A model generated the notes under the pieces. It ran no database searches. It worked only from the letters and a program-made list of their open reading frames with translations, and was not told where the DNA came from. Positions 1-64,000 of a stretch of 64,000 nucleotides of DNA are shown piece after piece. Position numbers and translations under genes: made by a program. The stretch is from an uncultured Candidatus Saccharibacteria bacterium (GTDB lineage Bacteria; Patescibacteriota; Minisyncoccia; Phycocordibacterales; SBAW01), in NCBI GenBank assembly GCA_964566795.1, contig CAZMIU010000001.1, forward strand, positions 479,090 through 543,089, in the 5' to 3' direction. Numbering within the stretch: the stretch's first letter is position 1; every line of letters starts with the position of its first letter.

Positions 1-678
1 GTCTACCCTAGCGTAGAGCTCCCCCATGACTGGAAGAGCATAGGCAAAGAGGTGCAGCTCGAGGCAGCCGAGCCCGCGACCCAGGAGGAGGTCGAGAAGA
101 CCTTGGAGGATTTGCGCCAGAGCAGAAGGGCACCTTCTGCAGAGGGTGCAGAAGGTGCCCTTCCGGATATAAACGATGAGTTTGCCAAGAGCCTAGGCGC
201 ATTTGAGAACGTAGCTTCACTGCGCGAGCAGATCTCCAAGGGCATTGGCGATGAGAAGGCCAGGCAGGCACGCGACAAGCGCCGCAGCAAGATAATCGAG
301 GCTCTGCTTGAGAAGTCGGCTCTCGAGGTCCCTCCCATATTTATCGAAAGCGAGCTGCAGAAGATCATGGCACAAATGAGCGAGGATATCGGCCGCCTGG
401 GCATGAGCATGGACGACTACCTTAAGCGCATGCAAAAGACCGAGGACGATATTAAAAACGAGTTCCGCGACCAGGCACGCAAGCGCGCCAAGCTCCAGCT
501 CTTGTTAAACAAAATTGCCGAGGAGGAAAAGGTGGTCGCGAGTGAGGAGGCCGTGGAGGGCGAGATTAAGCACGCGCTCGAGCACTTCCCCGATGCCAAG
601 CCCGACCTGGTGCGCATCCACATAGAGACGGTCCTGCGCAACGAGCAGGTGCTCAAACTGCTCGAAGAAAGCAAGTAA
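1..678 (+). CDS. tig: trigger factor, C-terminal portion (5' end cut by window edge)
   Basis: Frame is open to base 1. C-terminal trigger-factor-like sequence. Directly upstream of clpP, as in tig-clpP operons. Confidence 0.8.
   Translation, partial: VYPSVELPHDWKSIGKEVQLEAAEPATQEEVEKTLEDLRQSRRAPSAEGAEGALPDINDEFAKSLGAFENVASLREQISKGIGDEKARQARDKRRSKIIEALLEKSALEVPPIFIESELQKIMAQMSEDIGRLGMSMDDYLKRMQKTEDDIKNEFRDQARKRAKLQLLLNKIAEEEKVVASEEAVEGEIKHALEHFPDAKPDLVRIHIETVLRNEQVLKLLEESK
124..163. repeat. Palindromic element copy 1: 17-nt inverted arms gaagggcaccttctgca / tgcagaaggtgcccttc with a 5-nt spacer, inside tig
   Basis: Seen directly in the sequence. The same arms recur at 25750..25787. Confidence 0.7.
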
Positions 679-771
679 AGCACATCGCGCCCACAAGGCG
701 CGATTTTGCAAAAGAAAAGGACCCAGATGCCGTGAGGCAGAGCTGGATCCTTAAAAGCGCCCGAAGGTGCT

Positions 772-939
772 TTACGAACGTCTTATCGTAGGCACTCCCC
801 ACTTGTTGATGGCGGCCAAAGCCACCAATCCCCAACCCAGCGCCACAATAGTGACAACTGGTAACGTTACCGGCGCGTACGAAAGCGCGGCGGCGAACGA
901 GATGAAGAGTGCAAGGATCAGCGACAAGATGAACATCAT
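772..939 (-). CDS. small hydrophobic membrane protein (55 aa)
   Basis: ATGATG start preceded by an SD-like ggagg. Two predicted TM helices. The rest of the long antisense ORF 772..1689 overlaps clpP and is rejected. Confidence 0.4.
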   Translation of the reverse strand: MMFILSLILALFISFAAALSYAPVTLPVVTIVALGWGLVALAAINKWGVPTIRRS

Positions 940-1095
940 GGTAACCTCCTGTGAGTTCTCGCGATAACCCTCGCGAAACGGGAAAGAACAATCTCTTGCT
1001 CTTTTTTTGAGTGGAGATGCAAGTGAGAGAACCACTTGCCCTGTGGTGCTAGTATGACGCTTGAAAGTTGAGCCGTCAACGGGTATGCTGTGCGC

Positions 1096-1725
1096 ATGCA
1101 AAACCCTATCCACAACCAGCTGGTGCCCATGGTGGTAGAGAAGACGCCGTACGGCGAGCGTGCCTTTGATATCTTTAGCCGCCTGCTTAAGGAGCGCATT
1201 ATCTTTTTGACCGGCCCCGTAGAGGACCACATGGCCAACCTCATCATTGCGCAGATGCTCTTTTTGGAGAGCGAGGATCCTAAGAAGGATATCTATCTCT
1301 ATATCAACTCCCCTGGCGGCTCTGTCTCGGCCGGGCTCGCAATCCTCGACACCATGAACCACGTTAAGCCCGACGTGGCTACCGTGTGTGTGGGCATGGC
1401 AGCCTCTGCAGCGGCAGTTATCCTCGCGGCTGGAGAGAAGGGCAAGCGCTTTGCGCTCCCTAACTCCGAGGTGATGATCCACCAGCCATGGGGCGGCGCG
1501 CAGGGCCAGGCTACCGACATCGAGATTACAGCCAAGCACATTTTGGCCACCCGCGACCGCCTCAACAAGATACTCTCCAAGGCTACCGGCCAGTCGCTTG
1601 AAAGAATAGAGAAGGACGTAGACCGGGACTACTTTATGATGGCCGACGAAGCCAAAAAGTATGGCCTCATAGACGCCATCTTTACCCAAAAAGGCCTGGG
1701 CACCCCCACCGCCAGCAAGAAATAG
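1096..1725 (+). CDS. clpP: ATP-dependent Clp protease proteolytic subunit
   Basis: Full-length ClpP similarity ([18 protein letters not shown], catalytic Ser/His region). ATG at 1096; alternative starts are GTG 1090 or ATG 1129. Confidence 0.93.
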
Positions 1726-1832
1726 CCCCTAAACCCCGCCCCTTGGGCGGGGTTTTTGGTTGCGTTGCGGCCTTTTGCGTACATGCTATTCTGAGGCTGT
1801 GCATTTCACTACAAAATTCATGAACGCTTTCT

Positions 1833-3362
1833 ATGTCATTAAAACTACTGTTTACCCTCCTGGCTCTCGCGGCCTTAGGGGGAGCCGTGCTGGGCTTTGT
1901 CCTGCGCTGGCTCTTGGTGCTCGCTCGTAAAGGCTCAATAGAAATAGAGGTAAAGCAAATTCTCCTAGACGCAAACGTACAGGCCCAAAAGATAACCGAA
2001 GAGGCCGACACCAAAGCCAAGGAGGTGGTAGCCGCTGCCGAGGCAACCCTAGCCGAGAAGGAGGAGAAGGTAACCCGCGCGGAGGAGCGTGTCTTTAAAC
2101 GTGAAGAGGCTCTGGACAAAAGCCGAGCCGAGCTCGAGGCAGAGGTTGCCGCTGTTAAGGCAAAGATAGAGGACGTACGCGCCATTAAGGAGCGCGCCGA
2201 AGCTCTTTTGGCCGAGCGCCAGGGCGAGCTGTCTAAGGTTGCCGGGCTTACCGCCGAGGAGGCCAGACAGCAGCTTATGGCCGAGGTAGAGCGCGCATCT
2301 GCAGAGGACCTTATGATGCGTGCAGCCAAGCTAGACCGCGACGGCCACGAGAGGCTCGAGCGCAAAGCGCGCGACATTTTGACCACCGCCATACACCGCC
2401 TGGGCAACTCTGTGGCCTCCGACACGATGGCCACTGCCATCACGATCCCCAACGACGAGCTCAAGGGCAAAATTATCGGCAAAGAGGGCCGCAACATTAA
2501 GGCGTTCGAGCGCGCCACTGGGGTTGAGGTAATCATCGACGACACACCGGGTTCTATCGTGCTCTCAAGCTACGACCCGCTGCGCCGCGCTATTGCGCGC
2601 ATGGCGCTGGAGAACCTTATTGTCGATGGTCGCATCCAGCCTGCCAAGATTGAGGAGACCGTGGAGAAGGCGCGCAACGACGTTAACAAAATTATTAAGG
2701 AGAAGGCCGACGCAGCCGCATTTGAGGCCGGCGTACTTAATCTCGACCCTAAGCTCCTCATGATATTGGGCCGCCTCCACTTCCGCACCAGCTACGGGCA
2801 GTCCGTGCTGCAGCACTCGGTTGAGATGGCGCATATTGCCGGCATGCTCGCAGAGGAGCTTGGGGCGAATCCTCAGGTGGCGCGCGCGGGTGCGCTTTTG
2901 CACGACATTGGCAAGGCCCTAGACCACGAGGTGCAGGGCACACATGTAGAAATTGGCCGCAGGGTACTGCAGAAGTTTGGCGTGCACGAGGATGTTATTA
3001 AGGCCATGCAGGCCCACCACGAGGAGTACCCGTACGAGACGCTTGAGAGCTACATCGTGCAGGTGGCCGACGCCATATCGGGTGGCCGCCCCGGTGCGCG
3101 CCGCGACTCTGTGGAGCAGTACATCAAGCGCCTCCAGGACATCGAGGGCATTGCCAACTCCTTCCCCGGTGTCGAGAAGTCGTTTGCTATATCGGCCGGC
3201 CGCGAGGTGCGGGTGTTTGTAAAGCCCGATGAGATGAGCGACTTCCAGGCGCGCGAGCTTGCCCGCAACGTGGCACTGCGTATTGAGAACGAGCTTAAGT
3301 ACCCGGGCGAGATAAAAGTAAACGTCATCCGCGAAACCCGCGCAATCGAGTTTGCCCGGTAA
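1833..3362 (+). CDS. rny: ribonuclease Y (N-terminal TM, KH and HD domains)
   Basis: N-terminal TM helix, coiled-coil, KH and HD domain motifs (LHDIGKA). Confidence 0.92.
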   Translation: MSLKLLFTLLALAALGGAVLGFVLRWLLVLARKGSIEIEVKQILLDANVQAQKITEEADTKAKEVVAAAEATLAEKEEKVTRAEERVFKREEALDKSRAELEAEVAAVKAKIEDVRAIKERAEALLAERQGELSKVAGLTAEEARQQLMAEVERASAEDLMMRAAKLDRDGHERLERKARDILTTAIHRLGNSVASDTMATAITIPNDELKGKIIGKEGRNIKAFERATGVEVIIDDTPGSIVLSSYDPLRRAIARMALENLIVDGRIQPAKIEETVEKARNDVNKIIKEKADAAAFEAGVLNLDPKLLMILGRLHFRTSYGQSVLQHSVEMAHIAGMLAEELGANPQVARAGALLHDIGKALDHEVQGTHVEIGRRVLQKFGVHEDVIKAMQAHHEEYPYETLESYIVQVADAISGGRPGARRDSVEQYIKRLQDIEGIANSFPGVEKSFAISAGREVRVFVKPDEMSDFQARELARNVALRIENELKYPGEIKVNVIRETRAIEFAR

Positions 3363-3380
3363 AATTGTGAAAAGAAAAAA

Positions 3381-3408
3381 CCGCCGCGAAACCTCGCGGC
3401 GGTTTTGT
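3381..3408 (+). terminator. rho-independent terminator after rny
   Basis: GC hairpin ccgccgcgaaacctcgcggcgg followed by TTTT. Confidence 0.7.
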
Positions 3409-3574
3409 TATGCGAGTATCATGTAAACACCCTACCCAGCAATCTGACGTACCCCCTCCCCCATCGCGTATACCGAAAGAACAGAAACGCTGCAGCAAAA
3501 CCATAAGCGATTGCAAAATATTCCATCTGTCACTCCCACTGTTGATGTACGTCTCGATGAGAATTCGATTTGAA

Positions 3575-3610
3575 TCAAATTCTCAATAGAGGGGAGGAAT
3601 TGCTTCCTCC
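3575..3610. repeat. Cassette-boundary repeat copy A: conserved motif tcaaattctcaatagaggggag plus hairpin ggaggaa-ttgc-ttcctcc, just 3' of the - strand gene 3618..4037
   Basis: 21/23 nt identical to the copy at 4090..4111. Both are followed by a different but compensatory hairpin. Flanking similarity extends about 60 nt. Confidence 0.6.
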
Positions 3611-3617
3611 CGAGTTT

Positions 3618-4037
3618 TTACTCCCCCTCCTTTACTGCAATCAGAGTAAGGTTTGGATTGTCGCGCTGAAACTCTGCAGCTTCTTGCAGAGAGTTAAACG
3701 GGCCGAATCTCGCCGCGTAGAGGCGCACGCTAGAGAAATCCCCTTTGTCATGCACCCAGCCAAGCCAGTATTTAGAGAAGTGCTTAGCTTCATACTCCCT
3801 GCCCGCTTGGAATGCCTTGCCCATCATCCTCTCCAACAACGGAGACCTGGAGTCTGGCCCCGTGTAGACATCCATACTGAGCGCAGCAAAGAGTAGATTT
3901 GTTATATCTTCGTCCCACTGGTCAAGATACGGGCCGAAATCCTCCGACGCCAGGATTAGATTGACGTCATTCTCCTCCACCTCCTCGTCCCGTTCTGGTA
4001 GCACGCAACAGTGATCGAAGTAATAGTAGAACCACAT
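3618..4037 (-). CDS. hypothetical acidic protein (139 aa)
   Basis: Strong SD AGGAGGGGG 5 nt before ATG. Low-GC region. No recognisable domain. Confidence 0.6.
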   Translation of the reverse strand: MWFYYYFDHCCVLPERDEEVEENDVNLILASEDFGPYLDQWDEDITNLLFAALSMDVYTGPDSRSPLLERMMGKAFQAGREYEAKHFSKYWLGWVHDKGDFSSVRLYAARFGPFNSLQEAAEFQRDNPNLTLIAVKEGE

Positions 4038-4089
4038 AGCCCCCTCCTATTTGTGTGAATGTACTTCTAAATGAAAATCCGAAAGCGTT

Positions 4090-4129
4090 TCAGATTCTCA
4101 ATAGAGAGGAGAAGCGCGTGCGCTTCTCC
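4090..4129. repeat. Cassette-boundary repeat copy B: motif tcagattctcaatagagaggag plus hairpin ggagaagcg-cgtg-cgcttctcc, just 3' of the - strand gene 4136..4477
   Basis: See copy A. The hairpin starts 6 nt after the stop codon, the same layout as copy A. Confidence 0.6.
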
Positions 4130-4135
4130 AAAGTT

Positions 4136-4477
4136 TTAGTCGTCCCTACAGTCATCCCTCCAGTCGTCCTCGAAGAGCTCATCGAGCTCGCCAGGATCGG
4201 GATTGGGGTCGTGGTCGTCGGGGTCGTCTTCCACGAAAGGCCAATCAGGATGTGCGTAGCGCAGTTTCTCTCCGTTTGGAAAGAATTCGCGCTGCGCCTC
4301 TCCGAGCTGGCGGTTCAGTTCCCTGACCAGGGGGTTGGACGGTACCTCATGGTCATAGAATTTGGACTCTATGTCATCCATAAGGAATACGACACTCGTA
4401 ATGAAGTCGTCCTCGGTTGTGCTAGCAATCGCCACCCATTTAAGGATGAGATAGGCGTAGCGGTCGTAGTCAATCAT
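4136..4477 (-). CDS. hypothetical highly acidic protein (113 aa, D/E/P-rich C-terminal tail)
   Basis: Strong SD AGGAGGGGACC before ATG. Start context nearly identical to that of 3618..4037. Confidence 0.6.
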   Translation of the reverse strand: MIDYDRYAYLILKWVAIASTTEDDFITSVVFLMDDIESKFYDHEVPSNPLVRELNRQLGEAQREFFPNGEKLRYAHPDWPFVEDDPDDHDPNPDPGELDELFEDDWRDDCRDD

Positions 4478-4661
4478 GGTCCCCTCCTAGGGTTGGCCTG
4501 TGGGCCTTGTGGATGATCGTAACTGACAACATTATGCCTTGTTTGGCAAGTCTAGTCAAAAACTAGGGTTACAAAAGACCAAAATACCCTTGTTTTACAA
4601 GCGTATTCTAAAGGTAGTCAAAATACTTGACCAAAAGGGGCGTTTGGCATATCCTGTAGCT

Positions 4662-5420
4662 ATGGAGCAACCCAACGCCGACCTGGCCAAAAACCTAGAG
4701 CAAATAGGCCTCTCCCCCAAGGAGGCCCAGGTCTACCTGGCTCTTTTGGGCCTTGAGAGCTCTACCGCCTACGAGATAGCCCAGCACTGTGAGGTTAAAA
4801 AGCCCACCGTATACGTAATTTTGGAGGATTTGCGCCAAAAAGGGCTTGTTTTAAAGGTCCCCCACCCCCGCAAGGCCATATTTGCCGCCCGGGACTTGGG
4901 CGAGTACCTGCTAGAGCAAAGAGGCAAGCTCAACGCCGTGCAGTCTATGATGCCGCGCCTTATGAGCTTGGGCGGCAAAAACAAGCCTAAAGTGTACTTT
5001 TACAGCGGGATGAGGGGCTTTACCGAGGCGATGAACTATAAGTTTGACTCTATGCGCGGCAAAACCTACTACTCGTTTTATGGCAACTCTAAGGACGCAG
5101 ACCGCCGGGTGGTAGAGCTTTTTAACCGCTGGACCCCAGAGGCGGTAGCCTCGGACATCTCCTTTAGGATAATTATGCCTAAGACGCAGGTTTTGACAGA
5201 CGACTACCCCGAGCTCCAGAGCTTAAACGAGACAAAAGACCATGTAGAGATAAAATACATGTCCGAGTACGAGCAGGAGAGCAATCTCTCTATAGAGATA
5301 GCCGAGACGTTTGTGCGTATAGACGACTCCAAGCATGTAACAGCGACAATAATAGACGACCTGGCCACGGCGCAGGCCATGCGGCATATCTTTGACATTG
5401 TCTGGCACAAGGGCGTATAG
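4662..5420 (+). CDS. TrmB-family HTH transcriptional regulator
   Basis: N-terminal winged HTH (LSPKEAQVYLALL...STAYEIAQ...KPTVYVILEDLRQKGLV) typical of the TrmB family. The ATG at 4662 is chosen over the upstream extension of the ORF. Confidence 0.7.
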   Translation: MEQPNADLAKNLEQIGLSPKEAQVYLALLGLESSTAYEIAQHCEVKKPTVYVILEDLRQKGLVLKVPHPRKAIFAARDLGEYLLEQRGKLNAVQSMMPRLMSLGGKNKPKVYFYSGMRGFTEAMNYKFDSMRGKTYYSFYGNSKDADRRVVELFNRWTPEAVASDISFRIIMPKTQVLTDDYPELQSLNETKDHVEIKYMSEYEQESNLSIEIAETFVRIDDSKHVTATIIDDLATAQAMRHIFDIVWHKGV

Positions 5421-5455
5421 TGCCCGGCGAAGAGTTCTAGCTATAGGAGGGCCGC

Positions 5456-5839
5456 ATGGCCATATCTAAAGTCTTTGCCGTTTGCCTTGGCGATGCAGCT
5501 TCAATTAGCAAAGGGCAATTGCTCGAGGAGTATTTGAAGTACCACCCCCACTTCAGGTTGTGGTTTTTCAAGCCCGAGCCGGGCAAGCAGAATCTCGAGA
5601 ATATGGCTCTGCGCTTGGCCCGCATAGCCAAGGACGCCGACATACTTATCGCTGTGCAGGGATCGACGCACCCAATAGAAGGAGTGCCGGCCGACGAGGT
5701 GCATATGTACATCAAGGGCTATGAAAGGAGTCACTTTGTCGAGTTTTATCCGACGGAAGGGAGCAATCCTCCCCACAAGGAACTCGCAAAGGACCTCGCC
5801 TTGCTGTCGTTTGCACGGTTGCATATGCGCATGCAGTGA
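5456..5839 (+). CDS. hypothetical protein (127 aa)
   Basis: Perfect SD AGGAGG 5 nt upstream of ATG. Followed by a strong terminator. Confidence 0.6.
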   Translation: MAISKVFAVCLGDAASISKGQLLEEYLKYHPHFRLWFFKPEPGKQNLENMALRLARIAKDADILIAVQGSTHPIEGVPADEVHMYIKGYERSHFVEFYPTEGSNPPHKELAKDLALLSFARLHMRMQ

Positions 5840-5848
5840 CACGCTGAG

Positions 5849-5878
5849 CGCCGCCCGGTCTGGGCGGCGCTTTTTTTG
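5849..5878 (+). terminator. rho-independent terminator
   Basis: gcgccgcccggtctgggcggcgc followed by TTTTTTT. Confidence 0.8.
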
Positions 5879-5996
5879 ACACTTTTTGATATTTTGTCTA
5901 TCCCCGGCCACTGTATTGCACCGTTTTATGAGGGGGGTATACTAGCGGCGCAGGGCAAACTTCCATTTATTAGCCTTACTTAAGCATATTCTAGGT

Positions 5997-6269
5997 ATGA
6001 ATAAGCAAGATATCGCGGAAAAAGTGCATGGTGTCCTTGGGACAACCAAGGCAGATGCCGAGCGCGCTGTCGAGACAATGATTGATGCAATCGTTGCCGA
6101 GCTCAAGCGCGGCGGCGAGGTCTCGGTAGCCGGTCTTGGTATCTTTAAGACCAAGATGCGCGCTGCCCGCCAGGCACGCAACCCGCGCACGGGTGCAACT
6201 GTGCAGGTACCCGCCATGCGCGTCCCCAAGTTCCAGCCTGCAAAGGCACTGAAGGAAGCAGTTAAGTAG
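5997..6269 (+). CDS. hup: DNA-binding protein HU
   Basis: Full HU/IHF-family signature (GxGxFxxxxRxARxGRNPxTGxxxxI). Confidence 0.93.
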   Translation: MNKQDIAEKVHGVLGTTKADAERAVETMIDAIVAELKRGGEVSVAGLGIFKTKMRAARQARNPRTGATVQVPAMRVPKFQPAKALKEAVK

Positions 6270-6283
6270 TATCCTCTCGAAAG

Positions 6284-6313
6284 AAAAGGCCCCGAGCAAT
6301 CGGGGCTTTTTCT
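6284..6313. terminator. bidirectional intrinsic terminator (hup on +, DUF3298 gene on -)
   Basis: ggccccgagcaatcggggc flanked by an A-run and a T-run. Confidence 0.7.
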
Positions 6314-6314
6314 T

Positions 6315-7112
6315 TTACTTATTCATCTCACTCAGCGGGAGGCGGACCTCAAAGGAGCCGGCCGCGTAGGCTGCCACCTGGTAGGGCGGGATGAGTATAA
6401 GGAGGTCTCCGTCGTCGAGAGCAAAGTTCTTAAAGTTTTCCTCCTTGGCGGCCAAGCCCTCGGCAAATATAGAGCCCGTAACATCTGCGCCCTCGTCGCC
6501 TTCTGGCAATGAGGCGGCCAGCCGCTGTTTAAGTTGTGCAGTTATATCCTGCGACACCAATAGCGAGAGCTCCTCAAGCCAGTTGGGGTTTTTGCTTAGC
6601 ACATCACCCAGCGAGAGCTGCGTGCCATCCTGACCAAACGTATAGGTGAGGTAGAAGGTGTTGGGGTGCGCACCCAGCGTGTCTGCGTACACCTGATACA
6701 CATAGGAGATGGTGGAGGTAGAGGTATAGCGCCTGTACTCCATGTCGAGTGCGTACTTACGCTCGCCATTTAGCCCCTGTATCCGCGCGTCCTCTGCAGT
6801 AAGGAGGTCGAGATTGCTGTCGTTTTTAAACTTGGCGATCTCCCCCGCCAGCCCCTGTTCTATGGTGGTGCGCACGCGGGCGTCTGCCGCAGCCTCTAAC
6901 CCCGTGTTGGCCGGGTAGTCGGCCACGATGCGGTAGTAGGGCTTGTCCTCTGAGTATTGATAGTCACCATTGGTGCTCAGTGTGCCGCCCAAAATGTCGC
7001 TCTTGTCTCCTGCCACAGGCGTTGGCGCTGAGGTAAACGAGGCAATGCCGGCAAAAATAAGCCCGAGGACAATCAAAACACAGAGGACAGACAGTATTTG
7101 TTTGGTAGACAT
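6315..7112 (-). CDS. DUF3298/DUF4163 (RsiV-like) domain secreted or membrane-anchored protein
   Basis: N-terminal TM or signal anchor. C-terminal PPYQVAAYAAGSFEVRLPL is typical of DUF3298. ATG at 7110-7112 chosen; the ORF track uses an upstream TTG. Confidence 0.7.
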   Translation of the reverse strand: MSTKQILSVLCVLIVLGLIFAGIASFTSAPTPVAGDKSDILGGTLSTNGDYQYSEDKPYYRIVADYPANTGLEAAADARVRTTIEQGLAGEIAKFKNDSNLDLLTAEDARIQGLNGERKYALDMEYRRYTSTSTISYVYQVYADTLGAHPNTFYLTYTFGQDGTQLSLGDVLSKNPNWLEELSLLVSQDITAQLKQRLAASLPEGDEGADVTGSIFAEGLAAKEENFKNFALDDGDLLILIPPYQVAAYAAGSFEVRLPLSEMNK

Positions 7113-7157
7113 GGGCGTAGTATACAATAATGAGGTTTTAAAGAGTAAAACCTACTA

Positions 7158-7228
7158 GCGGGACTAGTTTAATGGTAGAACATCAGTTTTCCAAACTGAG
7201 AGCGGGAGTTCGATTCTCCCGTCCCGCA
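7158..7228 (+). tRNA. tRNA-Gly (anticodon TCC)
   Basis: Cloverleaf folded by hand: acceptor gcgggac/gtcccgc, anticodon stem tcagt/actga, loop tttccaa, T-loop ttcgatt. No CCA encoded. Confidence 0.8.
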
Positions 7229-8101
7229 CTAGATAGCACTCCACCGGGCAAAGATGCCGGCGGGGAGTAGGCGCTCGCCCTGCTCCTCTGCTATTGCCAA
7301 GTCGCCGTACTCTATACGGCCGCCAAATTTTTTATTTATACTCTCGAGGTTATAGGCAAACGCCAGGGGCGAGTAGCCCGCAGCATAGCCGTTTACAAGC
7401 ACAAACAGCGGGCTGTCGCTCAAAAGCTGCTCGCACAGCCCCATAAGCTCTACAAAGTGCTCGTCAAACTTCCACAGCTCGCCATCTGGCCCGTGGCCAA
7501 AGGCAGGCGGGTCCATCACTATGGCGTCGTACCTGCTCCCACGCTTTATCTCGCGGCGCAAGTATACGAGCACATCCTCCACTATCCAGCGTATAGGGGC
7601 TCCCGCTAGCCCATTAGCCTCGGCATTCTCGCGTGCCCAGGCTACTGCAGTCTTAGAGGCATCTACATGGGTCACCTCGGCCCCCGCTTTGGCAACGGCC
7701 AAGGTGTAGCCGCCTGTATAGCCAAAGAGATTGAGCACTTTAGGGGCAGCCGCAAGGTTCGACCTTGCGGAAATTTGCCGCATAGCCCACTCCCAACCCG
7801 GTACATGCTCGGGGAATACGCCTACATGCTTAAAAGATGTGGGCTTCACTATCATCTTGAGCCCGCCAAGCTCTATCTGCCAGCCTTGAGGCATATTGCC
7901 TGTCCACTTTCCTTCCTCGCCCTGGCGAACATAGTAGCCATCGGCAGACGACCACTCGCCTTCCCTGCCCTTAGGCCATAGAGCCTGCGGGTCCGGCCGG
8001 GCGACCACCTGGTCGCCAAAGCGCTCGAGCTTAGCCTCGCCCCCAGAGTCTATAAGGGCGTACCCGCCCTGTGCCTTGGTAATTAAAGTTATTCTGTCCA
8101 T
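7229..8101 (-). CDS. class I SAM-dependent rRNA methyltransferase (RlmI/RlmK-like)
   Basis: Rossmann SAM motif (VLNLFGYTGGYTLAVA...DASK...VMDPPAF) with an N-terminal PUA-like region. Start trimmed to ATG 8101 because the ORF's upstream extension overlaps tRNA-Pro. Confidence 0.75.
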   Translation of the reverse strand: MDRITLITKAQGGYALIDSGGEAKLERFGDQVVARPDPQALWPKGREGEWSSADGYYVRQGEEGKWTGNMPQGWQIELGGLKMIVKPTSFKHVGVFPEHVPGWEWAMRQISARSNLAAAPKVLNLFGYTGGYTLAVAKAGAEVTHVDASKTAVAWARENAEANGLAGAPIRWIVEDVLVYLRREIKRGSRYDAIVMDPPAFGHGPDGELWKFDEHFVELMGLCEQLLSDSPLFVLVNGYAAGYSPLAFAYNLESINKKFGGRIEYGDLAIAEEQGERLLPAGIFARWSAI

Positions 8102-8108
8102 ACTCTTG

Positions 8109-8182
8109 TGGTCGGGGTGCCCAGAATCGAACTGGGCCATCTTGCTCCCAAAGCAAGCGTACTACCGATATACGACACCCCG
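8109..8182 (-). tRNA. tRNA-Pro (anticodon TGG), CCA encoded
   Basis: Acceptor cggggtg/caccccg, anticodon stem cttgc/gcaag, loop tttggga, T-arm cccag-ttcgatt-ctggg, 3' CCA. Confidence 0.8.
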
Positions 8183-8240
8183 TATAGTTATTTCTACTGT
8201 GTCCTTTATGTCCTTTATCAAGGACATCCTTGGAACACGC

Positions 8241-8648
8241 TTACAATATCATGTTTTCTAGGATTTCCACCCTAGCCCGACGGGTTATAAAGTCTAGATA
8301 TACACAGGCCACGTCTATCTGCCAGTCGGTCGTCTGGGCGACCTTATGGTCTATAAGATAGGTCTGTATAGCCCTATGGAGCCGCTTGAGCTTAGCCGGA
8401 TGGACGTTATCCTCTGGCCTATAGGCAGTTACACGTGAATCCCCTACCCCACTATCCCCTCTAGACGTATCACGTGAAACTGTCTTCACTTCCACAAAAT
8501 AAAGCTTTGACTCCTTTTTAGCCACAATATCTATCTCGCCCCAAGGTTTGAGGTAATTACGCTCAAGGACGCTAAATCCCCTGCCCTTTAGGTATTCACA
8601 GGCTACTTCCTCCCCCGTATCTCCTATAGTCCTCTTGGCTGTTTTCAT
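8241..8648 (-). CDS. yraN: YraN-family (UPF0102) endonuclease
   Basis: GEEVACEYLKGRGFSVLERNYLKPWGEIDIVAKK...FVEVKT matches UPF0102. The internal Met is used; the N-terminal ORF extension is not credible. Confidence 0.75.
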   Translation of the reverse strand: MKTAKRTIGDTGEEVACEYLKGRGFSVLERNYLKPWGEIDIVAKKESKLYFVEVKTVSRDTSRGDSGVGDSRVTAYRPEDNVHPAKLKRLHRAIQTYLIDHKVAQTTDWQIDVACVYLDFITRRARVEILENMIL

Positions 8649-8904
8649 GTGAAATGTTTCATAAGAAACGTATATAGGCCCTAAAAGCCGTCTTTTATGT
8701 CCCCATGTCCCCAAGTTTATCCACAGATATCCCCAGAAAGGTTGAAGGATAAGGGTTTCTAATGCCCTAGGGCTAGCTGTCGTTTTAAAGTCCTTGTGGG
8801 ATAAGGATTTTACTAACCATACTGCGGCTATGCCTAGGATGCCTAGGCATAGCCGCACGTCGTCACAACTATGTAAAAGCTAGCTTTTACTAGCTTGCTG
8901 CTAG

Positions 8905-8974
8905 TGCGGTTAGGGAGAATCGAACTCCCGTCTCGTCCTTGGCAAGGACGCGTTCTACCACTAAACCATAACCG
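8905..8974 (-). tRNA. tRNA-Gly (anticodon GCC)
   Basis: Reverse complement gcggttatggtttagtggtagaacgcgtccttgccaaggacg...ttcgattc...: anticodon stem cgtcc/ggacg, loop ttgccaa. Confidence 0.75.
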
Positions 8975-9022
8975 CTTCGTGAACGACTATAGCATGGATT
9001 TCCTGCTAAGATAAAGCCGTGC

Positions 9023-9098
9023 GCGCTCGTAGCTCAATGGATAGAGTACTTGGCTTCGAACCAAGGGGTTGGGGGTTCGAGTCCCTCCGAGCGCACCA
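9023..9098 (+). tRNA. tRNA-Arg (anticodon TCG), CCA encoded
   Basis: Acceptor gcgctcg/cgagcgc, anticodon stem cttgg/ccaag, loop cttcgaa, T-loop ttcgagt, 3' aCCA. Confidence 0.75.
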
Positions 9099-9109
9099 GA
9101 AGATATTAC

Positions 9110-10579
9110 ATGGAAATTAAACCAAGCCAAATACCCCCAGAAGTCCTGGCTGTTATAGAGACACTCAAGAGGGAAGGGCACGAGGCCTATATTGTAGGCG
9201 GCTGTGTACGTGACCTCTTGCTGGGCCGCAAACCCAAAGATTGGGACGTAACCACCAACGCCACACCCGAAGATATCCAAAATTTGTTTGAGGAAACCTA
9301 CTACACCAACGAATTTGGCACTGTAGGGGTCGTAAACGCCTCTGTGAGCGACGAAAGCCTTAAAGTCGTGGAAGTGACCCCGTACAGACTAGAGGGCCGC
9401 TACAGCGATTCTAGACGGCCTGACAACGTGGTGTTTAGCCAGAGTCTTGTCGATGACCTTAAGCGCCGCGACTTTACCATCAACGCATTGGCCTACGACC
9501 CCGCACAAGGGAAGTTGGTTGACCTTTATGACGGTGTAAGAGACATCGAGGGTAAGCTCCTGCGCGCAGTGGGCGAGCCCAAGGCACGCTTTGAGGAGGA
9601 CGCCCTGCGTTTGCTGAGGGCTATCCGCATATCGGCGGAACTCGGCTTTGCCATAGAGGGCCACACCCTGGCCGCTATAGGCGAAACTGCCTCTAAGCTC
9701 GAGATGATCTCTAAGGAGCGCGTCCAGGCTGAGTTCGTGCGTATACTCAACTCGGGGAAGCCCATGGACGCCCTTATACTCTGCCACAAGTTGGGGTTAC
9801 TCAAGTACATCGCCCCAGAGCTCGAGGAGGGGATTGGTATCGAGCAGAACCAGGCCCACAGCTTTGACGTATGGGAGCACAACCTGCGCTCCTTGCAGCA
9901 CGCTGCCGACAAAGGGTGGCCTTTTAGCGTACGTATTGCGGCCCTGTTCCACGACGTGGGCAAGCCCAAAACCCGCCGCCGCGACGAGGCAAGGGGGGAT
10001 TGGACCTTCCACGGCCACGACGTGGTGGGCGCCCGCATGACCCGCAAAATTCTGGAGAACCTCAAGTTTTCACGAGAAACGGTAGACAACACCGCCAACC
10101 TGGTGCGCTGGCACATGTTTTTTAGCGACCCGGACAAGATAACGCTCTCGGCGGTGCGCCGGATTATCCGCAATGTGGGCCCCGAGCACATCGAGGAGCT
10201 CATCAACCTGCGGATCTGCGACCGCATAGGCACCGGCAGGCCCAAGGAACAACCCTTTAGGCTGCGCAAGTATCAAGCCATGATTGAGGAGGCCTTAAGA
10301 GACCCTATAAGCGTCTCGATGCTCAAGATCGATGGCGCCAAACTCATGGAGATGGGGCACAAGCCGGGCCCGAAATTTAGCTGGGTACTGCACGCACTCC
10401 TTGAGGAGGTTCTAGACGACCCTAAGCGCAACGTGGCAGAGTATTTAGAGGGTAGGGCAGGGGAGTTGTTTGCCCTGCCGGATGAGGAGTTGCGCAAGCT
10501 AGGAGAGGAAGGCAAAGAGAAAAAGGACGAGGCCGAGCAGGCAGAGATAAAGGACATCCACAAAAAACATTTTGTATAG
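9110..10579 (+). CDS. cca: CCA-adding tRNA nucleotidyltransferase with HD domain
   Basis: Pol-beta nucleotidyltransferase head (GGCVRDLLLGRKPKDWD) and HD domain (FHDVGKP...HGHD). Start trimmed to ATG 9110, downstream of the tRNA. Confidence 0.9.
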   Translation: MEIKPSQIPPEVLAVIETLKREGHEAYIVGGCVRDLLLGRKPKDWDVTTNATPEDIQNLFEETYYTNEFGTVGVVNASVSDESLKVVEVTPYRLEGRYSDSRRPDNVVFSQSLVDDLKRRDFTINALAYDPAQGKLVDLYDGVRDIEGKLLRAVGEPKARFEEDALRLLRAIRISAELGFAIEGHTLAAIGETASKLEMISKERVQAEFVRILNSGKPMDALILCHKLGLLKYIAPELEEGIGIEQNQAHSFDVWEHNLRSLQHAADKGWPFSVRIAALFHDVGKPKTRRRDEARGDWTFHGHDVVGARMTRKILENLKFSRETVDNTANLVRWHMFFSDPDKITLSAVRRIIRNVGPEHIEELINLRICDRIGTGRPKEQPFRLRKYQAMIEEALRDPISVSMLKIDGAKLMEMGHKPGPKFSWVLHALLEEVLDDPKRNVAEYLEGRAGELFALPDEELRKLGEEGKEKKDEAEQAEIKDIHKKHFV

Positions 10580-10602
10580 CAGATACTGTCCCAAATAAGT
10601 GT

Positions 10603-10611
10603 TTATCCACA
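10603..10611 (+). promoter_or_regulatory. perfect DnaA box TTATCCACA in a 490-bp AT-rich non-coding gap
   Basis: Exact 9-mer consensus; isolated copy. Confidence 0.3.
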
Positions 10612-11071
10612 ACGTTGTCCTTTACATTGTCTTTTATAACCGTAGTATTCATATCAGACATAACGTACTTACTGCTTAACAAAAACTCTCCCAGTTTTTA
10701 AAGCCCTAAGAACGAGTTCTTTATACATCGTTGAAACAAGGTCTCTTGCCCTGTAGACCGCTATTCAACAACAGGAATCTGCAGGTTCCTGGAGCCATTT
10801 CACGACACCTCTTTGAGGCGAGGATGCAAATCCTTCAACCTTCTAAAAGTGGATTCAAACATCCGTTTGGTCTCACTTAATCGACCGAGGAAAAACGGTT
10901 AAGAACAAGAGATGCCATGAGATACCGGCTCAAAAACAAGCCACCGCGACGGGATAAATAACAACTCCACCCCAGACCGGTGGCTTTTGTATTTCTAAAA
11001 TAGATCTTATTTAAGCTCTATAGTGACGGGGCCGGGATCGGAGCGCCGCCACTCTAGACGCATAATAATGG

Positions 11072-11875
11072 TTAGTCTCTGATTTCTATCGTCACCGGGC
11101 AATGATCGCTTCCCATGACGTCGGCCAAAATTTTGGCGGATTTTATCTTTTTGGCGAGTGCTTTGGAGACAAACCAGTAGTCTATGCGCCAGCCCACGTT
11201 CCTCTCACGGGATAGGGCGAAGTGGCTCCACCACGTGTAGTGGCCATTGCCTTTGGTAAACAATCTAAACGTGTCCACAAACCCGGCTGCAATCATATTG
11301 TCGATGCCGGAGCGCTCCTCCTTAGTAAAGCCCTTCTTGCCCTCGTTTGGCTTGGGGTTGGCGAGATCGTCCGCGGTATGCGCCACGTTTAAGTCGCCGC
11401 AAAACACCACGGGCTTCTCCACATCTAACCGTTTCATATACTCCAAAAAGGCCGGGTCCCACTGCTTATGCCGCAAGGGGATGCGCGAGAGGTCGTCCTT
11501 GCTGTTGGGGGTGTAGACCGTTACAACCCAAAAATCCTCCAACTCAAGCGCAATAACGCGGCCCTCGCGGTTAGGGTCACCATAAGAGTCGTTATGGAGC
11601 TTGTACTTTTTACATAGGTCCTCGGGCAAGCCGTGCACCTCGTCTAATACCTCTATGTCTTTTTTTACAAAAATGGCGGTGCCGGAATAGCCCTTCTTTT
11701 CCGCGCTGTTCCAAAACTCCTCGTACTGTGGCAGATCAATCTGTGCCTGGCCGCGCTCGGCCTTGGTCTCTTGCAGACACAAGACATCGGGCTTTTCTTT
11801 TTTAACAAACTCCCCAAACGTGCCCTTTTTTACCACGGCGCGTATTCCGTTTACATTCCAACTAATCAGCTTCAT
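11072..11875 (-). CDS. xth: exodeoxyribonuclease III
   Basis: EEP nuclease family: MKLISWNVNGIRA...LCLQETK...GDLNVAH...SDHCPV. Internal Met used as start. Confidence 0.92.
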   Translation of the reverse strand: MKLISWNVNGIRAVVKKGTFGEFVKKEKPDVLCLQETKAERGQAQIDLPQYEEFWNSAEKKGYSGTAIFVKKDIEVLDEVHGLPEDLCKKYKLHNDSYGDPNREGRVIALELEDFWVVTVYTPNSKDDLSRIPLRHKQWDPAFLEYMKRLDVEKPVVFCGDLNVAHTADDLANPKPNEGKKGFTKEERSGIDNMIAAGFVDTFRLFTKGNGHYTWWSHFALSRERNVGWRIDYWFVSKALAKKIKSAKILADVMGSDHCPVTIEIRD

Positions 11876-11975
11876 GGGGCAATGATACCAAATAGCGCCT
11901 AAGGGTTTACAGAGCACAAAGGCATGGTAGAGTCGGGGCGGGAAACCTCCCAAGCTCCAAAAAGGGACACATACG

Positions 11976-12218
11976 ATGAGGAAAGCTCTTTTGTTTGCTG
12001 CGGCGGTGGCTATAGCCACCGTGAGCATCCCGAGCGATGCCGATGCACAGTATCGCCGACACGGGGTCCACCGCGGACACGGGCATCACTACCACGCGCC
12101 GCCCCGCACGACACACCGCCACTACCACTATGGTCGCCGGTACAGCCCGCCGCCGCGCTACTATTACTACTCGCCGCCGTGTAGGCTTGTTGTCAACGGC
12201 GTCTGCGTCCGCAGATAG
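11976..12218 (+). CDS. small secreted His/Tyr/Arg/Pro-rich peptide (80 aa)
   Basis: Signal peptide MRKALLFAAAVAIATVSIPSDADA. Mature part HRGHGHHYHAPPRTTHRHYHYGRRYSPPPRYYYYSPP. Followed by hairpin 12237..12264. Confidence 0.5.
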   Translation: MRKALLFAAAVAIATVSIPSDADAQYRRHGVHRGHGHHYHAPPRTTHRHYHYGRRYSPPPRYYYYSPPCRLVVNGVCVRR

Positions 12219-12236
12219 CCGCCACAACTTGCCCGA

Positions 12237-12264
12237 GCCGCCCCTATAATCTGGGGCGGCTTCT
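12237..12264 (+). terminator. hairpin terminator-like element after the small peptide gene
   Basis: gccgcccc-tataatc-ggggcggc followed by ttct (weak T-run). Confidence 0.4.
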
Positions 12265-12397
12265 ACGTTGTGCCCCACCAGATAAGCAAGGCGGGGACCA
12301 CAAGCCACAGGAGACCCTTGATAGTAAAAAATAAAAACGCCCCCACGCCCGCATACTTAAGCCACTTCTTCTTGTTTTTACTATCGTCGCTGTCCAT
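12263..12397 (-). CDS. small membrane protein (44 aa)
   Basis: Hand translation MDSDDSKNKKKWLKYAGVGAFLFFTIKGLLWLVVPALLIWWGTT. Start overlaps the last codons of xerC. No clear SD. Confidence 0.3.
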   Translation of the reverse strand: MDSDDSKNKKKWLKYAGVGAFLFFTIKGLLWLVVPALLIWWGTT

Positions 12398-13310
12398 GGA
12401 ATTTTTTGTGGACCTCTCTTAAATGCTTGTCTGTCACATGGGTGTACACCTGGGTTGTGGCAATGTTTTGGTGGCCTAAGAGTGCCTGCACGCTGCGCAG
12501 GTCTGCGCCACTCTCAAGCAGGTCGGTGGCAAAGGAGTGGCGAATGACGTGCGGGGTTACCTTGCGCGTTATGCCTGCCTTGGTGGCATAGTGCTTAATC
12601 ATGCGCTCTACCGAGCGCGGCGTGAGCCGCAGGTCTTTGGCGTTTTTACTATTTTTGCCCATCTGCACAAACAGTGCGTCGTCTACATCGCCGCGCTTGT
12701 CCAAGTATTTCTTAATAGCGTCCTTGGCGGCAGGGGAGAGGAACACCACCCGCACCTTCTCGCCTTTGCCGCGCACGCTAAACTCGTCGCGGCTTAAGTC
12801 GAGGTCGCGGCTAAGGGAGCACAGCTCGGAGACACGCAAGCCCGTACTAAACAGGAGCTCCATAATAGCTTTGTCACGCAGCGCCGTGAGCAGGGCAGCG
12901 GGGGATTTACTCTGTGTGGGCTGGCTGGGGCCTGCCATAAGCCTCTCGAGCTCGCTACTAGAGATTAGGTCTAAGTCGCGCTGACCCACCTTGGCGAGCT
13001 CTATTCTCTCCGGGTTAAGGCTCTCAATATCGCGCTTACGCAGGAATTTGAGGAACGCGCGCAGGCTAATCATGTAGTAGTTAATGGTCTTGAGCTTCAT
13101 AGTCCCGCTTATACCCGGTTGGCGGTTAAGGTGGATACGAAACTCTCTAATAGCCTGCTCGGTCACTTTGGCAGGGGAGGAGATACCCGTGTGGGCTAAA
13201 AAACGGCTCAAATAGCGGTCATAGTTCTCGACCGTCTTTATTGAGCGCCCCTTCTCAATCTCCAGATACTCCAAAAACTGGGATTTGAGGTCCTTTAGAT
13301 CGGTTGCCAT
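12381..13310 (-). CDS. xerC: tyrosine recombinase XerC/XerD family
   Basis: N-terminal SAM-like domain plus catalytic R...HxxR...Y (VIRHSFATDLLESGADLRSVQALLGHQNIATTQVYTHV). Confidence 0.9.
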   Translation of the reverse strand: MATDLKDLKSQFLEYLEIEKGRSIKTVENYDRYLSRFLAHTGISSPAKVTEQAIREFRIHLNRQPGISGTMKLKTINYYMISLRAFLKFLRKRDIESLNPERIELAKVGQRDLDLISSSELERLMAGPSQPTQSKSPAALLTALRDKAIMELLFSTGLRVSELCSLSRDLDLSRDEFSVRGKGEKVRVVFLSPAAKDAIKKYLDKRGDVDDALFVQMGKNSKNAKDLRLTPRSVERMIKHYATKAGITRKVTPHVIRHSFATDLLESGADLRSVQALLGHQNIATTQVYTHVTDKHLREVHKKFHGQRR

Positions 13311-13455
13311 AGCCTTATTATATGTCGCAAAATATTTTAGGGTGCCTACCCAGGCAGGCTAGGGAGCCCTTGCAAAAAACAAGCGCCTGTGCTATGGTTA
13401 TTGACACAGGGCCCAATTGAGGTTTAAACAACCAGAGACTCTGTTTATATACATC

Positions 13456-13722
13456 ATGCTTACCAAGCAGAAAAAGGCAAAAACTATCAAGGAGACCGCC
13501 GTCCATGACAAGGACACGGGCTCTCCTGAGGTGCAGGTTGCACTCCTTTCTAAAAAGATCGACGAGCTTACGTCGCATTTGCGCAAGCACACTAAGGACA
13601 AGCACTCCCGCCGCGGCCTCTTGCAGATGGTTGCAGACCGCCGTACTCATTTGAAGTACCTCGAGGGCAAGAACAAGAAGCGCTACAGCGCTCTTATCAA
13701 GAAGCTCGGTCTCAAGAAGTAA
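13456..13722 (+). CDS. rpsO: 30S ribosomal protein S15
   Basis: S15 signature ([35 protein letters not shown]). Internal Met used as start. Confidence 0.93.
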
Positions 13723-13905
13723 ACTTTTTGCCGCGTCTCTGCGCGGTTCATGAAATATCCCAATCTCTGGGGTGTATACTTTATTAGTAGTTCGATTATT
13801 TTTTAAGTTTTCGCATAGAACAGGCGCGGGTTGGCATATTGTTTGCCTCTCACACCTGGGCTAGAGCGACCACAACCATGGAGCTTTGCTCCAAATCAAA
13901 ATTGT

Positions 13906-14571
13906 ATGGCTGTAATTAAACACAAAAGCCAGCGTGTCGGCGTATTTATTGACACGCAAAACCTCTACCACAGCGCCAAAAATCTTTATAAAGCAAAGGT
14001 CAACTTTGGCCAGGTAGTAAAAGAGGCTGTCGCGGGCCGTACCCTTATCAGGGCTCTGGCCTACGTTATCCGCACCGAGAGCGAGGAGGAAAAGGGCTTC
14101 TTTGAGGCGCTTAACAAGCTCGGCATCGAGACAAGGGTTAAGGACATCCGCGTCTTTGCCGGGGGTGCCAAGAAGGCCGACTGGGACCTGGGCACCGTTA
14201 TAGACGTGGTTGCCATGGCGCAGAAGCTCGACACTATCATCTTGGCCACCGGTGATGGCGACTTTGTACCGCTTGTGGAGTACCTTAAGTACGCACACGG
14301 CTGCCAGGTCGAGGTTATCGCCTTTGGCAAATCGTCCTCGGGCCAGCTACGCGAGGCTGCAGACGACTTTATCGACATGTGTGACGACCCGCGCAACTTC
14401 CTTATCGGCTATCGCGGGGGGAGCAAGTGGATACCGGGCTTTGGCTCGGCCGGTCAGGACCGCAACAGCGGCAGGGTTAACGCAGACACAAGCCCCGACA
14501 CCACCGAGGCGCCCCCGCAAGAGTTCCCCGATGGGGAGGACCCGGCTATCAAGATGAGCGGGGAGGAGTAA
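13906..14571 (+). CDS. NYN-domain (LabA-like) putative RNase, acidic C-terminal tail
   Basis: VGVFIDTQNLYHSAK...ILATGDGDF matches PF01936. Sits between rpsO and pnp. Confidence 0.75.
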   Translation: MAVIKHKSQRVGVFIDTQNLYHSAKNLYKAKVNFGQVVKEAVAGRTLIRALAYVIRTESEEEKGFFEALNKLGIETRVKDIRVFAGGAKKADWDLGTVIDVVAMAQKLDTIILATGDGDFVPLVEYLKYAHGCQVEVIAFGKSSSGQLREAADDFIDMCDDPRNFLIGYRGGSKWIPGFGSAGQDRNSGRVNADTSPDTTEAPPQEFPDGEDPAIKMSGEE

Positions 14572-14595
14572 AAATTTAATACCAATTAATTGAGA

Positions 14596-14635
14596 AGCCT
14601 GGCCTTTCTTTACGAAGGCAGGCTTTTTCAGTTTT
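14596..14635 (+). terminator. rho-independent terminator after the NYN gene
   Basis: agcctggcc...ggcaggct hairpin followed by TTTTT. Confidence 0.65.
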
Positions 14636-14659
14636 ATAGACAGAAAGCTGTACAATAGT

Positions 14660-14688
14660 TGCATTAAAAATAGCGCTATGGTATAGTA
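14660..14688 (+). promoter_or_regulatory. sigma70-like promoter (TTGCAT-17-TATAGT)
   Basis: Good -35/-10 hexamers with 17-nt spacing, immediately upstream of a structured region that ends in a strong terminator. Confidence 0.4.
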
Positions 14689-14695
14689 TGTTTAG

Positions 14696-14818
14696 CTCAG
14701 TTCTATCGGTTCGCTCAGGCGAACCAACGAGGCCCCATGTGCAGCGTTCCCATTACGCCCCCTAGCTGCACACCCCACCGCCTGCCAGTCTCCCCACTGG
14801 CAGGCGGTTTTATTTTTC
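14696..14818 (+). ncRNA. candidate small RNA or pnp leader/attenuator (about 120 nt, three hairpins plus terminator)
   Basis: Bounded by the promoter at 14660..14688 and the terminator at 14778..14818. Hairpins ggttcgc/gcgaacc and tgtgcagc/gctgcaca. No ORF. Confidence 0.3.
14778..14818 (+). terminator. strong rho-independent terminator
   Basis: ccgcctgccag-tctcccca-ctggcaggcgg followed by TTTTATTTTT. Confidence 0.8.
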
Positions 14819-14935
14819 TATAAAGCTTGTTACCCTTTAGGTAGTTCGATTACAAAATAATTCAGAAGCGGGCGGATAGGTAGGCCAATAAGCCCCGGGC
14901 TTATGACCTAAAATCTGCGCGCTTCGCATATCGAC

Positions 14936-17101
14936 ATGCAAAGCAAAAGCTATACGCTTGAGATAGGGGGTAAGACACTCAGTGCAGAGTTTAGTGACCT
15001 GGCAGAGCAGGCACAGGGCTCAGTTATCATGCGCTACGGCGACACGGCCGTGCTCGCCACCGCTGTCATGTCTCACCGCACACGCGATGACATCGATTAT
15101 TTCCCGCTCACAGTCGACTTTGAGGAGCGTTACTACGCGGCGGGTGCAATTTTGGGCAGCCAGTACATGCGCCGCGAGGGGAGACCCTCCGAGAACGCAA
15201 TACTTAGCGGCCGCATTGTAGACCGCACTATACGCCCGCTTTTTTCATCACATATACGAAACGAAGTGCAGGTTGTGGTAACCGTGCTTGCTTTGGGTGA
15301 GGACGACCCGCAACACCTCGCGGTTAATGCGGCGTCGCTGGCGCTCGCGACATCTCCTATACCGTGGGGCGGGCCAGTGGCCGCGGTGCGCATTGGCAGC
15401 AACCTGGCTATCAACCCGACGTACAAAGAGCGCGAGAGCATGGACCTCGATATTTTGGCGTGCGGCAAAGACGGCACCATAAACATGATAGAGGTGGGCT
15501 CCAAAGAAGTGGGGGAGGACACGATAGCGGCAGGCTTTGCCAAGGCCGTGGAGGAGCACAACAAGATTTTGGCGTGGCAAAAGGAGATCATTAAGGAAAT
15601 AGGCAAGGAAAAGAAGGTGGTGGAGAAGCTGGCTTTGCCGCAGGCTCTCACCGATCTCTACCAGGCAGAGTTCGCAAACAAGATGACCGCGGCAGTATTT
15701 TGCGGCGCACCGAGCAAAGACGCCATACACGAGCTACAGGACGCATGGATGACACGGATAGCGGAGGTTGAGGAACTCAAGGAGATGAAGGGTATCGCCA
15801 AGCGCTTTTTGGAGGACAAGGTAGACGAGGAGATCCACCGCGGCGCCATTGAGGACAATAAGCGCGCAGACTCTCGCCGCTTTGATGAAGTGCGCCCCCT
15901 GTTTGCCAAGGCGGGCGGGGTCTCGAGCATGCTGCATGGCTCGGGTATCTTTTATCGCGGGGGCACGCACGTGTTTACGGCGCTTACCCTGGGCGGCCCC
16001 GGCGAGCAGCTCATTGTCGACTCGATGGAGAAGCACGACACCAAGCAGCGCTTTATGCATCATTACAACTTCCCGCCGTACTCCAGCGGCGAGACAGGCC
16101 GCATAGGTGGTGTTAACCGCCGCGCAGTGGGCCACGGCGCTCTGGCGCAAAAGGCGCTCGAGGCGGTGTTGCCGACTCATGAGCAGTTCCCCTACACCAT
16201 ACGCCTGGTGTCGGAGTGCCTCGCCTCCAACGGCTCTACCTCTATGGGCTCGGCATGTGCCTCGACACTCGCACTTATGGACGGCGGTGTACCTATCAAG
16301 GCTCCGGTAGCAGGTATCGCGATGGGGGTCATGACACACGGCGGTGAGCACCGCGTGCTCACAGACATCCAGGGGCCAGAGGACGAGTTTGGCGGGATGG
16401 ACTTTAAAGTGGCGGGCACACGCGAGGGCGTGACCGCCATACAGCTCGATATTAAACTCGACGGCATCCCGGTTGATATTTTGGTCGAGGCCCTGGCAGC
16501 TGCCAAGAAGGCCCGCTACCACATACTCGACGTGATTGAGGCAGCACTCGCGGCACCGCGCCCAGCAATAAGCCCGCGCGCACCTGAGATACTCTCGCTT
16601 AAGGTCAAGCCAGACCAGATTGGCCTTGTGATAGGCGCAGGAGGCAAGACTATTAACGGTATCCGCGAGGTCACGGGGGTCGCGGACATTACCATTGAGG
16701 ACGACGGCTCGGTATTTATTACCGGCCGCGGCGGCTCTGCACAGACCGCCAAGGCCATGATCGAGGCACTGGTTAAGGAGTACAAGCCCGGCGAGGTGTA
16801 CGACGGCGAGGTAACGCGGCTTATGGACTTTGGCGCGTTTGTGCGCGTCGGGCCCGGCAAAGACGCCGAAGGCTTGGTGCACGTAAGCGAGGTTGCGCCG
16901 TTTAGAATCAACAAGATATCTGATGCCGTAGCAGTGGGGGATAAAGTGCGCGTTATGATAAAAGAGATAGACGACAAAGGCCGTATCAATCTCTCTATCA
17001 AGATGGCAGACCCGGAGTTTGCCATCAAGAAGGGCCTTACTCCATCATCCAATGCCTCCTCAGACTCCAGACCCCCACGCCGCCCCGACCCCACCTCCTA
17101 A
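14936..17101 (+). CDS. pnp: polyribonucleotide nucleotidyltransferase (PNPase)
   Basis: Two RNase PH domains, KH and S1 domains; full-length similarity. Confidence 0.95.
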   Translation: MQSKSYTLEIGGKTLSAEFSDLAEQAQGSVIMRYGDTAVLATAVMSHRTRDDIDYFPLTVDFEERYYAAGAILGSQYMRREGRPSENAILSGRIVDRTIRPLFSSHIRNEVQVVVTVLALGEDDPQHLAVNAASLALATSPIPWGGPVAAVRIGSNLAINPTYKERESMDLDILACGKDGTINMIEVGSKEVGEDTIAAGFAKAVEEHNKILAWQKEIIKEIGKEKKVVEKLALPQALTDLYQAEFANKMTAAVFCGAPSKDAIHELQDAWMTRIAEVEELKEMKGIAKRFLEDKVDEEIHRGAIEDNKRADSRRFDEVRPLFAKAGGVSSMLHGSGIFYRGGTHVFTALTLGGPGEQLIVDSMEKHDTKQRFMHHYNFPPYSSGETGRIGGVNRRAVGHGALAQKALEAVLPTHEQFPYTIRLVSECLASNGSTSMGSACASTLALMDGGVPIKAPVAGIAMGVMTHGGEHRVLTDIQGPEDEFGGMDFKVAGTREGVTAIQLDIKLDGIPVDILVEALAAAKKARYHILDVIEAALAAPRPAISPRAPEILSLKVKPDQIGLVIGAGGKTINGIREVTGVADITIEDDGSVFITGRGGSAQTAKAMIEALVKEYKPGEVYDGEVTRLMDFGAFVRVGPGKDAEGLVHVSEVAPFRINKISDAVAVGDKVRVMIKEIDDKGRINLSIKMADPEFAIKKGLTPSSNASSDSRPPRRPDPTS

Positions 17102-18362
17102 GCCGGTCCCTCCGGCGCCCGTGCCCGCACCTGCACCGGCTGTGCCTCAGGTACCCACGCCGCCCGCGCCACAACCCCAAGGCGGCGCATCAAGCCATGT
17201 TGATTTAGGCAAAATCATGCTCCCTAAAAAGGAGACCCCCGGGCAAACTACCCAAAGCGCACAGCGCGTAAATGCGGGACTCCTGTTTGAGCAGGAGCAG
17301 CAGGCATCCCTCACTCAGGAGCCTAAGGCCGCGCCGGCACCGGCAGTACCGACTCCTGCTCCCAAAAAAGAACAGCCACTGGTCAAGCCATTGCAGACCT
17401 ATAAGGGCGACATTGAGAGCCTGGTGGGCCAAAACCAGGTCTCCGTTGTTTCTATAGCAGCGGCAGAGGCAGAGCGCCGCGGCGCAGAGCCGCTCAACCC
17501 CGAGCAGAAATCGCCCGGCGAGGAGACAGGCCCCAGTTGGGTTAGGCAGGCCGCTATCATAGGCGCCAGCGTTGTGCTCCTGGGGGGCGCGCTTGGTGTC
17601 GGCGCCTACATATATATCCGTATGCAGCCGGTACCTCTGGCGCAGCAGCAGCCGGCTCCATTTGCGGCAGTAGACGAGACAAGTACTGTTGAGATGCGCC
17701 CTGGCATGACGCGAGCCGAGCTCATGCAGACACTTGTTAACGCAAAAAATGACATCACCCTCTCGCTTGGGCTGGTGGGCAGGCTTTTGGTGGCAAAACC
17801 AGGGCCAGCCAACGACGGCACCATGACCGAGGTGGGTGCTCCCGAGTTTTTGCAGACACTTGCACCCTCTATACCGGCCGAGCTGGTGCGCACGCTCGAG
17901 CCGCGCATGCTGCTTGGGGTACACAGCTTTGATGAGAATCAGGCCTTTGTGCTACTCAAGACAGATTCCTACGATGTAGCCTACCGCGGCATGCTGGCGT
18001 GGGAGGCAACCATGCGGGGCGACCTCTCGCCCCTGTTTGTACGCACGCCGCCGGTGCGCCCCCGCGCAGTCCCGCCACCATCTGCACCGGCAGCAAGCTC
18101 CACCGCAACTTCAACCGCAAGTACGACTCCTGCGGTGCCTGAACCTGTGTTGCCGGCCACATTCTTTGCTGGCAATTTTATAGACCAGATTGTGGAGAAT
18201 CATGACGCGCGCGTGGTGCTAAACCAAGACGGCGATGTCCTGCTGTTGTGGACCTTCTTGGACCGCTCCACCATTGTTGTTACGACCAACCCCCAGACCC
18301 TGCGCGAGCTCATATCGCGCGTGTCGCAGGCAAGTATCCTGACCCTGCCCGCGGGCAACTAG
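17052..18362 (+). CDS. proline-rich membrane-anchored hypothetical protein (single TM near residue 180)
   Basis: The ORF overlaps the 3' end of pnp in another frame. The track's start is TTG 17019, the first ATG is 17052, and the next is 17217. Pro-rich N-terminus, TM helix AAIIGASVVLLGGALGVGAYIYI. Confidence 0.55.
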   Translation: MPPQTPDPHAAPTPPPKPVPPAPVPAPAPAVPQVPTPPAPQPQGGASSHVDLGKIMLPKKETPGQTTQSAQRVNAGLLFEQEQQASLTQEPKAAPAPAVPTPAPKKEQPLVKPLQTYKGDIESLVGQNQVSVVSIAAAEAERRGAEPLNPEQKSPGEETGPSWVRQAAIIGASVVLLGGALGVGAYIYIRMQPVPLAQQQPAPFAAVDETSTVEMRPGMTRAELMQTLVNAKNDITLSLGLVGRLLVAKPGPANDGTMTEVGAPEFLQTLAPSIPAELVRTLEPRMLLGVHSFDENQAFVLLKTDSYDVAYRGMLAWEATMRGDLSPLFVRTPPVRPRAVPPPSAPAASSTATSTASTTPAVPEPVLPATFFAGNFIDQIVENHDARVVLNQDGDVLLLWTFLDRSTIVVTTNPQTLRELISRVSQASILTLPAGN

Positions 18363-18393
18363 CACCATAGGATGGGTACGGTATACTGTGCCC

Positions 18394-18744
18394 ATGGACA
18401 CAGAGAATTTTATAATAAAGCTCAAAGAGGAGCAGGATTTGCTTATCAAGCAGCTTGGCGATATTGCGGTAGAGAATGACAACGGCACGTGGAGCGTTAA
18501 GGCGCCGGAGATGGATGTTATGAGCCCTATAGCCGAGCCCAACGAGGCTGCAGACAAACTTGAGGAGATAGACGAGCGCGAGGAGGAGGTAGTAACCCTG
18601 GGTGCCCGCCTGAGCGAGGTACGCCGCGCACTCCAGTCTTTTGATGAGGGGACCTACGGTATCTGCGAGGTATGCCAAAAGCACATTGAGGAGGAACGCC
18701 TGGAGGCCAACCCGGCCGCCCGCACCTGTGTTGAGCACATGTAA
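18394..18744 (+). CDS. DksA/TraR-family C4 zinc-finger protein
   Basis: C-terminal CEVCQKHI...ARTCVEH zinc finger and an acidic coiled-coil. Confidence 0.75.
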   Translation: MDTENFIIKLKEEQDLLIKQLGDIAVENDNGTWSVKAPEMDVMSPIAEPNEAADKLEEIDEREEEVVTLGARLSEVRRALQSFDEGTYGICEVCQKHIEEERLEANPAARTCVEHM

Positions 18745-18780
18745 AGAAAAAGCCCCGGCATTCGCCGGGGCTTTTTTGTT
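18745..18780. terminator. bidirectional intrinsic terminator
   Basis: agccccggcattcgccggggct flanked by an A-run and a T-run. Confidence 0.8.
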
Positions 18781-18964
18781 AGCGACCAAAGGAGCGGTAG
18801 GACATGTAGTCCGAAGCAGGGGCGTGCCTGCGAGAAAACGCGGTGCGCTCATGCGTCGTGCGCGCAATACCGGAGTGGGGTCTGTTGTAGCCAAAAGACT
18901 GAGCGGCGCCATAGAGCAGTAATGCCACAACAAGAGCCGACCCATAAAACAGTGCTGACTTCAT
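18779..18964 (-). CDS. small secreted or membrane protein (61 aa)
   Basis: SD GAGGA 6 nt before ATG. N-terminal hydrophobic signal MKSALFYGSALVVALLLYGAAQS. Confidence 0.45.
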   Translation of the reverse strand: MKSALFYGSALVVALLLYGAAQSFGYNRPHSGIARTTHERTAFSRRHAPASDYMSYRSFGR

Positions 18965-19070
18965 TACACGTCCTCATATGTACTGGATAACTTAGACGAC
19001 CGTACCACAATGGGTGTCAATACACAAAAAGCTATGCAGCCGCTTGTTGCTCTGGTAAGGTGGATGCGCT

Positions 19071-20630
19071 ATGCAATACGCCAAAGTACACGGCGCACAA
19101 ACCTCGCTCCTTTCTCCGTACATCGTTTCTATCGAGACAGACCTATCGCGGGGGCTCCACAGCTTTACGGTTGTCGGCCTCCCCGACAAGGCTGTCGAGG
19201 AGGCGCGCGACCGCGTCTCTGCAGCAATCAAGCACTCGGGGTTTGAAAGCCCAAAACAACGCAACCAAAAAATAGTCGTCTCGCTCTCACCGGCAGATCT
19301 AAAAAAAGAGGGGCCGATGTTTGACCTGCCTATGGCGCTCTCCTACCTTTTGGCAGCAGGGGACATACGCTTTAACCCCGAGCCGTATCTATTTGTGGGC
19401 GAGCTGTCTCTAGATGGCGCGCTACAACCGGTGCGCGGCGTGTTGCCTCTTGTGGCAGAAGCCAAGAGGCGCGGCAAGCAGGCAGTGTTTGTACCCAAGG
19501 CCAACCAAAAAGAAGCAGCACTTGTCGGCGGCATCGGGGTATACGGTGCAGACTCCCTGATGGAGGTTGTAGACTTCTTAAACGAGAAAAAGACATTTGA
19601 GGCAAAGCACCGCAAGGCCCGCAGCACACTTGCACGCACAGAACAGACAAAGCTCACGCCAGACTTTGGCGAGGCACAGTTTGCCTTTGAGGACATACGC
19701 GGGCAGGAGTCGGCCAAGCGCGCCGCTATTATTGCGGCCGCAGGCGGGCACAACCTGGGGCTCTCGGGCCCGCCAGGCACGGGCAAGACCATGCTCGCGC
19801 GTGCGCTCGCCTCTATTTTGCCGCCGCTTAACTTTGAGGACATGCTCGAGGTCAATGGCATACACTCTGTGGCCGGCACATTGCGTGCGGGCATCATGAC
19901 TGTACCGCCGTTTCGCTCACCGCATCACACCTCGAGCTATGTCTCGATTGTGGGCGGCGGCGCCACACCGCGCCCGGGGGAGGCAACCTTGGCGCATAAG
20001 GGCGTGCTCTTTCTGGACGAGTTCCCGGAGTTTGAGAGGCGCGTTATCGAGGCGCTGCGCCAGCCCATGGAGGACAGGGTGATAAGCGTTGCGCGCGCCA
20101 AGGGCACGGCGCAGTTTCCGGCGCGCTTTACGCTCGTTGCCGCGATGAACCCGTGCCCGTGCGGCAATTATGGGCATCCGGAAATTGCCTGCACCTGCAG
20201 CCCATTTGCGCTTGAGAAATATAAAAAGAAAATATCGGGGCCCATTGCCGACCGCATAGACCTCTGGTGCACGATGGGACCTATCGAGCTTGGCGAGTTG
20301 GGCAAAAGAAAAAAGGAGGGGACAGAGACACGCGTTGCGCGCGAAAAGGTACTTAAAGCCCGCGCCGCACAAAAGGGCCGGTTTATCCACACTAAAAACC
20401 CTGGCAAAACAAACAGCGAACTTAGCCCGCGCGAGATAGACGAACTTATCCCGCTCACCGCGAGCGTGCGCTCAACGCTCGAGAAAGCTGCGACGCGTTT
20501 GGCGCTCTCTCCGCGCGCATACCACCGCGTGATAAAAGTTGCGCGCACAATAGCCGACCTCGACGACTCTCCAGACATCAACGACTCGCACATTTTGGAA
20601 GCCCTGCAATACCGCGAACGCAAGAACTAA
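19071..20630 (+). CDS. comM: YifB/ComM-family Mg-chelatase-like AAA+ ATPase
   Basis: N-terminal Lon-like ChlI domain, Walker A GPPGTGKTMLA, C-terminal Mg_chelatase_C. Confidence 0.92.
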   Translation: MQYAKVHGAQTSLLSPYIVSIETDLSRGLHSFTVVGLPDKAVEEARDRVSAAIKHSGFESPKQRNQKIVVSLSPADLKKEGPMFDLPMALSYLLAAGDIRFNPEPYLFVGELSLDGALQPVRGVLPLVAEAKRRGKQAVFVPKANQKEAALVGGIGVYGADSLMEVVDFLNEKKTFEAKHRKARSTLARTEQTKLTPDFGEAQFAFEDIRGQESAKRAAIIAAAGGHNLGLSGPPGTGKTMLARALASILPPLNFEDMLEVNGIHSVAGTLRAGIMTVPPFRSPHHTSSYVSIVGGGATPRPGEATLAHKGVLFLDEFPEFERRVIEALRQPMEDRVISVARAKGTAQFPARFTLVAAMNPCPCGNYGHPEIACTCSPFALEKYKKKISGPIADRIDLWCTMGPIELGELGKRKKEGTETRVAREKVLKARAAQKGRFIHTKNPGKTNSELSPREIDELIPLTASVRSTLEKAATRLALSPRAYHRVIKVARTIADLDDSPDINDSHILEALQYRERKN

Positions 20631-20673
20631 TTTGTGTACCGCAAATTTTATAAAGGCTGTATGATGCCGGCAT

Positions 20674-21303
20674 ATGGCCACGCCGCATTTTGGGGAGTCT
20701 CTAAAATTTCTTAAGAAAGATATTCATCTGGGTAGTTTTGTTATAAAACACGGCCCCATTGTGCACCGGCGCAAACACGCCGGCCACGCGTTTCAATCGC
20801 TTGCCGAGGCCATCATATTTCAGCAACTCTCGGGCAAGGCGGCCGCTACCATTTTAAAAAGGTTTAAGTCCTTGTGGCCGGGCAAAACATTCCCAACCCC
20901 CGACGATGCTTTGAAAGTTAAAACAGACAAGCTGCGCTCGGTCGGTTTGTCCGGGCAAAAGTCTGCCTACATCAAAGACCTTGCAGCCAAGTTTAAGGAC
21001 GGCACAATAAACCCCAGGCTTTTTAGCAACATGAGCGACGCAGAGATTATCGAGCACGTGGTGAGAGTCAAGGGTATTGGCGAGTGGACCGCGCAGATGT
21101 TTTTGATGTTTACACTGCACAGGCCCGATGTGTTGCCCACAGGCGACCTTGGCATACAAAAGGGATTTCAAAGGCTGTTTCACTTGCGCTCACGCCCAAG
21201 CCCTGAGCGTATGGAGAAACTCGCACGTGCCTGGGCAGGGCATCGCACACTGGCGTGCATGTATCTGTGGCGCCTCGCAGACGGGGAGGGAGACGAGTGG
21301 TGA
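20674..21303 (+). CDS. alkA: HhH-GPD DNA glycosylase (AlkA-like 3-methyladenine glycosylase II)
   Basis: VKGIGEWTAQMFLMFTLHRPDVLPTGDLGIQKG helix-hairpin-helix GPD motif with catalytic Asp. Confidence 0.75.
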   Translation: MATPHFGESLKFLKKDIHLGSFVIKHGPIVHRRKHAGHAFQSLAEAIIFQQLSGKAAATILKRFKSLWPGKTFPTPDDALKVKTDKLRSVGLSGQKSAYIKDLAAKFKDGTINPRLFSNMSDAEIIEHVVRVKGIGEWTAQMFLMFTLHRPDVLPTGDLGIQKGFQRLFHLRSRPSPERMEKLARAWAGHRTLACMYLWRLADGEGDEW

Positions 21304-21391
21304 TTTGTGTATCGGGAGAGTTACACAAGTCCTTATTTTGCAACGTTTTTTAGCGTGTTTCACAGGCGGGTATCTGGTAGGATAGCCATAT

Positions 21392-22231
21392 ATGCAAATC
21401 TTTAGGTGGGCGGTCATAGCGGTAGTATTGGTCTTTGCCATCATTGGCGCTGCGTTTGTCGGGGTGTACTTTGCCATGCAGTATGGCCTCCTCAATGTGC
21501 GCGGCTCTATCGCCGAGCGCAACGAGTTTTTTGGCACAGCATCCTCCTCGCAAAAAACTCCCTGCATTGATGCAGAGCAAAAGGCGTGTGCCTGGAACAA
21601 GACTCCGGAGTGGGAGGTGGTAAAGGGAGGGCTACAGAAAGACGCCGGGCTTATACATCGCGTCGCGATGGAGACGGGGGTTTCCGCACGCATGATCGCG
21701 ACCGTGATCGTGCCGGAGCAGACCAGGTTTTTTACATCAAACCGCGAGGTGTTTAAGCGCTACTTTGAGCCTCTTAAAATTTTAGGCTCGCTGTCACAAT
21801 TCTCGCTCGGCGTATCGGGCATCAAAGAAGAGACCGCAGACAAGATTGAGCAGTATGCAAACAACCCGGAGTCGCCGTTTTATCCGGGCGATGGGTTGAG
21901 CGCTCTGATTGCATACCCCGATGGGGTCGACCACGACAGCGAACTCTTTAACCGCCTGACCGACGCCAAGGACCATTACTACTCGCTGCTCTACACCGCG
22001 CTCTATATAAAAGAAATCGAGATGCAGTGGAAGCGCGCCGGGTTTGATATCTCCAAAAATCCTGAGGCAGTGGCGACGTTGTTTAATATCGGGTTTCAAT
22101 CATCAAACCCCAACGCCAACCCGCGCGCCGCGGGCGCAGCGATTGAGACGGGCGGCAACACCTATGTGTATGGCGAGCTGGCCGCACTCTTCTACAACTC
22201 GGACGAGCTGACGGACGTGTTCCCTAAATAG
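21392..22231 (+). CDS. hypothetical membrane-anchored protein
   Basis: N-terminal TM helix. No recognisable domain. Confidence 0.6.
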   Translation: MQIFRWAVIAVVLVFAIIGAAFVGVYFAMQYGLLNVRGSIAERNEFFGTASSSQKTPCIDAEQKACAWNKTPEWEVVKGGLQKDAGLIHRVAMETGVSARMIATVIVPEQTRFFTSNREVFKRYFEPLKILGSLSQFSLGVSGIKEETADKIEQYANNPESPFYPGDGLSALIAYPDGVDHDSELFNRLTDAKDHYYSLLYTALYIKEIEMQWKRAGFDISKNPEAVATLFNIGFQSSNPNANPRAAGAAIETGGNTYVYGELAALFYNSDELTDVFPK

Positions 22232-22257
22232 CCGAACAAATTTGTTTTTCTCCTCTA

Positions 22258-22290
22258 CGAAAAACTCCGGCATGAGCCGGAGTTTTTACT
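22258..22290. terminator. bidirectional intrinsic terminator
   Basis: aaaaactccggcatgagccggagttttt. Confidence 0.75.
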
Positions 22291-23341
22291 TGGCGAATGG
22301 GTTGGCGGCGCCGCGTACCTCAAAGTGCAGGTGGTTGCCTGTCGACTTTCCCGTGTTGCCCACCGCGCCAATCTGCTGGCCCTTTTCAACCGTGGCACCG
22401 GTGGTGGTCATGACGCGGCTCATGTGTGCGTACAGAGTTTGCGTGCCGTTCTGGTGCTGTACTACTACATAGTTGCCGTAGCCGCCGTTGTATCCGCCGT
22501 TGCTGAGCGCAACCACAACGGTGCCACCTGCCGACGCGTAGATGGGCGTACCGTTTGGCGCACCAATGTCGATGCCGTTGTAGCCGTGCACACCCTGGGT
22601 GATAACACCGCCCGCGACCGGCCATCCGTAGTAGCCCGAGATCGCCGGACCTCCCGCTGCAACTGTCGCACCAGCGCCGGTACCGGCACCTGGTTTTTTA
22701 GCGGCGACAAGCGGCTTGGCTGCGGGTGCCGATGCAAGCGTGCCGTTGGGTATCAAAATCTTGTCGCCCGCCTTGAGCGCGCCGGAGATATCATTGTGCT
22801 CAAGAATCTCAGACTCCTGTGCGTTATACTTTTTAGCCAGCGAGGCAATGGTCTCCCCGGTCTTTGCTGTGTGGTACACGCCACTTACCGGCAGGATAAC
22901 GAGCGTCTGACCCTCGTGGATAGTGCCTGTTGTGAGATCGTTGGCCCACTTGATGGTGTTTACCGACACATCAAACATATCCGCGATTGTGGAGAGGTTG
23001 TCTCCCGCACGCACAACATAGACGCTCACCGCAGATGCCGGGGCCTTGGCCTCTATGTCGACTGCCGTGCCCGAGGGCCCGTCTTGGGGTACCAGGGCAG
23101 AGTCATCTACAACACGCACATCACCGCCACCAACAGAGGGGTTGGGGTCGAGGTTGGTGGCCGGAGCCAAAAGGCGCAGCGTTTGTGAGTTTTGGGGCTG
23201 AGCTGCGGCACTTGCCTGAGGAGTAATCCTCTGAAGCAGGGCAGACAAAAAGCCAGCCGAGGCAACGGTAGGCACAAGGAGACCCCAGGACGAGCCTGCC
23301 GTCAGGAGTACATATACTGAAATCCTTTTAAACTTCTCCAT
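22286..23341 (-). CDS. LysM-domain M23 family peptidase (peptidoglycan hydrolase)
   Basis: Two LysM repeats (VRAGDNLSTIADMF..., TAKTGETIASLAKKY...) plus M23 motifs (HxxxD ... GNTGKSTGNHLHFEV). Confidence 0.88.
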   Translation of the reverse strand: MEKFKRISVYVLLTAGSSWGLLVPTVASAGFLSALLQRITPQASAAAQPQNSQTLRLLAPATNLDPNPSVGGGDVRVVDDSALVPQDGPSGTAVDIEAKAPASAVSVYVVRAGDNLSTIADMFDVSVNTIKWANDLTTGTIHEGQTLVILPVSGVYHTAKTGETIASLAKKYNAQESEILEHNDISGALKAGDKILIPNGTLASAPAAKPLVAAKKPGAGTGAGATVAAGGPAISGYYGWPVAGGVITQGVHGYNGIDIGAPNGTPIYASAGGTVVVALSNGGYNGGYGNYVVVQHQNGTQTLYAHMSRVMTTTGATVEKGQQIGAVGNTGKSTGNHLHFEVRGAANPFAK

Positions 23342-23589
23342 AAGGGGTGCCGGACCCTTGGGGGAAGGTATGGGGGTGTGTGATGCCAAAGCGGGTGTAC
23401 CGTTTTCTCCCTCTGCTGCGCTAAAAAATGGCTCTATTGAGCCATGCTTTAGCTCCTCTAGCGGTACATACTAAACTGTAGCAAGCATGAATTGTGCGTC
23501 AACAAGCAAAAATGAACTAGACCTTGTTTTTGGGGTAAAAATCATGAAAATCTCTAGGAAATAAAGGCTTTTTGGGGTACTTTAGGTAG

Positions 23590-25488
23590 ATGAACCCGCA
23601 TGCTGGATTAAACACTGCACAACAGGATGCGACTAAATCAATACATGGACCACTGTTGGTGCTGGCTGGGGCCGGCGCAGGCAAGACCAAGGTCATTGCC
23701 CACCGGATTTTGGAGATTGTAAGGCAGGGGGCGGCCCCGCAAGAGGTTCTGGCTATCACCTTTACCAACAAAGCGGCGGGGGAAATGCGCGAGAGGGTGG
23801 TCGGGCTCCTCAAAGAGCACGGTCATGGGGGCTCCGGAGCGCCATTTGTATCCACCTTTCACTCCCTGGGACTCTCTATTATTAAGGAGCATGCCAAGCT
23901 CCTCGGGTACAGGCGCGCGCCGGCTATATATGACCGGGCCGACTGCTTGAGCGAGATTAAGGCAGCGCTCAAGGCCATAGGCGAGGTTGAGTTTGAGCCC
24001 CGGATGGTCCTGGGGGCAATCTCGCGCGCCAAAGGCGACGGCCTTACACTCGGGGCCTACAGCGAGCGGGCGAGCAACTTTAGAGAGCGAGCTATTGCAA
24101 CCGCCTGGAACCTCTACGAGCAGGCGCTAAAAAAGGATGGCGCTGTAGACTTTGACGACCTTTTGCTTAAGGCGGTCGAACTGCTCACACAACACCCAGA
24201 GATCCGCGCTGCCTACCACAAGCGCTGGCGCTATGTACATATAGATGAGTATCAGGACACCAATATTATCCAGGACCGCTTGGCCGACTTGTTGGTAGGG
24301 CCGGAGCGCAACATCTGTGTGGTGGGCGACCCCGACCAGACCATTTATGGATGGCGCGGTGCCAAGATAGAAAATATTTTGCACTTTGAGCGAAAATATA
24401 AAGACGCGAAGGTAGTGACCTTGGAGGAAAACTACCGCTCGAGCAAAAATATTTTGGACGCGGCAAATAATCTTATTGCCAACAACCCAAACCGCCCCGA
24501 AAAAAACCTCAGCACATCGCGCGGACCGGGAGAGCAGCTCTCCTTATATATGGCAGGAGACGGGGGAGACGAGGCACTGTTTGTGGCACGAAAAATTGGC
24601 GAGCTCAGAGACGAGGGGGTATCGTGCGAGAACATTGCGGTGCTGTACCGCGCCAACTTCCAGTCGCGCGCCATAGAGGAGAAGTTGCTCGACAACTCTA
24701 TCCCGTATCAAGTGCTTGGCACGCGCTTTTTTGAGCGCAAGGAAGTTAAGGATGTGTTGTCATTTATACGCGCCGCTACCAGTGAGACTCCGGCCGACCT
24801 GGGCCGCGTTATAGACACCATGCCGGGTATGGGCAAGGTGACCAAGCTCAAGATTTTGTCGGGCCAAGAGTCGGCGCTGCCGGCCAAAATGCGTGAGCGT
24901 GTGTCTGGTATGCGTGCTCTGCTTAAAAAAATACAGACAAGCACGGACACCATGCCGCCATCGCAGCTGGTGCGGATGGCGGTCGTTGATAGTGGGATTG
25001 AAAAGACTCTCAAAGAGGACAAACTCGAGGGCGGCGAGCGCCTGGAGAACCTGGCCGAGCTGGTCTCCTTGGCATCGCGCTACGACAAACTCCCGCCGCC
25101 GCAGGGATTGGAGATGTTTTTGGAGAGCGCCGCACTTGCGAGCGACCAGGACGAGATTAAAGATACCGAGAGTAAAGTGCGTCTTATGACCGTGCACGCG
25201 GCCAAGGGGCTCGAGTACGCATATGTGTTTATTGTGGGGCTTGAGGAAGGGCTCTTCCCGTACTCACGCGAGGATGATGCAAAAAACAGCATCGAGGAGG
25301 AGCGCCGGCTTATGTATGTCGCCCTTACCCGTGCCAAGAAAAAGCTCTATCTCTCATTTGCTATGATGCGCACGGTGTTTGGCAACCTCGACATGCGCCA
25401 AGCCTCGTCATTTTTGGAGGAATTGCCGGGTGGGCTTATACTCGCCGAGACCCCGGAGCGGCTGGGCAAAACAATATACTTAGACTGA
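23590..25488 (+). CDS. pcrA: ATP-dependent DNA helicase UvrD/PcrA family (short, 632 aa)
   Basis: Superfamily-1 helicase motifs (AGAGAGKT, DEYQDTN, YRS, VHAAKGLEY). Confidence 0.9.
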   Translation: MNPHAGLNTAQQDATKSIHGPLLVLAGAGAGKTKVIAHRILEIVRQGAAPQEVLAITFTNKAAGEMRERVVGLLKEHGHGGSGAPFVSTFHSLGLSIIKEHAKLLGYRRAPAIYDRADCLSEIKAALKAIGEVEFEPRMVLGAISRAKGDGLTLGAYSERASNFRERAIATAWNLYEQALKKDGAVDFDDLLLKAVELLTQHPEIRAAYHKRWRYVHIDEYQDTNIIQDRLADLLVGPERNICVVGDPDQTIYGWRGAKIENILHFERKYKDAKVVTLEENYRSSKNILDAANNLIANNPNRPEKNLSTSRGPGEQLSLYMAGDGGDEALFVARKIGELRDEGVSCENIAVLYRANFQSRAIEEKLLDNSIPYQVLGTRFFERKEVKDVLSFIRAATSETPADLGRVIDTMPGMGKVTKLKILSGQESALPAKMRERVSGMRALLKKIQTSTDTMPPSQLVRMAVVDSGIEKTLKEDKLEGGERLENLAELVSLASRYDKLPPPQGLEMFLESAALASDQDEIKDTESKVRLMTVHAAKGLEYAYVFIVGLEEGLFPYSREDDAKNSIEEERRLMYVALTRAKKKLYLSFAMMRTVFGNLDMRQASSFLEELPGGLILAETPERLGKTIYLD

Positions 25489-26216
25489 TGCTTAAGAAGA
25501 AATCACTCGGGCAGCATTTTCTGAATAATAAGAGCCACCTTAACGCGGTGGCTGATGCTGCGGATATCAAAGCGGGGGAGACCGTGATAGAGATTGGCCC
25601 GGGCGAGGGCGCGCTTACAGCGGTGCTCCTGGAGAGGGGAGCCAGCGTGATAGCACTGGAGAAAGACGCGCGGCTTATAGATGTGCTCAAGGAAAAATTT
25701 AGGGGCCAGGACTTTGAGGTCATAGAGGGCGATGCGCTGGATTTCGATACAGAAGGGCACCTTCTGCATGCAGAAGGTGCCCTTCTGTCATACAAAGTGG
25801 TGGGTAATGTGCCGTACTACATTACCGGTGCTTTGTTTAAAAAGTTTTTAAGCGGCACAAAGCAACCCTCTACACTCGTATTTTTAGTGCAAAAGGAGGT
25901 CGCTGAGCGCATCGCCAAAGAAAAGAAAGAGTCCATACTCTCGCTGTCTGTTAAAGCGTACGGGCATCCGAAGTATATAAAGACAGTCCCGGCGGGAGCG
26001 TTTGTACCGCCGCCCAAGGTAGACTCGGCCATACTTCTTGTCTCTGATATCTCCCGCAAAAACTTTAAAAACAAAAAACACGAGGAGACCTTTTTCGAGC
26101 TCATTAAAAAAGCATTCGGCCAGAAGCGCAAAATGCTGCGCGCCACGATAGGTATTGACTCGAGCAAAAGGCCAGAAGACCTCTCACTCAGTGAGTGGCT
26201 CAAACTTTCTTTATAA
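25488..26216 (+). CDS. rsmA: 16S rRNA (adenine1518/1519-N6)-dimethyltransferase
   Basis: [18 protein letters not shown] and NVPYYIT motifs. ATGA overlap with the upstream gene's stop. Confidence 0.9.
25750..25787. repeat. Palindromic element copy 2: perfect 38-nt palindrome cagaagggcaccttctgcatgcagaaggtgcccttctg inside rsmA
   Basis: Seen in sequence. Shares its 17-nt arms with the copy at 124..163. In-frame, encoding [13 protein letters not shown]. Confidence 0.7.
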
Positions 26217-27245
26217 CGGCGTAAGTGAGGAGCCGGTTATGGGTGTGATAAGCCCGCGGCTCGGTATCGGTACACACGCAGTGCCTACATATATCCAGCA
26301 CGATGGAGTAATAGGCTCGTAAATTCCCTTAGTGGCGATCGCTGGCAGAGGGAGGTTGTGCCAATTAAATGCCTCGGTACCAAACACATAGTCGAGTGTA
26401 AGGTTGGTAGTGATATGCACCTGCGGCAGGAAAACAAACATCTGGGTTACCACTGGCGTACAGGTACACACAGGTATGACTGTTGCAACATAACCTCCAA
26501 ACGGCAACCCGAGCGCCGCCTGCGCAGTCTCGCCCACAAAGAATGTGCTGATGGTTGAGAGCGAGGTCTTAAAGAACGCCATAACCGGACCGCCCGCCTC
26601 TGCCTGCTTCTTTTTAAAGAATTCCTGCTCCTGCTCATAAAATTTGTCCAGTGTCTTTTGGGCGTCCGGAGTAATTTTGCGGATCTCCTTCTCAACTGCC
26701 GCGATCATGTCCTGAGATTCGCCGCGGTCCTTGAGACCCTTCTTTACATCTGCGATATACATTTCTATACGCTCATCCAAAGACGGCATCTTAAACGCAG
26801 ACGACACAGAGGTATCTACCTGAGCTACTGGGGCAGATGGACTGCTGGCAGTGGGGGTGTAGGAGGCCACTGAGGAGGAGGCCCCACCCACCGTGGCCGC
26901 AGACACCTTCTCCAGCTGGGCGCGGGTGGCCGGGCCCACAAAGCCGGTAGGAGCGGTCAGGCCGCCGGGAGCCAGAACCTCTTGAAAGTACTTGGCTTGG
27001 AACTTTTTAACCGCCTCAAAGGTCTTTGCACCAAAGTACGTCGTCTCCTGGCCCGGAGAGCCGGCGCCAGTCTCGGCAACTTTGGTGTCTGCGGAGGCAT
27101 TGAGCACCTGCTGGAGCGTTATCACATCAAAACCGGAGTCACCCATGCGCAGGTTGGTGCCAAAGGTGTAGGCAACCGCAGCAAAGGGTGCCATGAGAGC
27201 GCCTATCATGAGTGCTACACGAGCAACAAGAGATACCTTCTGCAT
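26211..27245 (-). CDS. secreted protein with peptidoglycan-binding (PG_binding_1-like) domain
   Basis: Signal peptide, then a [15 protein letters not shown]...[20 protein letters not shown]-binding motif. C-terminal Cys/Pro-rich region of unknown function. Confidence 0.65.
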
Positions 27246-27263
27246 ACTTTCATTATATACTTG

Positions 27264-28151
27264 ATGGCAATGAGCCCGCGCCATTACCTGCCGTCAACAC
27301 AGTTTTTGGTCATTGTGGCGTCTCTTGTAATCTCGGGTTCGGCAGTTGCGGGGGCGCAGTACTTTGTCTCATCCAAAGACACATCGGGCACGCTTACAGC
27401 ACGCGACACACAGACAGCAGATAGTGGGTGGGAGCAGTCCTTAACCGACATACAGGCACAAAGTGGGATTAACCTACCCGACGCCCCAGACCCAAACGCA
27501 GTCCAAAACCTGCTGGCGCAGGCCCAGAGTAACAATCTCACCGACAGCATAGGGAGGGGCATTTTGGTGCGCATCACGACGGCGGGGGTACAGGGGTTAG
27601 GAGACGATATACCCACTCAAGACGGCATTATCTCGGCAGCAAGCCAGCAGATTAACGCTTCATCCAAGCAGGCAGCCAGCACCCCCGTGGTACAGGTAGA
27701 GGCAACCTCTGACACTATGCGCGCTTTTGGAAACGCGGTCATGGCTGTCATGACCAGGCACCCCAAAGCCAGCTTTAATGAGACTGTTGGAATACTCGCC
27801 AAGGCAACAGACACCCGCGACCCAAAGCCCCTGGCCGACTTAGCCGCGATAGGGCAGGAGTATAAGGTTTTGGCAGACGAGCTGTCCTTGATACCCACCC
27901 CAAAAACCATCGCTCCGCTATATCAGCGCGCGGTCTCTAACATGAATACGATAAGCACCCTATACGGGGAGCTGGGCACGGTGGTAAGTGACCCAGTGCG
28001 CGGGCTTGCCGCACTGCAGCAATACCAGCAACTTGTGTCAGAAACGAGCGGCGTGTTCACAAATATGGCTCAGATGCTCAAGAATGGCGGTATACTTTTT
28101 AGTAAGGACGAGCCGGGAAGCGCGTGGGAGCTTTTCCTGTCCGCATCCTAA
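27264..28151 (+). CDS. hypothetical membrane-anchored protein
   Basis: N-terminal TM anchor. The first ~94 codons of the ORF track overlap the divergent gene and are rejected. Confidence 0.55.
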
Positions 28152-28169
28152 ACGCCCGTACTTATTGTC

Positions 28170-30287
28170 ATGCCCAGGAAGATACTTTTTATAATCATCG
28201 GCGCACTGCTCTTCCTGGCCCTGTTAGCGCTCCTGTGGCTTTGGTTTATAAACCGCACACCCGACACCGAACCGGGTTCTCCAAGCGGTTTTGGCACTTC
28301 AAGTGACCGCGGCACCGGCACAAACACCGCCGGCACAGGAGGCAACACAGAGGGCTCGCTAAACCAAGAGGCAGCGGCCGACTACAACGTTACGCAGACC
28401 CCAGACGGCTACCTTATTAGTACGGCAGGAGGGTTGGGCGCCATAGCGCCGGGTACCTACCAGGTTAAAAAGGGGGGCGCCATAGTAGGAACCTATAAGC
28501 TCGACTCAAACGGTGTAGGCAAGTACAACCTGACCGGCGGCAACCTGCCGTCTGGGACATATACCTTTACGCCTTTTGTGTTGGGTAACACGGGCATAGG
28601 CGGGTCTATAAACACAGGTGGTGGCATCGATACTGGAGGAGGCATACCGCCTGGCGGCGCGATTGATACCGGCGGAGGTATTACTACCCCGGACACAAAT
28701 GGGGACAACACCACACCCCCGGAGGGAGCACTCTCAGGTGCATGGGTAGGCAGCAGCATATCCCAGCGTATATTTAGCCCAAGCGATATAGCAGAGATAA
28801 CCAACCCGGGTACTGTGGGCGGCACTCCGCTTATATCGACCACCCCGCAACCGGCAAGCGTAAACTCTTCGGGGCTCATTATCGGCGCTACTGCCGCAGC
28901 ATGTTTGGCACAATGGGTGGCAAACCAGGTTGCGGGCTCGGTTGCGTTTCTTGACCCGGTTATCGCAACAAGCCTCTTTACCGATGTGCCGTCTCTCGAC
29001 AAATCTGCGGCAAAACAGCGCACCTCACAGAGCGTCATCACCTGCATTGTCAAAACAATCGCGCAGGCTGCGATCGACCAGATCACCCGCAGTATTGTCG
29101 GATGGATTAACTCCGGCTTTAACGGACAGCCTTCGTTTGTCACCAACTTTAACCAATACTTTGCCAACGTGGCCGACCAGGCGGCGGGGGAGTTTATCAA
29201 GGGCTCGGCGCTCTCGTTTTTGTGTTCGCCATTTTCGGCACAGATAAAAATCGCGATCGCGCAGAGTTATGCCAACCGCAACTCCGCGGCCTCCTGTTCG
29301 CTCACCAAGGTAACAAACAACGTTAACGGGTTTTTGCGCGGAGCATGGAGCAACGGCGGGTGGGGCAGCATGCTGCAGATGACCACGATGCCGGTTAATA
29401 ACCGCTACGGCGCCTACGCCTACGGCGAGATAAGCCTTAAGGGCTACACCGCCAATGCGCAAAATGTGGCAAATCGCAACATAAGTCCGGGAGGGTTCAT
29501 TGCTGTGCAAAAATGCAAAGATAGTCCACTTAACATTGCTATGGGTCCAGGACAGGGCACTGCCCCAAAAAACTGTGAGACCACGACTCCGGGCCAAGTT
29601 GTGCAAGACTCGCTCAAAACCAGCTTTGACTCATCTATCAACCAGTTGCAGGTGGCACAAAACATCAATGAGATTATCAGTGCGCTTGTAAACCAGCTCA
29701 TACTCAAATCGCTCTATGGCGGTTTGGCCAATGCAAACACCGGTGTGACGAACCCGCTTGCGCCGGCAGTAGACCAGGCTGCAAGCGCACAGGCCCAGGC
29801 TCTGCTCACGAGCCTGCAGGCAAGCGCCACGGCGGCGGTACAGTTTGCCACCGTCAAGCAGGGGAGCGCGAGTGATATACAACAGGTGCAAAACAGCTTT
29901 AATACTGCATTTAACTGCTGGGAGACCGCCGCGACATCTACCGCACTCTCGGCCGACCTCAGGGCAACAGCCTCACAAAATGCCGCGGCGGCAGACGCAC
30001 AGATTGATCAGCTCCAGACACGGGTTGAGCTGTATAACGGCGATATTACTCGCGCCAACACCTCGCTCTCTGTCATACAAAACCTGCAGTCGCAGGTGAT
30101 GTTTGCCGCAACACCGGAGGATGTGCAAGCTGCAACCATTGCTGTACAAGCCGCAACACCATCTCTTATCGGAGCAGCTGATGTAACAACCGCTCAGCAG
30201 GATCGCACTGCACTCCAAACACAGCTGACCGCAACCAACAGCCAAGCCCAGGCGAGCCTTAGCCAATGCAGAGCGTTTGGAGCATAA
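28170..30287 (+). CDS. large secreted/membrane-anchored protein with Gly-rich GGGIDTGGG repeats (705 aa), T4SS-like locus component
   Basis: N-terminal TM, degenerate Gly-rich repeats, long Ala/Gln-rich helical C-terminus. Confidence 0.7.
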   Translation: MPRKILFIIIGALLFLALLALLWLWFINRTPDTEPGSPSGFGTSSDRGTGTNTAGTGGNTEGSLNQEAAADYNVTQTPDGYLISTAGGLGAIAPGTYQVKKGGAIVGTYKLDSNGVGKYNLTGGNLPSGTYTFTPFVLGNTGIGGSINTGGGIDTGGGIPPGGAIDTGGGITTPDTNGDNTTPPEGALSGAWVGSSISQRIFSPSDIAEITNPGTVGGTPLISTTPQPASVNSSGLIIGATAAACLAQWVANQVAGSVAFLDPVIATSLFTDVPSLDKSAAKQRTSQSVITCIVKTIAQAAIDQITRSIVGWINSGFNGQPSFVTNFNQYFANVADQAAGEFIKGSALSFLCSPFSAQIKIAIAQSYANRNSAASCSLTKVTNNVNGFLRGAWSNGGWGSMLQMTTMPVNNRYGAYAYGEISLKGYTANAQNVANRNISPGGFIAVQKCKDSPLNIAMGPGQGTAPKNCETTTPGQVVQDSLKTSFDSSINQLQVAQNINEIISALVNQLILKSLYGGLANANTGVTNPLAPAVDQAASAQAQALLTSLQASATAAVQFATVKQGSASDIQQVQNSFNTAFNCWETAATSTALSADLRATASQNAAAADAQIDQLQTRVELYNGDITRANTSLSVIQNLQSQVMFAATPEDVQAATIAVQAATPSLIGAADVTTAQQDRTALQTQLTATNSQAQASLSQCRAFGA

Positions 30288-33019
30288 CCACCTTGAACCC
30301 GACCACTTTAAAACTCAAAAAAATATTTAGGGGCGCCGCACGCGGGGTCTCTGCTGTGTTGTTGTTTACGGTGGTTTGCTCAATATTTCTGCAAGCACCG
30401 TCTGTTCCAGTTGCTTACGCACAAGGAGTACCACCCCCCGCTGCGACTATATCTGATGCATCTGTCAGATCACTCAACGATCTGTATAGGATCCATGGTG
30501 TCAGTGCTACGTGTGTTGCAACCCCCTCCACCTGCTCTGCGGCAGACACAAACATACTCACGACCAAGTTTGGCTTTGGTCCTGCGTGCATGTATGGAGC
30601 TACAAACCCAGAGGCGTGTACAGCCCAAGAGGCCCAGGCAAAATCAAGCGTACTAGGAGCGGTGGCTCGTGTGGCAAATCTCGCCACCAGTCTGGGTAGC
30701 AATGCAACAAACCAACTGGCCAACACTCCACAGGGCCAGGCCGCACTTACCGCTGCAACACAGGCAACAGCTAAAGCTGGGGCAGGGTCACCCCCACAAG
30801 GGTTGGGCTGCGGCATAAGCACCAACTTTGACGCGGGGGTATGTATCTCAAACATTGTCTACGTGTTTACGGTGGGGCTGGGCTCGGGGCTCGCCTATGT
30901 GGGCGGGTTTATGTTTGACATCACGGTGGCGCTCTCTCTAAACAGTGCTGCGTATGCGCTCGACTTCCTCTCGGCCGGCTGGACCACGGCGCGCGATCTC
31001 GCCAACATGGCCTTCATCCTCATTTTGGTCTACATCGCGTTTACCATTATGTTTAGGGCGGAGACAGCGCGCACCATGCAGATGTTGGCGTTGGTTATCT
31101 TTATTGCGCTGATCATCAACTTCAGCTTCTTCTTTACGCGTCTGGTGATAGACGTGGGCAACATACTGGCGGTACAGTTTTATAACTCGATAAGCGCGCC
31201 CAGCATGGCGGGTACCTTTGCCACCACCAACAGCAACACGGGTACACTTGCCGGTATAGCCACGGGCGCGGCAAACAGCCTTGGTTCGCAGGACGTGTTT
31301 AAAAACACCAAGGACCTGACCGCCAGCATCATGCAGGCGCTCAATATCCAGGAGTTGTTTAATGACAACAACTTTAAGAAGTTTGCCCAGGACTCAAGCT
31401 TTGGATCAAAGTTCATCATCCTCTCGTTCCTCTATATCGCCATTGGCGCCTGCTACTTTATCTTGGCGGCCATGTTTTTTGCCGTGGGCGTCAAGTTTTT
31501 GGTGCGCATCGTGGTGCTTTGGTTCTTGATCATCGCCTCGCCACTGGCGTTTGTGGCCAAGGCTATACCGGGACGCCCCAATGTCTCGGGGCTGTATGAC
31601 CAGTGGCAACACGAGCTTGTTTCGCACGCTTTTTACCCGGCATTCTTCCTGTTTATCTTCTTCTTTATATCGACGATTATGTCGAGCCTCGGCAGCGGCA
31701 CCGGCATCCTGGGCGGTCTTGCCTCGGACCTCAGCAAACTTGCGGCCAACGACCAGTTGGGAGGGTTTATCTTTATCGCCAGCTCGGTTGCCAACGTGGG
31801 CATCCGCCTGGGCTTTGTGGTCGCTATGCTCTACATAGCTCTCAAAGCATCGGAGCAGATGGGTGTTCGCGGCGCTCAGTTTGCAAACAAGGTCACTACG
31901 TACGCCTTTGGACAGACAGGCAAACTCGCATCTGCCCCAATCGGCTTTTTGGGTAGGAATACTGTGGGTAGGTATGTTGGAGCCCCATTGGCTAATACGG
32001 CCAAGAAGTTTGAAAACAGGGCCCTCCTGAGCAACAGTAGGATTGCCCGTGCCGGATGGAAAGGACTTGCCACGTCTACTGGCGTAACCGGCAATAAGTT
32101 GGGTAAGGCAACATATGACCCACGCAACGCCCCCGGCGCAAGCGTACTTAAAAAAGCGGTAGAGAAGGTCACTGGCCCAACAGTCAATGTTGGCAAACCT
32201 GCCGAGGGAGGCTTTATGGCACAAGCCAAAGCACGCGCTGACAGGATCAAACAGGAACAAGCGGCACGTTCAGCTCTACTGCGTGATGGAGAGACTAAGG
32301 AGCTTGTTAAACAATTGGCAGACAAGTCTCAGCGCCACGATGCCCTAGAAGCAAAAGAAAAAATAGCGCCTCTTAACCCTGCTGAAGTACAGGAGAAGCA
32401 AACTCTTAAGACAGACATCAGCAGGATGGCGAATACTCTAAATAGTCTTGGAAAACGTGAGATCGAGAGTGTAAAGGCCGATGATATACAAAAAGTTCTC
32501 AAGCACGCAAAAGAGGGGGTAGTAAAGAAAGTGGAGGACAGCGACAAATTTAACGAAAAAGAGAAAGCAGAGGTCCGTGAAAAGCATACGGAACAGATGT
32601 CTATCAAGGAGCAGGTAACAAACCAGAAAAAACTTGAAGACCTTGGCAAGAAGAGCCTCGATAATTCTCAGGAAATTATAAAAGAGTTGAGGCATGTACA
32701 AGAAATATTGCAGAAGAATGGCGGTATGTCTGCAAGCTCATTCAAAAATCTGTCGAGGGCAACAACAGCAGGTAATACTGTGTCCCCAACAGTATTAGAT
32801 GATGCACATAAAGAACTGCGAAATCAGTTTATCGTTGTTAATACACGCCTTAAGGATGCAATAAAGAACAAAGATGACGCCAAGAAGTTTGAAGCAGAAA
32901 TCAGCAGGGATAATATTCTTAAAGCTCAGGATCATATAAAGAAACTTAAAGAACACGTAAAGGATATACCTGCCAATATGGGCGGAGCTCCAAATACTCA
33001 AGAATTCTTAGTGGCATAA
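30266..33019 (+). CDS. VirB6/TrbL-like polytopic membrane protein with long K/E-rich coiled-coil tail (917 aa)
   Basis: Signal peptide, Cys-containing extracytoplasmic domain, 6-7 TM helices, lysine-rich C-terminal coiled coil. Topology typical of VirB6/PrgH-class proteins. Assignment is by architecture only. Confidence 0.7.
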   Translation: MQSVWSITTLNPTTLKLKKIFRGAARGVSAVLLFTVVCSIFLQAPSVPVAYAQGVPPPAATISDASVRSLNDLYRIHGVSATCVATPSTCSAADTNILTTKFGFGPACMYGATNPEACTAQEAQAKSSVLGAVARVANLATSLGSNATNQLANTPQGQAALTAATQATAKAGAGSPPQGLGCGISTNFDAGVCISNIVYVFTVGLGSGLAYVGGFMFDITVALSLNSAAYALDFLSAGWTTARDLANMAFILILVYIAFTIMFRAETARTMQMLALVIFIALIINFSFFFTRLVIDVGNILAVQFYNSISAPSMAGTFATTNSNTGTLAGIATGAANSLGSQDVFKNTKDLTASIMQALNIQELFNDNNFKKFAQDSSFGSKFIILSFLYIAIGACYFILAAMFFAVGVKFLVRIVVLWFLIIASPLAFVAKAIPGRPNVSGLYDQWQHELVSHAFYPAFFLFIFFFISTIMSSLGSGTGILGGLASDLSKLAANDQLGGFIFIASSVANVGIRLGFVVAMLYIALKASEQMGVRGAQFANKVTTYAFGQTGKLASAPIGFLGRNTVGRYVGAPLANTAKKFENRALLSNSRIARAGWKGLATSTGVTGNKLGKATYDPRNAPGASVLKKAVEKVTGPTVNVGKPAEGGFMAQAKARADRIKQEQAARSALLRDGETKELVKQLADKSQRHDALEAKEKIAPLNPAEVQEKQTLKTDISRMANTLNSLGKREIESVKADDIQKVLKHAKEGVVKKVEDSDKFNEKEKAEVREKHTEQMSIKEQVTNQKKLEDLGKKSLDNSQEIIKELRHVQEILQKNGGMSASSFKNLSRATTAGNTVSPTVLDDAHKELRNQFIVVNTRLKDAIKNKDDAKKFEAEISRDNILKAQDHIKKLKEHVKDIPANMGGAPNTQEFLVA

Positions 33020-33028
33020 TGTAAACAT

Positions 33029-33670
33029 ATGGCGCGAAAAACATATTCTGATGAAGAGATACAAAAGCGCATTGATCAGTTGTCTGAGGAAGCAGCTGAC
33101 TTTCTCTACAGCCCCGATATGGGGGTTTTGGTAAAGCATATTTCAGACGCCCACAAGCTGCATATAGACCAAATGTCGCTCCTGGAGGCTGAAGTGGGGG
33201 AGCTTATGCTCGGTCTCACTGAGCCCATGGAATTTGTTCCGAATCTTATGGACACACTCCATATAGACAAAGAAACCGCTGACGCTGTTGCAAAAGACGT
33301 AAATGATCAACTCATGCAAAAAATGAGAGGCCTTATGGGGGCACCGAGCGCTCAAACAGAATCATCTATCGTGATGCCTTCATCTAAGCCTATTGAGACT
33401 CCGCCTGCTCCTGTTGCTATACGTACTCCAGCTCCGGCAGCACCTATTGTGCCTCCTGTGGCACAAACTCCGGCTGTGGCGCCTAAACCTGCTCTAGACT
33501 TGCATGCCGCAGACGCCATGCTCTCCCAAAAACAGGTGAGTACCTCCGCAAGCGCCACCGTGCCTCCACCAGCAGCGCCCGCAGCCGCACCGGCGCCCGC
33601 AAAACCCGCACCAAGCCCAGCACAACCGCAAAACTATAAAGCAGACCCGTATCGAGAACCTGTTGAATAA
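33029..33670 (+). CDS. hypothetical protein with Pro/Ala-rich C-terminal half
   Basis: ORF in cluster orientation; low-complexity PAPAAP repeats. Confidence 0.55.
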   Translation: MARKTYSDEEIQKRIDQLSEEAADFLYSPDMGVLVKHISDAHKLHIDQMSLLEAEVGELMLGLTEPMEFVPNLMDTLHIDKETADAVAKDVNDQLMQKMRGLMGAPSAQTESSIVMPSSKPIETPPAPVAIRTPAPAAPIVPPVAQTPAVAPKPALDLHAADAMLSQKQVSTSASATVPPPAAPAAAPAPAKPAPSPAQPQNYKADPYREPVE

Positions 33671-33703
33671 GCGAGGAGCGAATAGGCTGTATAATTACAG
33701 CAC

Positions 33704-34156
33704 ATGGCTCAGTACCAAGTACCCCAATTTATCGAGGTTGAGGACAAGATCTTCGGACCTCTGACCATCAAGCAGTTTGTCTACCTCGCCGGGGCAGGGG
33801 GGCTCGCGCTTATCTGCTTTACCTTGCTACCACTCTTCCTTGCATTGCCGCTTGGCGGCTTGGCTGTCGCTATCGGAGCGGCGTTTGCGTTTTATCAGGT
33901 CAACGGCAGGCCGCTTATTGTCGCGGCAGAGCACGGGTTTAGCTACCTCTTGGGCCACAAGCTCTACCTCTGGAAGCAGCGCCAGGCCCCAAACACCCCG
34001 GTTGTCGTAACAAAAGAGGCGACAGCCACTCCGGGCGTTATATCGGTCCCCAGGCTTAGCCAAAGCAGGCTCAAAGACCTGTCGTGGTCACTTAATATCA
34101 AAGACCAGGAACCGCCTCAAGAAGAGGCCAACACGCCGCGCGGCCTGCAACTATAA
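33704..34156 (+). CDS. PrgI/VirB3-like small membrane protein of type IV secretion systems
   Basis: N-terminal IEVEDKIFGPLTIKQFVYL followed by two TM helices. Resembles the PrgI family encoded just upstream of VirB4 in Gram-positive T4SS. Confidence 0.65.
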   Translation: MAQYQVPQFIEVEDKIFGPLTIKQFVYLAGAGGLALICFTLLPLFLALPLGGLAVAIGAAFAFYQVNGRPLIVAAEHGFSYLLGHKLYLWKQRQAPNTPVVVTKEATATPGVISVPRLSQSRLKDLSWSLNIKDQEPPQEEANTPRGLQL

Positions 34157-34158
34157 CC

Positions 34159-34815
34159 ATGGCATCTACCACCGCATCACAAGCCAAAGCAACACAGGAG
34201 TTCGTACCTATACGGGAGGTACGCAACGGCATCGTGATACTCAAAGACGGGTCACTGCGCGCACTCCTTATGGCCTCGTCCATTAACCTGGCACTGAAGT
34301 CTCAGGATGAGCAGCAGGCTATCATTGGGCAGTTTCAAAATTTTCTGAACTCGCTGGAGTTTACGGCGCAGTTTTTTGTCCAGAGCCGCGACCTCGACAT
34401 CCGCCCCTACATCGCACTCCTTGAGGACCGCTACCAAAAGGAGCTTGACGACCTTATGCGTATCCAGATACGCGAGTATATAGCGTTTATCAAGGACTTT
34501 ACCGAACGCGCAAACATCATGAGTAAGAACTTCTTTATCGTGGTGCCTTACGACCCGTCACTCGCGGCCCGCGGCGGGGGACTGAGCTCTATACTCCCGG
34601 GCTCCGGAGCAACCGGCGCCACCATGACAGACGAGCAGTTCGAGCAGTACCGCACACAGCTTGAGCAGCGCGTCTCAGTCATCGAGCAGGGGTTGGTGCG
34701 CACAGGCGTGCGCATTGTGCAGTTGGGCACCGAGGAGGTCATTGAGCTCTTCTACAAGCTCTTTAATCCGGGCGAGCTTGAAAAGCCTCTCCAGGTACAG
34801 CAGCTTAAGCAGTAG
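34159..34815 (+). CDS. VirB4/TrsE-like T4SS ATPase, N-terminal fragment (ends at in-frame TAG)
   Basis: CagE/TrbE/VirB4 N-domain similarity (GIVILKDGSLRALLMASSINLALKSQDEQQ). Same reading frame as 34825..36639, separated only by TAG at 34813..34815. Confidence 0.7.
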   Translation: MASTTASQAKATQEFVPIREVRNGIVILKDGSLRALLMASSINLALKSQDEQQAIIGQFQNFLNSLEFTAQFFVQSRDLDIRPYIALLEDRYQKELDDLMRIQIREYIAFIKDFTERANIMSKNFFIVVPYDPSLAARGGGLSSILPGSGATGATMTDEQFEQYRTQLEQRVSVIEQGLVRTGVRIVQLGTEEVIELFYKLFNPGELEKPLQVQQLKQ

Positions 34816-34824
34816 TATACGCAT

Positions 34825-36639
34825 ATGGCACTCCTCGACTTCCTTACATCCAAAAAGTCTCCCGCAAGCGCACCGGTGGCGCCGATTTTGCCCCAAGAGA
34901 TTTACAAGCAGGGCGTGCTTGAGCTCCAGGATGTTATCGCGCCGTCGGCGCTCAAGATAACGCCGCGCGAGATTAACCTGGGCGACAAGATAGCGCGCAC
35001 ATTCTTTGTCATGTCGTATCCGCGTATCCTCACAGACTCGTGGTTTTCGCCCATCATAAACCTCGACCGTGTGCTCGACATATCGGTATTTATCCACCCG
35101 ATAGACTCGGCAGACATACTCAAAAAGTTCCAAAAGAAGGTAGCCGAGGTCCAGAGCCAGATTATGGCAAGAGAGGAGAAGGGGCTCGTGCGCGACCCGG
35201 TGCTCGATACCGCCTACCGCGATCTTGAGGACCTGCGCGACCAGCTGCAGCAGGCCCAGGAAAAGCTCTTTGATGTGGGCGTCTATATAACCATTTATGG
35301 CGCCTCGGTAGAGGAGCTTGATAAAGCCGAGAGCGAGATTAAGTCCATGCTCGAGTCGAGGCTTGTGTATGTAAAACCGGCGCTCTTCCAGCAGGAGCAG
35401 GGATTCCGCTCTGTGCTGCCGTTGGGCCACGATGAGCTCAGCGTGCTCTCCAAACTCAACTCCTCCCCGCTGTCCTCCATATTCCCGTTTGTGTCCTTTG
35501 ACCTTACCTCTGACAAAGGCATTCTCTACGGCGTGAACCGACACAATGCCTCTTTGGTGCTGTTTGACCGCTTTTCGCTTGAGAACTACAACTCGGTGGT
35601 GTTTGCCAAGTCGGGCTCCGGCAAAAGCTACGCCACCAAGCTCGAGATTTTGCGCACGCTCATGTTTGATACGGAGGTTATTGTGATAGATCCGGAGCGC
35701 GAGTACGAGTTTCTGAGTCAGGCTGTGGGTGGGCGCTACTTTAATATCTCCCTTAACTCCGAGCACCACATAAACCCGTTTGACCTGGCGCCGCCGCGCG
35801 AGGATGAGTCGTCGGCCGATGTGCTGCGCTCCAACATCGTGGCGCTTGTGGGGATGTTCCGCATTATGCTCGGGGGGCTGTCCCCGGAGGAGGATGCCAT
35901 TATAGACAAGGCTATTACCGAGACCTACGCGCTTAAGGATATAACCATAGACTCAAACTTTGCCGAGATTGAGCCGCCGCTCCTGTCGGACTTCGAGCTG
36001 GTGCTCTCGGGCATGCAGGGCTCGGAGTCATTGGTGCAGCGCTTAAGCAAGTACACCAAGGGTACCTGGGCCGGGTTTATCAACCAACCGACCAACGTCG
36101 ACCTTAACAAAAAGTTTGTCGTGTTCTCGGTGCGCGACATGGAGGACGACCTCAAGCCCGTGGCGATGTACCTCATTACGCACTATATATGGAATGCGGT
36201 GCGCAAAACCCTCAAAAAGCGCCTACTGGTCATAGACGAGGCCTGGTGGATGATGAAAAGCGAGGACACGGCCTCCTTCCTCTACGGCATGGCCAAGCGC
36301 GGCCGCAAGTACTACCTGGGGCTTGCGACCATTACCCAGGACGTGGATGACTTCCTCAAGTCGCCCTACGGATTGCCCATGATAACCAACTCCTCCATCC
36401 AGCTCTTGCTCAAGCAGTCGCCCACCACCATAGACACGCTGCAAAAGACCTTTAACCTCTCAGAAGAGGAAAAATACCTGCTACTGGAGTCGGATGTGGG
36501 GGAGGGGATATTCTTTGCGGGCCTCAAGCACGTGGCTATTAAGGTGATAGCCTCATACACCGAGGACCAGATTATCACCTCCGACCCGTCTCAGGTGTTG
36601 GCATTGCGCAAGCAGCGCGCAGAAGCGGCGGTACAATAG
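34825..36639 (+). CDS. VirB4/TrsE-like T4SS ATPase, C-terminal ATPase part
   Basis: Walker A GSGKS, Walker B LLVIDEAW, VirB4 C-terminal motifs. No SD in front of its ATG. Confidence 0.8.
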   Translation: MALLDFLTSKKSPASAPVAPILPQEIYKQGVLELQDVIAPSALKITPREINLGDKIARTFFVMSYPRILTDSWFSPIINLDRVLDISVFIHPIDSADILKKFQKKVAEVQSQIMAREEKGLVRDPVLDTAYRDLEDLRDQLQQAQEKLFDVGVYITIYGASVEELDKAESEIKSMLESRLVYVKPALFQQEQGFRSVLPLGHDELSVLSKLNSSPLSSIFPFVSFDLTSDKGILYGVNRHNASLVLFDRFSLENYNSVVFAKSGSGKSYATKLEILRTLMFDTEVIVIDPEREYEFLSQAVGGRYFNISLNSEHHINPFDLAPPREDESSADVLRSNIVALVGMFRIMLGGLSPEEDAIIDKAITETYALKDITIDSNFAEIEPPLLSDFELVLSGMQGSESLVQRLSKYTKGTWAGFINQPTNVDLNKKFVVFSVRDMEDDLKPVAMYLITHYIWNAVRKTLKKRLLVIDEAWWMMKSEDTASFLYGMAKRGRKYYLGLATITQDVDDFLKSPYGLPMITNSSIQLLLKQSPTTIDTLQKTFNLSEEEKYLLLESDVGEGIFFAGLKHVAIKVIASYTEDQIITSDPSQVLALRKQRAEAAVQ

Positions 36640-36645
36640 GAGTAC

Positions 36646-37317
36646 ATGAACGTGACGCTGCGGATATTCGCGGGTTTTATAGACCTCCTGCAATTTGTCT
36701 TTTTTGTGGTGTTTTTGGCGTTCCAGGTTATGACGCCATACGGAGGGGCGGCTATCGGTGGAGTTGCGGGCGCGTATGTTTGCTGGAGCATGTCGGATGG
36801 TATCGTAAACGGTATTGTAAACGGAGCGGCATGCGCGTTGGGTATAGGAGCAGTGGGAGGTATAGTGAGCGCGATTGCAACCCCCGTTGGCATGGCCATA
36901 GACGTGGCCATAAGCGCCACGTTTGGCACACTGCTTTTGTTGTGTATGTGGGTGACGGGGCGTTTTTACCTCATGCCTGTTGCTTTGGGGTTTTCGGGCG
37001 AGCTCCTGCCGGGCATTAACGCGTTTGTGCCGGGGTGGAGCCTGCTTGTGCACCGCTGTATACAGCAGCACAAGCTACAGGAGCAGGGCGTGGGCAGGGT
37101 TGGGCGCACCATAAGCCTGCTTGGCAGTATGGGGAGTGTAGTCCCTGGCGCCGCAGTTGCTACAAAGGCGCTTAAGCCCGCTCTTGCTGTGGCAGGCATG
37201 GCACAGAGGGCTATAGCACCCAGAGACTCGCTAACACGCACGCCGCTTAAAAACTTTGACGGCATCAAGGCCTCGAACGACAACGCCCTAAGAAACACCT
37301 ATGCTAAAGCTGCGTAA
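36646..37317 (+). CDS. polytopic membrane protein (Gly-rich TM helices), T4SS-like locus
   Basis: SD AGGAG 3 nt before ATG. 5-6 predicted TM helices. Confidence 0.65.
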   Translation: MNVTLRIFAGFIDLLQFVFFVVFLAFQVMTPYGGAAIGGVAGAYVCWSMSDGIVNGIVNGAACALGIGAVGGIVSAIATPVGMAIDVAISATFGTLLLLCMWVTGRFYLMPVALGFSGELLPGINAFVPGWSLLVHRCIQQHKLQEQGVGRVGRTISLLGSMGSVVPGAAVATKALKPALAVAGMAQRAIAPRDSLTRTPLKNFDGIKASNDNALRNTYAKAA

Positions 37318-38314
37318 CCTCACACTGCTTATCGCGTTTTTGATGCCAACGTTGGCCTATGCGCAGTTTTTGCCTGAGCCTATCCAATACATTATCTCTC
37401 CTGAGGTACCGGGGCCCGGCGAGCAGGTAACCATCGAGGCACAGGGTGTTGGAGCGTTTTTGGGTGATGCCAAGATCACCTGGCAGGAGGGTGGCAAAAC
37501 TGTAAGCACGGGTGTGGGCGCACGCACCTACAGCTTTATTGCGGGCGGTGTCGGGAGCGTCACCACCATTAAGGTAGACATCGTGTCGCAAACAAACGGC
37601 TCGTTTACAAAAACGTTTGTATTCAGACCCTCTACCGTCAACCTGGTCTGGGAGGCAAACACATCGGCTCCGCCGCTCTACGCCGGCAAAACCCTCTACT
37701 CCGGAGGCTCGCAGCTAAAGGTGGTCGCATTCCCCAACGTGGTCATAAACGGCTCGCGTGTGGCCCCAGAGAGCCTCTCCTACCAGTGGACACGCGTCGA
37801 CCAGGCATTGCCGGCTCAGTCCGGGCAGGGGCGCTATGTTCTTGATATTGATGGCGACCAATTACAGCCTAGCGAGGATATTGGGGTAAAAGTCTACTTT
37901 GGTGCGGCGCTTGTGGCACAAGGCGGCATATCGGTGCCCGCAGTGGCGCCCGCAGTGCGCCTGTACGAGCGCGACGCACTGCGCGGCACGCTCACCGACG
38001 CGGCCCTGCCCTCGGGCATCTCTCTTACCAAAAGGGAGATAACCATAGCGGCGCAGCCATACTTTTTTGCCAGGACGGCGGCCGAGAGCGGGGCACTTTC
38101 ATACGCGTGGAATTTGGACGGCAATGAGATAGTGGGCCCCGACTCTGCACGCGGCCTACTGACACTCAGGCAAACCGGCAGCGGGGCGGGTGAGGCGCAG
38201 CTTGCTGTAGACATACAAAACAGCATGGACGACCAGCTGGTACAGGCAGCCAACACGCTGCTTGTCATACTCTTTGGCGGCTCAGCATCCGGCACATCAC
38301 TCTTTGGCCTATGA
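37301..38314 (+). CDS. secreted hypothetical protein (signal peptide), T4SS-like locus
   Basis: Signal peptide MLKLRNLTLLIAFLMPTLAYAQ. 17-nt overlap with the upstream gene. Confidence 0.65.
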   Translation: MLKLRNLTLLIAFLMPTLAYAQFLPEPIQYIISPEVPGPGEQVTIEAQGVGAFLGDAKITWQEGGKTVSTGVGARTYSFIAGGVGSVTTIKVDIVSQTNGSFTKTFVFRPSTVNLVWEANTSAPPLYAGKTLYSGGSQLKVVAFPNVVINGSRVAPESLSYQWTRVDQALPAQSGQGRYVLDIDGDQLQPSEDIGVKVYFGAALVAQGGISVPAVAPAVRLYERDALRGTLTDAALPSGISLTKREITIAAQPYFFARTAAESGALSYAWNLDGNEIVGPDSARGLLTLRQTGSGAGEAQLAVDIQNSMDDQLVQAANTLLVILFGGSASGTSLFGL

Positions 38315-38976
38315 AACACCTACTCCTCTTAAGTATCGCAGTATGTCTCTTTGCGGGCCCGCTCATGGTGGCTCACGCGCAGACCGCGGGGTTTGTGACA
38401 CCCTCAAACGGTAAAAACCCCAACGTTTTTTGTGCCAATGACGGCAAAGGCTCAAGCTCCTGCACCTATGTGCCGCTCGAGCCCCTGCCGTTTTTGCCAA
38501 ACAAGTATGGGCCCGAGAGCGGATCTATAGGCACATTTATAGGGCAGGGATTTAAGCTCATAATCGGTGCGGGTGCCGTGATAGCCGTTGCCATCATTGT
38601 GCTGGGTGCATTGACATACATGTTCTCTGACGTTGCAGGCAATAAAAAAGATGCGCTTGCACGCATCCGCAACGGCATGTGGGGCATAGTCATACTGCTC
38701 TCGTCCTACCTTATCCTCTATACGATAAACCCGGATCTTGTGACCTTTAACCTAAAACTTACTCCGCTAAACAACTACAACACGACCCCGGGTTCTAGCT
38801 CTGGTGGAACGAGGGTCATTGTAACCAACCCAAGCGGCGTAAATATATACAACGGCCCGGATGCATATGAGCAACGCGCAGCCGAAGAGGCTAAATGCCC
38901 AAGCCCCAAGTCTTTGCACGCAACCGGCAGAAATACAGACTCGCGGGGGGAATATGTAACCTATACCTGCATGTAA
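38311..38976 (+). CDS. pilin-like (VirB2/TrbC-like topology) protein: signal peptide plus two TM helices
   Basis: Signal peptide, then hydrophobic helices FKLIIGAGAVIAVAIIVLGALTYMF and MWGIVILLSSYLILYTIN. ATGA overlap with the upstream gene. Confidence 0.6.
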   Translation: MKHLLLLSIAVCLFAGPLMVAHAQTAGFVTPSNGKNPNVFCANDGKGSSSCTYVPLEPLPFLPNKYGPESGSIGTFIGQGFKLIIGAGAVIAVAIIVLGALTYMFSDVAGNKKDALARIRNGMWGIVILLSSYLILYTINPDLVTFNLKLTPLNNYNTTPGSSSGGTRVIVTNPSGVNIYNGPDAYEQRAAEEAKCPSPKSLHATGRNTDSRGEYVTYTCM

Positions 38977-38979
38977 TAT

Positions 38980-40233
38980 ATGCAAAACCTTAACCTAAGA
39001 CTTGTGGCGGAGATAATCGGAGGAGCGCTTTTTGTGCTGCTTGTCATCTGGTTCTTTTTCCTGCGCACGCCGGGGCTCGAGCCTACAGACACCGCGGCCC
39101 AACAAACATTTGGGACAGGGGATGAGCGCACCCAAGTTTCTCCCACCGCAAGCACAGGCAACGACGGCGCCGGGGTGCTTGAGTCTCCCGTGTCCCAACA
39201 GAGGGTATTTAAAATATCCGATGGGCCAGTCGCGGGTGCCACGTTTATGCAGGAGGCCCGACCCACAACAACGGTTGCGCGCTTTGTTATGCAGCAAAAC
39301 GGCCACGTGCTTGACCTGGCGATAGACAGCCCGGGCTCGGTTGCGCGTGCCATTTCAAACACGACTATCCCAGGCGCAAAAGAAGTGGTCTGGGAGATAG
39401 CGAAGGACAACGCGCGCCAAGTTGCACAGGGCGCCATACTGCGCTACATAGACCAAACCATTATCAAGAGCGTGTTGCTTTTGTTCCCCCAGTCTGCAAC
39501 CACAACAAGCGTAGCCGCGGTGCGTATCCAGTTTCTGCCGGACAACATTCTCTCGCTTGCCGCATCCCCCGATGGCGCCTCTGTTGTATACCTGGTTGCA
39601 ACCGCAGCAGGCTCTGACGGCTACGTGGCGCGCGCGGACGGCACCAACCCAAAGAAGCTCTTCTCGCTGCCACTCACACAGATGACCGTGCAGTGGCCAT
39701 CGGTGGGCACTATACTTGCCACGACCAAAGCCGCCACAGGCGTACCTGGGATGGCATTCTCAATCAGTGCGGCATCGGGCGCTGTCTCTCCCATACTGTA
39801 TGCCTCCGGTATTACCACTACAGCCGACTTTGGGTTTAATCAGGTGGTGTACCAAAGCGCCAACGGAGCAACAAGGTTTACATATGCCCACAACACCAAG
39901 ACCAACCTCGACCGGTCGCTCTCGTTTGACCCAATGCCCGACAAGTGTATCTGGAGCCGCCTGCAGACAAGCACCATGTTCTGCGCAGTACCGCTGACCT
40001 ATATTGTCCCGGAGTATAACGACCTGTGGTACCAGGGAGCCGACTCAGCCGCGGACTCTATCGTGTCCTACAACCTCATTACCGGCAAAAATACCGTACT
40101 CGCCACACCGGGCGCAGAGGATGGCGGCACAGCCGCAGACATAGCACACATGGCACTATCAGCAGACGAAAAGTATCTCCTGTTTGTAAAGAAAGGGGAC
40201 AGAAGCCTGTGGGGCGTGCGTTTAGCACGATAG
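38980..40233 (+). CDS. membrane-anchored hypothetical protein (N-terminal TM, large extracytoplasmic domain)
   Basis: N-terminal TM helix. Last gene of the co-directional cluster. Confidence 0.65.
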   Translation: MQNLNLRLVAEIIGGALFVLLVIWFFFLRTPGLEPTDTAAQQTFGTGDERTQVSPTASTGNDGAGVLESPVSQQRVFKISDGPVAGATFMQEARPTTTVARFVMQQNGHVLDLAIDSPGSVARAISNTTIPGAKEVVWEIAKDNARQVAQGAILRYIDQTIIKSVLLLFPQSATTTSVAAVRIQFLPDNILSLAASPDGASVVYLVATAAGSDGYVARADGTNPKKLFSLPLTQMTVQWPSVGTILATTKAATGVPGMAFSISAASGAVSPILYASGITTTADFGFNQVVYQSANGATRFTYAHNTKTNLDRSLSFDPMPDKCIWSRLQTSTMFCAVPLTYIVPEYNDLWYQGADSAADSIVSYNLITGKNTVLATPGAEDGGTAADIAHMALSADEKYLLFVKKGDRSLWGVRLAR

Positions 40234-40278
40234 AAAGGGTGGGGTTGTGGGGAATAGCTACAACCTATTTCCTAATCC

Positions 40279-40725
40279 CTACAACCTAAATTTTAAGACT
40301 ATGTGGCGAAACTTACCCTCGCCTGCCGACTCTGTTTTTATCTCCGGATCATCATGGAACAGCTCGTGCACCACCAGGCGCTCGTAGGGCGAAAGGGGAG
40401 GCATCTCTACATCGTGCTTAAAAAGGCGGGCGCGGGAAGCCAGCATGCGTGCCTGCTCTCGCACACGCTCCATTTTACTCTCGTGCTGGCCGTTTATATC
40501 AATTAAAAACGCCGCCGCGTCTTCTCCGTGGGTGCGCTCTACCATGCGCTTGGCTATGGTGTTTAGTGCGCGCACCACCTCGCCATCCTGGTTTGAGAGT
40601 GCCGGGTCATCGCTTTGTATGGCAACGAGTGTGCGGTGCCCCGAGGTTACGCTGACAGCGTGTACTGTCACGCCAAGCTTGTCCAATAAATCCTTTATGA
40701 AGGCTTGTAGCAAGGTTGGCTCCAT
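40279..40725 (-). CDS. jag: Jag/KhpB-like R3H-domain RNA-binding protein
   Basis: C-terminal R3H-like LSPYERLVVHELF. Located downstream of yidC as in jag operons. Confidence 0.7.
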   Translation of the reverse strand: MEPTLLQAFIKDLLDKLGVTVHAVSVTSGHRTLVAIQSDDPALSNQDGEVVRALNTIAKRMVERTHGEDAAAFLIDINGQHESKMERVREQARMLASRARLFKHDVEMPPLSPYERLVVHELFHDDPEIKTESAGEGKFRHIVLKFRL

Positions 40726-40777
40726 GGACCAACTATAAACCACCGCCTGCCTCAAAAACAGTGGACGGGGGCGTTTT

Positions 40778-41488
40778 TTAGTTTTCCTTTTTGCCCTGGT
40801 GGGTCAAAATCCACTCCTGGAGCACGGAAACCAGGTTGCTGGTGAGAAAATAGACTCCTATAGCCGCAGGGAAGGAGTAGGACACCACCACCATGAGCGC
40901 GGGCATAAAGTAAAGCATGAGGTTGCTCTGCATGCGGTGGAGCTTTTCCTTGTCGGGGTGTGTTGGGGAGGGTGTGCGGCGCAACGTAAGGCGTATGGCA
41001 AGGTACTGGGTAAAGCCCACCAGTATTGCCAGGGGAATGTGGTGCGATCCCATGAGATCTATAAGGCCAAAGAAGGTGGTTGATACCTGCGAAGGCACTC
41101 CTACAAACGAGTAGAGGAGCTCCTGGTTGATGGTAGGGAAGCCCTCACGAAACAGCGCAAAGTAGAGTGCAATAAGCACCACAAGCTGGATAATGAGCGC
41201 GCCAAAGCCTGCAAACGGGTTGACCTTGTACTTCTTGAGGAGTGCCAGGCGCTCGCGCGTAAGCGCCTCCTTGTCGCCCTTGTACCTCTCCTCGGCGGCA
41301 TCAAGCTCGGGCTGCATAGCCTGCATACCCACCTGGGTGCGTATAGAGGCGGTAAAGACCGGGTAGAGCACCGCACGCATAATAAGGGTGATAACAACTA
41401 TGGCGAGCACGCCGTCGCCCTCTGGCACGAGCCCCAACACAAACACGAACAGGTTATAAATTGGCTGTACTAGGAAAGTTGTAAACAT
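40778..41488 (-). CDS. yidC: membrane protein insertase YidC (short Gram-positive/CPR type)
   Basis: Oxa1-family 5-TM core. Follows rnpA. Confidence 0.88.
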   Translation of the reverse strand: MFTTFLVQPIYNLFVFVLGLVPEGDGVLAIVVITLIMRAVLYPVFTASIRTQVGMQAMQPELDAAEERYKGDKEALTRERLALLKKYKVNPFAGFGALIIQLVVLIALYFALFREGFPTINQELLYSFVGVPSQVSTTFFGLIDLMGSHHIPLAILVGFTQYLAIRLTLRRTPSPTHPDKEKLHRMQSNLMLYFMPALMVVVSYSFPAAIGVYFLTSNLVSVLQEWILTHQGKKEN

Positions 41489-41763
41489 AGGGTTGTGACG
41501 GCTTCAGGTGTGAGCGAGGCCGATTGTACAAAGAGTACCACGCGGGCCTTGGGTAAGGGCGCGGGAAGACTGCGGTAGACCATGCGGCGCAGGCGGTTGC
41601 GCTCCACGGCGCCCGGAGCAACCTTTTTGCTTATGACAACAGCCACCTTGGGGGTGGGGGAAGCCATATATTTGGCACTAAGCGAGGGTACCCGGGCAGA
41701 CCGACCGGTTTTCATGACCTCGCGGACCTCTGTAGCGCCCATACGAGCACGCTTGGGGAGCAT
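41470..41763 (-). CDS. rnpA: ribonuclease P protein component
   Basis: RNR motif (VAVVISKKVAPGAVERNRLRRMVY). rpmH-rnpA-yidC order. TAATG overlap with rpmH. Confidence 0.8.
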   Translation of the reverse strand: MLPKRARMGATEVREVMKTGRSARVPSLSAKYMASPTPKVAVVISKKVAPGAVERNRLRRMVYRSLPAPLPKARVVLFVQSASLTPEAVTTLCLQLS

Positions 41764-41900
41764 TACACCGTGGTAAGGCGGGCACGACCGCGGCGCGCCC
41801 TGCGCTTGAGGACTTTACGGCCGGTAGGGGTCGCATTGCGCTTGAGAAAGCCGTGCGCGCGAGCCCTTTTGCGCTTCTTGGGTTGGTATGTCTGTGACAT
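41763..41900 (-). CDS. rpmH: 50S ribosomal protein L34
   Basis: Hand translation [45 protein letters not shown]. Too short for the ORF track. Confidence 0.88.
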
Positions 41901-41969
41901 AGGTAACTAGGACAATAGCACAATAAATACAACAAGTACAATAGCACCCAAACGGCCTAAAAACAACTT

Positions 41970-42335
41970 TTATTTAGAAGTACGAAGCTTTTTCTTAAAC
42001 CCTCCTAATTGGCTGTAGATGCTCATTATTTTAACCTCAATATCGTCATATTCTCCCTTGTTTATAAGCTTATTTCTCAGGAGAGAGTCGGTACAAGCGA
42101 GTGTTTCGTAAGCTGAACCAAGGGCTATATCAAGAAACCGGCTCAGTTCTTTTATGGAGTTTTTACCGCTTCCTTCGGCAATATTTAGCACTATAGAGAG
42201 GCTAGACCTGCTAATCTGATCTCCTAATGAACCTTTAAATTGACCGGGGAGGGAAGAAATTATCTTTGACATATCTGAAAACAGGTTTTGGCTGTCTGTA
42301 TATACCTGCCATTTCCTGAATCTGAGCTGTTCCAT
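41970..42335 (-). CDS. four-helix-bundle protein (23S rRNA intervening-sequence protein family, TIGR02436-like)
   Basis: SIVLNIAEGSGKNSIKELSRFLDIALGSAYETLACTDSLL matches the family core. Low-GC gene sitting between rpmH and dnaA. Confidence 0.65.
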   Translation of the reverse strand: MEQLRFRKWQVYTDSQNLFSDMSKIISSLPGQFKGSLGDQISRSSLSIVLNIAEGSGKNSIKELSRFLDIALGSAYETLACTDSLLRNKLINKGEYDDIEVKIMSIYSQLGGFKKKLRTSK

Positions 42336-42470
42336 AGCCCAAAGTTGTAATCTTCATCGTTTTAGTTGTCAATTGTATTTATTGTTCAGGTTGTTCTGTC
42401 GTACCTGTCAACTGGGGACTTGTCCCCAGTTCGTCCACAGGTTGTGCACTTAATCGTTATTTTTGACGAC

Positions 42471-42479
42471 TTATCCACA
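42471..42479 (+). promoter_or_regulatory. perfect DnaA box TTATCCACA upstream of dnaA
   Basis: Exact consensus 34 nt upstream of the dnaA start. Adjacent 18-bp inverted repeat at 42412..42429. Confidence 0.5.
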
Positions 42480-42512
42480 CACGAGTATCTTTAGTGTACT
42501 AGCTCTCTTTAT

Positions 42513-43850
42513 ATGACCACCACGAAAGAACTTTGGGAGAATACGCTTGTAGAACTGGAGTTGACGATATCCAAGCCCAACTTTAATACGTGGTTTAAAG
42601 ATACTCATATTGTGCGGGTAGAGGATGGCACGGTTTACCTGGGCGTACCCTCGCAATTTGCCCGCGACTGGCTCTCTACCAAGTTTCATAAAGATATTTT
42701 GCGCTCATTGCGCATGCTCTCGGAGTCTGTGCGCACGGTGGAGTATGTAATATCGCGCGGCCATAAGCGCCAGGAGGAGGCAAAAGCAGTGCCCCCGCCG
42801 CCCCAGGAGCTGGCACTTGAGCCGGTGCACCAAAAAACAAACCTCAATCCGCGCTTTAGCTTCTCATCCCTTGTGGTTGGGCCCTTTAATGAGCTCGCAC
42901 ACGCCGCAGCGCAGGCTGTGGTGCGCAAGCCGGGTATTGCGTATAACCCCCTTCTTATCTATGGCCCAACCGGCCTGGGTAAGACACACCTTATACAGGC
43001 GATAGGGAACCACTTTAGGACCAGCGCGCCCGACCGCAAAGTGTACTACGTTACCTCGGAGCGCTTCTCTATGGACTATGTCTCGGCACTCCAGGCAGGC
43101 AAAGTACAGGGCTTTAAGGAAAAGTACCGCCAATATGACCTCCTCATTATGGATGATGTCCAGTTTTTGGCCGGGCGTGACAAAATAAAGGAGGAATTCT
43201 TTCATCTCTTTAACTTTTTGCACGACGGCAATAAACAACTGGTCTTTACATCCGACCAGCACCCCAATGTGATACAGGGACTCGAGGACAGGCTTAAGTC
43301 GCGCTTTAATGCGGGCATGATTGTGTCTGTAACCCCTCCAGACCACCAGTCGAGGCTCGCCATTGTGCGCACCAAAGCCTCTATGCATGGATTTTTGCTC
43401 CCGGATGAGGTGCTGGAGTACCTGGCCACCACCATAGAAGGAAATGTGCGCGAACTCGAGGGAGCGCTCAACACGCTGATGATCCAGTTTGAAATGCGCG
43501 GCGAGCCTCTCAATATCAATGATGTAAAGACACTCCTGCGTGGCACGGGCGCCTCGTCTAAAAAAGCGGTCTCGGTACAAGAGGTGGTTAAGACCATTGC
43601 CAACTTTTATGGGGTAGAGGAGGGGAGTATTTATGAGAAGACCAGGCGCAAAGAGGTGGTGCGCCCCAGACAAGTGATAATGTTCTTGCTGCGTGAGGAC
43701 TTTAGGATCTCATTCCCGACTATTGGCGACAAATTGGGGGGCCGTGACCATACCACTGTCATACACTCCTGCGAGAAGATAAAAAACGACCTGCGTACTG
43801 ACTCAGTACTCTCAAACGAACTCCACCAGATCCGCCTTATGCTCAAGTAG
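42513..43850 (+). CDS. dnaA: chromosomal replication initiator DnaA
   Basis: AAA+ Walker A GPTGLGKTHL, domain IV HTH, full-length similarity. Confidence 0.95.
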   Translation: MTTTKELWENTLVELELTISKPNFNTWFKDTHIVRVEDGTVYLGVPSQFARDWLSTKFHKDILRSLRMLSESVRTVEYVISRGHKRQEEAKAVPPPPQELALEPVHQKTNLNPRFSFSSLVVGPFNELAHAAAQAVVRKPGIAYNPLLIYGPTGLGKTHLIQAIGNHFRTSAPDRKVYYVTSERFSMDYVSALQAGKVQGFKEKYRQYDLLIMDDVQFLAGRDKIKEEFFHLFNFLHDGNKQLVFTSDQHPNVIQGLEDRLKSRFNAGMIVSVTPPDHQSRLAIVRTKASMHGFLLPDEVLEYLATTIEGNVRELEGALNTLMIQFEMRGEPLNINDVKTLLRGTGASSKKAVSVQEVVKTIANFYGVEEGSIYEKTRRKEVVRPRQVIMFLLREDFRISFPTIGDKLGGRDHTTVIHSCEKIKNDLRTDSVLSNELHQIRLMLK

Positions 43851-44098
43851 ATGGGGATAAAGGTGGGGATAGGTGGAGTATAAGGATGTGGATATATAGG
43901 GGTATAGAGCTGAGTATAGAAATGGGGATATGTTGATAGAAACGGGGGTGGTAGTACTATGCACAGGATAGTTCGTACTTTATCCTCAGGTAAAAAAGGA
44001 CAACTTCTGGAAAAATAACCTTGTAAAACAACAGTATTCTGACTTATCCCGAGTATCCACACCCCTAATAGTAGTAATAGGTTTTATATAAAGAAGTT
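43851..44098. promoter_or_regulatory. candidate oriC: cluster of DnaA-box-like 9-mers and an AT-rich unwinding stretch between dnaA and dnaN
   Basis: At least seven 9-mers within one mismatch of the DnaA box consensus, in both orientations. AT-rich run at 44063..44098. Confidence 0.55.
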
Positions 44099-45196
44099 AT
44101 GAAATTTGAGACAACAACAGAAACATTCAGTCAGGCGGTCTCAACTGCAAACAGGTTTACTGAACGCAGGGCAAACCTGCCGGTACTTGGCTGCGTGCTT
44201 ATTGTTGCAAAAGGCTCTAAGGTCGTTTTACGCGCAACCAATCTTGAATGTGGGGTGGAGATCGTGGTACCCGCAAAAGTTGCGTCTGAGGGCACCACAG
44301 CGGTTCCTGCAGGGGTGTTGAGCGGCTTCCTGAGTAATGCGCGCAGCGCCTCTATACAAGTGTCTTTAGCGGGTGAGGTTTTTAAAATAGAGAGCAACAG
44401 GGCAAGTGCCTCTATAAAAACTATCCCGCATGAGGACTTCCCTATACTCCCTAGAGTCTCTACTGAGCAATCGTTTACCATCAAAGCGTCTGACTTGGTG
44501 CGCGCTATACGCTCTGTAGCGTACTGTGCCTCACTCTCAGCTATAAAACCCGAGCTCCAGAGTGTGCTCTTGTACGCAGAGGCGGGGAAGCTGACTGCAG
44601 TAGCTACAGACTCGTTTAGGTTGGCTGAGAAGCAGGTTCCCTTTAAATCCGGGGAAGATGTGCCACAGCTTTTGGTACCAGCGCGCAACGCGGCCGAGCT
44701 TATGCGCGTGCTTGAGCATGTGGATGGTGATGTTGAGATGTTTTATAACGAGAATCAGATTTCTACTGAGGCAGATGGGTTGTACTACACCTCACGCTTG
44801 CTTGATGGTGCATTTCCTAACTATAGGCAGGTGTTGCCAAAGCAATTTAGTACTGAGGGGTTGGTCTTACGAGAGGATATGTCGCAGGCGCTAAAGTCTC
44901 TCTCGATATTTGCAGACAAGTTTGCACAGGTATTGGTGCAGATCGACCCCGCAAAAAAAGCTCTTGTACTCTCCTCGCGCAACCCTGATGTTGGCGAGCA
45001 GATCTCGACCGTTAAGGCGACCATAGAGGGCGACCCTGTGTCTGTGTCGTTTAACGGCCGCTACTTGGCCGACTCATTGCAGTCGATAGTGGGGGACTCT
45101 GTGCGCCTGCATAGTAACGGCGCCGGCAAACCCATGCTTATAAAAGACGCCTCCGACGACTCCTTCCTCTACCTGGCAATGCCCATGAACCGATAA
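44099..45196 (+). CDS. dnaN: DNA polymerase III beta sliding clamp
   Basis: Three-domain beta-clamp similarity; dnaA-dnaN synteny. Confidence 0.93.
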   Translation: MKFETTTETFSQAVSTANRFTERRANLPVLGCVLIVAKGSKVVLRATNLECGVEIVVPAKVASEGTTAVPAGVLSGFLSNARSASIQVSLAGEVFKIESNRASASIKTIPHEDFPILPRVSTEQSFTIKASDLVRAIRSVAYCASLSAIKPELQSVLLYAEAGKLTAVATDSFRLAEKQVPFKSGEDVPQLLVPARNAAELMRVLEHVDGDVEMFYNENQISTEADGLYYTSRLLDGAFPNYRQVLPKQFSTEGLVLREDMSQALKSLSIFADKFAQVLVQIDPAKKALVLSSRNPDVGEQISTVKATIEGDPVSVSFNGRYLADSLQSIVGDSVRLHSNGAGKPMLIKDASDDSFLYLAMPMNR

Positions 45197-45197
45197 A

Positions 45198-45232
45198 CAA
45201 AAACTCCCGGAGGAATCCGGGAGTTTTTGTTA
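45198..45232. terminator. bidirectional intrinsic terminator
   Basis: aaaaactcccggaggaatccgggagttttt. Confidence 0.8.
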
Positions 45233-47587
45233 CTAGATTGCTTGAGTGCCGTTGTTGGCGTTTGGTTGGCCGTTTTGGAGCTGGGTGTCTTGGTTGTTTT
45301 GCCCTGGCTGGCCCCCACCCACACACTGGCCCGTCCTGGGGTCTATAAAGCAATCCTCCCCAGAACCATTTGGTATAGCTGGTGTGCCGTTTGCACCTAC
45401 CCAGGCACCCACAGGGTACTCCCAGTATTTGTACTGGCTGTCGCCTATAGAGTTGCCGTCGCCTTGGGGATTGTTTTTGTTAACCCAGTACAAAATGTCG
45501 TGTATTTGACCGTCCTCGCCTGGTATCTGCCAGATGCCGTTAAGTACCGGCTTGTTTGCAGCGGTAACCTCTGCGCGGGGGAAGGGGGTCGCGGGGAACT
45601 TGGTGAGCGCGTAGCGCATAAACTCGCTCCACGCCGGGCCGATGATAAACCCGGACACGCGGCGCACCATGGGCGTGTTGTCGTTGTTACCGGCCCAGGC
45701 ACCCACCACAATGTTTGGCGTGTAGCCCACAGTCCAGGCGTCGCGGTAGTTGTTGGTGGTACCGGTCTTTACCGCTACCTCGTGGCCCGGGAAGGTAAAG
45801 AGGTTGTTCTCGCCCAGGGGTCCCCGTGCAACCGGGTCTGAGAGCACGTCACTTATCTGCTGGGCCACTTGAGGTGAGAGCACCTGCACGCCGGGTGACT
45901 CGGTATTGTCCTCCATGATGTTGCCCTGCGAGTCCTCAATCTTGAGTATCGACTGCTCGTCAAAGTGCAGACCATTGTTGGCAAACGCGCCATAGGCGTT
46001 GGTCATATCAAGCGGCGTTACCTCGCCACCCCCAAGAACAAGCGTAAGGCCGTACTGGTTTGGGTCGCCCAGTGTCGACACGCCAAGTGACTTTGCCAAG
46101 CGCAGAGTATCTGGAAGGCCTGCCAGGTACAGGGTTTTAACGGCGGGGATGTTTCTTGACTGTGCCAAGGCGTTTCTGAGTGTCATGGGGCCCACAAAGG
46201 CGTCGTCGTAGTTTTGCGGGGCGTAGCAGGGATTCTCGGTCTTGTAGTTTTCCTCCGGCTTGCATGCGGTAGAGAACTGGGTTGGGAGGTCAAACACCAC
46301 TGTGTCAGGTGTGTAGCCCTCTGCAAACGCCTGGGCGTAGGCAAACGGCTTAAACGAGGAGCCTGGCTGGCGGCCCGGGTGCATGGTTGCCACGTTGTAC
46401 GCGCCAGGGATCTCTTGGTCAAAGTAGTCACGCGATCCCACCATCACCAATATCTGACCGTTGTGAGGGTCGGTGGCCACCATGGCCATGTTGGTGGCGG
46501 CAAAGTCATCCACGTTTTCAAGCGCGTTTCGCTTTACTATTTCCTCGGCTTTTATCTGCAGGTCTGCATCAAGCGTGGTGGTAACTCTCCAACCGCCGCG
46601 CTCCAGAGCCTCCTCGCCGTACTTTTCCTCCAGGTACTGTTGCACATAAAAGACAAAGTGCGGCGCAATGATGCCGTTGACGCGCTTGGGATTAAACGCA
46701 ACTTGTGCGGCTTTGTCCTGGTCGCGCTCTTCGGCCGAGATTACACCATGCTCGTACATCTTATCGAGTACGAGGTTTTTGCGGGCCTCAAGCTGCGAGT
46801 TGCGGCCTGACTCGTCTGTGCGGTATGGCGAGAGGCGCGTGGGCGAGGGGAGCATGGCCGCGAGGTAGGCCGCCTCGAGCACGGACACGTCTGATGCATG
46901 CTTGCCAAAGAAGGTCATAGACGCTTCCTCAACGCCGTACAACTGGCCGCCAAACGGTGCCTGGTTAAGGTACAGCTCAAGAATCTGATCCTTGTTTAGA
47001 ACTCGCTCCATCTTGAGAGCCAAAATCCACTCCTTAAACTTGCGTATAGGAGACTTGTCGGAGGTGAGTATGGTGAGCTTGATCACCTGTTGGGTGATGG
47101 TGGAGCCGCCCTGGCCGGACAGGAGCTCGCCCTGCACAAAGTTGGTCCAGATAGCGCGCGCTATTGCCGTGGGCTTGATACCTATGTGGGTGTAGAACTC
47201 CGGATCCTCTATGGCAACAATAGCCTGCTGCAGGTTGGTCGAGACGGAGTCGAGCGGTATTGCGGTGCGCTGCATGTCTTTGTGGAGGTCAAATAAGAGC
47301 ACAGTGCCCGTGCGGTCATAAATCTTGACTGACTGCTCGACGCGGCGTGTCTCAAGCGAGCCCAGGTCGGGGAGCTGTAGCGTGGCGGCCCAGAGCAAAC
47401 CCCCGCCGCCGATAAAGAAGCAGAACCCAAACACCCATACGCCAAAGGAGCGCCAGTTGTGTTTAAGGTAGTGCGTCCAGTAGTCGAACCGGTCGTCTGC
47501 CCAGTCAAAGGTTTTGCCAAACCTGGGGTAGAGAGCGCGGTGCGCGAGCTTGTAATAATGCCGCCACATAGCGCGGATAGTTTGCAT
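45233..47587 (-). CDS. mrcA: class A penicillin-binding protein 1A (glycosyltransferase plus transpeptidase)
   Basis: GT51 motifs (EDxxFxxHxG, GGSTITQQ) and transpeptidase SxxK, SxN, KTG motifs. N-terminal TM helix. Confidence 0.92.
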   Translation of the reverse strand: MQTIRAMWRHYYKLAHRALYPRFGKTFDWADDRFDYWTHYLKHNWRSFGVWVFGFCFFIGGGGLLWAATLQLPDLGSLETRRVEQSVKIYDRTGTVLLFDLHKDMQRTAIPLDSVSTNLQQAIVAIEDPEFYTHIGIKPTAIARAIWTNFVQGELLSGQGGSTITQQVIKLTILTSDKSPIRKFKEWILALKMERVLNKDQILELYLNQAPFGGQLYGVEEASMTFFGKHASDVSVLEAAYLAAMLPSPTRLSPYRTDESGRNSQLEARKNLVLDKMYEHGVISAEERDQDKAAQVAFNPKRVNGIIAPHFVFYVQQYLEEKYGEEALERGGWRVTTTLDADLQIKAEEIVKRNALENVDDFAATNMAMVATDPHNGQILVMVGSRDYFDQEIPGAYNVATMHPGRQPGSSFKPFAYAQAFAEGYTPDTVVFDLPTQFSTACKPEENYKTENPCYAPQNYDDAFVGPMTLRNALAQSRNIPAVKTLYLAGLPDTLRLAKSLGVSTLGDPNQYGLTLVLGGGEVTPLDMTNAYGAFANNGLHFDEQSILKIEDSQGNIMEDNTESPGVQVLSPQVAQQISDVLSDPVARGPLGENNLFTFPGHEVAVKTGTTNNYRDAWTVGYTPNIVVGAWAGNNDNTPMVRRVSGFIIGPAWSEFMRYALTKFPATPFPRAEVTAANKPVLNGIWQIPGEDGQIHDILYWVNKNNPQGDGNSIGDSQYKYWEYPVGAWVGANGTPAIPNGSGEDCFIDPRTGQCVGGGQPGQNNQDTQLQNGQPNANNGTQAI

Positions 47588-47620
47588 GCAGCTATTCTAC
47601 CACCGTGGTACAGTATCGCC

Positions 47621-48799
47621 ATGGGATTTTTTAGCGCTTTTACCAAGCAAAAAGTTGCCAACGGCAAGCTGTCTGAAGTCTTACAAGAGCGCGGGTATGT
47701 ATACCAGCACTCCTCACCACTTGAGGAGATTACCGATGGTCAGAAGCGCATGGTGTACTTGGGTATAGACCCGAGTGCCGACTCGCTGCACGTTGGCAAT
47801 CTGCAGGCCATGCTTGTGTTGCGGCGCTTTTTAGAGCATGGGCACAAGGTAATACTCCTTATCGGCGGTGGTACCGGCATGATAGGCGATCCCTCAGGGA
47901 AGAGCGAGGAGCGTAATCTGCTTGATGACGCGACTATAGACAAAAATGCCAAAGCTATAGCAGCACAGGGCAAGAAGTTGTTTGGCGGTCTTGATTTTAC
48001 TTTGCTTAATAATGCGCAGTGGCTTCGCACATTGAACTATATTGAGTTTTTGCGTGATATCGGCAAACATTTTTCTGTTAATGCAATGCTTGCCCGCGAC
48101 TCGGTCAAAGACCGTCTAGCCAACCAGGAGCAGGGCATATCGTATACAGAATTTTCCTACATGCTTTTACAGTCGTATGATTTTTTGCATCTGCATCAAA
48201 ACTACGGGTGCGATGTGCAGATAGGCGCGTCTGACCAGTGGGGCAACATACTCTCCGGTACCGACCTCATCCGCCGCAAAACGGGGGATACAGTCTACGC
48301 GTTTACCTCGCCGCTGTTGGTTAACAAATCAACCGGCAAGAAGTTTGGCAAGAGCGAGGGCGGCGCCGTGTGGCTTGACGCTCAAAAGACGTCTCCCTTC
48401 GACTTTTATCAGTTTTGGTTTAACACCACCGACGAGGACGTTGAGGAGTTTTTGCTCAAGATGACACTGTTGCCTAAGGCAGAGATTGACGCGGTCATGG
48501 AGGAGCAGCGCTCAAACCCGTCTGGCCGCGCAGCACAGAAAAAGTTGGCATATGAGGTGACTGCGCTTGTACATGGCGAGAGCGAGGCAACTAAGGCACA
48601 AAACTTTGAGAACGTGCCTACTATTGGCACCGGCAAACTGCGAGATGTGCTTAAAGAGTATTCAACAAGTGAGCTCCGCCGTTTGGTAGAGCAAGGAGGA
48701 ATCTCGGGTAAAGACGGCAAGATAGATTCTATCGACTACGAGGTTACGTCGGGTGAGGAAATAAAAATAGGCAAGAGCAAAGTATTTAAGGCACAATAG
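47621..48799 (+). CDS. tyrS: tyrosine--tRNA ligase
   Basis: HIGN-like HVGN and KFGKS class I motifs, C-terminal S4-like domain. ATG 47621 chosen downstream of the overlapping - strand gene start. Confidence 0.92.
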   Translation: MGFFSAFTKQKVANGKLSEVLQERGYVYQHSSPLEEITDGQKRMVYLGIDPSADSLHVGNLQAMLVLRRFLEHGHKVILLIGGGTGMIGDPSGKSEERNLLDDATIDKNAKAIAAQGKKLFGGLDFTLLNNAQWLRTLNYIEFLRDIGKHFSVNAMLARDSVKDRLANQEQGISYTEFSYMLLQSYDFLHLHQNYGCDVQIGASDQWGNILSGTDLIRRKTGDTVYAFTSPLLVNKSTGKKFGKSEGGAVWLDAQKTSPFDFYQFWFNTTDEDVEEFLLKMTLLPKAEIDAVMEEQRSNPSGRAAQKKLAYEVTALVHGESEATKAQNFENVPTIGTGKLRDVLKEYSTSELRRLVEQGGISGKDGKIDSIDYEVTSGEEIKIGKSKVFKAQ

Positions 48800-48805
48800 A
48801 GTAAA

Positions 48806-48838
48806 AAGAAAACCCCGGAGTGTTCCGGGGTTTTTCTT
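48806..48838. terminator. bidirectional intrinsic terminator
   Basis: aaaaccccggagtgttccggggttttt. Confidence 0.8.
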
Positions 48839-48981
48839 TACATCGCCTCTTCGTCGAGACCGTCTGCGGCCTCGTCATCCTCGTCGTCATCCTCGTCCTC
48901 ATCGGCGCCCTCGCCGGTGGGGGCGTTGTCGAGCTCCTCCTCCTCGTCGAGCCTGAAGCCCTCGTACAATTCGTCGTGCAT
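48838..48981 (-). CDS. possible acidic micro-protein (47 aa, D/E-rich)
   Basis: Hand translation MHDELYEGFRLDEEEELDNAPTGEGADEDEDDDEDDEAADGLDEEAM. No SD; could be a non-coding spacer. Confidence 0.2.
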   Translation of the reverse strand: MHDELYEGFRLDEEEELDNAPTGEGADEDEDDDEDDEAADGLDEEAM

Positions 48982-49039
48982 GCTTGTGCTTTAAGAACTA
49001 GTGTTTGTAATTAGTACTCAACGCATCTTTTTTACCAAA

Positions 49040-49510
49040 TTACCGCAACGATGCAAGGCAGGTAATCCCCACGGCAATAGCATCGAGCTCGTCGTCAAGT
49101 CTCTTTCTCTCTGGGAGGCGCACCAATTTTGGCACCATCATGGCAACAGCCTTTTTGTCTGAGGCTCCGTAGCCCGTTGTTGCAATCTTTACCTCGGCGG
49201 GCTTGTACTGGTGCACCGCCAAACTCCGCGATGCGGCTATGTAGGTTAAAACGCCGCGCACCTCGGCAACCTGCATGGCGGTTTTTGCATTCTTTTCAAA
49301 AAATACCTCCTCGAGCGCTATACCGTTGGGCGCCCAGTGCTCTATAAGCGCCTCCGTGGCGGCCCCGAGCTCTGCCAGACGCTCAGGGAAGGTAAGTGTG
49401 GCCGAGGTGCGCACGCACTCTGAGTGGAGCAGTACCTCCTTGCCATGTTTCTTCTCAAGGACTGCCACTCCTAAGCGTTCATATCCTGGATCGAAGGCTA
49501 GTATGCGCAT
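49040..49510 (-). CDS. ruvC: crossover junction endodeoxyribonuclease RuvC
   Basis: MRILAFDPGYERLGVAV catalytic Asp cluster; RNase H-like fold motifs. Confidence 0.9.
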   Translation of the reverse strand: MRILAFDPGYERLGVAVLEKKHGKEVLLHSECVRTSATLTFPERLAELGAATEALIEHWAPNGIALEEVFFEKNAKTAMQVAEVRGVLTYIAASRSLAVHQYKPAEVKIATTGYGASDKKAVAMMVPKLVRLPERKRLDDELDAIAVGITCLASLR

Positions 49511-49517
49511 GCGGCTA

Positions 49518-50042
49518 TTATGCCGCAGAACTGTATATCTCGCTTACGTCGTCGTGTTCGTCCAGCGCCTCGGCCAAGTCCGCCATTTTCTGGTTGTCCT
49601 CATCAGAAAGTTCTATCGGCGCCATAGGTTCAAGTTTACCCTCTGCGTTTTTGGTAAACGCCCATAGTGCAGCGCCTGGGTTTGCGAGCGTGCCGCCGTG
49701 GAGTGAGAGCAGGTGCTTGAGCTCCTGCACGGTGCGGTTTTTGTTGTCGGTCATGGCCTCGATAACAAGCGCGGTGCCGCCGGGGCCGTAGGCCTCGTAG
49801 GTAACCGTCTCCATCTCGACACCGTCGTTTTTATTGAGTGCGCGCTCGATGTTGTCCTTGGGCATGTTGTCTGCGAGTGCGCGCTCCACAGCGTTGCGCA
49901 CGCCAGCCGCGCTCTTATCGCCCTTGGCCTTTTTAAGCTCGACGCCGATAATCTTTACATGCTTGCTAAAAAGCTTCGCCTTTTGAGCGTCAGTCTTGCC
50001 TTTAGTGTGTTTGAGCTTTGCCCATTTACTATGTCCTGCCAT
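49518..50042 (-). CDS. yebC: YebC/PmpR-family protein, minimal form lacking the middle domain (174 aa)
   Basis: MAGHSKWAKLKH N-terminus and DDVSEIY C-terminus conserved; about 70 central residues absent. Confidence 0.8.
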   Translation of the reverse strand: MAGHSKWAKLKHTKGKTDAQKAKLFSKHVKIIGVELKKAKGDKSAAGVRNAVERALADNMPKDNIERALNKNDGVEMETVTYEAYGPGGTALVIEAMTDNKNRTVQELKHLLSLHGGTLANPGAALWAFTKNAEGKLEPMAPIELSDEDNQKMADLAEALDEHDDVSEIYSSAA

Positions 50043-50056
50043 ACAAGAAACTTACT

Positions 50057-51100
50057 TTAAATAAGGCGTTCGTTCAAATCTTGCGGGGGAGTTTTGCCCA
50101 GATGTTTGTAGGCCAGGGCGGTGGCGACACGGCCGCGCTGGGTGCGCTCTATCAGGCCCAGCTGGAGGAGGAAGGGCTCGTGCACCTCGGAGACTGTGCT
50201 GGGTTCCTCTGCGAGCGCCGCGGCGAGCGCGTTAACACCCGCGGGCCCGCCGTTAAAGCGCTCTATCAAAACAGTTAACAGTTTGCGATCAAGCGGCGTG
50301 AGCCCCAACTCATCCACCTCGAGCATGCCAAGCGAGGCCGAGACCGTGTCTTTGGAGAGCGGAGCGCGCTTGAGCTGCGCGTAGTCGCGGGCACGCTTAA
50401 GCAGATAGTTGGCGGTGCGTGGTGTGGAGCGTGCACGCTTGGCAATCTCACGCACACCGCCGTCGTCTATCTCTACACCAAGTATGCCGGCCGAGCGCTT
50501 AACAATGTTGGCGATATCGTCCTCGGTATAAAACTCAAGCCGATACACACCACCACTAAAGCGCGAGCGAAGCGGGGCAGAGAGGTCGGCCACGCGCGTG
50601 GTGGCGGCAACCAGGGTAAACGGCGGCAGAGGCAGCTCTATAGTGCGCGCGCTTGGACCCTTGCCAATAATAATGTTGAGCACCCCGGACTCCATGGCAG
50701 GGTAGAGCACCTCCTCGATGCTGCGGCTTAGGCGATGTATCTCGTCTATAAAAAGGATGTCGCCCGACCCCATGTTGGTCAAAAGGGCCGCGAGGTCGCC
50801 CACGCGCTCTATGGCAGGGCCCGAGGTGGAGCGCATGGCGCCGCCTAACTCGCGGGCTATGAGGTGCGCGAGGGTGGTTTTGCCCAAGCCTGGAGGCCCA
50901 TAAAACAGCACATGCTCAGGCGGGGCCTGCCTCTCCTTGGCGGCAGAAATAAGGATATGGAGGTTGTTTTTGACCGCTTCTTGCCCCACGTACTCGTCCC
51001 AGGAGGAGGGGCGCAGGGTTTGGTCTAAATATGTGGCACCCTCGGCCGGGGTGGGGGAATCCGGCTCAAAATCAGGGTTTTCTAAGGAGACGCTTGACAT
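50057..51100 (-). CDS. ruvB: Holliday junction branch migration helicase RuvB
   Basis: AAA+ Walker A GPPGLGKTTLA, sensor motifs, C-terminal winged helix. Confidence 0.95.
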   Translation of the reverse strand: MSSVSLENPDFEPDSPTPAEGATYLDQTLRPSSWDEYVGQEAVKNNLHILISAAKERQAPPEHVLFYGPPGLGKTTLAHLIARELGGAMRSTSGPAIERVGDLAALLTNMGSGDILFIDEIHRLSRSIEEVLYPAMESGVLNIIIGKGPSARTIELPLPPFTLVAATTRVADLSAPLRSRFSGGVYRLEFYTEDDIANIVKRSAGILGVEIDDGGVREIAKRARSTPRTANYLLKRARDYAQLKRAPLSKDTVSASLGMLEVDELGLTPLDRKLLTVLIERFNGGPAGVNALAAALAEEPSTVSEVHEPFLLQLGLIERTQRGRVATALAYKHLGKTPPQDLNERLI

Positions 51101-51170
51101 AAAATATATAGTATGCTAGTCTACCCAACAGCCAGCACCTCCCCAGGGAGGTCTTTTTCTTGGCTTGATT

Positions 51171-51330
51171 GGGAGAAGTTCACCATCAAGCAATGCGACT
51201 TAACCGTTTTGGAACCGTACCGAGGACGCTCTGGCATTTGTTTTATACAAAAGCGCGGGGGCTATCCTTAGATGCGACTTCCGCTTCTTTGCTAGTCAAA
51301 GATGTGCATTGCTTGGCGGTGAACTCTTCC
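51171..51330. ncRNA. candidate structured RNA (about 160 nt) closed by a 23-bp long-range helix
   Basis: 5' arm gggagaagttcacc..caagcaatgc (51171..51196) pairs with 3' arm gcattgcttg..ggtgaactcttcc (51306..51330). Flanked by hairpins with T-runs at 51137..51161 and 51348..51390. No ORF. Confidence 0.25.
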
Positions 51331-51347
51331 TAACACCAGTCTACTCT

Positions 51348-51390
51348 CAAAACCCCCGGAGGTCATTATTGACCCCCGGGGGTTTTGTGT
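51348..51390. terminator. bidirectional intrinsic terminator after the pilB-like gene
   Basis: aaaacccccgg...ccggggg followed by tttt. Confidence 0.7.
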
Positions 51391-51403
51391 TCGAGCGATT
51401 TGC

Positions 51404-53086
51404 CTACTCGAGGTCGACTACGCGTTTGAGCTCCTCTAGGCTTGTAACTCCCTTAAGCACCTTGATGATGCCGTCTTCTTGCATGCTCGGTATCCCTTGG
51501 GGCTTGGCGGCGGCGGCAATCTCGCGCGCAGTGGGCTTCTGGCGCAAAATTTCCTCAATTGTGCTGTCCATAAACACGCACTCAAAGATACCCACGCGGC
51601 CCTTGTATCCGCGACCATGGCACTCCGGGCATCCTTCAGGTTTTGCATCCCACACACGGTCGGATGCGGCAGGCACCAATGCTTTGTCAAAAATCGTTGC
51701 AAGGTGCTTGTCTATGACAGCCTTTTCCTCGGGGGCGGCGGCGCGCTCCACCTTGCATGTTTTGCAGAGCTTGCGTATGAGGCGCTGCGCAAGCGCCGCG
51801 TTAACGGCCGAGGAGATAACTTTTTCATCTACACCCAAGTCGATAAGGCGGGGGAATGATCCCGGCGCGTCGTTGGTGTGCAGTGTACTAAACACAAGGT
51901 GGCCTGTGAGCGCCGCGTTGATGGCTGTCTCGGCAACCTCGCCGTCTCTAATCTCGCCGACCATGATAATGTCCGGGTCCTGCCGCAGGGCACTGCGCAA
52001 GCCCTCGGCAAAAGAGTACTTACCCTTCTCGACCTGGGTCTGCACGATGCCCGCCAGGTGGTACTCGATGGGGTCCTCTATGGTGATGATCTTGGAGCCG
52101 GGGGAGTTAACCTTGCGCAAAAATGCGTAGAGCGTGGTGGTTTTACCCGAGCCGGTGGGGCCGGTGGTAAGAATCATGCCGTTTGGCTTGCCAATCTCGT
52201 GCTCGAGCCGGGCGCGCAGCTTGTCCTCCATGCCCAGGCCCTCGAGTTCCACACCAATAGCCTTGGGGTTGAGGATACGAAGCACTACGGTCTCCTGGTA
52301 GTTACTCGGGAGCATCGAGGTGCGCAGTTCAATCTCGTCACCCTTGATCTTGATGCTAAAGCGCCCGTCTTGTGCCTGGCCCTCGATGTTGAGCTTGAGG
52401 CCCGAGAGGAGCTTGAGGCGGCTGAGCATGAGCCTGTATGTCTCGTGGTCAAAGGTGAGTATGTCGACAAGCACGCCGTCGAGGCGGTAGCGCAGGCGCA
52501 CTTGGGCTTCTTCAGACTCAAAGTGGATGTCGGATGCGCCGGTCGATAGGCCCCCTGCCAAAATAACCTCCAGTATGCGCGTAATCCGGTAGGCCTTCTT
52601 AAGCTCGATGGCCTCGGTAATAAGCTTGGTGATGTCCTCTGGGCCCTTAACCTTATCAAGCAGGCTCTCGAGCTCCTCGTTGCTAAGCTCAAACACGCCG
52701 GCCTTTGTCTCGGTGGCGTAGGATAGGTCGGCATAGCGCTGGAATGCGCGCTTAAGCGACTCCTGCGAGCACATAAACAGCACCACCTCGTAGCCCAGGC
52801 TCTCGAGGTGTGCCTTAAGCGCGCGTACCTTGTCGCTCTCAGGGGCACGCACTGCCACAGAGAGACGCTTGTTAACCTTGCCAAAGGCCGCCGCCTCGGC
52901 CGCTCTGGCCTCGGCCTCGGGTATAAGCCGCAGGGCGTCGGTGTTGACGGCAACCAAAGAGAGGTCGACATATTCGACGCCATACTTTTGCGACAGCATC
53001 TGAGCCAACTCCTCCTCCTCTCGCTTGCGCAGGAACTCTATGCGCTTGTCGCCCTCTGCCTCGTTAAACTGCACGGTCATGTGCAT
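51404..53086 (-). CDS. pilB: GspE/PilB-family type II/IV secretion or pilus assembly ATPase
   Basis: N-terminal T2SSE_N region, Walker A GPTGSGKTTT, Asp/His boxes, tetracysteine motif. SD GGAG 8 nt before ATG 53086. Confidence 0.88.
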   Translation of the reverse strand: MHMTVQFNEAEGDKRIEFLRKREEEELAQMLSQKYGVEYVDLSLVAVNTDALRLIPEAEARAAEAAAFGKVNKRLSVAVRAPESDKVRALKAHLESLGYEVVLFMCSQESLKRAFQRYADLSYATETKAGVFELSNEELESLLDKVKGPEDITKLITEAIELKKAYRITRILEVILAGGLSTGASDIHFESEEAQVRLRYRLDGVLVDILTFDHETYRLMLSRLKLLSGLKLNIEGQAQDGRFSIKIKGDEIELRTSMLPSNYQETVVLRILNPKAIGVELEGLGMEDKLRARLEHEIGKPNGMILTTGPTGSGKTTTLYAFLRKVNSPGSKIITIEDPIEYHLAGIVQTQVEKGKYSFAEGLRSALRQDPDIIMVGEIRDGEVAETAINAALTGHLVFSTLHTNDAPGSFPRLIDLGVDEKVISSAVNAALAQRLIRKLCKTCKVERAAAPEEKAVIDKHLATIFDKALVPAASDRVWDAKPEGCPECHGRGYKGRVGIFECVFMDSTIEEILRQKPTAREIAAAAKPQGIPSMQEDGIIKVLKGVTSLEELKRVVDLE

Positions 53087-53107
53087 ATTGTATACTCCAA
53101 TCCATAT

Positions 53108-53572
53108 ATGACTCAGGTCGCCCTCACAGAGCTCGCATACTTTGCGCGCAATATCCTGGCCGTGCTTACTATGGCTGAGCCCAAGCAGACGGCCACTGTG
53201 CTTGCCCTGGTGGGGGAGCTTGGCGCGGGCAAGACTACCTTTGTGCAGGCCCTGGCCCGCGAGCTTGGGGTGAGAGAGGTGGTGCAGAGCCCCACCTACG
53301 TGCTGATGAAAAGCTACCCACTCGAACTCTCCGGCTCCACAAGCGAGGCAAACAACAAATTTACAAAATTGGTGCACATAGACGCCTATAGGCTAGAGAG
53401 CCCCGAGGAGTTTGATGCCCTGAGGCCCGGAGAGTTTTTGGCCGACCCGCAGGCGCTTGTCGTTGTCGAGTGGCCGCAGAGATTACAAGACAGGCTGCCG
53501 CGGCCAGATATGACCCTGACTTTTAGCGCAGAGGGACAGCAAGAGGGCGTGCGCGGCATAGACGCGCAATAA
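53108..53572 (+). CDS. tsaE: tRNA threonylcarbamoyladenosine biosynthesis protein TsaE
   Basis: P-loop GELGAGKTTF and conserved T/S...VVQSPTY region. Start trimmed to ATG 53108. Confidence 0.85.
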   Translation: MTQVALTELAYFARNILAVLTMAEPKQTATVLALVGELGAGKTTFVQALARELGVREVVQSPTYVLMKSYPLELSGSTSEANNKFTKLVHIDAYRLESPEEFDALRPGEFLADPQALVVVEWPQRLQDRLPRPDMTLTFSAEGQQEGVRGIDAQ

Positions 53573-53598
53573 AAGGCCCTGCGCGGTACAATGTCGCT

Positions 53599-56025
53599 GT
53601 GACCAAGGAGAAGCGCAAAAGACTCGTTATCTTAGATACCCACGCCATTTTGCACAGGGCGTATCATGCTTTGCCTGACTTTAGCTCCAGTAAAGGTGAG
53701 CCCACGGGGGCGCTCTACGGGCTCATCTCGATGCTGGTTAAGATTATTGCCGACCTCAAGCCCGACTACATTGCCGCGGCGTACGATTTGCCGGGCGGGA
53801 CCTTTAGGCACGCCGCGTACGAGAACTACAAGGCTAACCGCATTAAGGCGGACGACGACCTCTACACCCAGATAAACCGTGCACGCGATGTGCTCGAGGC
53901 GCTTGGTATACCGCTGTATGAGGCCAAGGGCTTTGAGGCAGATGATGTGGTGGGCACCATTGCAACCCAGGTTAAGAAAAAGAAAACCATAGACACCATA
54001 ATCGCCTCGGGCGACATGGACACCGTGCAGCTTGTTGATGGTACCCAGACGAAAGTGTTTACCCTGCGCAAAGGCTTAACCGACACGGTGACCTATGACG
54101 AGACACGCGTGCGCGAGCGCTTTGGCTTTGGCCCCACATCAATCCCGGACCTTAAGGGTATTGCCGGCGACCCGAGTGACAATATTAAGGGTGTGCCTGG
54201 CGTGGGCGAGGGGAGCGCGCTTAAACTTTTGCAAAAGTACGAGACTATTGAGGCTTTGTACAAAGCTATTAAGAAAGAAGGTGTAGATAAGATTGCCGAG
54301 GCCACCGGCGTGCAAAGGCGCTTTGTGCAGCTCGTGGCTGACAACAAAGAGAGCGCAGAGTTTAGTAAGCAGCTGGCGACCATACGCCGCGATGCGCCTG
54401 TTGAGTTTGTGGTACCCAAAAAGCCGTGGCGCGAGTCGGTTGATAAAGCACAAGCGCTCGATATGCTCGCGCAGTTTGAGTTCCGCACCTTAATGCCGAG
54501 AGTTCGTGAATTATTGGGAGACAGCTCGGATAAAACTTCCAGGGATAAAGTCCTCGGGTCTCTTGACGAGTCTCTAGGTGAAGACTCGTCGGGCCAGACT
54601 CTTTTCCCCGAAACATCCGCCGACGCTCTCAAGGTCCCTCCGCAGGATTTGCACGACGCGTGTTTGGCTGTGTCTGTGCTCGACTCAAACATTGCCGAGC
54701 CCGACTACGAGGATATTTTGCGCATGGGGCGCGCCGACACGTTTGAGGAGGCGTACAAAAGCCTGCTGAAGCAGATTAAAGAAAAAAACCTCACGTTTGT
54801 ATACGAACATATAGAGCTGCCGCTCTCACCGGTGCTGCGCCGCATGGAGGAGCGCGGTGTGCTTGTCGATAAAGACTTTCTTAAGTCGCTCTCTAAGGAG
54901 TACAAAAAAGAGCTCGACAGTATCTGCAAGCGCATCTACAAGCATGCGGGTGGCGAGTTTAACATCGGCTCGCCCAAGCAGTTGGGCGAGGTCTTGTATG
55001 ACAAACTGGGCCTCCAGATGAAAAAGAAGACAGCCGGCGGGCAGCGCTCGACACGCGAGGCGGAGCTGCAAAAGCTTGCAGACCAGCACCCCATCATTGA
55101 GGATATCTTGGCGTACCGCGAGTTATCTAAACTCCTCTCGACTTACATCGACTCTATCCCGACTCTGCTTGATGAGCAGAGTAGGCTGCACACGCGCTAT
55201 GTGCAGATTGGTGCCGCGACTGGGCGCATGGCCTCTAAGGACCCAAACCTCCAAAACATCCCCATTAAAACCGAGTTGGGCCGCCGGATACGCCACGCGT
55301 TTGTGGCAACACCCGGCTACGAACTCGTATCCTTTGACTACAGCCAGATTGAGCTCAGGATTGCCGCGATACTCACGGGAGACGAGGGGCTGTTAGAGAT
55401 CTTTAGGGAGGGCCGCGACGTGCACGCCGAGGTGGCTGCGCGTGTGTTTGGGCTACACAGCTCCTTGGATGCGCGCGAGCAGCGCCGCCGCGCCAAGGTT
55501 ATCAACTTCGGCATCCTCTACGGCATGGGAGTAAACGCACTGCAGCAAGGCTTGGGTACGAGTCGAAAAGAGGCTCAGGAGTTTTATGACCAGTACTTTG
55601 CCGCCTTCCCCAAGTTGGCCGGCTACATAGATGAGACAAAAGGCCTGGCAAATAAGCAGGGCTATACCGAGACCATGTTTGGCCGCCGCCGCTACCTCGA
55701 CGGGATAAGATCGCCCATCCCGTATGTAAAGGCTGCCGCAGAGCGTATGGCCATTAACGCGCCTATGCAAGGCAGCCAGGCCGACATTATTAAGCTTGCG
55801 ATGATCGAGCTTGATAAAGTGCTGGGAAATGACGCATATATGCTTTTGCAGGTACACGACGAGCTGGTGTTTGAGATCAAGAAGGATAAGGTTAAGGAGT
55901 GTGCACCTGTCATTAAAAAGATTATGGAGGAGGCGCTGCCCAAAGGCATGGCCAACGGTGTGCCGATTGTGGCCGAGGGTAAGCACGGCCTCAACTGGGG
56001 CGACATGGAAAAATTAGATGCTTAA
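53599..56025 (+). CDS. polA: DNA polymerase I (5'-3' exonuclease plus polymerase; too short for a 3'-5' exonuclease domain)
   Basis: GTG start. 5' nuclease motifs, polymerase motifs A/B/C (DYSQIELR, RRxAKxxNFGxxYG, HDE). Confidence 0.93.
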   Translation: MTKEKRKRLVILDTHAILHRAYHALPDFSSSKGEPTGALYGLISMLVKIIADLKPDYIAAAYDLPGGTFRHAAYENYKANRIKADDDLYTQINRARDVLEALGIPLYEAKGFEADDVVGTIATQVKKKKTIDTIIASGDMDTVQLVDGTQTKVFTLRKGLTDTVTYDETRVRERFGFGPTSIPDLKGIAGDPSDNIKGVPGVGEGSALKLLQKYETIEALYKAIKKEGVDKIAEATGVQRRFVQLVADNKESAEFSKQLATIRRDAPVEFVVPKKPWRESVDKAQALDMLAQFEFRTLMPRVRELLGDSSDKTSRDKVLGSLDESLGEDSSGQTLFPETSADALKVPPQDLHDACLAVSVLDSNIAEPDYEDILRMGRADTFEEAYKSLLKQIKEKNLTFVYEHIELPLSPVLRRMEERGVLVDKDFLKSLSKEYKKELDSICKRIYKHAGGEFNIGSPKQLGEVLYDKLGLQMKKKTAGGQRSTREAELQKLADQHPIIEDILAYRELSKLLSTYIDSIPTLLDEQSRLHTRYVQIGAATGRMASKDPNLQNIPIKTELGRRIRHAFVATPGYELVSFDYSQIELRIAAILTGDEGLLEIFREGRDVHAEVAARVFGLHSSLDAREQRRRAKVINFGILYGMGVNALQQGLGTSRKEAQEFYDQYFAAFPKLAGYIDETKGLANKQGYTETMFGRRRYLDGIRSPIPYVKAAAERMAINAPMQGSQADIIKLAMIELDKVLGNDAYMLLQVHDELVFEIKKDKVKECAPVIKKIMEEALPKGMANGVPIVAEGKHGLNWGDMEKLDA

Positions 56026-56566
56026 GGTTTTTGTTGGCAAAAAAGGGAGTGGAGAAGAGCTCAAGTGGGAAGGGATTTCCATGGATGAGTTGCGTAGCAT
56101 TGCATCAACCACGGATATGTTTGGCGGCACCAGCACGTTTGTACTTGTGGGTGCGCTCAACAGCGAGCGCCGGGATGAGTTTGTAGATATGCTCGACGTG
56201 TTTGTAGAGTCGCCCCACACGTTTGTGTTTGAGGAGGAGAAGCTCTTAAAGGCAGAGACCGATGCACTGACCAAAGCAAAAGTAAAAATAGAGACAGTTA
56301 AGGCAGAAAAGAAGGAGTGGAAGTTTGATCAGTTTGGTGTTGCGGCCGCTTTGGGGACTAAAGACAAAAAGAAGCTGTGGCTCGGTCTTATGGCAAGCTT
56401 TGCGGCAGGGGAGAAGGCCGAGGCTGTAGCTGGTCTCATGGCCTGGAAAGCAAGGCAAATGCGCGACGTGCAGCTCTCCCGCGACCTGGTCCGTCTCTAT
56501 CACGACTCGCATAGAGGAGCCGGGGACCTCGAGCTCCTCCTCGAGCGGTTTGCCTTAAAACTATAG
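56018..56566 (+). CDS. hypothetical protein, possibly a short DNA polymerase III delta (HolA)-like subunit
   Basis: Overlaps the polA stop by 8 nt. Weak resemblance to the HolA N- and C-terminal helical regions. Function is inference only. Confidence 0.5.
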   Translation: MLKVFVGKKGSGEELKWEGISMDELRSIASTTDMFGGTSTFVLVGALNSERRDEFVDMLDVFVESPHTFVFEEEKLLKAETDALTKAKVKIETVKAEKKEWKFDQFGVAAALGTKDKKKLWLGLMASFAAGEKAEAVAGLMAWKARQMRDVQLSRDLVRLYHDSHRGAGDLELLLERFALKL

Positions 56567-56603
56567 CGATTTTCGGGATTTCGTTGTATTTTACGAGGGT
56601 ATT

Positions 56604-56676
56604 GCGCCTATAGCTCAGTTGGTAGAGCGGCTCCCTTTTAAGGAGATGGTCCCTGGTTCGAGTCCAGGTGGGCGCA
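56604..56676 (+). tRNA. tRNA-Lys (anticodon TTT)
   Basis: Acceptor gcgccta/tgggcgc, anticodon stem gctcc/ggaga, loop cttttaa, T-loop ttcgagt. No CCA encoded. Confidence 0.75.
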
Positions 56677-56677
56677 C

Positions 56678-57082
56678 ATGGAGGATAAGGATCTGCATTT
56701 TGTGGGTAAGGTGGCGCAGAAGGCGCTCATCGAGCACGACGGCAAAGTGCTGGTATGCAAAGGAGTGGGGGACAGTGTATGGGAGTTTCCTGGCGGGCGC
56801 CTGCACAATGGCGAAGAGCCTAAGGCAGGGCTCATGCGCGAGATAAAGGAGGAGCTCCAGCTAAACCTGCGCGACGTGAGGCCCATATATACCTGCCGCT
56901 CATGGCACGCCAAGGCGGGCGTGCATAACTTTTTTGTGGCGTATCACTGCACTGTAGATGGCCCGGCCACTATTGTGAGCAACGATGAGGTAGTAGAAAA
57001 GAAGTGGGTTACCAAGGCGGAGCTCAAAGACCTGCCTATGTTTGACGACTGTCGCGGCGCTGTAGACGAATATTTAAAATAG
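56678..57082 (+). CDS. NUDIX hydrolase
   Basis: Nudix box GGRLHNGEEPKAGLMREIKEELQL. Confidence 0.85.
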   Translation: MEDKDLHFVGKVAQKALIEHDGKVLVCKGVGDSVWEFPGGRLHNGEEPKAGLMREIKEELQLNLRDVRPIYTCRSWHAKAGVHNFFVAYHCTVDGPATIVSNDEVVEKKWVTKAELKDLPMFDDCRGAVDEYLK

Positions 57083-57159
57083 TCTCCCTGTTTGGTTTTG
57101 TGTACACGGGCTGCGGGCTACATGCTAGACTCGTGCCAGACCAATCAACGGAGGCTCGC

Positions 57160-57789
57160 ATGAGCAATGTTCTTGAGTATTCAGACGAGCAGGTAATGAA
57201 GGTTGTGCGCCAACTGCGCCTCGCCTACAAGCTCAAGCGTACGCCCCGCTATGGCGGCATCCGCGACCCAAAGGTGCATAGTGAGTCGGTGGCAGAGCAC
57301 AAGTTCGCGCTCCTCTTTCTCTCGCGCTACTTTGTGCGCACAGAAGTGTTGCCCCGCGGGCTCGACATGGAGAAGGTGGATAATCTTATCCTCTTCCATG
57401 ACTTTGGCGAGATACCGCGCGGCGACAAGCCCTATATAAGCAAGACCAGGGCAGACGAGGAGCGTGAGCGCTACGACGCTGAGCGCGTGTTCAAATCACT
57501 GCCGGAAGAGCTCCAAGAGCTTGGATTTATCAGCTGGCAGGCGTTTGAGACGCGCGATGGCCTTGAGGCGCTGTTTGTTAATGCGCTCGACAAGGTTGAG
57601 CCCTGCTTTGAACTGCAGGGCAGGACCAATGAGCAGACACTCATGCGCCTTGGCTACACGTACGAGAAACATATCGGTAAAAAGCTGGCGGCCACAGAGA
57701 GATTTCCTGTCATGAGGAAGTTTGTCGAGGTCACCGCCCGCAAAAAACTTGGCCGCGGCGTCTTTGTTGATGCCATGGCTGCAGAGTGA
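57160..57789 (+). CDS. HD-domain phosphohydrolase (YfbR-like 5'-nucleotidase family)
   Basis: ESVAEHKF...LFHDFGEIPRGD HD motif. Internal Met used as start. Confidence 0.75.
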   Translation: MSNVLEYSDEQVMKVVRQLRLAYKLKRTPRYGGIRDPKVHSESVAEHKFALLFLSRYFVRTEVLPRGLDMEKVDNLILFHDFGEIPRGDKPYISKTRADEERERYDAERVFKSLPEELQELGFISWQAFETRDGLEALFVNALDKVEPCFELQGRTNEQTLMRLGYTYEKHIGKKLAATERFPVMRKFVEVTARKKLGRGVFVDAMAAE

Positions 57790-57794
57790 TACTG

Positions 57795-57826
57795 GCCCAA
57801 CCGAAAGGTTGGGCTACTCTTTTTGT
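57795..57826. terminator. bidirectional intrinsic terminator
   Basis: gcccaaccgaaaggttgggc followed by ctttttg. Confidence 0.7.
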
Positions 57827-58284
57827 AAAAGAAAGAGTGCGACGCCGCAGGCTACGGAGACATTGAGGGAGTACTTTTGGCCGCGCATGGGGATTTGTAT
57901 GATCTCGTCGCAGAGTTTTAAATCTTCGGGAGCTATGCCGTCCACTTCGTTGCCCAGCACAATAGCTATCTTCTCGCCCTCTTGGCGTTTGTAGTCGTAG
58001 ATATTGGTGGCGTTGTCTGCGAGCTCTATGGCGAGCACCCTGTAGCCTTCGGCTTTTAGTTTGGCTATCGCGTCCTTAAGGTCTGCCTCGCGGGAGTAGG
58101 GGACAAAGTTTTGCGCACCTAAAGAGACCTTGGCAAAGTCGGGGCGCTCGCGGCCCTTTGGGTCTAGTGGCCCTGGGGTGTAGCCGCACAGAACAATGCG
58201 GCCAACACCCGCGCCATCCGCGGTGCGGAACATGCTCCCCACGTTGTGGGCCGAGCGTATGTTATGCAGCACTAAAACAGGCAT
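57814..58284 (-). CDS. SpoU/TrmH-family RNA 2'-O-methyltransferase (TrmL-sized, 156 aa)
   Basis: SPOUT motifs NIRSAHNVGSMFRTADGAG, VLGNEVDGI, NVSVACGVALF. Confidence 0.8.
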   Translation of the reverse strand: MPVLVLHNIRSAHNVGSMFRTADGAGVGRIVLCGYTPGPLDPKGRERPDFAKVSLGAQNFVPYSREADLKDAIAKLKAEGYRVLAIELADNATNIYDYKRQEGEKIAIVLGNEVDGIAPEDLKLCDEIIQIPMRGQKYSLNVSVACGVALFLLQKE

Positions 58285-58328
58285 ATGGGTAAGCTACAGC
58301 AAAAACCAAATCTCGTCTTGGTGTGTAG

Positions 58329-58694
58329 CTAGAGTGGTAGGTCCTGCGCGAATGCGCCTGCGCCCGAGAGTATAAGAGAGAGCGAGATGATTGCGAGCAG
58401 GATGTACTCACCGCGGCACATGGGCACAGCGCGCGGGCACTTTTTGGCATATACGGCAAACCCGATGCACAACACAAGCGCCACAAGTGCGGCAACCTGT
58501 GTGAAGGTACCCAGAAAGAGCGATACGGTAACTGCCACTTCACCCACGATTGCCGGCCAAAGCCAGACGCTTTTTACCTCTCTGCGGCGCGCAAAGTGCG
58601 CCCACGCAGTAAAACCAAAGCCGAGCGCTACCGCTAGGCGAAGCAGGGTCGGTGCCAAAAAGGGGATAAGAAGTCCCGGGAATACGTTGAGCAT
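58329..58694 (-). CDS. small polytopic membrane protein (DoxX-like topology)
   Basis: Four predicted TM helices. No strong motif. Confidence 0.5.
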   Translation of the reverse strand: MLNVFPGLLIPFLAPTLLRLAVALGFGFTAWAHFARRREVKSVWLWPAIVGEVAVTVSLFLGTFTQVAALVALVLCIGFAVYAKKCPRAVPMCRGEYILLAIISLSLILSGAGAFAQDLPL

Positions 58695-58695
58695 A

Positions 58696-58908
58696 CTACT
58701 GGGGGATGTTTGGGTTAGGCTGGCCTATCTGGGGGCCATACGAGTTGCCGGGGCCAACGGGTGCCGGCGGTGCCAAAAAGAGTCCGCGCAGGTCCGCGCG
58801 CTGTGGCCCGCCATTGGCAAACCACAGGATTATTAAGATTGCGATAAAGCCCAAGACCGAGAGTGCAGCTTGTGCTGCTGACTGACCCTCCTTTTTTTCT
58901 TCTGCCAT
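58696..58908 (-). CDS. small membrane protein (70 aa)
   Basis: Single TM helix. Packed between murE and the DoxX-like gene. No SD. Confidence 0.4.
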   Translation of the reverse strand: MAEEKKEGQSAAQAALSVLGFIAILIILWFANGGPQRADLRGLFLAPPAPVGPGNSYGPQIGQPNPNIPQ

Positions 58909-58911
58909 AGG

Positions 58912-60165
58912 CTAATTGTACCCGAGCTTTATAAGCTCCTCTTGTGCCACCTGCGCATCGCTCCAGGGCTCTTTGGTGCCGTTCGGCCCCATGATGTAGG
59001 GGTCGGTACCCTTGCCGGTAATAAGCACGGCGTCATCTGCGTCTTTGGCCTCCTTAAGCGCCTCGGCAATTGCGGCGCGACGGTCGAGTATCACGCGAGG
59101 GTGGCGGTTTTTAAAGCCAAGTGTGAGCTCCTCGATGATCTTTTTGGGGTCCTCGTCGTATGGGTCCTCGTCTGTGAGTATAGCGATGTCGCACATCGAG
59201 TCGGCCATGGTACCCATTTCGGGGCGCTTCCAGGTATCGCGGCCTCCGCCGGTAGAGCCCAGTACACACACCAAGCGCTTGCCGGCCGAGGCGTACGTCT
59301 CGTACAAGGCCTTGAGCGAGTCGGGCGTGTGTGCGTAGTCGACAACAACCGCAAACGGCTGACCTTGCTCTATGCGCTGCGCGCGGCCCGCCACCGGCTC
59401 CACGCGCTCGAGAGCCTGCTTCATCTTCTCGATTCCAAGCCCAAGTGCACGGCCCAAGGTCAACGCGGCCAGGCAGTTCTTGAGGTTAAACAACCCAGGC
59501 ATGGGGACAGTAAACAGCGTGCCCTGCCAGACAAACCGCACGCTCTTGTCGTCGGCGGTGTAGGGCTCGGCATCAGCAAGAGAGAACGGTGCCTTGATGT
59601 CTGCCTCGACTGCCAAAAACTCTTTGCCGTGGGCATCGTCGGCGTTGGCGACGATAATGCGCGGGCGCTTGGTGGAGCGCGAGAGATGCGAGGCCAAAGA
59701 GAGCTTGGCTGCAACGTAGGCCTTGTAAGAGCCATGGCGCTCGATATGCTCCGGGGCCAGGTTGGTAAACACCAGAGCATTAAGCTCGATGCCGTGCTCT
59801 CGGTATTGCAGGGTGCCCTCGCTTGTCATCTCCATGACAACATGCGTGCAGCCGGCCTTAAGCGCATCGCTCATAAACTTTTGCAGCACACCGCGGCCCG
59901 GCATGGTCATTTTGTAGAGGTTGCGCTCCACGGCCTCGCCGATCATAAACCGTATGGTAGAGGCGAGTGCCACCTTGTGCCCCGTGCCCGCGAGCATGGT
60001 GCGGATGAGCTCTGCGGTGGTCGATTTGCCCTTGGTGCCTGTTACTCCTATAACAACAAGTTTTTTGGACGGATGGCCATAGTAGATGGCCGAGCCGTGG
60101 GCCCACGCGAGGTGATAGGCCTTAAGCAAAAAGCGGGGAGTGAGCGAGTGTAGTAAATCTTTCAT
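58912..60165 (-). CDS. murE: Mur ligase, MurE-like with reduced N-terminal domain (417 aa)
   Basis: P-loop VTGTKGKSTT; VVDYAHTPDSL and GSTGGGRD motifs characteristic of MurE. Confidence 0.8.
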   Translation of the reverse strand: MKDLLHSLTPRFLLKAYHLAWAHGSAIYYGHPSKKLVVIGVTGTKGKSTTAELIRTMLAGTGHKVALASTIRFMIGEAVERNLYKMTMPGRGVLQKFMSDALKAGCTHVVMEMTSEGTLQYREHGIELNALVFTNLAPEHIERHGSYKAYVAAKLSLASHLSRSTKRPRIIVANADDAHGKEFLAVEADIKAPFSLADAEPYTADDKSVRFVWQGTLFTVPMPGLFNLKNCLAALTLGRALGLGIEKMKQALERVEPVAGRAQRIEQGQPFAVVVDYAHTPDSLKALYETYASAGKRLVCVLGSTGGGRDTWKRPEMGTMADSMCDIAILTDEDPYDEDPKKIIEELTLGFKNRHPRVILDRRAAIAEALKEAKDADDAVLITGKGTDPYIMGPNGTKEPWSDAQVAQEELIKLGYN

Positions 60166-60169
60166 ACAG

Positions 60170-60751
60170 TTAGCGGGAGCCCAGGCGCTTGAGTGCTGCG
60201 CCCAAACGCTCCTTTATATTGCCGGCGCCCTCTGCTCCTATGGCGCGCAGGGTCTGGCGGCTCTCGTCGGCCTTGTAGCCCAGCGCCATAAGGGCCTCGA
60301 TAATCTCGCCATCGCCGCCCATGTCTGCTGCGTCTATAGGCTGTGCCTGCTGCTCGAGCGAGAGCTTGTCGCGAAGCTCGACCACGATGCGCTCGGCACT
60401 CTTTTTGCCTATGCCAAACACTTTGGTAAGCGCGCCGGCGTCTCCCGAGGCTATGGAGCGCTTGAGGCTTGCTATGTCGGAGACGTTGATGACGCCCAGG
60501 GCGGTCTTGGGGCCCACGCCCGAGACAGAGGTGAGCTGCCTGAAGAAGGCGAGCTCGTCGCGCGTGGCAAAGCCGTAGAGGTCGAAGACATCCTCGCGCA
60601 CAACTGTGTGTATATAGAGAGATATGGGTGTGCCCGCGGTGGTGGCCAGGGTATAAAAGGGGACCCTGACCGCGTAGCCCACGCCGCCCACCTCGACAAG
60701 GCCTAGCCCCTCATCCGTGCCGCCCCAGGTACCCGTGAGCTTGCCTATCAT
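60170..60751 (-). CDS. ruvA: Holliday junction DNA helicase RuvA
   Basis: OB domain, HhH pairs (VSGVGPKTALGVI), C-terminal RuvB-binding domain. ATG 60751 chosen. Confidence 0.9.
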   Translation of the reverse strand: MIGKLTGTWGGTDEGLGLVEVGGVGYAVRVPFYTLATTAGTPISLYIHTVVREDVFDLYGFATRDELAFFRQLTSVSGVGPKTALGVINVSDIASLKRSIASGDAGALTKVFGIGKKSAERIVVELRDKLSLEQQAQPIDAADMGGDGEIIEALMALGYKADESRQTLRAIGAEGAGNIKERLGAALKRLGSR

Positions 60752-60775
60752 GTCTATATAGAGTACACTCCGCGC

Positions 60776-61018
60776 ATGGCAATTACCAAATCGGCCAAAA
60801 AGGCGCACCGCCAGTCGTTGCGCAAGAAAGCGCAAAACAACAAGCGCAAGGACGCTTTGCGTGGCGCAATGAAGACGGCTCGTCAGGGCAAGGGTGACAC
60901 CAAGACTTTGGCGCAGGCTTACAAGGCTATCGACAAAGCTCTCAAGGCCGGTCTTATCAAGAAAAACACTGCAGCCCGCCGCAAGGCACTGGCGAGCAGA
61001 CTCCTTAAGAAGGCCTAA
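60776..61018 (+). CDS. rpsT: 30S ribosomal protein S20
   Basis: Basic helical S20 signature (KSAKKAHRQSLRK...). Confidence 0.9.
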   Translation: MAITKSAKKAHRQSLRKKAQNNKRKDALRGAMKTARQGKGDTKTLAQAYKAIDKALKAGLIKKNTAARRKALASRLLKKA

Positions 61019-61020
61019 CT

Positions 61021-61050
61021 AAAAACTCCCCATCCCGGGGAGTTTTTGAT
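61021..61050 (+). terminator. rho-independent terminator after rpsT
   Basis: aaaaactcccc-atcc-cggggagttttt. Confidence 0.75.
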
Positions 61051-61065
61051 ATATAGTCCCTATAC

Positions 61066-61137
61066 GCCTTCGTCGTTCAATGGATAGGATGCCTCCCTCC
61101 GAAGGAGGCGATGCAGGTTCGATTCCTGCCGAAGGCA
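61066..61137 (+). tRNA. tRNA-Arg (anticodon CCG)
   Basis: Acceptor gccttcg/cgaaggc, anticodon stem cctcc/ggagg, loop ctccgaa, T-arm gcagg-ttcgatt-cctgc. Confidence 0.75.
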
Positions 61138-61180
61138 CAGCGTTTACGAAAATGTATTTTTGGGTTACTCTTGCCCTGAC

Positions 61181-61252
61181 GCTCCCGTCGTTCAATGGAT
61201 AGGACGTAACCTTGCGGAGGTTATGATGTAGGTTCGATTCCTACCGGGAGCA
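61181..61252 (+). tRNA. tRNA-Arg (anticodon GCG by hand fold)
   Basis: Acceptor gctcccg/cgggagc, anticodon stem taacc/ggtta, loop ttgcgga, T-arm gtagg-ttcgatt-cctac. Confidence 0.65.
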
Positions 61253-61264
61253 CAGATTACACAA

Positions 61265-61290
61265 AGAACCGCCTTGAGGCGGTTTTTGTG
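61265..61290 (+). terminator. rho-independent terminator after the tRNA pair
   Basis: aaccgccttgaggcggtt followed by tttg. Confidence 0.7.
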
Positions 61291-61391
61291 ATTCTGTGCT
61301 GGCCGGAGCGATGTTTTGCACCGGCAAAACCGCGAGGCAGGGTCGTGCGGCAAAATCGCGACGGCGATTTTGAACGCCTGACCACAAGGAT

Positions 61392-61874
61392 TTAAAGGCC
61401 AAACAGCTCAGCCAGATGCTCGCCCAGGTGGGCGTGCTGCTCCTCTTCCTGAGCATAGCGGCGCAAAAAGGCGCGCACATTTTGGGCGCGGGTCGTATTG
61501 CCCAAGTGGACTATAAGTTGGGGGGCCAGGAGTCCGTTGGTTGTCACAAGGAGCCGGGCCTCGCGCCCCTGCGTCTGTGGCTCTACCCAAAAGGTGTGTA
61601 TGGTCTCATAGCGGTACAGCGTACCGTCCATAGAGATACCGCGGCTGTCTATCTTAACCCAGTGCTCGCGCGGGCCGCGCACTGCAAGTGTCGCTATAGA
61701 CCCGAGCCCGATGAGGATAATGAGGGCAAAGAGCACGTTCCCAAAAAACAGAGAGATGCCCGCCGCGGCAACGGCGCCGAGCCCCAGGCCCCAGTACCAG
61801 TCGGTACTGCGATCGCGGTGCTCGTGCGTTATTACCTGCCAGGATATGGTTTGTGCCTCGTGCTGCTCTGTCAT
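61392..61874 (-). CDS. hypothetical membrane protein (two TM helices plus a PH-like soluble domain)
   Basis: ORF with hydrophobic hairpin GLGLGAVAAAGISLFFGNVLFALIILIGLGSIATLAV. Confidence 0.55.
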   Translation of the reverse strand: MTEQHEAQTISWQVITHEHRDRSTDWYWGLGLGAVAAAGISLFFGNVLFALIILIGLGSIATLAVRGPREHWVKIDSRGISMDGTLYRYETIHTFWVEPQTQGREARLLVTTNGLLAPQLIVHLGNTTRAQNVRAFLRRYAQEEEQHAHLGEHLAELFGL

Positions 61875-61909
61875 TGGTATAAGTATACCCTAGGCGGTAC
61901 TATGGGCGC

Positions 61910-62599
61910 ATGAGCATTACACTTGTCTTTGCCTGGCTGTGCGCCATTGGCGTGTCCGTGCTGGGGGCCACCTATTGGGCCAAGCGCAGCGGCCGTCCGG
62001 ACGCGCTTGTGGCGCTCTTTATTACGCTTGTGATTGTGTCGAACCTTATGGCGGCAAAGATAGTTGCCTATGACTTTTACTTCTTTGCACTCTTTGCGCC
62101 GGCCGCGACCATCTTTTTCTCTATCACGTTTTTGCTCTCTGACATTATCAACGAGCGCTTTGGCCGCGCCGAGGCGCAGCGGGCCATCATATACGCCGCG
62201 CTCGCGCAGGTTGCGTTTGTGGCGTTTACCTACATAGCCCTTGTCATGCAGCCTGCACCCTTCTTTGGCGGGCAGGCAGCGTTTGAGTTTGTACTGAGCG
62301 CCGTGCCGCGCATTGCGCTCGCGGGTCTTGTTACATTCTTTGTCAGCGAGACTCTGGATGCATACTTGTACTCCTGGTTTAGGAAGCTCACCGAGGGCAG
62401 GCACCTGTGGCTGCGCTACGCGTTTTCCTCAATTCCCGCCATGTTTATAGACAGCACGCTGTTTGTGGTGCTGGCGTTTGCGGGCGTGCAGCCGCTCTTG
62501 CCGCTTATCGTGGGACTTACGGTCATTAAATATCTGGTCGGGCTCGTGAATGCCCCCATGATGTACGCTGCCCGCGCTGTTTTGAACGAAGGTAAGTAG
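61910..62599 (+). CDS. yhhQ: queuosine precursor transporter YhhQ (DUF165/Vut_1 family)
   Basis: 6-TM protein matching the YhhQ family throughout (NLMAAKIV..., FFSITFLLSDIINERFG). Confidence 0.8.
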   Translation: MSITLVFAWLCAIGVSVLGATYWAKRSGRPDALVALFITLVIVSNLMAAKIVAYDFYFFALFAPAATIFFSITFLLSDIINERFGRAEAQRAIIYAALAQVAFVAFTYIALVMQPAPFFGGQAAFEFVLSAVPRIALAGLVTFFVSETLDAYLYSWFRKLTEGRHLWLRYAFSSIPAMFIDSTLFVVLAFAGVQPLLPLIVGLTVIKYLVGLVNAPMMYAARAVLNEGK

Positions 62600-62633
62600 T
62601 TGAGAGGGTCGTATACGTTGGTATACTGGATGA

Positions 62634-63107
62634 GTGGAGGAGTATACTCGGAAACCCAACACTGAGTGTCTTGTGTGCCAAAAAGCCGTATATCGTCGCC
62701 CTGTTCTTTTGAGGCAAAATGAAGGCAGGGCATTTTGCAGCAAAGTCTGTTACGGAATTTCAACTAGGAGAGAAAAGCCCTGTGTAATTTGTGAGAAACC
62801 TATCCCGTCGTCAGCACATAAAAAGACTTGTAGTAGAGTGTGCGCTAATAAAAATAGAGCAGGAATAAGCTACAAAATTGGTCGGCCTCTCGATAAGGCT
62901 GCAGATATTCGTGCCATCAAGATACATCTCTTGAAAGAGAGAGGCCTTAGATGCCAACGTTGTGGTTACAACAAAAAAGAAATCTTGCACGTACATCATA
63001 AAGACAGAGACAGAAAGAATAATAATTTTAACAACCTTGAACTTATTTGCCCAAACTGCCATTATGAGGAACACTATCTGGAGAAGAGTTGGTTAAAGAA
63101 AGTGTAA
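62634..63107 (+). CDS. HNH endonuclease (Cys-rich zinc-ribbon N-terminus), low-GC
   Basis: HNH motif HVHHKDRDRKNNNFNNLELICPNCH. Multiple CxxC pairs. AT-rich codon usage unlike its neighbours. Confidence 0.75.
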   Translation: MEEYTRKPNTECLVCQKAVYRRPVLLRQNEGRAFCSKVCYGISTRREKPCVICEKPIPSSAHKKTCSRVCANKNRAGISYKIGRPLDKAADIRAIKIHLLKERGLRCQRCGYNKKEILHVHHKDRDRKNNNFNNLELICPNCHYEEHYLEKSWLKKV

Positions 63108-63110
63108 TAG

Positions 63111-63195
63111 GGAGGGGTGCGTGAGCGGTTGAAACGAGCGGTCTTGAAAACCGCCAGAGCTAACACTCTCGTGGGTTCGAATCCCACCCCCTCCG
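63111..63195 (+). tRNA. tRNA-Ser (anticodon TGA), long variable arm
   Basis: Acceptor ggagggg/cccctcc, anticodon stem gcggt/accgc, loop cttgaaa, extra arm, T-arm gtggg-ttcgaat-cccac. Confidence 0.7.
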
Positions 63196-63218
63196 CAGAT
63201 GGAAGTTGAATATCAAAT

Positions 63219-63677
63219 ATGAAACACCTCGGTATAGACTACGGCACCAAGCGCATCGGCTTGGCGCTCTCAGACGACACAGGCTCGCTCGCGTTCCCGC
63301 ATGCGGTTATACCAGCGGGGCAGGGGGCGCTCAGCGCCATAGACGAGATTGTTAAAAAGGAGGGCGTGGGCCGCATTGTTGTAGGCGAGTCGCGCGACTT
63401 AAGCGGCAAGGCCAATCCTGTTATGGAGGACATAGCGCAGTTTAAAAAAGATCTGGAGGACTTAAGCGGGCTGCCCGTGGAGTACGAGCGGGAGTTCTTC
63501 ACCTCAGCGCTCGCGGCGCGGCAGTTTAAAGACCATACGCAACCCCGACGCCGCGCAAATATGCGCGGGTCGGGATCCCGACCAGAGCGTCGGGGGAAAA
63601 ACCCCTCGCATGATACGCTTGATGCATCGGCTGCGGCACTTATATTGCAGGGCTACTTAGATAAACACAAACACTAA
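63219..63677 (+). CDS. ruvX: YqgF/RuvX Holliday-junction-resolvase-like pre-16S rRNA nuclease
   Basis: MKHLGIDYGTKRIGLALSDD RuvC-like fold N-terminus. Confidence 0.85.
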   Translation: MKHLGIDYGTKRIGLALSDDTGSLAFPHAVIPAGQGALSAIDEIVKKEGVGRIVVGESRDLSGKANPVMEDIAQFKKDLEDLSGLPVEYEREFFTSALAARQFKDHTQPRRRANMRGSGSRPERRGKNPSHDTLDASAAALILQGYLDKHKH

Positions 63678-63678
63678 T

Positions 63679-64000
63679 ATGGCAGAAATAAGCATTGATG
63701 ATTTTAAAAAGGTCGAGATAACCGTGGGCGAGATATTGAGCGCTGAGCGCATTGAGGGTAGCGACAAACTCCTTAAGCTCAAGGTCAACTTTGGCGAGGA
63801 GAATCCGCGGCAGGTGCTCTCGGGCATCGGTCCGTACTTTGAGGACGTGCAAGTCCTGGTAGGCAAGCGCTATCCGTTTGTCACCAACCTGGCCCCCAGA
63901 ATGATGATGGGCCTTGAGAGCCAGGCCATGATACTTGCAACCGGCGGCACACCCGAGGAGCCGTTTAACCTCTTTGAGACTAAAGCCGCAGCGGGAGCCA
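63679..64000 (+). CDS. tRNA-binding domain protein (CsaA / MetRS C-terminal-like), 3' end cut by window
   Basis: FKKVEITVGEILSAERIEGSDKLLKLKVNFGEE matches the tRNA_bind (EMAP/Trbp111) domain. Open to the window end. Confidence 0.7.
   Translation, partial: MAEISIDDFKKVEITVGEILSAERIEGSDKLLKLKVNFGEENPRQVLSGIGPYFEDVQVLVGKRYPFVTNLAPRMMMGLESQAMILATGGTPEEPFNLFETKAAAGA

Follow-up and report, generated by a model that had tools for sequence, protein, structure and literature searches.

Two in-frame palindromes within tig and rsmA

The 64-kb stretch of DNA analysed here (the window) opens within the 3' part of tig, which encodes trigger factor, and further downstream carries rsmA/ksgA, which encodes the 16S rRNA dimethyladenosine transferase; each of the two genes contains a short palindromic element (Table 1), and both open reading frames stay in-frame on either side of it. 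The PPIase domain is missing from the full-length Tig protein (P0241), whose only domains are Trigger_N and Trigger_C, and the tig element is positioned in the linker where E. coli Tig has its PPIase domain. The rsmA element is located in a hypervariable loop between the GDALxF(D/E) and YKVVGNVPY segments.

The initial annotation had described the tig copy as a 17-nt inverted repeat with a 5-nt spacer that leaves the frame unbroken, and this description holds: the copy (123-165) comprises perfect 17-nt arms separated by GAGGG, with frame 1 open throughout. The left arm can be extended to 19 nt (123-141), and the matching extension of the right arm contains one mismatch (CCTTCCG). The encoded peptide is RRAPSAEGAEGAL, of which SAEGAEGALP, originally given as the product of the element, constitutes the 3' part only. 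The rsmA copy had been reported as a perfect 38-nt palindrome at 25750..25787; it is indeed perfect, but its actual length is 40 nt (25749-25788), with the doublet proper occupying 25750-25787 at zero spacer. Each palindrome consists of two inverted copies of CAGAAGG-GCA-CCTTCTG(CA).

The 17-nt arm GAAGGGCACCTTCTGCA has four exact matches in the 64-kb window against 0.01 expected, and none of 100 dinucleotide shuffles (0/100) reached four. Folded as single-stranded DNA, the tig and rsmA doublets yielded -21.9 and -21.8 kcal/mol, respectively (z = -8.6 and -8.9). No further unit copies above chance were detected in the 64-kb window, even at 3 mismatches, and a singleton palindrome at 8823-8857 was placed outside the unit family. 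In Rfam 15, no family reached its gathering score and the sub-threshold matches were all to hairpin models of eukaryotic miRNAs and snoRNAs, so that a known RNA family was ruled out as the identity of the elements. With regard to viral origin, no exact 19-mer match was found in IMG/VR.

Table 1. Host genes and candidate REP units in the window, by window position
Feature	Position	Strand	Description
tig (trigger factor), 3' part	1..678	+	Host gene 1; frame 1, open at the window's 5' end, stop 676-678
Left unit, tig doublet (CAGAAGGGCACCTTCTGCA)	123..141		7-bp stem / GCA-loop mini-hairpin; read (S)RRAPSA
Spacer GAGGG, tig doublet	142..146		Variable part: GAAGG in L046, GAGGG in L048, CCCGA in L010
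Right unit, tig doublet (TGCAGAAGGTGCCCTTCCG)	147..165		Inverted orientation; read AEGAL(P); one T>C vs consensus
rsmA/ksgA (16S rRNA dimethyladenosine transferase)	25488..26216	+	Host gene 2
Left unit, rsmA doublet	25750..25768		Read (T)EGHLLH
Right unit, rsmA doublet	25769..25787		Zero spacer; read AEGALL
17-nt arm GAAGGGCACCTTCTGCA, match 1	125-141	+	
17-nt arm GAAGGGCACCTTCTGCA, match 2	147-163	-	
17-nt arm GAAGGGCACCTTCTGCA, match 3	25752-25768	+	
17-nt arm GAAGGGCACCTTCTGCA, match 4	25769-25785	-	
Unit hairpin as single-stranded sequence			TGCAGAAGGGCACCTTCTGCA

The repeat unit and its distribution

Comparison of the copies defined the repeated unit as a mini-palindrome of ~19-21 nt, TG-CAGAAGG-GCA-CCTTCTG-CA, with a stem of 7-9 bp and a 3-nt centre that sets its orientation, often extended to TGCAGAAGG-GCA-CCTTCTGCA. 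Two such hairpin units, inverted and 0-11 nt apart, make up a doublet element of ~38-49 nt. The prediction that the motif would occur beyond the two window sites was borne out: a strict search for the doublet pattern identified another 8 copies, spread over 4 genome assemblies besides that of the window, among them a Candidatus Paceibacterota MAG that holds 4 of those doublets, one at the tig site, and a search with the 19-mer arm identified 31 metagenome loci. Across these loci, many of them on Paceibacterota contigs, the units are arranged as solo copies, inverted doublets, a direct doublet and a triplet, with inverted doublets present at both window sites and at least 12 others. Single-unit matches on GC-rich contigs (L013, L022/L032, L034, L040, L043), which may reflect chance or unrelated organisms, were left out of all conclusions. 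One copy (L006) is bordered by A- and T-runs, resembling a bidirectional terminator.

A position count over 65 distinct units confined the conservation to the 17-21-nt palindrome and its TG/CA stem extensions, and neither a GTAG nor a CGTC tag was present in these units. An identical 43-mer doublet with the spacer TCAGA was found in or beside rsmH, miaA and recR, and the recurrence of one spacer in these contexts suggests that the whole doublet is the copied unit, as has been proposed for REPINs (PMC3116915, PMC3337134). No target-site duplication was found in the flanks of at least 15 copies, which fits a Y1 mechanism; the combination of terminal inverted repeats and target-site duplication that characterizes MITEs was accordingly not found at these copies. 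The density is low, at 4 units per 64 kb. The DNA of the source genome that was read comprises the 64 kb plus about 16 kb; the window accounts for 4 units, and the transposase locus described below for another 3 that are intact.

The unit borders and enters a transposase gene

In five cases (L019, L021, L035, L042 and L044/L045), units lie within ~3-30 nt of both the start and the stop of an ORF of ~215-240 aa, and in the flanked loci one further unit lies inside the ORF itself. Including L050, six independent loci display this layout. The L050 locus carries a variant unit, TAGAGGG-GCA-CCCTCTT, in which one stem pair is changed on both sides in a compensatory manner (A:T>G:C), and its internal copy co-varies with the flanking ones; the transposase encoded there is 58% identical to the L021 copy. 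Upstream units differ in orientation (L, L, R, L+R, R), and downstream units are always R. The Logan contigs L044 and L045 encode an identical protein, P0138. Of the intact units there, one precedes the conserved MKNRDYK start by 17 nt, one lies within the ORF, where it is read QKVPFC, and one follows the stop at a distance of 14 nt; a degenerate unit occupies the usual internal position. That usual position corresponds to an RRAPSA segment near residue 50, found in 23 of 120 transposase homologs, located in a low-confidence loop of the structure model and absent from the homolog L024. The L044 gene is situated within a type IV pilus cluster.

Several lines of evidence identify the ORF as a Y1/HUH transposase of RAYT type. 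It matched the Pfam family Y1_Tnp (PF01797) above the cut-off, with E values of 1e-10 to 1e-12, and an alignment of 40 homologs shows no variation in the HxH and Tyr columns. A sequence search against the PDB returned no match; the structure model of P0138 (pLDDT 85), in turn, gave as its best PDB fold match 4ER8_A (E 4e-6, TMt 0.68), a complex of the REP-associated tyrosine transposase of E. coli with a REP hairpin, followed by the TnpA structures of ISDra2, IS200 and IS608, which were also significant. JGI labels several of the homologs 'REP element-mobilizing transposase RayT', and the sole NCBIfam match was REP_Tyr_transpos, at 48-53 bits and thus below the cut-off of 80. The protein carries a C-terminal extension of ~60 residues. 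A tblastn search revealed no transposase gene in the 64-kb window. The source genome nevertheless appears to carry the P0138 gene outside the window, since P0138 is listed with the same longest contig of 590,566 bp as the window's RsmA (P0001) and Tig (P0241).

A gene bordered by hairpins as an IS is bordered by its ends raises the alternative that the units are subterminal hairpins of an autonomous IS200/IS605-type insertion sequence, with the doublets as its PATE/MITE-like miniature derivatives, rather than a domesticated single-copy RAYT with REPINs. Such elements share with the present system a Y1 HUH enzyme, single-stranded DNA hairpins, the lack of classical terminal inverted repeats and the lack of target duplication, and membership of Pfam Y1_Tnp, the significant fold matches to IS200/IS605 TnpA structures and the score below the NCBIfam RAYT cut-off all agree with this view. 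We consider it unlikely, as the best fold match is the RAYT 4ER8 and no IS TnpA, and the upstream unit orientation is variable while the downstream one is fixed. Moreover, the transposases are only 46-65% identical to each other and occur in different neighbourhoods, with none of the near-identical copies expected of an active IS, and no tnpB partner was found among the called genes at the transposase loci examined.

Probable assignment to a REP-RAYT system

Taken together, we judge that the palindromes of tig and rsmA probably represent REPIN/BIME-like REP doublets belonging to a REP-RAYT system of Paceibacterota (Patescibacteria/CPR), on the grounds that elements of 38-49 nt are built from two ~19-21-nt hairpins and that the same unit flanks a RAYT-type Y1/HUH gene. 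These grounds also distinguish them from the Rickettsia palindromic element (RPE) type to which the initial annotation had compared them. The elements do resemble RPEs: both are palindromic repeats that have entered housekeeping genes in-frame and apparently leave the host protein functional. Classical RPEs, however, measure 100-150 bp, RPE-1-type elements being much longer than the element described here. Sequence and host (a Patescibacteria lineage) are likewise unrelated, there is no CGTC tag, and the present unit flanks a RAYT-type gene. With size, host and transposase link all against it, membership of the RPE family proper was rejected and would be very improbable.

Systems of REP, BIME or REPIN sequences with a RAYT (TnpA-REP) are described for E. 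coli (4ER8) and for the REPINs of Pseudomonas fluorescens (PMC3116915, PMC3337134, PMC5581495, PMC3479197). Shared with them are the short hairpin unit, the inverted pairs that form a long hairpin, the dispersed copies, the lack of target-site duplications, and a dispersed unit on both sides of a Y1/HUH gene, the encoded protein having the E. coli RAYT-REP complex as its best match in structure. The layout of the transposase loci corresponds to the REPtron arrangement, in which a RAYT gene is flanked by REPs (PMC3733652, PMC5581495). There are also differences. REP superfamily members are defined by a conserved tetranucleotide, GTAG or CGTC, that terminates the unit on one side (PMC3733652), and REP-RAYT systems by a flanking 16-mer that is high-copy across the replicon together with a single-copy transposase (PMC5581495). 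The unit described here has no GTAG tag, its density is low, the spacers are very short (0-11 nt), and most copies are intragenic and translated instead of extragenic, with doublets inside tig, rsmA, rnhB, lepA, miaA, mnmA, recR and an HhH-GPD glycosylase gene. In addition, the transposase ORF contains a unit at a fixed position, genomes with transposases of only 46-65% mutual identity have the identical unit, and the extended protein scores below the NCBIfam RAYT cut-off. Low density, the lack of a tag, the NCBIfam score, the lack of a PDB match by sequence, insertions that are not clean and the lack of a transposase gene in the window are among the points that weigh against the assignment.

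The phenomenon of intragenic REPs is itself known. Di Nocera et al. (2013, PMC3733652) described GTAG/CGTC REPs within genes, giving 'REP-decorated proteins', in Opitutus terrae, Rickettsia conorii, Thauera and others; many of these proteins are repair and RNA-modification enzymes, they carry ~7-30 extra residues, and some ORFs were hit repeatedly. The same study equated the R. conorii elements RPE-4 and RPE-6 with CGTC REPs, for which no dedicated transposase is known (PMC3733652). As in those proteins, REP singles and dimers occur here inside ORFs of known proteins. Unlike them, the units carry no tag, have another sequence and reside in a Patescibacteria host, some solo units replace conserved residues without a change in length (LigA, IscS), and intragenic copies seem to be the rule and not the exception. 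What appears to be new is thus the untagged unit sequence, the Patescibacteria host, the intragenic predominance and the unit inside the transposase ORF; in the literature searched, no paper linked RAYT or REPIN to Patescibacteria.

We hold the mechanism with less confidence than the identity, and it is framed by analogy with E. coli TnpA-REP and the IS200/IS605 family. The Y1/HUH enzyme would recognise the unit as a hairpin on single-stranded DNA, and would then cut and rejoin it, so that whole doublets could be copied to new sites without target-site duplication; for P0138-type proteins, binding and cleavage of the REP hairpin are proposed by structural analogy to 4ER8, and mobilisation of the units by this transposase is likewise inferred. 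In a genome of ~0.6 Mb with scarce intergenic DNA, copies would survive where the frame is preserved, a permissive loop or linker receives them and the encoded peptide, rich in Ala, Gly, Glu and Leu, is harmless; the tig and rsmA copies would be translated as parts of their proteins. The best-known REP-RAYT systems are those of Proteobacteria with ample intergenic space. The one proposed here would instead reside in CPR genomes of ~0.6 Mb, its repeats persisting for the most part within essential genes (tig, rsmA, lepA, recR, miaA, mnmA, rnhB), where they are translated into loops rich in Ala, Gly, Glu and Leu. This would account for short, lineage-specific 'insertions' in the housekeeping proteins of CPR bacteria, and calls for caution among annotators and phylogeneticists.

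Reading of the units in host proteins

The initial view of a dispersed, presumably mobile palindrome tolerated in-frame in unrelated housekeeping genes gained support from many further sites in related genomes. Pfam searches placed in-frame doublets in RNase HII (rnhB), an HhH-GPD glycosylase, the LepA GTPase domain, MnmA, MiaA and RecR, and two further doublets lie at gene edges, one just upstream of an RsmH domain and the other upstream of proS. Three frames are possible, yet every host gene checked with Pfam, and likewise tig and rsmA, reads the 3' unit as AEGAL(L); the 5' unit is read as RRAPSA where the spacer is 5 or 11 nt. Over all loci, the unit nucleotides are read in several frames (RRAPSA, QKGTFC, EGHLL, AEGALL, QKVPFC, CRRCPS) and also occur outside ORFs beside the transposase gene. 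The constancy of AEGAL(L) despite three possible frames points to selection on the encoded peptide, with Cys/Phe-rich frames having been purged. The coding context makes it possible to tell apart selection for the hairpin in the DNA and selection for the peptide, a distinction that intergenic REPs do not allow, and this bears on the role and spread of RAYTs and REPINs.

Comparison with solved structures revealed net insertions of ~11 residues for the lepA doublet and ~14 residues for the recR doublet. The net gain in length falls short of the element's own length in rsmA, tig and lepA, and the rsmA and tig sites are hypervariable linkers. Solo units in LigA (L015, and L028 at the same site) and in IscS (L020) behave differently from the insertions, as these proteins align to solved homologs without gaps and residues of the ENGVFV or NPKVIF type are replaced by AEGALL. 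Simple cut-and-paste insertion does not explain such length-neutral units, which count against the proposed mechanism in its plain form.

Overwriting of conserved segments without an indel raises the possibility that the 21-bp palindrome is a host recognition sequence, either uptake-signal-like or a dimeric-protein site, which was gained by mutation and biased recombination or conversion and has only a secondary link to the transposase. The uptake sequences of Neisseria (DUS) and Haemophilus (USS) are short motifs that enter coding DNA by such length-neutral overwriting and show preferred frames, and their inverted pairs serve as terminators. The present unit is alike in these respects, being a short conserved motif in coding DNA with preferred frames and no change in length. 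Also compatible with such a role are the length-neutrality of the tig copy relative to the closest orthologs that lack it, its constancy at orthologous sites, the L006 copy between A- and T-runs like a bidirectional terminator, the transposase gene of L044 within a type IV pilus cluster and the symmetric stem changes in L050, which suit a dimer-binding site as well as a hairpin. Uptake sequences occur about once per kb, however, and the 4 units in 64 kb fall about tenfold below that density; the unit is, moreover, palindromic and physically tied to a transposase gene. A host sequence would leave unexplained the units at both ends of and inside the Y1 gene in six loci, the lepA and recR doublets are net insertions (about 11 and 14 residues), and identical 43-mers with one spacer in three unrelated genes argue for whole-doublet copying. 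On balance, we regard a host recognition sequence as slightly less likely still than an IS200/IS605-type element, and retain the assignment to REP doublets.

History of the tig and rsmA copies

The tig doublet occupies the same codons in several genomes. The closest (L046) encodes a Tig with 92% identity to that of the window and has the spacer GAAGG; L048 (62-64% identity) shares the window's spacer GAGGG and differs by two changes in the left unit, and L010 and L026 (about 61-63% identity) carry the spacer CCCGA. Unit-encoded peptides were also found at the same Tig position in the homologs P0295, P0296 and P0300. In the right unit, the window, L046 and L048 all carry one derived T>C substitution, which argues that the tig copy was inherited by common descent. 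Between the window and L048, 12 of 13 third codon positions are identical inside the element against 77 of 212 (36%) outside it (binomial ~5e-5, by our own arithmetic), a contrast that indicates constraint at the nucleotide level. From these comparisons, the tig copy is best read as ancient and constrained in its nucleotides. Some distant Tigs thus do carry the same residues, an outcome that the initial annotation had named as contrary to an inserted element; the nucleotides, however, are kept as well, which favours an ancient orthologous REP over a conserved protein motif.

These data also bear on the explanation that no element exists, the repeats being either a coincidental recurrence of the AEGAL protein motif or an artefact of library preparation or assembly, for instance a foldback or an adapter. 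A palindromic linker could in principle yield two copies per window, and AEGAL-like peptides are native to some proteins, as exemplified by 'LAEGEL' in RecR. Coincidence of a protein motif was ruled out by the third-position conservation over the 36% background and by the multiple reading frames, including the copies outside ORFs beside the transposase gene. An adapter or foldback was ruled out by the recurrence of the tig copy at one site, with diverged flanks, in independent NCBI, Logan, ENA and JGI assemblies, and both host genes run in-frame on either side. We give this explanation practically no credence.

Tig orthologs of intermediate identity (70-84%, e.g. L047) contain no unit in their DNA, with 15 of 36 nt identical, and their linker, which reads SRATKDAEGKEVLPE in the L047 type, is nearly equal in length to that of the window; this linker may be either a decayed doublet or a native linker. 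In the closest orthologs without a REP, the linker is shorter by one residue only, and in more distant ones by about 6 residues. The lineage-specific insertion of ~13 residues proposed in the initial annotation holds only loosely for tig.

Persistence of a copy at an orthologous site, and a unit better conserved than the transposases, would be unusual if copies merely decay after insertion. One conceivable reading is that the REP units are not ordinary decaying insertions and are subject to Y1-transposase-driven templated conversion ('refreshing'), or else serve the host as DNA or RNA hairpins within coding sequences. In favour of it are the nucleotide-perfect orthologous tig units, the co-variation of the internal unit in L050, the overwriting in LigA and IscS, the RRAPSA segment near residue 50 in 23/120 homologs and the identity of the unit despite 46-65% identity among the transposases. 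We put it forward tentatively, as possible rather than probable; if true, it would represent a mode of REP propagation or maintenance undescribed for REPIN-RAYT systems.

The rsmA copy, by the same kind of comparison, is most simply viewed as lineage-specific and recent. Unit-encoded peptides were found in 1 of 120 homologs, namely the window's own protein, and the closest RsmA homologs (83-84% identical) are 3-9 residues shorter in the hypervariable loop. The proposed ~13-residue insertion thus survives for rsmA only loosely, as a net gain of ~4-9 residues in that loop.

REP units within host coding sequences

The tig gene at the start of the window (1-678) encodes a trigger factor, whose full-length product is P0241, with the Pfam domains Trigger_N and Trigger_C only, and the PPIase (FKBP) domain is absent, as judged by Pfam domains, from P0241 and from all 120 Tig homologs listed, some of which are named FKBP-type by JGI despite lacking it. 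The REP doublet in tig lies exactly at the linker that is occupied by the PPIase domain in E. coli Tig.

Solo REP units encoding AEGALL were located in ligA and iscS/nifS, in both cases inside the conserved core of the protein, directly after the KxDG adenylation motif in LigA and directly before the H-x-D-A motif in IscS. Alignment to solved homologs revealed no indel at the solo units of either protein, and this length-neutral replacement is unexplained by simple insertion. In both ligA copies all 19 nt of the unit are kept, while third positions in the flanks differ.

Coordinates of REP units, REP doublets and neighbouring features
Feature	Location	Remarks
Solo REP unit, ligA	L015 2198-2214	encodes AEGALL
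Solo REP unit, ligA	L028 577-593	encodes AEGALL
Solo REP unit, iscS/nifS	L020 13731-13747	encodes AEGALL
REP unit, transposase ORF	L044 1604-1620	
REP unit, transposase ORF	L044 1240-1256	
REP unit, transposase ORF	L021 269-285	
REP unit, transposase ORF	L035 5878-5894	
REP unit, transposase ORF	L019 3812-3828	
REP unit, transposase ORF	L042 443-459	
REP unit, transposase ORF	L050 10152-10172	variant sequence
Cluster around transposase gene	L044/L045	T2SSE ATPases, T2SSF, several N_methyl pilins, A24 prepilin peptidase
REP doublet	L005 16-56	arms slightly shortened; JBGTIL010000524.1, label Chitinophagaceae bacterium
REP doublet	L006 5148-5194	intergenic, upstream of proS
Perfect inverted repeat	window 8823-8857	16 nt, 3-nt spacer; TGCGGCTATGCCTAGG-ATG-CCTAGGCATAGCCGCA
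ORFs	window about 33704-36639	33704-34156, 34159-34815, 34825-36639
Gene	L047 7660-8211	Pfam labels PaaX_M and weak CRISPR_Cas2

The transposase gene and its own REP unit

The transposase ORF bears its own REP unit at a fixed site near residue 50, where the encoded peptide is RRAPSA or RRCPSA. Of 120 transposase homologs 23 have this unit; the homolog at locus L024 is without it. At L050, a transposase locus carrying a variant unit, the internal and flanking units share one and the same variant sequence. In the source genome's transposase gene, the copy near residue 50 has decayed and a second, intact unit is found near residue 183 (QKVPFC). The presence of a unit within the ORF could reflect autoregulation or ongoing homogenisation. 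Two Logan contigs (L044 1-11738 and L045 1-9616) encode a transposase identical to P0138, the Y1/HUH enzyme apparently belonging to the source genome, and there the gene sits within a type IV pilus/T2SS-like cluster.

Other doublets and neighbouring features

In L005 a distance of 15 nt separates the doublet from the end of its contig, which is 3,987 bp long and was binned as Bacteroidota; either the contig could be Patescibacteria DNA placed in the wrong bin, or the doublet could occur across phyla. Because the doublet upstream of proS has a run of A on one side and a run of T on the other (aaaaaaa-doublet-ttttt), its sequence looks like a bidirectional intrinsic terminator.

A further inverted repeat of the window lies at the 5' end of a minus-strand ORF (8241-8858), about 45 nt from a tRNA-Gly (8904-8975); it is a singleton, with no second copy within the window, and was ruled out as a REP unit, being unrelated. 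L047, the contig of a close relative, shows synteny with the tig region of the window, and its PaaX_M/CRISPR_Cas2-labelled gene is missing at the equivalent position in L046. In their order and sizes the three tabulated window ORFs correspond to L002 genes located downstream of rsmA; since these counterparts carry the Pfam labels PrgI, TraC-like and P-loop_TraG, a possible conjugation- or type-IV-secretion-like cluster is suggested near rsmA.

Follow-up and report, generated by a model that had tools for sequence, protein, structure and literature searches.

In integrons, Vibrio VCRs included, co-oriented, promoterless and mostly ORFan genes lie behind one promoter with a divergent conserved gene beside them; the attC repeats at their ORF boundaries are imperfect palindromes of 60-140 nt, conserved in structure more than in sequence, and gene content differs between relatives. 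Phage T7 (R0.3, R0.5, R1, R1.1 and R1.3) and the Bacillus phage SP82 carry similar irregular hairpins with internal loops in one spacer after another, and when RNase III cleaves there, the upstream message ends in a hairpin and the downstream message starts with a defined leader. Stem-loops of selective RNA processing and stabilisation (SRPS) include the malE-malF REP hairpins of E. coli. In Clostridium cellulolyticum, stem-loops of this type lie between genes, at 3′ ends inside operons such as cip-cel; they lack U-runs, mark processing sites and set transcript ratios (PMC4423207). The pdif modules of Acinetobacter plasmids, like lox/dif sites, bound genes by short sites with two inverted arms of ~11 bp. 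TrmBL2 of Thermococcales (5bpd, 5bqt) is a chromatin protein of ~260 aa with a winged HTH, a long helix and a PLD-like C-terminus.

Candidate-phyla-radiation bacteria have tiny genomes and are mostly uncultured. To our knowledge, almost no cis-regulatory RNAs have been described in them, and a literature search on integrons/attC or structured RNAs in Patescibacteria and on TrmB in Parcubacteria found nothing relevant. The window analysed here, a 64-kb stretch of DNA from such a bacterium (probable genome ~590 kb), contains a minus-strand operon of three ORFs, A, B and M, which begins at a single promoter and ends at a canonical terminator. The spacers between these ORFs hold two copies, one per spacer, of an intercistronic element (IGE) of ~90 nt, giving the order A-IGE-B-IGE-M (Table 1). 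The original prediction had placed genes A and B, their SD contexts and their 3′ elements correctly; the two-gene unit that it described is real but incomplete, as the third ORF, M, which follows IGE copy 2, had been overlooked. Within ~5 kb the neighbours are trigger factor, ClpP, RNase Y, HU, a DUF3298 protein and a methyltransferase.

Table 1. Features of the operon and its surroundings, numbered from the first position of the window.
Feature	Position	Strand	Description
RNase Y gene	1833..3362	+	convergent with the operon
Operon-ending intrinsic terminator	3377..3406	-	canonical; 13-bp stem, long T-run
Small ORF M	3419..3526	-	35 aa, hydrophobic; SD and ATG immediately after IGE copy 2
IGE copy 2	3527..3617	-	whole element
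IGE copy 2, leader and SD	3552..3527	-	SD GGGAG
IGE copy 2, hairpin 2	3591..3553	-	with outer helix
IGE copy 2, hairpin 1	3611..3592	-	GGGAGGAA-GCAA-TTCCTCCC, GNRA loop
Gene B	3618..4037	-	139 aa, ORFan of a narrow lineage
IGE copy 1	4038..4135	-	whole element
IGE copy 1, leader and SD	4065..4038	-	contains GTACAT box
IGE copy 1, hairpin 2	4105..4066	-	with outer helix
IGE copy 1, hairpin 1	4129..4108	-	GGAGAAGCG-CACG-CGCTTCTCC
IGE copy 1, A-rich tract	4135..4130	-	
Gene A	4136..4477	-	113 aa ORFan, very acidic C-terminus
Gene A primary 5′ leader	4478..4524	-	AGTTACGATCAT box, GGCC-CACA-GGCC hairpin, SD TAGGAGGGG
Sigma-70-like array promoter	4531..4559	-	TTGACT, 17 nt, CATAAT; 10/12 match
Palindrome (putative operator)	4614..4632	none	GGTCAAGTATTTTGACTAC; between regulator gene and array promoter
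TrmBL2-like regulator gene	4644..5420	+	winged HTH, coiled coil, PLD-like C-terminal domain without HKD residues

Transcription of the array is predicted to start near 4524, and the promoter with its spacer (ACTTGCCAAAC) is also present in the related loci L019, L018, L024 and L155. When the primary leaders were aligned with the 3′ parts of the IGEs, the leader of gene A proved homologous to the leader part of the element. The string TAGGAGGGG-N3-ATG occurs at 4489..4475 and 4049..4035, and with one mismatch at 5444-5458 on the plus strand, which makes three matches against 0.19 expected. The terminator at the other end of the operon also serves the convergent RNase Y gene and is kept together with the RNase Y flank in relatives.

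Among 5.8 billion proteins, the sole match to protein A is A itself. For B, a word-index search gave no more than a handful of relatives, and an exhaustive HMMER search retrieved three proteins only; its homologue P0002 is 75% identical, with a dN/dS of 0.12, and gene B is a real coding gene. Its AF2 model (pLDDT 46) is unusable. Neither protein has a match in Pfam, PADLOC, NCBIfam or PDB, and their matches in PHROGs are non-significant (E of 0.045 or worse). A and B are not homologous to each other (BLASTP E = 0.27), which rules them out as paralogues. The proposal of a family of acidic immunity- or antitoxin-like proteins finds no footing in these results, and the locus is not a duplicated cassette of ORF plus boundary element either, since only the spacer is repeated. 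ORF M is 61% identical over 31 aa (E = 5.6e-12) to Mx, a 91-aa membrane protein of locus L013, and is a truncated homologue of it.

In order, the parts of each IGE are an A-rich tract, a GC hairpin with a stable tetraloop (hairpin 1), an AU-rich hairpin (hairpin 2), a single-stranded leader with the motif GTWCWT...ACA, and finally the SD and start codon that serve the following ORF. In both window copies, hairpin 1 starts 6-7 nt past the TAA, at the distance predicted, and its stems, again as predicted, differ between the copies and stay complementary. Hairpin 2 is an irregular helix with 15-17 bp, among which one U·G pair is near-invariant; it is composed of 4 + 13 bp in copy 1 and 3 + 12 bp in copy 2, with internal loops of 1x2 and 3x2, respectively. 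Copy 1 folds at -32.4 kcal/mol (z -4.5) and copy 2 at -32.9 kcal/mol (z -4.6), both into these two hairpins. The 64 kb contain the exact 17-mer CTCTATTGAGAATYTGA twice, on the minus strand at 4106..4090 and at 3591..3575, where 0.13 copies are expected with up to 3 mismatches. The repeated motif that had been noticed from the start was credited with 21/23 identical positions; the quoted 22-mers agree at 20 of 22, and the motif, rather than being free-standing, is the 5′ arm of the previously unseen hairpin 2, whose inner stem has 12-13 bp. It had also been taken for part of a 3′ element belonging to each cassette, but the conserved unit extends to the SD of the next ORF and is thus intercistronic.

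To compare the element across loci, we used a covariance model (CM) built from 8 copies, which scores the window copies at 87.5 bits (copy 1) and 79.1 bits (copy 2) and finds 15 copies in total, at 8 loci in Paceibacteria/Kaiserbacteria-like metagenomes. Independent matches came from L019 (72 and 68 bits), L155 (74.6), L018 (36.6 and 23.8) and L028 (35.5). Copy 1 is 86.7% identical to positions 7566-7655 of L013 despite different flanking ORFs. Across the copies, the loops of hairpin 1 include the GNRA/UNCG tetraloops GCAA, GUGA and UACG, and its sequence is not conserved; in hairpin 1, structure is kept more than sequence. Hairpin 2 has a loop of variable size, ~3 to 7 nt, and the stop codon lies ~5 to ~50 nt from hairpin 1, depending on the array.

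The alignment of 14 copies shows that 96.1% of the paired cells form pairs, compared with 33-54% in slid controls, and that 14 of the 21 pairs have compensatory changes on both sides, a number reached by 0 of 500 shuffles; these counts come from a small comparative set (15 copies, 8 loci, several of them close relatives) and from an alignment fitted to the model. The copies contain 27 G·U pairs and 5 A·C pairs, which assigns the fold to the mRNA strand, with the proviso that sequence alone gives the same picture for an RNA fold and for a single-stranded DNA fold of the same strand. On the reverse strand the CM scores 17.6 bits or less. All 15 copies lie in the sense strand between co-directional ORFs, and none precedes a first ORF. 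Wherever an array is readable to its 3′ end (the window, L001, L016, L018a, L019, L155 and L028), its last ORF is followed directly by the terminator, without an IGE. In the multi-gene array of L024, as in the first spacer of L028, there is a stem like hairpin 1 and nothing more, with no detectable IGE, so the element is not obligatory. A comparison of the window with L001 gives 77-86% identity for the IGEs, against 60% for the third codon positions of B (dS = 1.35); the element is conserved above synonymous sites. The suggestion of a shared regulatory RNA element is supported by this fold with compensatory changes, found in 15 copies at 8 loci and specific to the mRNA strand.

These data already refute an explanation by chance similarity or ordinary terminators. 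Short GC hairpins are indeed common after stop codons, but the exact 17-mer occurs twice where 0.13 are expected, and independent copies in other organisms are recovered at E = 1e-12 to 1e-14. The original prediction had named ordinary convergent terminators as the outcome that would overturn it; instead, the IGEs stand between co-directional genes and lack a proper U-run.

Being short, palindromic, extragenic and located at the 3′ ends of genes, the IGE resembles a selfish dispersed repeat of the REP/BIME or MITE type, of which two copies could have landed in the operon by chance, and REPs are known to stabilise upstream mRNA. The distribution of the element makes this reading barely credible. 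Run with its filters off, the CM found the two copies in the window and none elsewhere in its 64 kb; the 15 copies are all in sense inside TrmB-linked operons, and terminal inverted repeats and target duplications are absent. BLAST gave no match in plasmid and phage collections, and the CM detected no copy in motif-preselected viral DNA totalling 674 kb. In viral contigs, a strict pattern gave 0 matches and a loose one at least 120 stretches, of which the 80 examined were all rejected by the CM. A pattern scan of a genome collection of 185,579 species, in which the source genome is absent, returned two chance matches inside coding regions. The element has no match in Rfam either: a scan of the window with Rfam 15 at gathering thresholds reported tRNAs only, and a permissive scan of 3350-4650 gave, inside an IGE, nothing but Ocean-V at 25 bits (threshold 75) along with a 16-bit match to a plastid UTR motif. 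A weak CM match at 57788-57883 of the window corresponds to an ordinary bidirectional terminator.

The genes between the IGEs behave differently from the elements themselves. In 6 relatives, the flanks encoding RNase Y and the TrmBL2-like regulator are 73-87% identical to those of the window, and homology ends at the terminator on one side and at the ATG of A (blastn, 4474/4475) on the other; the interior ORFs are unrelated between relatives. Even in the closest relative, L155, whose regulator is 89% identical, the ORF content is different. One and the same ORF family recurs in different array contexts (X1/L019_91b, 49% identity; L019_224/L024_223, 61%; L018_229/L024_408, 51%), and copy 2 of L001 is a mosaic, with a hairpin 1 like that of window copy 2 and a hairpin 2 like that of L013 copy 1. 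ORFs are thus replaced between conserved non-coding modules and, because the spacer is kept while the genes between its copies differ, the IGE appears to serve as a standard connector in a slot whose genes can be exchanged. Contigs carrying protein A in 9 sequencing runs, from a search biased to exact A, showed no alternative arrangement and no sign of rapid strain-level shuffling; B was present in all 7 contigs that reach far enough downstream, and the other two end before or within B. The exact locus is found in the Logan runs SRR14271365, SRR14271372 and SRR14271366.

Such an organisation recalls integrons, as had been proposed. The analogy holds in that the co-oriented ORFs of variable content have a single promoter-like site, which lies upstream of A. 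The spacers lack such a site, and the promoter scan found none of the sigma-70 type in either window IGE. The window also shares with integrons the divergent conserved gene and the palindromic repeats at ORF boundaries. It does not hold for the recombination machinery. There is no IntI-type tyrosine recombinase next to the array, the divergent gene being a TrmB-family winged-HTH protein, and both window IGEs are devoid, on either strand, of a pair of attC cores (RYYYAAC/GTTRRRY) and even of a single GTTRRRY. Core pairs are equally absent from the L013, L019, L018 and L028 arrays; L016 has a single pair (~1360-1410), outside its IGE copies. Without an integrase, attC cores or an IGE after the last ORF, the locus is not an integron.

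We next consider a more general form of this idea, in which the IGE would be a single-stranded DNA recombination site, analogous to attC, at which a recombinase inserts and excises ORF cassettes, so that the locus would be a gene-capture platform of a non-integron kind. The promoterless ORFans behind a single promoter, the turnover of their content down to L155, the recurrence of ORF families in new combinations, the mosaic copy of L001 and the conservation of structure above sequence in hairpin 1 would all agree with it, as would the 3′ part of the IGE found upstream of the first ORF, which a hybrid junction would predict. We nevertheless consider it quite unlikely. No recombinase is present at the locus, where the divergent TrmBL2-like regulator lacks conserved catalytic residues in its PLD-like domain; attC cores are missing; a last ORF without an IGE misfits circles that carry one site per cassette; and the 9 sequencing runs, in the search biased to exact A, gave no different arrangement. 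The GNRA/UNCG tetraloops, the G·U excess and the continuity of the leader with the SD of the next ORF favour RNA. Nor does the IGE resemble pdif, lox or dif sites beyond bounding genes with inverted arms: its inter-arm spacer varies from ~3 to 7 nt, its arms covary freely (GAGAAT to GGCGCT), all copies share one orientation and no Xer-type gene is linked to them.

A TrmB-family gene is divergent from the array in 7 of the 7 cases with the upstream side on the contig (window, L016, two in L018, L019, L028 and L155), and the IGE is linked to TrmBL2-like genes. The window regulator matches Pfam TrmB (PF01978) at 5.5e-16, above the cut-off, and its AF2 model (pLDDT 86) has TrmBL2 (5bpd/5bqt) as best Foldseek match over the full length (E ~1e-14). 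It does not reach the NCBIfam equivalog cut-offs and is accordingly a distant member of the TrmB/TrmBL2 group. Its fold is that of the Thermococcales protein throughout; the differences are a sequence identity of 15-17%, a bacterial host, and a role next to a divergent operon of variable content, as a local regulator instead of a chromatin protein. We also looked at the regulator as a hidden nuclease or recombinase, because its PLD-like fold matches NucT and Zucchini, and rejected this since the alignment has no invariant His, Lys or Asp in the C-terminal domain; a Pfam match to DDE_Tnp_IS1595 (E = 0.011) is below threshold and was taken as noise.

The linkage to a TrmB-family gene raises the question of whether hairpin 2 is in fact a palindromic site on double-stranded DNA, bound within the operon by the TrmBL2-like or another dimeric protein. 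TrmBL2 is a DNA-coating repressor, and a concerted change of two half-sites can look like covariation. However, the promoter region already offers an obvious operator in another well-conserved palindrome, TAGTCAA-N5-TTGACTA, which is unlike hairpin 2, is kept at the same site in 6 related loci (with CTGACTA as a variant in L024) and is likely the operator of the regulator. In hairpin 2, the near-invariant U·G pair and the 27:5 ratio of G·U to A·C would leave the half-sites unequal on duplex DNA, their spacing differs by 4 nt, and hairpin 1 has no conserved sequence at all. We give this possibility very little weight.

The explanation that we prefer, with a probability of about one half, is that the IGE is an intercistronic signal for RNA processing or stabilisation, which would also give homology for ORF exchange. 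We infer a mechanism in which the polycistronic transcript would be cut, or partly terminated, inside the IGE; hairpin 1 would then cap and protect the 3′ end of the upstream message, while hairpin 2 and the leader would set the 5′ end of the downstream one. As the IGE would supply the same 3′ and 5′ untranslated modules, any ORF in the slot would receive them regardless of its neighbours. Moreover, the slot has no conserved sequence other than the connectors, the terminator and the primary leader, which makes them the places where homologous recombination could also swap ORFs.

Of the described systems, the SRPS stem-loops are close to hairpin 1: this is a stable stem-loop without a proper U-run, just past the stop codon inside an operon whose downstream genes are still under the common promoter, and its expected role would be 3′-end protection and the setting of cistron ratios. 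SRPS stem-loops are particular to the spacer in which they occur; the IGE, by contrast, combines two hairpins and a leader in a single ~90-nt unit that is repeated, has a sequence and structure kept across distant lineages, and is tied to a slot of variable content. Like the RNase III signals of T7 and SP82, hairpin 2 recurs as an irregular helix in the spacers of one polycistronic transcript. The window operon, however, is cellular, an additional GC hairpin comes first, and the candidate nucleases would be RNase Y, RNase III and RNase J. Hairpin 2, with its 15-17 bp and internal loop, is shorter than the classical ~20-bp substrate of RNase III, and this was counted against processing.

In copy 1, hairpin 1 has 5 U among the 8 nt behind it and could be a leaky terminator, which was also counted against processing; in the terminator scan of the sense strand it passes a lax rule, and copy 2 fails. 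This observation leads to another reading, attenuation with internal restart, in which hairpin 1 would be a leaky terminator blocked by a ribosome stopping 6-8 nt upstream, and the hairpin 2 region (TTGAGA-N18-TCTCAT-N6-AGT) would act as a weak promoter inside the operon, giving rise to the primary leader again. In its favour, bidirectional terminators typically have such an A-rich sequence before the stem and a U-rich one behind it. The -10-like hexamer also stands as far from AGT as it does in the primary promoter, and the two have the leader in common. Still, the operon terminator has a long U-run that the hairpin 1 tails lack, the essential A is missing at position 2 of every -10-like hexamer, and neither IGE received a promoter call. 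In addition, copies such as L019 copy 1 (TTCGGCGCTTGA...TCGAGCGCTCGA) have no promoter likeness and keep the stem through compensatory changes, and the stop-to-hairpin distance, ~5 to ~50 nt, also speaks against this reading. We regard attenuation with restart as unlikely.

Going beyond the processing and stabilisation signal that we favour, we tentatively raise a broader interpretation, which we think improbable though worth stating: the IGE may be the boundary signal of an integrase-independent gene-exchange platform of candidate-phyla-radiation bacteria, which would accept arbitrary ORFs in a TrmBL2-regulated slot. Exchange would take place precisely at the connectors, with an enzyme working on the strand in its folded, single-stranded form, or else through natural transformation and a subsequent homology-guided replacement, and a single unit of ~90 nt would combine an RNA insulator with a recombination joint.

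The IGE is a compact, covariation-supported RNA motif found only between the cistrons of operons paired with a TrmBL2-like gene, in a slot that keeps its non-coding scaffold and changes its entire gene content from one relative to the next. If it directs mRNA processing, it would be a natural "insulator part" that makes the expression of an inserted ORF independent of its context; if it also guides ORF exchange, reduced genomes could keep a small regulated window of accessory genes without integrons. Either way, the CM is a searchable handle for such slots and their ORFan cargo in metagenomes, and its second round (R2) adds two weak candidates, at 1536-1598 of L016 (25 bits) and 105-181 of L027 (22 bits).

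The operon on the minus strand runs from a promoter, from which a TrmB-family gene diverges, through three ORFs to a terminator. The original prediction held for A and B, the first two of these ORFs, and had overlooked the third, M. The dN/dS of 0.12 between gene B and its homologue indicates that B is a real gene. The reading frame of M stops just upstream of the terminator, and its product is a truncated form of a 91-aa two-helix membrane protein encoded in metagenome locus L013 (7562..7287).

Coordinates of the operon, its spacers and its regulator
Feature	Position	Strand	Description
Sigma-70-like promoter	4559..4531	-	TTGACT-17-CATAAT
Leader upstream of gene A		-	47 nt, directly after promoter
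Gene A	4477..4136	-	113 aa
IGE copy 1	4038..4135	-	intercistronic element between A and B
Gene B	4037..3618	-	139 aa
IGE copy 2	3527..3617	-	intercistronic element between B and M
ORF M	3526..3419	-	35 aa, hydrophobic product
Canonical terminator	3406..3377		ends the operon; common to operon and convergent RNase Y gene
Palindrome	4614-4632		between regulator gene and array promoter
Regulator gene	4644..5420	+	TrmBL2-like, divergent
127-aa ORF	5456-5839	+	directly downstream of regulator

A and B had been proposed to form a duplicated cassette, a view that did not survive: the two proteins are unrelated and the spacer alone, a structured intercistronic element (IGE), is duplicated, the pair aligning with 75% mean column identity. 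The two Shine-Dalgarno (SD) contexts, TAGGAGGGG-N3-ATG, were confirmed (with one mismatch allowed, 3 matches vs 0.19 expected). The repeated motif was upheld as a repeat, the 17-mer CTCTATTGAGAATYTGA occurring exactly twice in 64 kb vs 0.13 expected, but it is not free-standing, being the 5′ arm of hairpin 2 of the IGE.

Both window spacers share the same two-hairpin fold (-32 to -33 kcal/mol, z about -4.5), in which hairpin 1, a GC hairpin, starts 6-7 nt past the stop codon and hairpin 2 consists of an AU-rich 12-13-bp stem and a 3-4-bp outer helix; past hairpin 2, the conserved unit extends via GTACAT...ACA into the following ORF's SD. RNAalifold analysis of eight copies returned the two-hairpin fold as the consensus, and in 9 of its 21 pairs both partners had changed. 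When 14 copies were aligned, 96.1% of cells were paired and compensatory changes occurred in 14 of the 21 pairs, figures that tilt towards structure because the alignment was fitted to a covariance model. This pairing level was matched by 0 of 500 shuffles, slid controls were 33-54% paired, and six copies outside model training paired equally well. G·U pairs outnumbered A·C pairs (27 vs 5), one U·G pair close to the hairpin 2 loop recurred in 11 of 14 copies, the hairpin 1 loops included GNRA or UNCG tetraloops, and the hairpin 2 loop ranged from about 3 to 7 nt; these features argue that the fold belongs to the sense strand, with RNA favoured. That the IGE is a structured, selected, sense-strand intercistronic element is highly probable, much more so than the mechanism proposed for it below.

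The most serious of the rival explanations holds that the IGE is a leaky terminator followed by an internal restart. Although a lax terminator scan accepts copy 1, no promoter-like site was called in either window copy, and the stems are retained in copies that have lost promoter likeness. As a separate observation, an A-rich tract (AAAACT) precedes hairpin 1 (4108-4135 and 3592-3617), so that the opposite strand reads as a hairpin and then AGTTTT(T), and a terminator scan called copy 2 a terminator on the plus strand. Hairpin 1 copies may also halt antisense transcripts that run on out of the convergent RNase Y gene.

Rfam scans, at gathering thresholds and permissive, gave no identification of the IGE. 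Scanning JGI metagenomes for the pattern turned up two related loci: L013, with RNase Y synteny as in the window and three copies, and L016, with a different gene context and two copies. The sole homologue of B found, in L001, is flanked on each side by a copy. A covariance model trained on eight copies scored copies outside training at 72 and 68 bits (L019), 74.6 bits (L155), 36.6 and 23.8 bits (L018) and 35.5 bits (L028, a Candidatus Kaiserbacteria assembly). With filters off, it found no further copy in the 64-kb window, which belongs to a probable ~590-kb genome. A search of 674 kb of viral DNA, chosen beforehand because it carried the sequence motif, also gave no match; the comparative set comprised 8 loci. 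All 15 copies lie on the coding strand between co-directional ORFs. A dispersed selfish repeat, the fourth rival by weight, fits poorly, since the 64 kb contain just two copies and all copies share one orientation.

No copy was present upstream of the first ORF in any array, nor after the last ORF among arrays readable through to the 3′ end. In its 3′ portion, the leader (GTWCWT box, optional CCGGCC hairpin, SD), the IGE resembles the primary transcript's 5′ end. Since this leader is common to both, sequence comparison identifies hairpins 1 and 2 as the internal-position-specific parts. In L016, about 270 nt without an ORF (1340-1613, +) separate an IGE from the next ORF and end in a weak, diverged IGE-like match (1536-1598, 25 bits), and may be a decayed cassette. 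The last ORF of that array (1902-2111, +) lacks an ATG, GTG or TTG correctly spaced from AGGAGG and seems to begin at ATT, 5 nt past the SD. An AT-rich metagenome contig (L017, 780-1020) matched the search pattern through a ~147-bp tandem repeat, every unit of which contains GAATCTGA...TCGAATTTT...GTACAT; it scored only 17-25 bits with the covariance model and is probably unrelated.

The IGE is built like an intercistronic punctuation signal: a stable hairpin without a proper U-run, which would cap the 3′ end of the upstream message, is followed by a second irregular helix and then by a leader of the primary-transcript kind. Phage T7 has RNase III sites between its early genes. Such processing signals and the stem-loops of selective RNA processing and stabilisation (SRPS) in Clostridium would be the closest to the IGE in working, and on this anatomical resemblance we put the probability that its primary function is RNA processing and stabilisation at about one half. 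In Clostridium, processing sites are marked by stem-loops that lie between genes and lack U-runs, and how stable these stem-loops are determines the transcript ratios (PMC4423207).

A divergent TrmB-family gene was found at every array with its upstream side on the contig (window, L016, two in L018, L019, L028 and L155). The predicted structure of the window regulator (pLDDT 86) gives a full-length match to archaeal TrmBL2 (E about 1e-14); its C-terminal PLD-like domain lacks conserved catalytic residues. Six related loci keep the palindrome GGTCAAGTATTTTGACTAC, the probable operator, as TAGTCAA-N5-TTGACTA (CTGACTA in L024), and a second conserved box, ACTTGCCAAAC, occupies the promoter spacer. 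This separate palindrome, together with the G·U asymmetry, makes it unlikely that the IGE is itself a duplex operator, the third rival by weight. A second TrmBL2-like clade with divergent slots (L024, L027, L028, L149) has an NYN-domain gene on one side and polynucleotide phosphorylase on the other, and the first adjoins RNase Y; that the slots of both adjoin RNA-decay genes may be coincidence. The 127-aa ORF, with a third TAGGAGGG-N-ATG context, occupies a second variable slot, where unrelated ORFs lie in L019, L018, L022, L025 and L026 and a homologue (31% identical) only in L155.

When the window was compared by blastn with six syntenic relatives, two flanks aligned at 73-87% identity: ClpP, RNase Y and the terminator, reaching 3407, and promoter, leader and regulator, from 4474/4475, the ATG of A. 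In four relatives (L018, L019, L022 and, further out, L025/L026) the regulator side is on the contig and still aligns, and in these the slot interior aligned only at IGEs. ORF content differed in every locus: A, B and M in the window; X0, X1, X2 and Mx in L013; ORFs of 118 and 103 aa in L155, the closest relative (regulator 89% identical); 224, 91 and 91 aa in L019; 122 and 229 aa, the latter a methyltransferase, in L018; and single ORFs of 61, 364 and 182 aa in L022, L025 and L026. ORF families recur in different combinations (L013 X1 vs the last ORF of L019, 49%; L019_224 vs L024_223, 61%; L018_229 vs L024_408, 51%). Between the window and L001, IGEs are 77-86% identical, whereas B shows 60% identity at third codon positions (dS 1.35), so the spacers are under purifying selection. 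L001 copy 2 carries hairpin 1 as in window copy 2 and hairpin 2 as in L013 copy 1, a mosaic that hints at recombination within the IGE. We infer that ORF replacement at the homology of conserved connectors, leader and terminator is a by-product of IGE conservation.

The IGE locus resembles a cassette array in genomic behaviour, which fits the second rival by weight, a recombination site that, like attC, would work as single-stranded DNA. However, neither a recombinase nor attC cores were found, and the element is absent after the last ORF in arrays readable to their 3′ end. The integron-like array of the original prediction failed an integron's defining tests, as did the IGE those of REP/BIME elements, lox/dif-type sites and any Rfam family. 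A literature search found no description of it. The IGE is a conserved, composite RNA element that lies between cistrons and is linked to a TrmBL2-regulated slot of variable gene content in candidate-phyla-radiation bacteria.

L018 carries a second TrmB-linked array (10900-13115, -), in which a radical-SAM gene is followed by an IGE copy and then by three tiny ORFs in tandem, MAAANTGSTGVSQPRPPKR, MGAANTGSAGITKPRPPRK and MAGANTGSAGVSKPRKPKKG, all of which have strong SDs. Another hairpin motif, GAGTAAGACTCGGAGCGGGCTGATATCYCGCTTGGCAACAGAA, is repeated on either side of the first two of these ORFs, between them, and once more after the third. The tiny ORFs and the radical-SAM gene look like ribosomal-peptide precursors and their maturase.

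Follow-up and report, generated by a model that had tools for sequence, protein, structure and literature searches.

The question raised by this locus is how a perfect palindrome comes to lie inside the coding sequence of rsmA, and what kind of genetic element it represents. The DNA analysed is a single 64-kb stretch, referred to below as the window, and the features of the rsmA region on which the question turns are as follows.

25488..26216, + strand: rsmA/ksgA, coding for the 16S rRNA A1518/A1519 dimethyltransferase, 242 aa (Pfam RrnaAD, E=1.1e-49)
25750..25787, no strand assigned: the probable REPIN in rsmA, made up of two inverted, abutting REP units (17-mers 4 nt apart, with CATG between them)
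25750..25766, + strand: REP unit CAGAAGG-GCA-CCTTCTG, with a 7-bp stem and a GCA loop, read as EGHLL
25771..25787, - strand: second REP unit, the reverse complement of the first (CAGAAGGTGCCCTTCTG on the + strand), read as EGALL

The sequence at positions 25750-25787 (CAGAAGGGCACCTTCTGCATGCAGAAGGTGCCCTTCTG) is identical to its own reverse complement, i.e. a perfect palindrome of 38 nt, and the symmetry reaches 25749-25788, giving 40 nt made up of two 20-nt arms that are 100% complementary with 0 nt between them. The chance of encountering a perfect 20+20 palindrome in 64 kb is ~6e-8 (~64000 x 4^-20). The stem of the first REP unit is extended to 9 bp once the flanking TG/CA are counted, the two units score 36.1 and 35.8 bits in the covariance model, and the RNA fold predicted around this copy is very stable (-45 kcal/mol, z = -5.8). 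The translation of the ORF 25488..26216 (+) places the palindrome in frame, with the reading frame intact across it. The preliminary description of this DNA had reported both the in-frame location and the membership of the palindrome in a repeated element, and on both counts it was right, as the self-complementarity in rsmA is exact and a second doublet, in tig, is real. However, while it correctly saw a repeated palindrome, it did not recognise the kind of element involved, viz. a REP doublet (REPIN) with a cognate RAYT-like transposase, which is the reading favoured below.

Within the RsmA protein, the element codes for residues ~88-101, which form a 14-residue loop between motif III (EGDAL) and motif IV (GNVPY). 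In an AlphaFold2 model of the protein the insert is flanked by strand 76-80 (motif III) and strand 102-110 (motif IV), and the pLDDT, which is 90.4 overall, drops to ~70 in the insert, a low value that fits a flexible loop. The best Foldseek matches of this model are the KsgA structures 6IFT, 3TQS, 3FTF and 1QYR (TM-scores 0.82-0.84), and the KsgA motifs GPGxG (motif I), GDAL (III) and GNxPY (IV) are invariant in the ortholog alignment. The peptide encoded by the element is found in only one of the 120 closest RsmA clusters, viz. that of the window's own protein, whereas the nearest orthologs (84-86% identity) contain PTFKN or ISNYFSKAKK at this position; the insert is thus lineage-specific, as had been supposed. 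The accompanying statement that KsgA proteins normally have only a short linker here needs qualification, since the segment from GDAL to GN[IVL]PY ranges in this clade from 11 to 23 residues (most commonly 12, followed by 17) and is 21 residues long in the window protein. Due to this range, the element should be interpreted as replacing a hypervariable loop and not as a plain addition to it; the net gain is +9 aa relative to the 234-aa type of protein and +4 aa relative to the 239-aa type, and the loop DNA is unrelated to that of the orthologs when aligned with their "empty" alleles. Orthologs with an equally long segment, which were to count against an insertion, do exist in part, but the finding stands: in a 77%-identical ortholog for which the DNA was examined (P0099, locus L037), the 21-residue segment contains a variant REPIN of its own, in the same loop.

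The second doublet of the window is located in the gene for trigger factor, and its features are the following.

1..678, + strand: 3' part of tig (trigger factor), the host gene of the second copy
123..165, no strand assigned: second probable REPIN, in tig, with units at 123-139 and 149-165 that are 9 nt apart (CAGAGGGTG)

The 17-nt arms of this copy (123-165) are 100% complementary, with a 5-nt gap, and it is translated as RRAPSAEGAEGALP, with the first unit in another frame than in rsmA. The two doublets fold at -21.8 (rsmA) and -22.6 kcal/mol (z = -9.3 and -8.5, respectively), that in rsmA forming an 18-bp hairpin as single-stranded DNA. The full Tig protein (P0244, 346 aa) contains the domains Trigger_N and Trigger_C only, and the doublet is positioned in the linker between them. 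This linker measures 45 nt with the element, compared with 42 unrelated nt in an 82%-identical ortholog. The peptide of the ordinary tig linker (SRATKDAEGKEVLP) bears a resemblance, suggestive at most, to a decayed REPIN, and in the alignment with the nearest empty tig allele no DNA similarity to the REPIN is visible by eye. In a search of the window with the 17-mer CAGAAGGGCACCTTCTG, allowing <=3 mismatches, 7 matches were obtained vs 0.21 expected from shuffled sequences; neither this search nor the covariance model run with its filters off revealed any units in the 64 kb beyond the four making up the two doublets. The copy density is therefore low (2 doublets in 64 kb). An Rfam scan of the window identified 8 tRNAs and no match at the element.

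Beyond the window, the basic unit of the family is a hairpin of 17-21 nt, (TG)CAGAAGG-GCA-CCTTCTG(CA), and the position table built from 50 distinct units reads (T/A)(G/A)CAGAAGG...CCTTCTG(C/T)A, with neither a GTAG nor a CGTC tag in it. All of the doublets consist of a unit(+) followed by a unit(-), an order which the scan pattern itself required, with the 17-mers 3-15 nt apart, a spacer of variable sequence and a total length of 38-47 nt. Doublets with exact arms were found at 8 places in species-representative genomes, nearly all of them Paceibacterota MAGs (one of which, DATKGU01, has four doublets, spread over three contigs), and metagenome contigs contributed 13 further places; the same exact-arm scan of viral contigs gave 0 matches. 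The 17-mer is common to genomes whose GC ranges over 38-64%. Repeats of the CRISPR or TIGR type were considered and rejected, as the doublets occur singly and in frame and form no arrays, and an intrinsic terminator was likewise rejected, no T-run following the hairpin. It is also scarcely credible that the palindrome arose as an artefact of assembly or sequencing, or through local template switching, and is not a dispersed element. Although the rsmA copy is known from one assembly, three independent Logan assemblies contain the tig copy with 100% identity, the doublet recurs in unrelated datasets (e.g. L008 and L012), also in the form without a spacer that is present in rsmA, the rsmA frame is intact, and a variant is present in the same loop in another organism.

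This repeat is associated with a transposase gene. In one locus carrying the repeat (L023), the ORF at 288-953 matches Pfam Y1_Tnp (E=1.1e-11, 45.4 bits vs a cutoff of 23), and its sole NCBIfam match is REP_Tyr_transpos (NF047646; E=9.4e-16), with 58 bits vs a cutoff of 80. As this score is below the RAYT equivalog cutoff, the protein should be referred to as RAYT-like and not as an equivalog of the proteobacterial RAYTs. A REP doublet lies upstream of this ORF, one unit lies in frame inside it, and one unit lies 7 nt past its stop codon; the unit here (TGCAGAAGG-GCA-CCTTCTGCA) forms a hairpin of 9-12 bp (-8.8 to -12.1 kcal/mol, z = -3.8 to -4.4). Two homologs that are 52-59% identical share both this arrangement and the 17-mer, viz. 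P0140 (L025/L026), at whose locus 3 exact units and 1 degenerate unit are present, and P0160 (L027/L028). In other clades of the transposase, different hairpins occupy the same three positions (e.g. CCCTTGAAGGGTCTCTTCAAGGG in L029 and CCAGAGGGGAACCCTCTGG in L030), and REP and transposase therefore co-vary. The proteins of this family are ~215-226 aa long, and both MPNHFH (the HUH motif) and Y-I-H-x-N-P are invariant in an alignment of 43 of their sequences. Their closest relative of solved structure is E. coli TnpA-REP (4ER8, E=0.0017), with an alignment spanning the HUH and Tyr motifs; this structure was reached by profile search only, a single-sequence search of the PDB with P0140 giving 0 matches. 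The profile match to the IS200/IS605 transposases has an E of about 0.8, and ISDra2 TnpA (2XM3) is matched weakly.

If the transposase were instead that of an ordinary, autonomous, multi-copy IS200-like insertion sequence, then the doublets could be its MITE-like deletion derivatives, and not parts of a RAYT/REPIN system with a vertically inherited, single-copy transposase. The Pfam family concerned is indeed named "Transposase IS200 like", the protein scores below the NCBIfam RAYT cutoff, and the layout of a doublet corresponds to a left end joined to a right end with the gene removed. However, this interpretation is very unlikely to be correct, as the profile relationship is to TnpA-REP and much less to IS200/IS605, each transposase protein cluster is found on few contigs, and the genes flanking the transposase differ between lineages while being the same in two samples of one organism (the P0140 cluster is on 2 Logan contigs with identical neighbours). 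Further, the sharing of one REP by transposases that are only 52-59% identical points to a long vertical association.

The gene for the transposase is not located in the window, where tblastn with the L023 protein (against the window and all loci) showed no homolog. Nonetheless, P0140 is probably the transposase of the window's organism, an assignment that relies on common sequencing runs, GC content and a shared NCBI contig listing, with no contiguous sequence joining the two. Logan contigs from the runs SRR14271365 and SRR14271372 are 100% identical to positions 1-8941 and 1-2957 of the window, the P0140 contigs come from these two runs as well (GC 55.5% vs 54.6%), and P0140, RsmA (P0001) and Tig (P0244) are all listed with an NCBI contig of 590,566 nt. 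Based on the repeat family, its hairpin and doublet anatomy and its association with transposase genes, together with the in-frame location in many genes and the bias in reading frame described next, we consider it likely, with good though not full confidence, that the rsmA palindrome is a REPIN, i.e. a non-autonomous repeat whose cognate RAYT-like Y1 (HUH) transposase has its gene at another place in this Patescibacteria (Paceibacterota) genome.

Of the 22 distinct doublet loci, 16 are in frame within recognisable genes belonging to 11 housekeeping families, so that the location of these doublets is not extragenic. The hosts recognised by Pfam are RNase HII, RsmH, an HhH-GPD glycosylase, trigger factor, LepA, MnmA, MiaA, RecR, a cysteine desulfurase and Dus, in addition to RsmA in the window, and the copies tend toward inter-domain or loop positions of these proteins. 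The preferred reading of a doublet is RRAPSA..AEGALL. The second unit is always read as EGAL(L/P/Q), whereas the first is read as RRAPS in 8 gene families (including tig, with GRAPS in one tig copy, L020), as EGHLL in 2 (rsmA and dus) and as QKGTFC in 1 (rnhB); two alternative readings that contain Cys are largely avoided. An intron, an intein and a bypass element were rejected, as every copy preserves the frame and one reading frame predominates, which speaks for the element being translated through. The same in-frame insertion and the recurrence of RRAPSA..AEGALL in many proteins could be taken to mean that the peptide or loop itself was selected, for RsmA function in the present case, with the DNA palindrome being incidental. 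This is extremely improbable: the same DNA is used in different frames in different hosts, which already contradicts it, further copies are found outside genes and on either side of the transposase gene, the host proteins are functionally unrelated, and there are RsmA orthologs that lack the element, which in the predicted structure forms a low-confidence loop.

The hairpin itself appears, from comparisons of related copies, to be under selection. In tig, the arms are identical at 32-34 of 34 positions to those of orthologous copies, whereas identity in the flanks is no more than 60-87% (P = 0.01 to 8e-7) and the spacers vary; the arms thus change more slowly than the coding DNA around them. 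Pairing is also kept by compensatory changes, viz. CTGCA/TGCAG to CTGTA/TACAG in L024 and L016 and GAAGG/CCTTC to GATGG/CCATC in L037, the variant in the loop of the rsmA ortholog. These observations can be interpreted differently, namely that the hairpin is mainly a nucleic-acid signal useful to the host and kept by selection, with the link to the transposase being secondary; a ribosome-pausing mRNA structure between folding units, an RNase III site, and a protein-binding or DNA-uptake site would be candidate roles. The slow change of the orthologous tig arms beside drifting spacers could reflect such a host function, and the preserved pairing, the stable RNA fold at the rsmA copy, the retention of one 17-mer across genomes of widely differing GC and the preference for inter-domain or loop positions are also in its favour. 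However, taken as a whole, with all of these candidate roles included, we regard a host signal as unlikely. At three independent Patescibacteria loci the transposase gene has the unit on its flanks, and the transposase clades differ in their hairpins, as cognate recognition predicts, and such recognition would by itself constrain the arms. Further, the host genes and the positions within them are heterogeneous, the rsmA copy is present in one of 120 close clusters and is therefore dispensable for RsmA, uptake sequences occur at a far higher density than two copies per 64 kb, and a terminator is contradicted by the missing T-run.

If the REPIN interpretation is correct, then by analogy with E. 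coli TnpA-REP and IS200/IS605 the transposase would recognise the REP hairpin in single-stranded form, with replication forks as the probable site, and would cut beside the hairpin through a 5'-phosphotyrosine link, after which the doublet would be moved or copied to new sites. As these genomes are tightly packed with genes, the copies that survive would be those which landed in, or replaced, tolerant surface loops and linkers. Such survivors would keep the reading frame and use a harmless one, and would be transcribed and translated within the host protein, the outcome in RsmA being the 14-residue loop between motifs III and IV. In the alignments to the empty rsmA and tig orthologs, neither a target-site duplication nor an exact empty site could be recognised; the empty alleles have loop or linker DNA of similar length and unrelated sequence, and at this divergence no clean empty site is left. 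A separate observation on these two genes is that the replacement of a segment of similar length is not predicted by simple cut-and-paste without a second step.

To our knowledge, REPINs and RAYTs have been described almost exclusively in Proteobacteria, where by definition they lie outside genes, and in the literature searched there was no paper combining RAYT or REPIN with Patescibacteria and no prior description in CPR bacteria. The present results would thus add a system of REPIN-RAYT type in CPR bacteria, whose genomes are very small and gene-dense, with most of the copies found lying in frame in essential genes. Such a system would provide a concrete source, at the DNA level, of the odd lineage-specific loop insertions in CPR proteins, and for annotation it means that RRAPSA..AEGALL, EGHLL and ADGHH..DGAHL should be interpreted as peptides coded by a repeat and not as functional motifs. 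The copies are also a natural experiment, revealing protein loops that tolerate 13-15 arbitrary residues, and the conservation of the arms, the compensatory changes and the REP within the ORF of the transposase open a new lineage to tests of how REPINs persist, whether they benefit the host and how specific the RAYTs are. A much broader reading, offered tentatively and in our view rather doubtful, is that Patescibacteria carry a widespread, ancient REPIN-RAYT system which has the interior of essential genes as its normal habitat, and whose hairpin is kept by selection and co-opted. In that case, doublets may repeatedly colonise or overwrite the motif III-IV loop of RsmA, the G-domain hairpin of LepA and the linker of trigger factor, and they may be a main source of the differences in loop length among proteins of these reduced genomes. 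The slower evolution of the arms than of the surrounding coding DNA would here indicate selection on the nucleic-acid hairpin, and the in-frame REP of the transposase itself suggests self-regulation. If this broader reading is true, the elements would be co-opted parts of gene expression or of protein evolution and not mere parasites.

Several known systems resemble this one to different extents. The coding inverted repeats of Nematomorpha mitochondria form hairpins, lie within coding sequence and are translated (PMC6649704). Hairpin repeats are thus tolerated in coding sequence there as they are here, and very small mobile units are a further likeness to such repeats and to those of cyanobacteria; however, the hosts are unrelated, the sequences differ, and an association with a RAYT is not described for them. 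The cyanobacterial repeats of Elhai et al. 2008 are reportedly small, dispersed hairpins. IS200/IS605 elements (IS608, ISDra2) likewise have a Y1 HUH transposase, which in their case recognises subterminal hairpins on single-stranded DNA; they differ in that no TnpB is seen beside the gene here, the mobile unit appears to be the hairpin doublet and not the gene, and the transposase is closer to 4ER8. We know of no dedicated transposase for RPEs or CGTC REPs, and RPE-1 of Ogata et al. 2000 is said to be ~100-150 bp long. The element described here, at 38-47 nt and with a cognate transposase, is set apart from RPEs by its length. With these and the intragenic REPs it shares the presence of palindromic repeats in frame in housekeeping genes, often as dimers, which are translated as extra loops. 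Intragenic REPs have been reported from Opitutus terrae, Rickettsia conorii and other species, including in genes for tRNA-modifying and repair enzymes, and the intragenic copies in those genomes are a minority of a mostly intergenic REP population (Di Nocera et al. 2013, PMC3733652). The element probably belongs in kind to the REP/REPIN-RAYT systems as these are defined (PMC5581495, PMC3116915), with the intragenic REPs and the Rickettsia RPEs as precedents for its location. Compared with E. coli TnpA-REP (4ER8) and the Pseudomonas REPINs, most copies here are intragenic and in frame and not extragenic, the element is only 38-47 nt long and is without the GTAG or CGTC tag by which most REPs described so far are marked, its copies appear far sparser than in Pseudomonas or E. 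coli, which have hundreds, a REP unit lies within the transposase ORF itself, an identical 17-mer is shared by transposases of 52-59% identity and genomes of 38-64% GC, and the host belongs to Patescibacteria, with a transposase of ~215-226 aa vs 165 aa for E. coli RayT. In common with those systems, however, it has a short hairpin, inverted doublets with a variable spacer and apparently dispersed copies, a Y1/HUH gene flanked by its own REPs, REPs that co-vary with the transposase clade, and copies that persist at orthologous sites.

The palindrome within rsmA, CAGAAGGGCACCTTCTGCATGCAGAAGGTGCCCTTCTG (positions 25750-25787 of the window), is equal to its own reverse complement, and its symmetry continues for one base on either side (25749-25788), giving two 20-nt arms with no gap; the perfect palindrome reported in the preliminary description is thus confirmed as the core of the element. 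It is read in frame (14 residues) within an ORF which matches the Pfam family RrnaAD (1.1e-49), and whose AlphaFold2 model (pLDDT 90.4) has KsgA crystal structures as its closest structural matches. The element is also, as had been proposed, both in frame and repeated, for the rsmA ORF reads through it and a second copy is present in the trigger factor gene (tig):

25488..26216, + strand: ORF containing the palindrome, KsgA/RsmA dimethyltransferase
123-165, 3' part of tig: second copy, with 17-nt arms and a 5-nt gap, read as RRAPSAEGAEGALP

The kind of element involved went unrecognised in the first interpretation; its best explanation, which we consider probable, is a REPIN-type doublet, i.e. 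two REP hairpin units in inverted orientation, with a RAYT-like (REP-associated tyrosine) transposase.

Each arm is a hairpin, CAGAAGG-GCA-CCTTCTG, whose stem is often lengthened to 9 bp by TG...CA, and the second arm (loop TGC) is the reverse complement of the first, so that the element consists of one hairpin unit occurring twice in inverted orientation, with the 17-mers separated by 3 to 15 nt. Among 50 distinct units collected, the 15 central positions are invariant or nearly so, with the outer side less conserved than the spacer-facing one (CTG-C/T-A). For single-stranded DNA, the folding energy is about -22 kcal/mol (z about -9) for the doublets and between -9 and -12 kcal/mol for single units; the RNA surrounding the rsmA copy reaches -45 kcal/mol. 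The stem changes seen in two loci outside the window (L024 and L016) are compensatory, viz. CTGCA/TGCAG to CTGTA/TACAG. Within the window, the 17-mer with up to 3 mismatches is found 7 times, where shuffles give an expectation of 0.21, and a covariance model of the unit, run with filters off, finds four units, which are the rsmA and tig doublets only. In a short metagenome contig (L022:152-208), three REP units of alternating orientation are spaced by 3 nt (TTG), indicating that the units are able to build arrays longer than doublets. The window also contains an unrelated perfect palindrome at 8823-8857 (16-nt arms TGCGGCTATGCCTAGG / CCTAGGCATAGCCGCA, 3-nt gap), which is located at the 5' end of a UPF0102/YraN-like ORF (8241-8858, -) and adjoins tRNA genes at 8905-8975 (-) and 9023-9095 (+). 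Hairpins with an A-run, a GC-rich stem and a T-run at 18742-18781, 45196-45231, 48804-48839, 51348-51387, 22260-22287 and 3377-3406 look like bidirectional intrinsic terminators and bear no relation to the REP family.

The association of these units with a Y1/HUH transposase is seen in a small metagenome contig (L023) carrying four units, where a 222-aa ORF is preceded by a doublet, includes one unit in frame and is followed by another unit 7 nt past its stop codon. This ORF matches Pfam Y1_Tnp ('Transposase IS200 like') above the cutoff (E=1.1e-11), and its sole NCBIfam match is REP_Tyr_transpos, at 58 bits, below the curated cutoff of 80. Its homologs number in the thousands, many of them named Patescibacteria/Paceibacterota, Kaiserbacteria or Zambryskibacteria and some labelled RayT by JGI. 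An alignment of 43 sequences shows no variation in the HUH motif (MPNHFH) or the tyrosine motif (Y-I-H-x-N-P), and the profile of this alignment has E. coli TnpA-REP (PDB 4ER8) as its best solved relative (E=0.0017, both motifs covered), with the ISDra2 transposase ranking behind it. Two further homologs, P0140 and P0160, which are 52-59% identical, show the same arrangement and the same 17-mer:

L025/L026, upstream of P0140: unit about 19 nt before the likely ATG
L025/L026, inside P0140: a degenerate unit in the variable loop and an exact unit in the ORF, read QKVPFC
L025/L026, downstream of P0140: exact unit, 13 nt past the stop
L027/L028 (GC 38%), P0160: units upstream, inside the ORF (read RRAPSA) and 2 nt past the stop

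In more distant transposase clades the three-position layout is kept and the hairpins are different, viz. CCCTTGAAGGGTCTCTTCAAGGG (L029) and CCAGAGGGGAACCCTCTGG (L030), so that the repeat co-varies with its transposase. REP-RAYT units are defined by just this arrangement, in which a transposase gene has its own flanking REPs and the REP differs by clade (PMC5581495, PMC3733652). Besides the flanking copies, all of the transposase genes examined (L025:1061-1768, L023:211-977, L027:5675-6398, L029:5972-6707 and L030:5944-6718) hold their own REP in frame inside the ORF, where it occupies a variable loop and is often translated on paper as RRAPSA; the exact unit in P0140 is at the position of a conserved (R/Q)xGTLC motif, akin to the REP frame QKGTFC. 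The presence of a REP inside the transposase ORF may be connected with self-regulation or with the way in which the REP arose.

Within the 64-kb window there is no transposase gene of the L023 type. For P0140, as well as for the RsmA (P0001) and trigger factor (P0244) of the window, the records give an NCBI contig of exactly 590,566 nt. Window positions 1-8941 and 1-2957 are matched at 100% identity by Logan contigs from runs SRR14271365 and SRR14271372, which are also the source of both P0140-bearing contigs; the GC content of the latter is that of the window. The organism of the window very likely encodes P0140, although this is not demonstrated by a contiguous sequence.

The second copy, in tig, provides information on how the element evolves. 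An intact REP-coded linker is present in 7 of 120 trigger factor orthologs, and several more look like decayed versions (e.g. SRRGPPSADAPEGGPLPE and SRKGPASGTEAGPLPD). In a relative whose gene order is conserved and whose nucleotide identity is about 89% (L032), the orthologous copy has a single change, in the spacer, and the same linker holds copies in L033, L006 and L020. The arms of these copies are identical to those of the window at 32-34 of 34 positions, whereas identity in the flanking coding DNA is 60-87% (binomial P between 0.01 and 8e-7), and the spacers vary among copies. This slow evolution of the hairpin arms between divergent flanks indicates a nucleotide-level constraint on them, the source of which may be either recognition by the transposase, gene conversion among copies, or a host function. 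Further, the linker of an 'empty' tig ortholog, 82% identical (L031:1501-2547, set against window 100-170), is unrelated and 42 nt long, where that of the window has 45 nt, and hence the net outcome is the replacement of a length-constrained linker. Simple insertion without a further deletion step does not explain such replacement, and this is the main gap in the mechanism. An old REPIN is a candidate origin of the common tig linker SRATKDAEGKEVLP. The trigger factor of this lineage (window 1-678; L006:6080-7195) has Trigger_N and Trigger_C only, without an FKBP-type PPIase domain, and the REPIN sits in the linker where canonical trigger factors have that domain.

A search for both arms as exact matches, with any short spacer, located 8 doublets in species-representative genomes, 13 in metagenome contigs and none in viral contigs. 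The genome matches are in Paceibacterota or unclassified MAGs, four of them in MAG DATKGU01, plus the extreme end (L001:18-54) of a 3,987-nt contig binned as Chitinophagaceae (JBGTIL01), which may be a mis-binned Patescibacteria contig or a copy outside the phylum. The loci carrying the doublet have a GC content of 38% to 64%. With the window and later loci added to the scan matches, there are 22 distinct doublet loci, of which 16 are in frame, representing 11 gene families; the hosts are recognisable housekeeping genes and include RNase HII, RsmH, HhH-GPD glycosylase, trigger factor, LepA, MnmA, MiaA, RecR (between both Cys pairs of the zinc finger), class-V aminotransferase/cysteine desulfurase and Dus. 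The second unit is read as EGAL(L/P/Q) in every case, and the first as RRAPS in eight families (GRAPS in one tig copy, L020), EGHLL in two (rsmA and dus) and QKGTFC in one (rnhB). A doublet with a length divisible by three can be read in three frames, of which all eight RRAPS families use the same one, and both avoided frames encode cysteines. Translation of the copies, together with selection against harmful frames, would be expected to produce this bias, which argues against the copies being spliced out or bypassed. The first unit is in different frames in the two window copies (EGHLL in rsmA, RRAPS in tig), showing that the repeat is a DNA-level entity rather than a peptide motif. Other palindromes also occur in these hosts. 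The REPIN-bearing cysteine desulfurase gene of L016 has two in-frame copies (6662-6718 and 7424-7478) of another palindromic element (AAAAGCCAAAGTCGGACTTT ... AAAGTCCGACTTTGGCTTTT, encoding SQSRTFGTGAVQSPTLA), making three palindromic inserts in one gene. In a third organism (L027:10994-11059), an imperfect AT-rich palindrome in LepA (GAAATCCGAAATC repeats, 70% complementary) occupies the same G-domain loop as the REPIN in L007 and L024, and a related element may be present in RsmA orthologs with loops such as DFDISTSRNFDISRDRF.

In RsmA itself, the REP-coded peptide is present solely in the window's protein among the 120 closest RsmA clusters, which bears out the suggestion that it is lineage-specific. 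The nearest orthologs (84-86% identity) have PTFKN or ISNYFSKAKK at the loop, with DNA unrelated to the element, and thus the rsmA copy is young relative to those splits. The linker, which the preliminary description took to be normally short, is instead variable, the GDAL to GN[IVL]PY segment in this clade being a loop of 11-23 residues (mode 12, then 17; 21 in the window). The element has effectively replaced this loop, with a net gain of 9 or 4 residues and only T and S left flanking it. Although segments of equivalent length do occur in orthologs, the 21-residue loop of one of them (P0099, 77% identity; L037:766-804) is itself a different REPIN, TGCAGATGGGCACCATC-CGCGC-GATGGTGCCCATCTGCA, whose unit differs from that of the window by a compensatory stem change (GAAGG/CCTTC to GATGG/CCATC). 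Its peptide, ADGHHPRDGAHL, is of the type ADGHH..DGAHL, shared with another RsmA (P0034) and with transposase P0219, in whose variable loop it lies. The RsmA loop is thus a site at which REPINs of different families have landed repeatedly and are tolerated, and part of its length variation is due to them. In the structural model the insert lies between the motif III strand (residues 76-80) and the motif IV strand (102-110), and its pLDDT of about 70 fits a flexible loop.

Based on TnpA-REP and IS200/IS605 biology (PMC3479197, PMC6006769), the transposase would bind the REP hairpin on single-stranded DNA, cut via a phosphotyrosine intermediate, and move or copy the doublet; the insert would be transcribed and translated, and copies would survive only in proteins able to accommodate 13-15 added or substituted residues. 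In its behaviour the element resembles a REPIN with its RAYT, and it shares with REP/REPIN systems the hairpin, the doublet and the transposase flanked by REPs, and probably the dispersed repeats. However, it lacks both the extragenic location and the GTAG/CGTC tag which are textbook features of REPs in the strict sense, and the candidate transposase is under the NCBIfam equivalog cutoff for a RAYT. The phenomenon itself is not new, as intragenic REPs and REP dimers encoding 20-30 residues are described in species including Opitutus terrae and Rickettsia conorii (RPE-4/6), the classic in-frame palindrome being RPE-1 (PMC3733652). In our literature search, made in an incomplete collection, no paper linking RAYT or REPIN with Patescibacteria was found. 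What is new in comparison with these systems is the host lineage, viz. Patescibacteria, the very small size of the element, the predominance of coding sequence as its location, the REP copy inside the transposase ORF, the repeated colonisation of the same loops, and the conservation of a single 17-mer across transposases that are only 52-59% identical.
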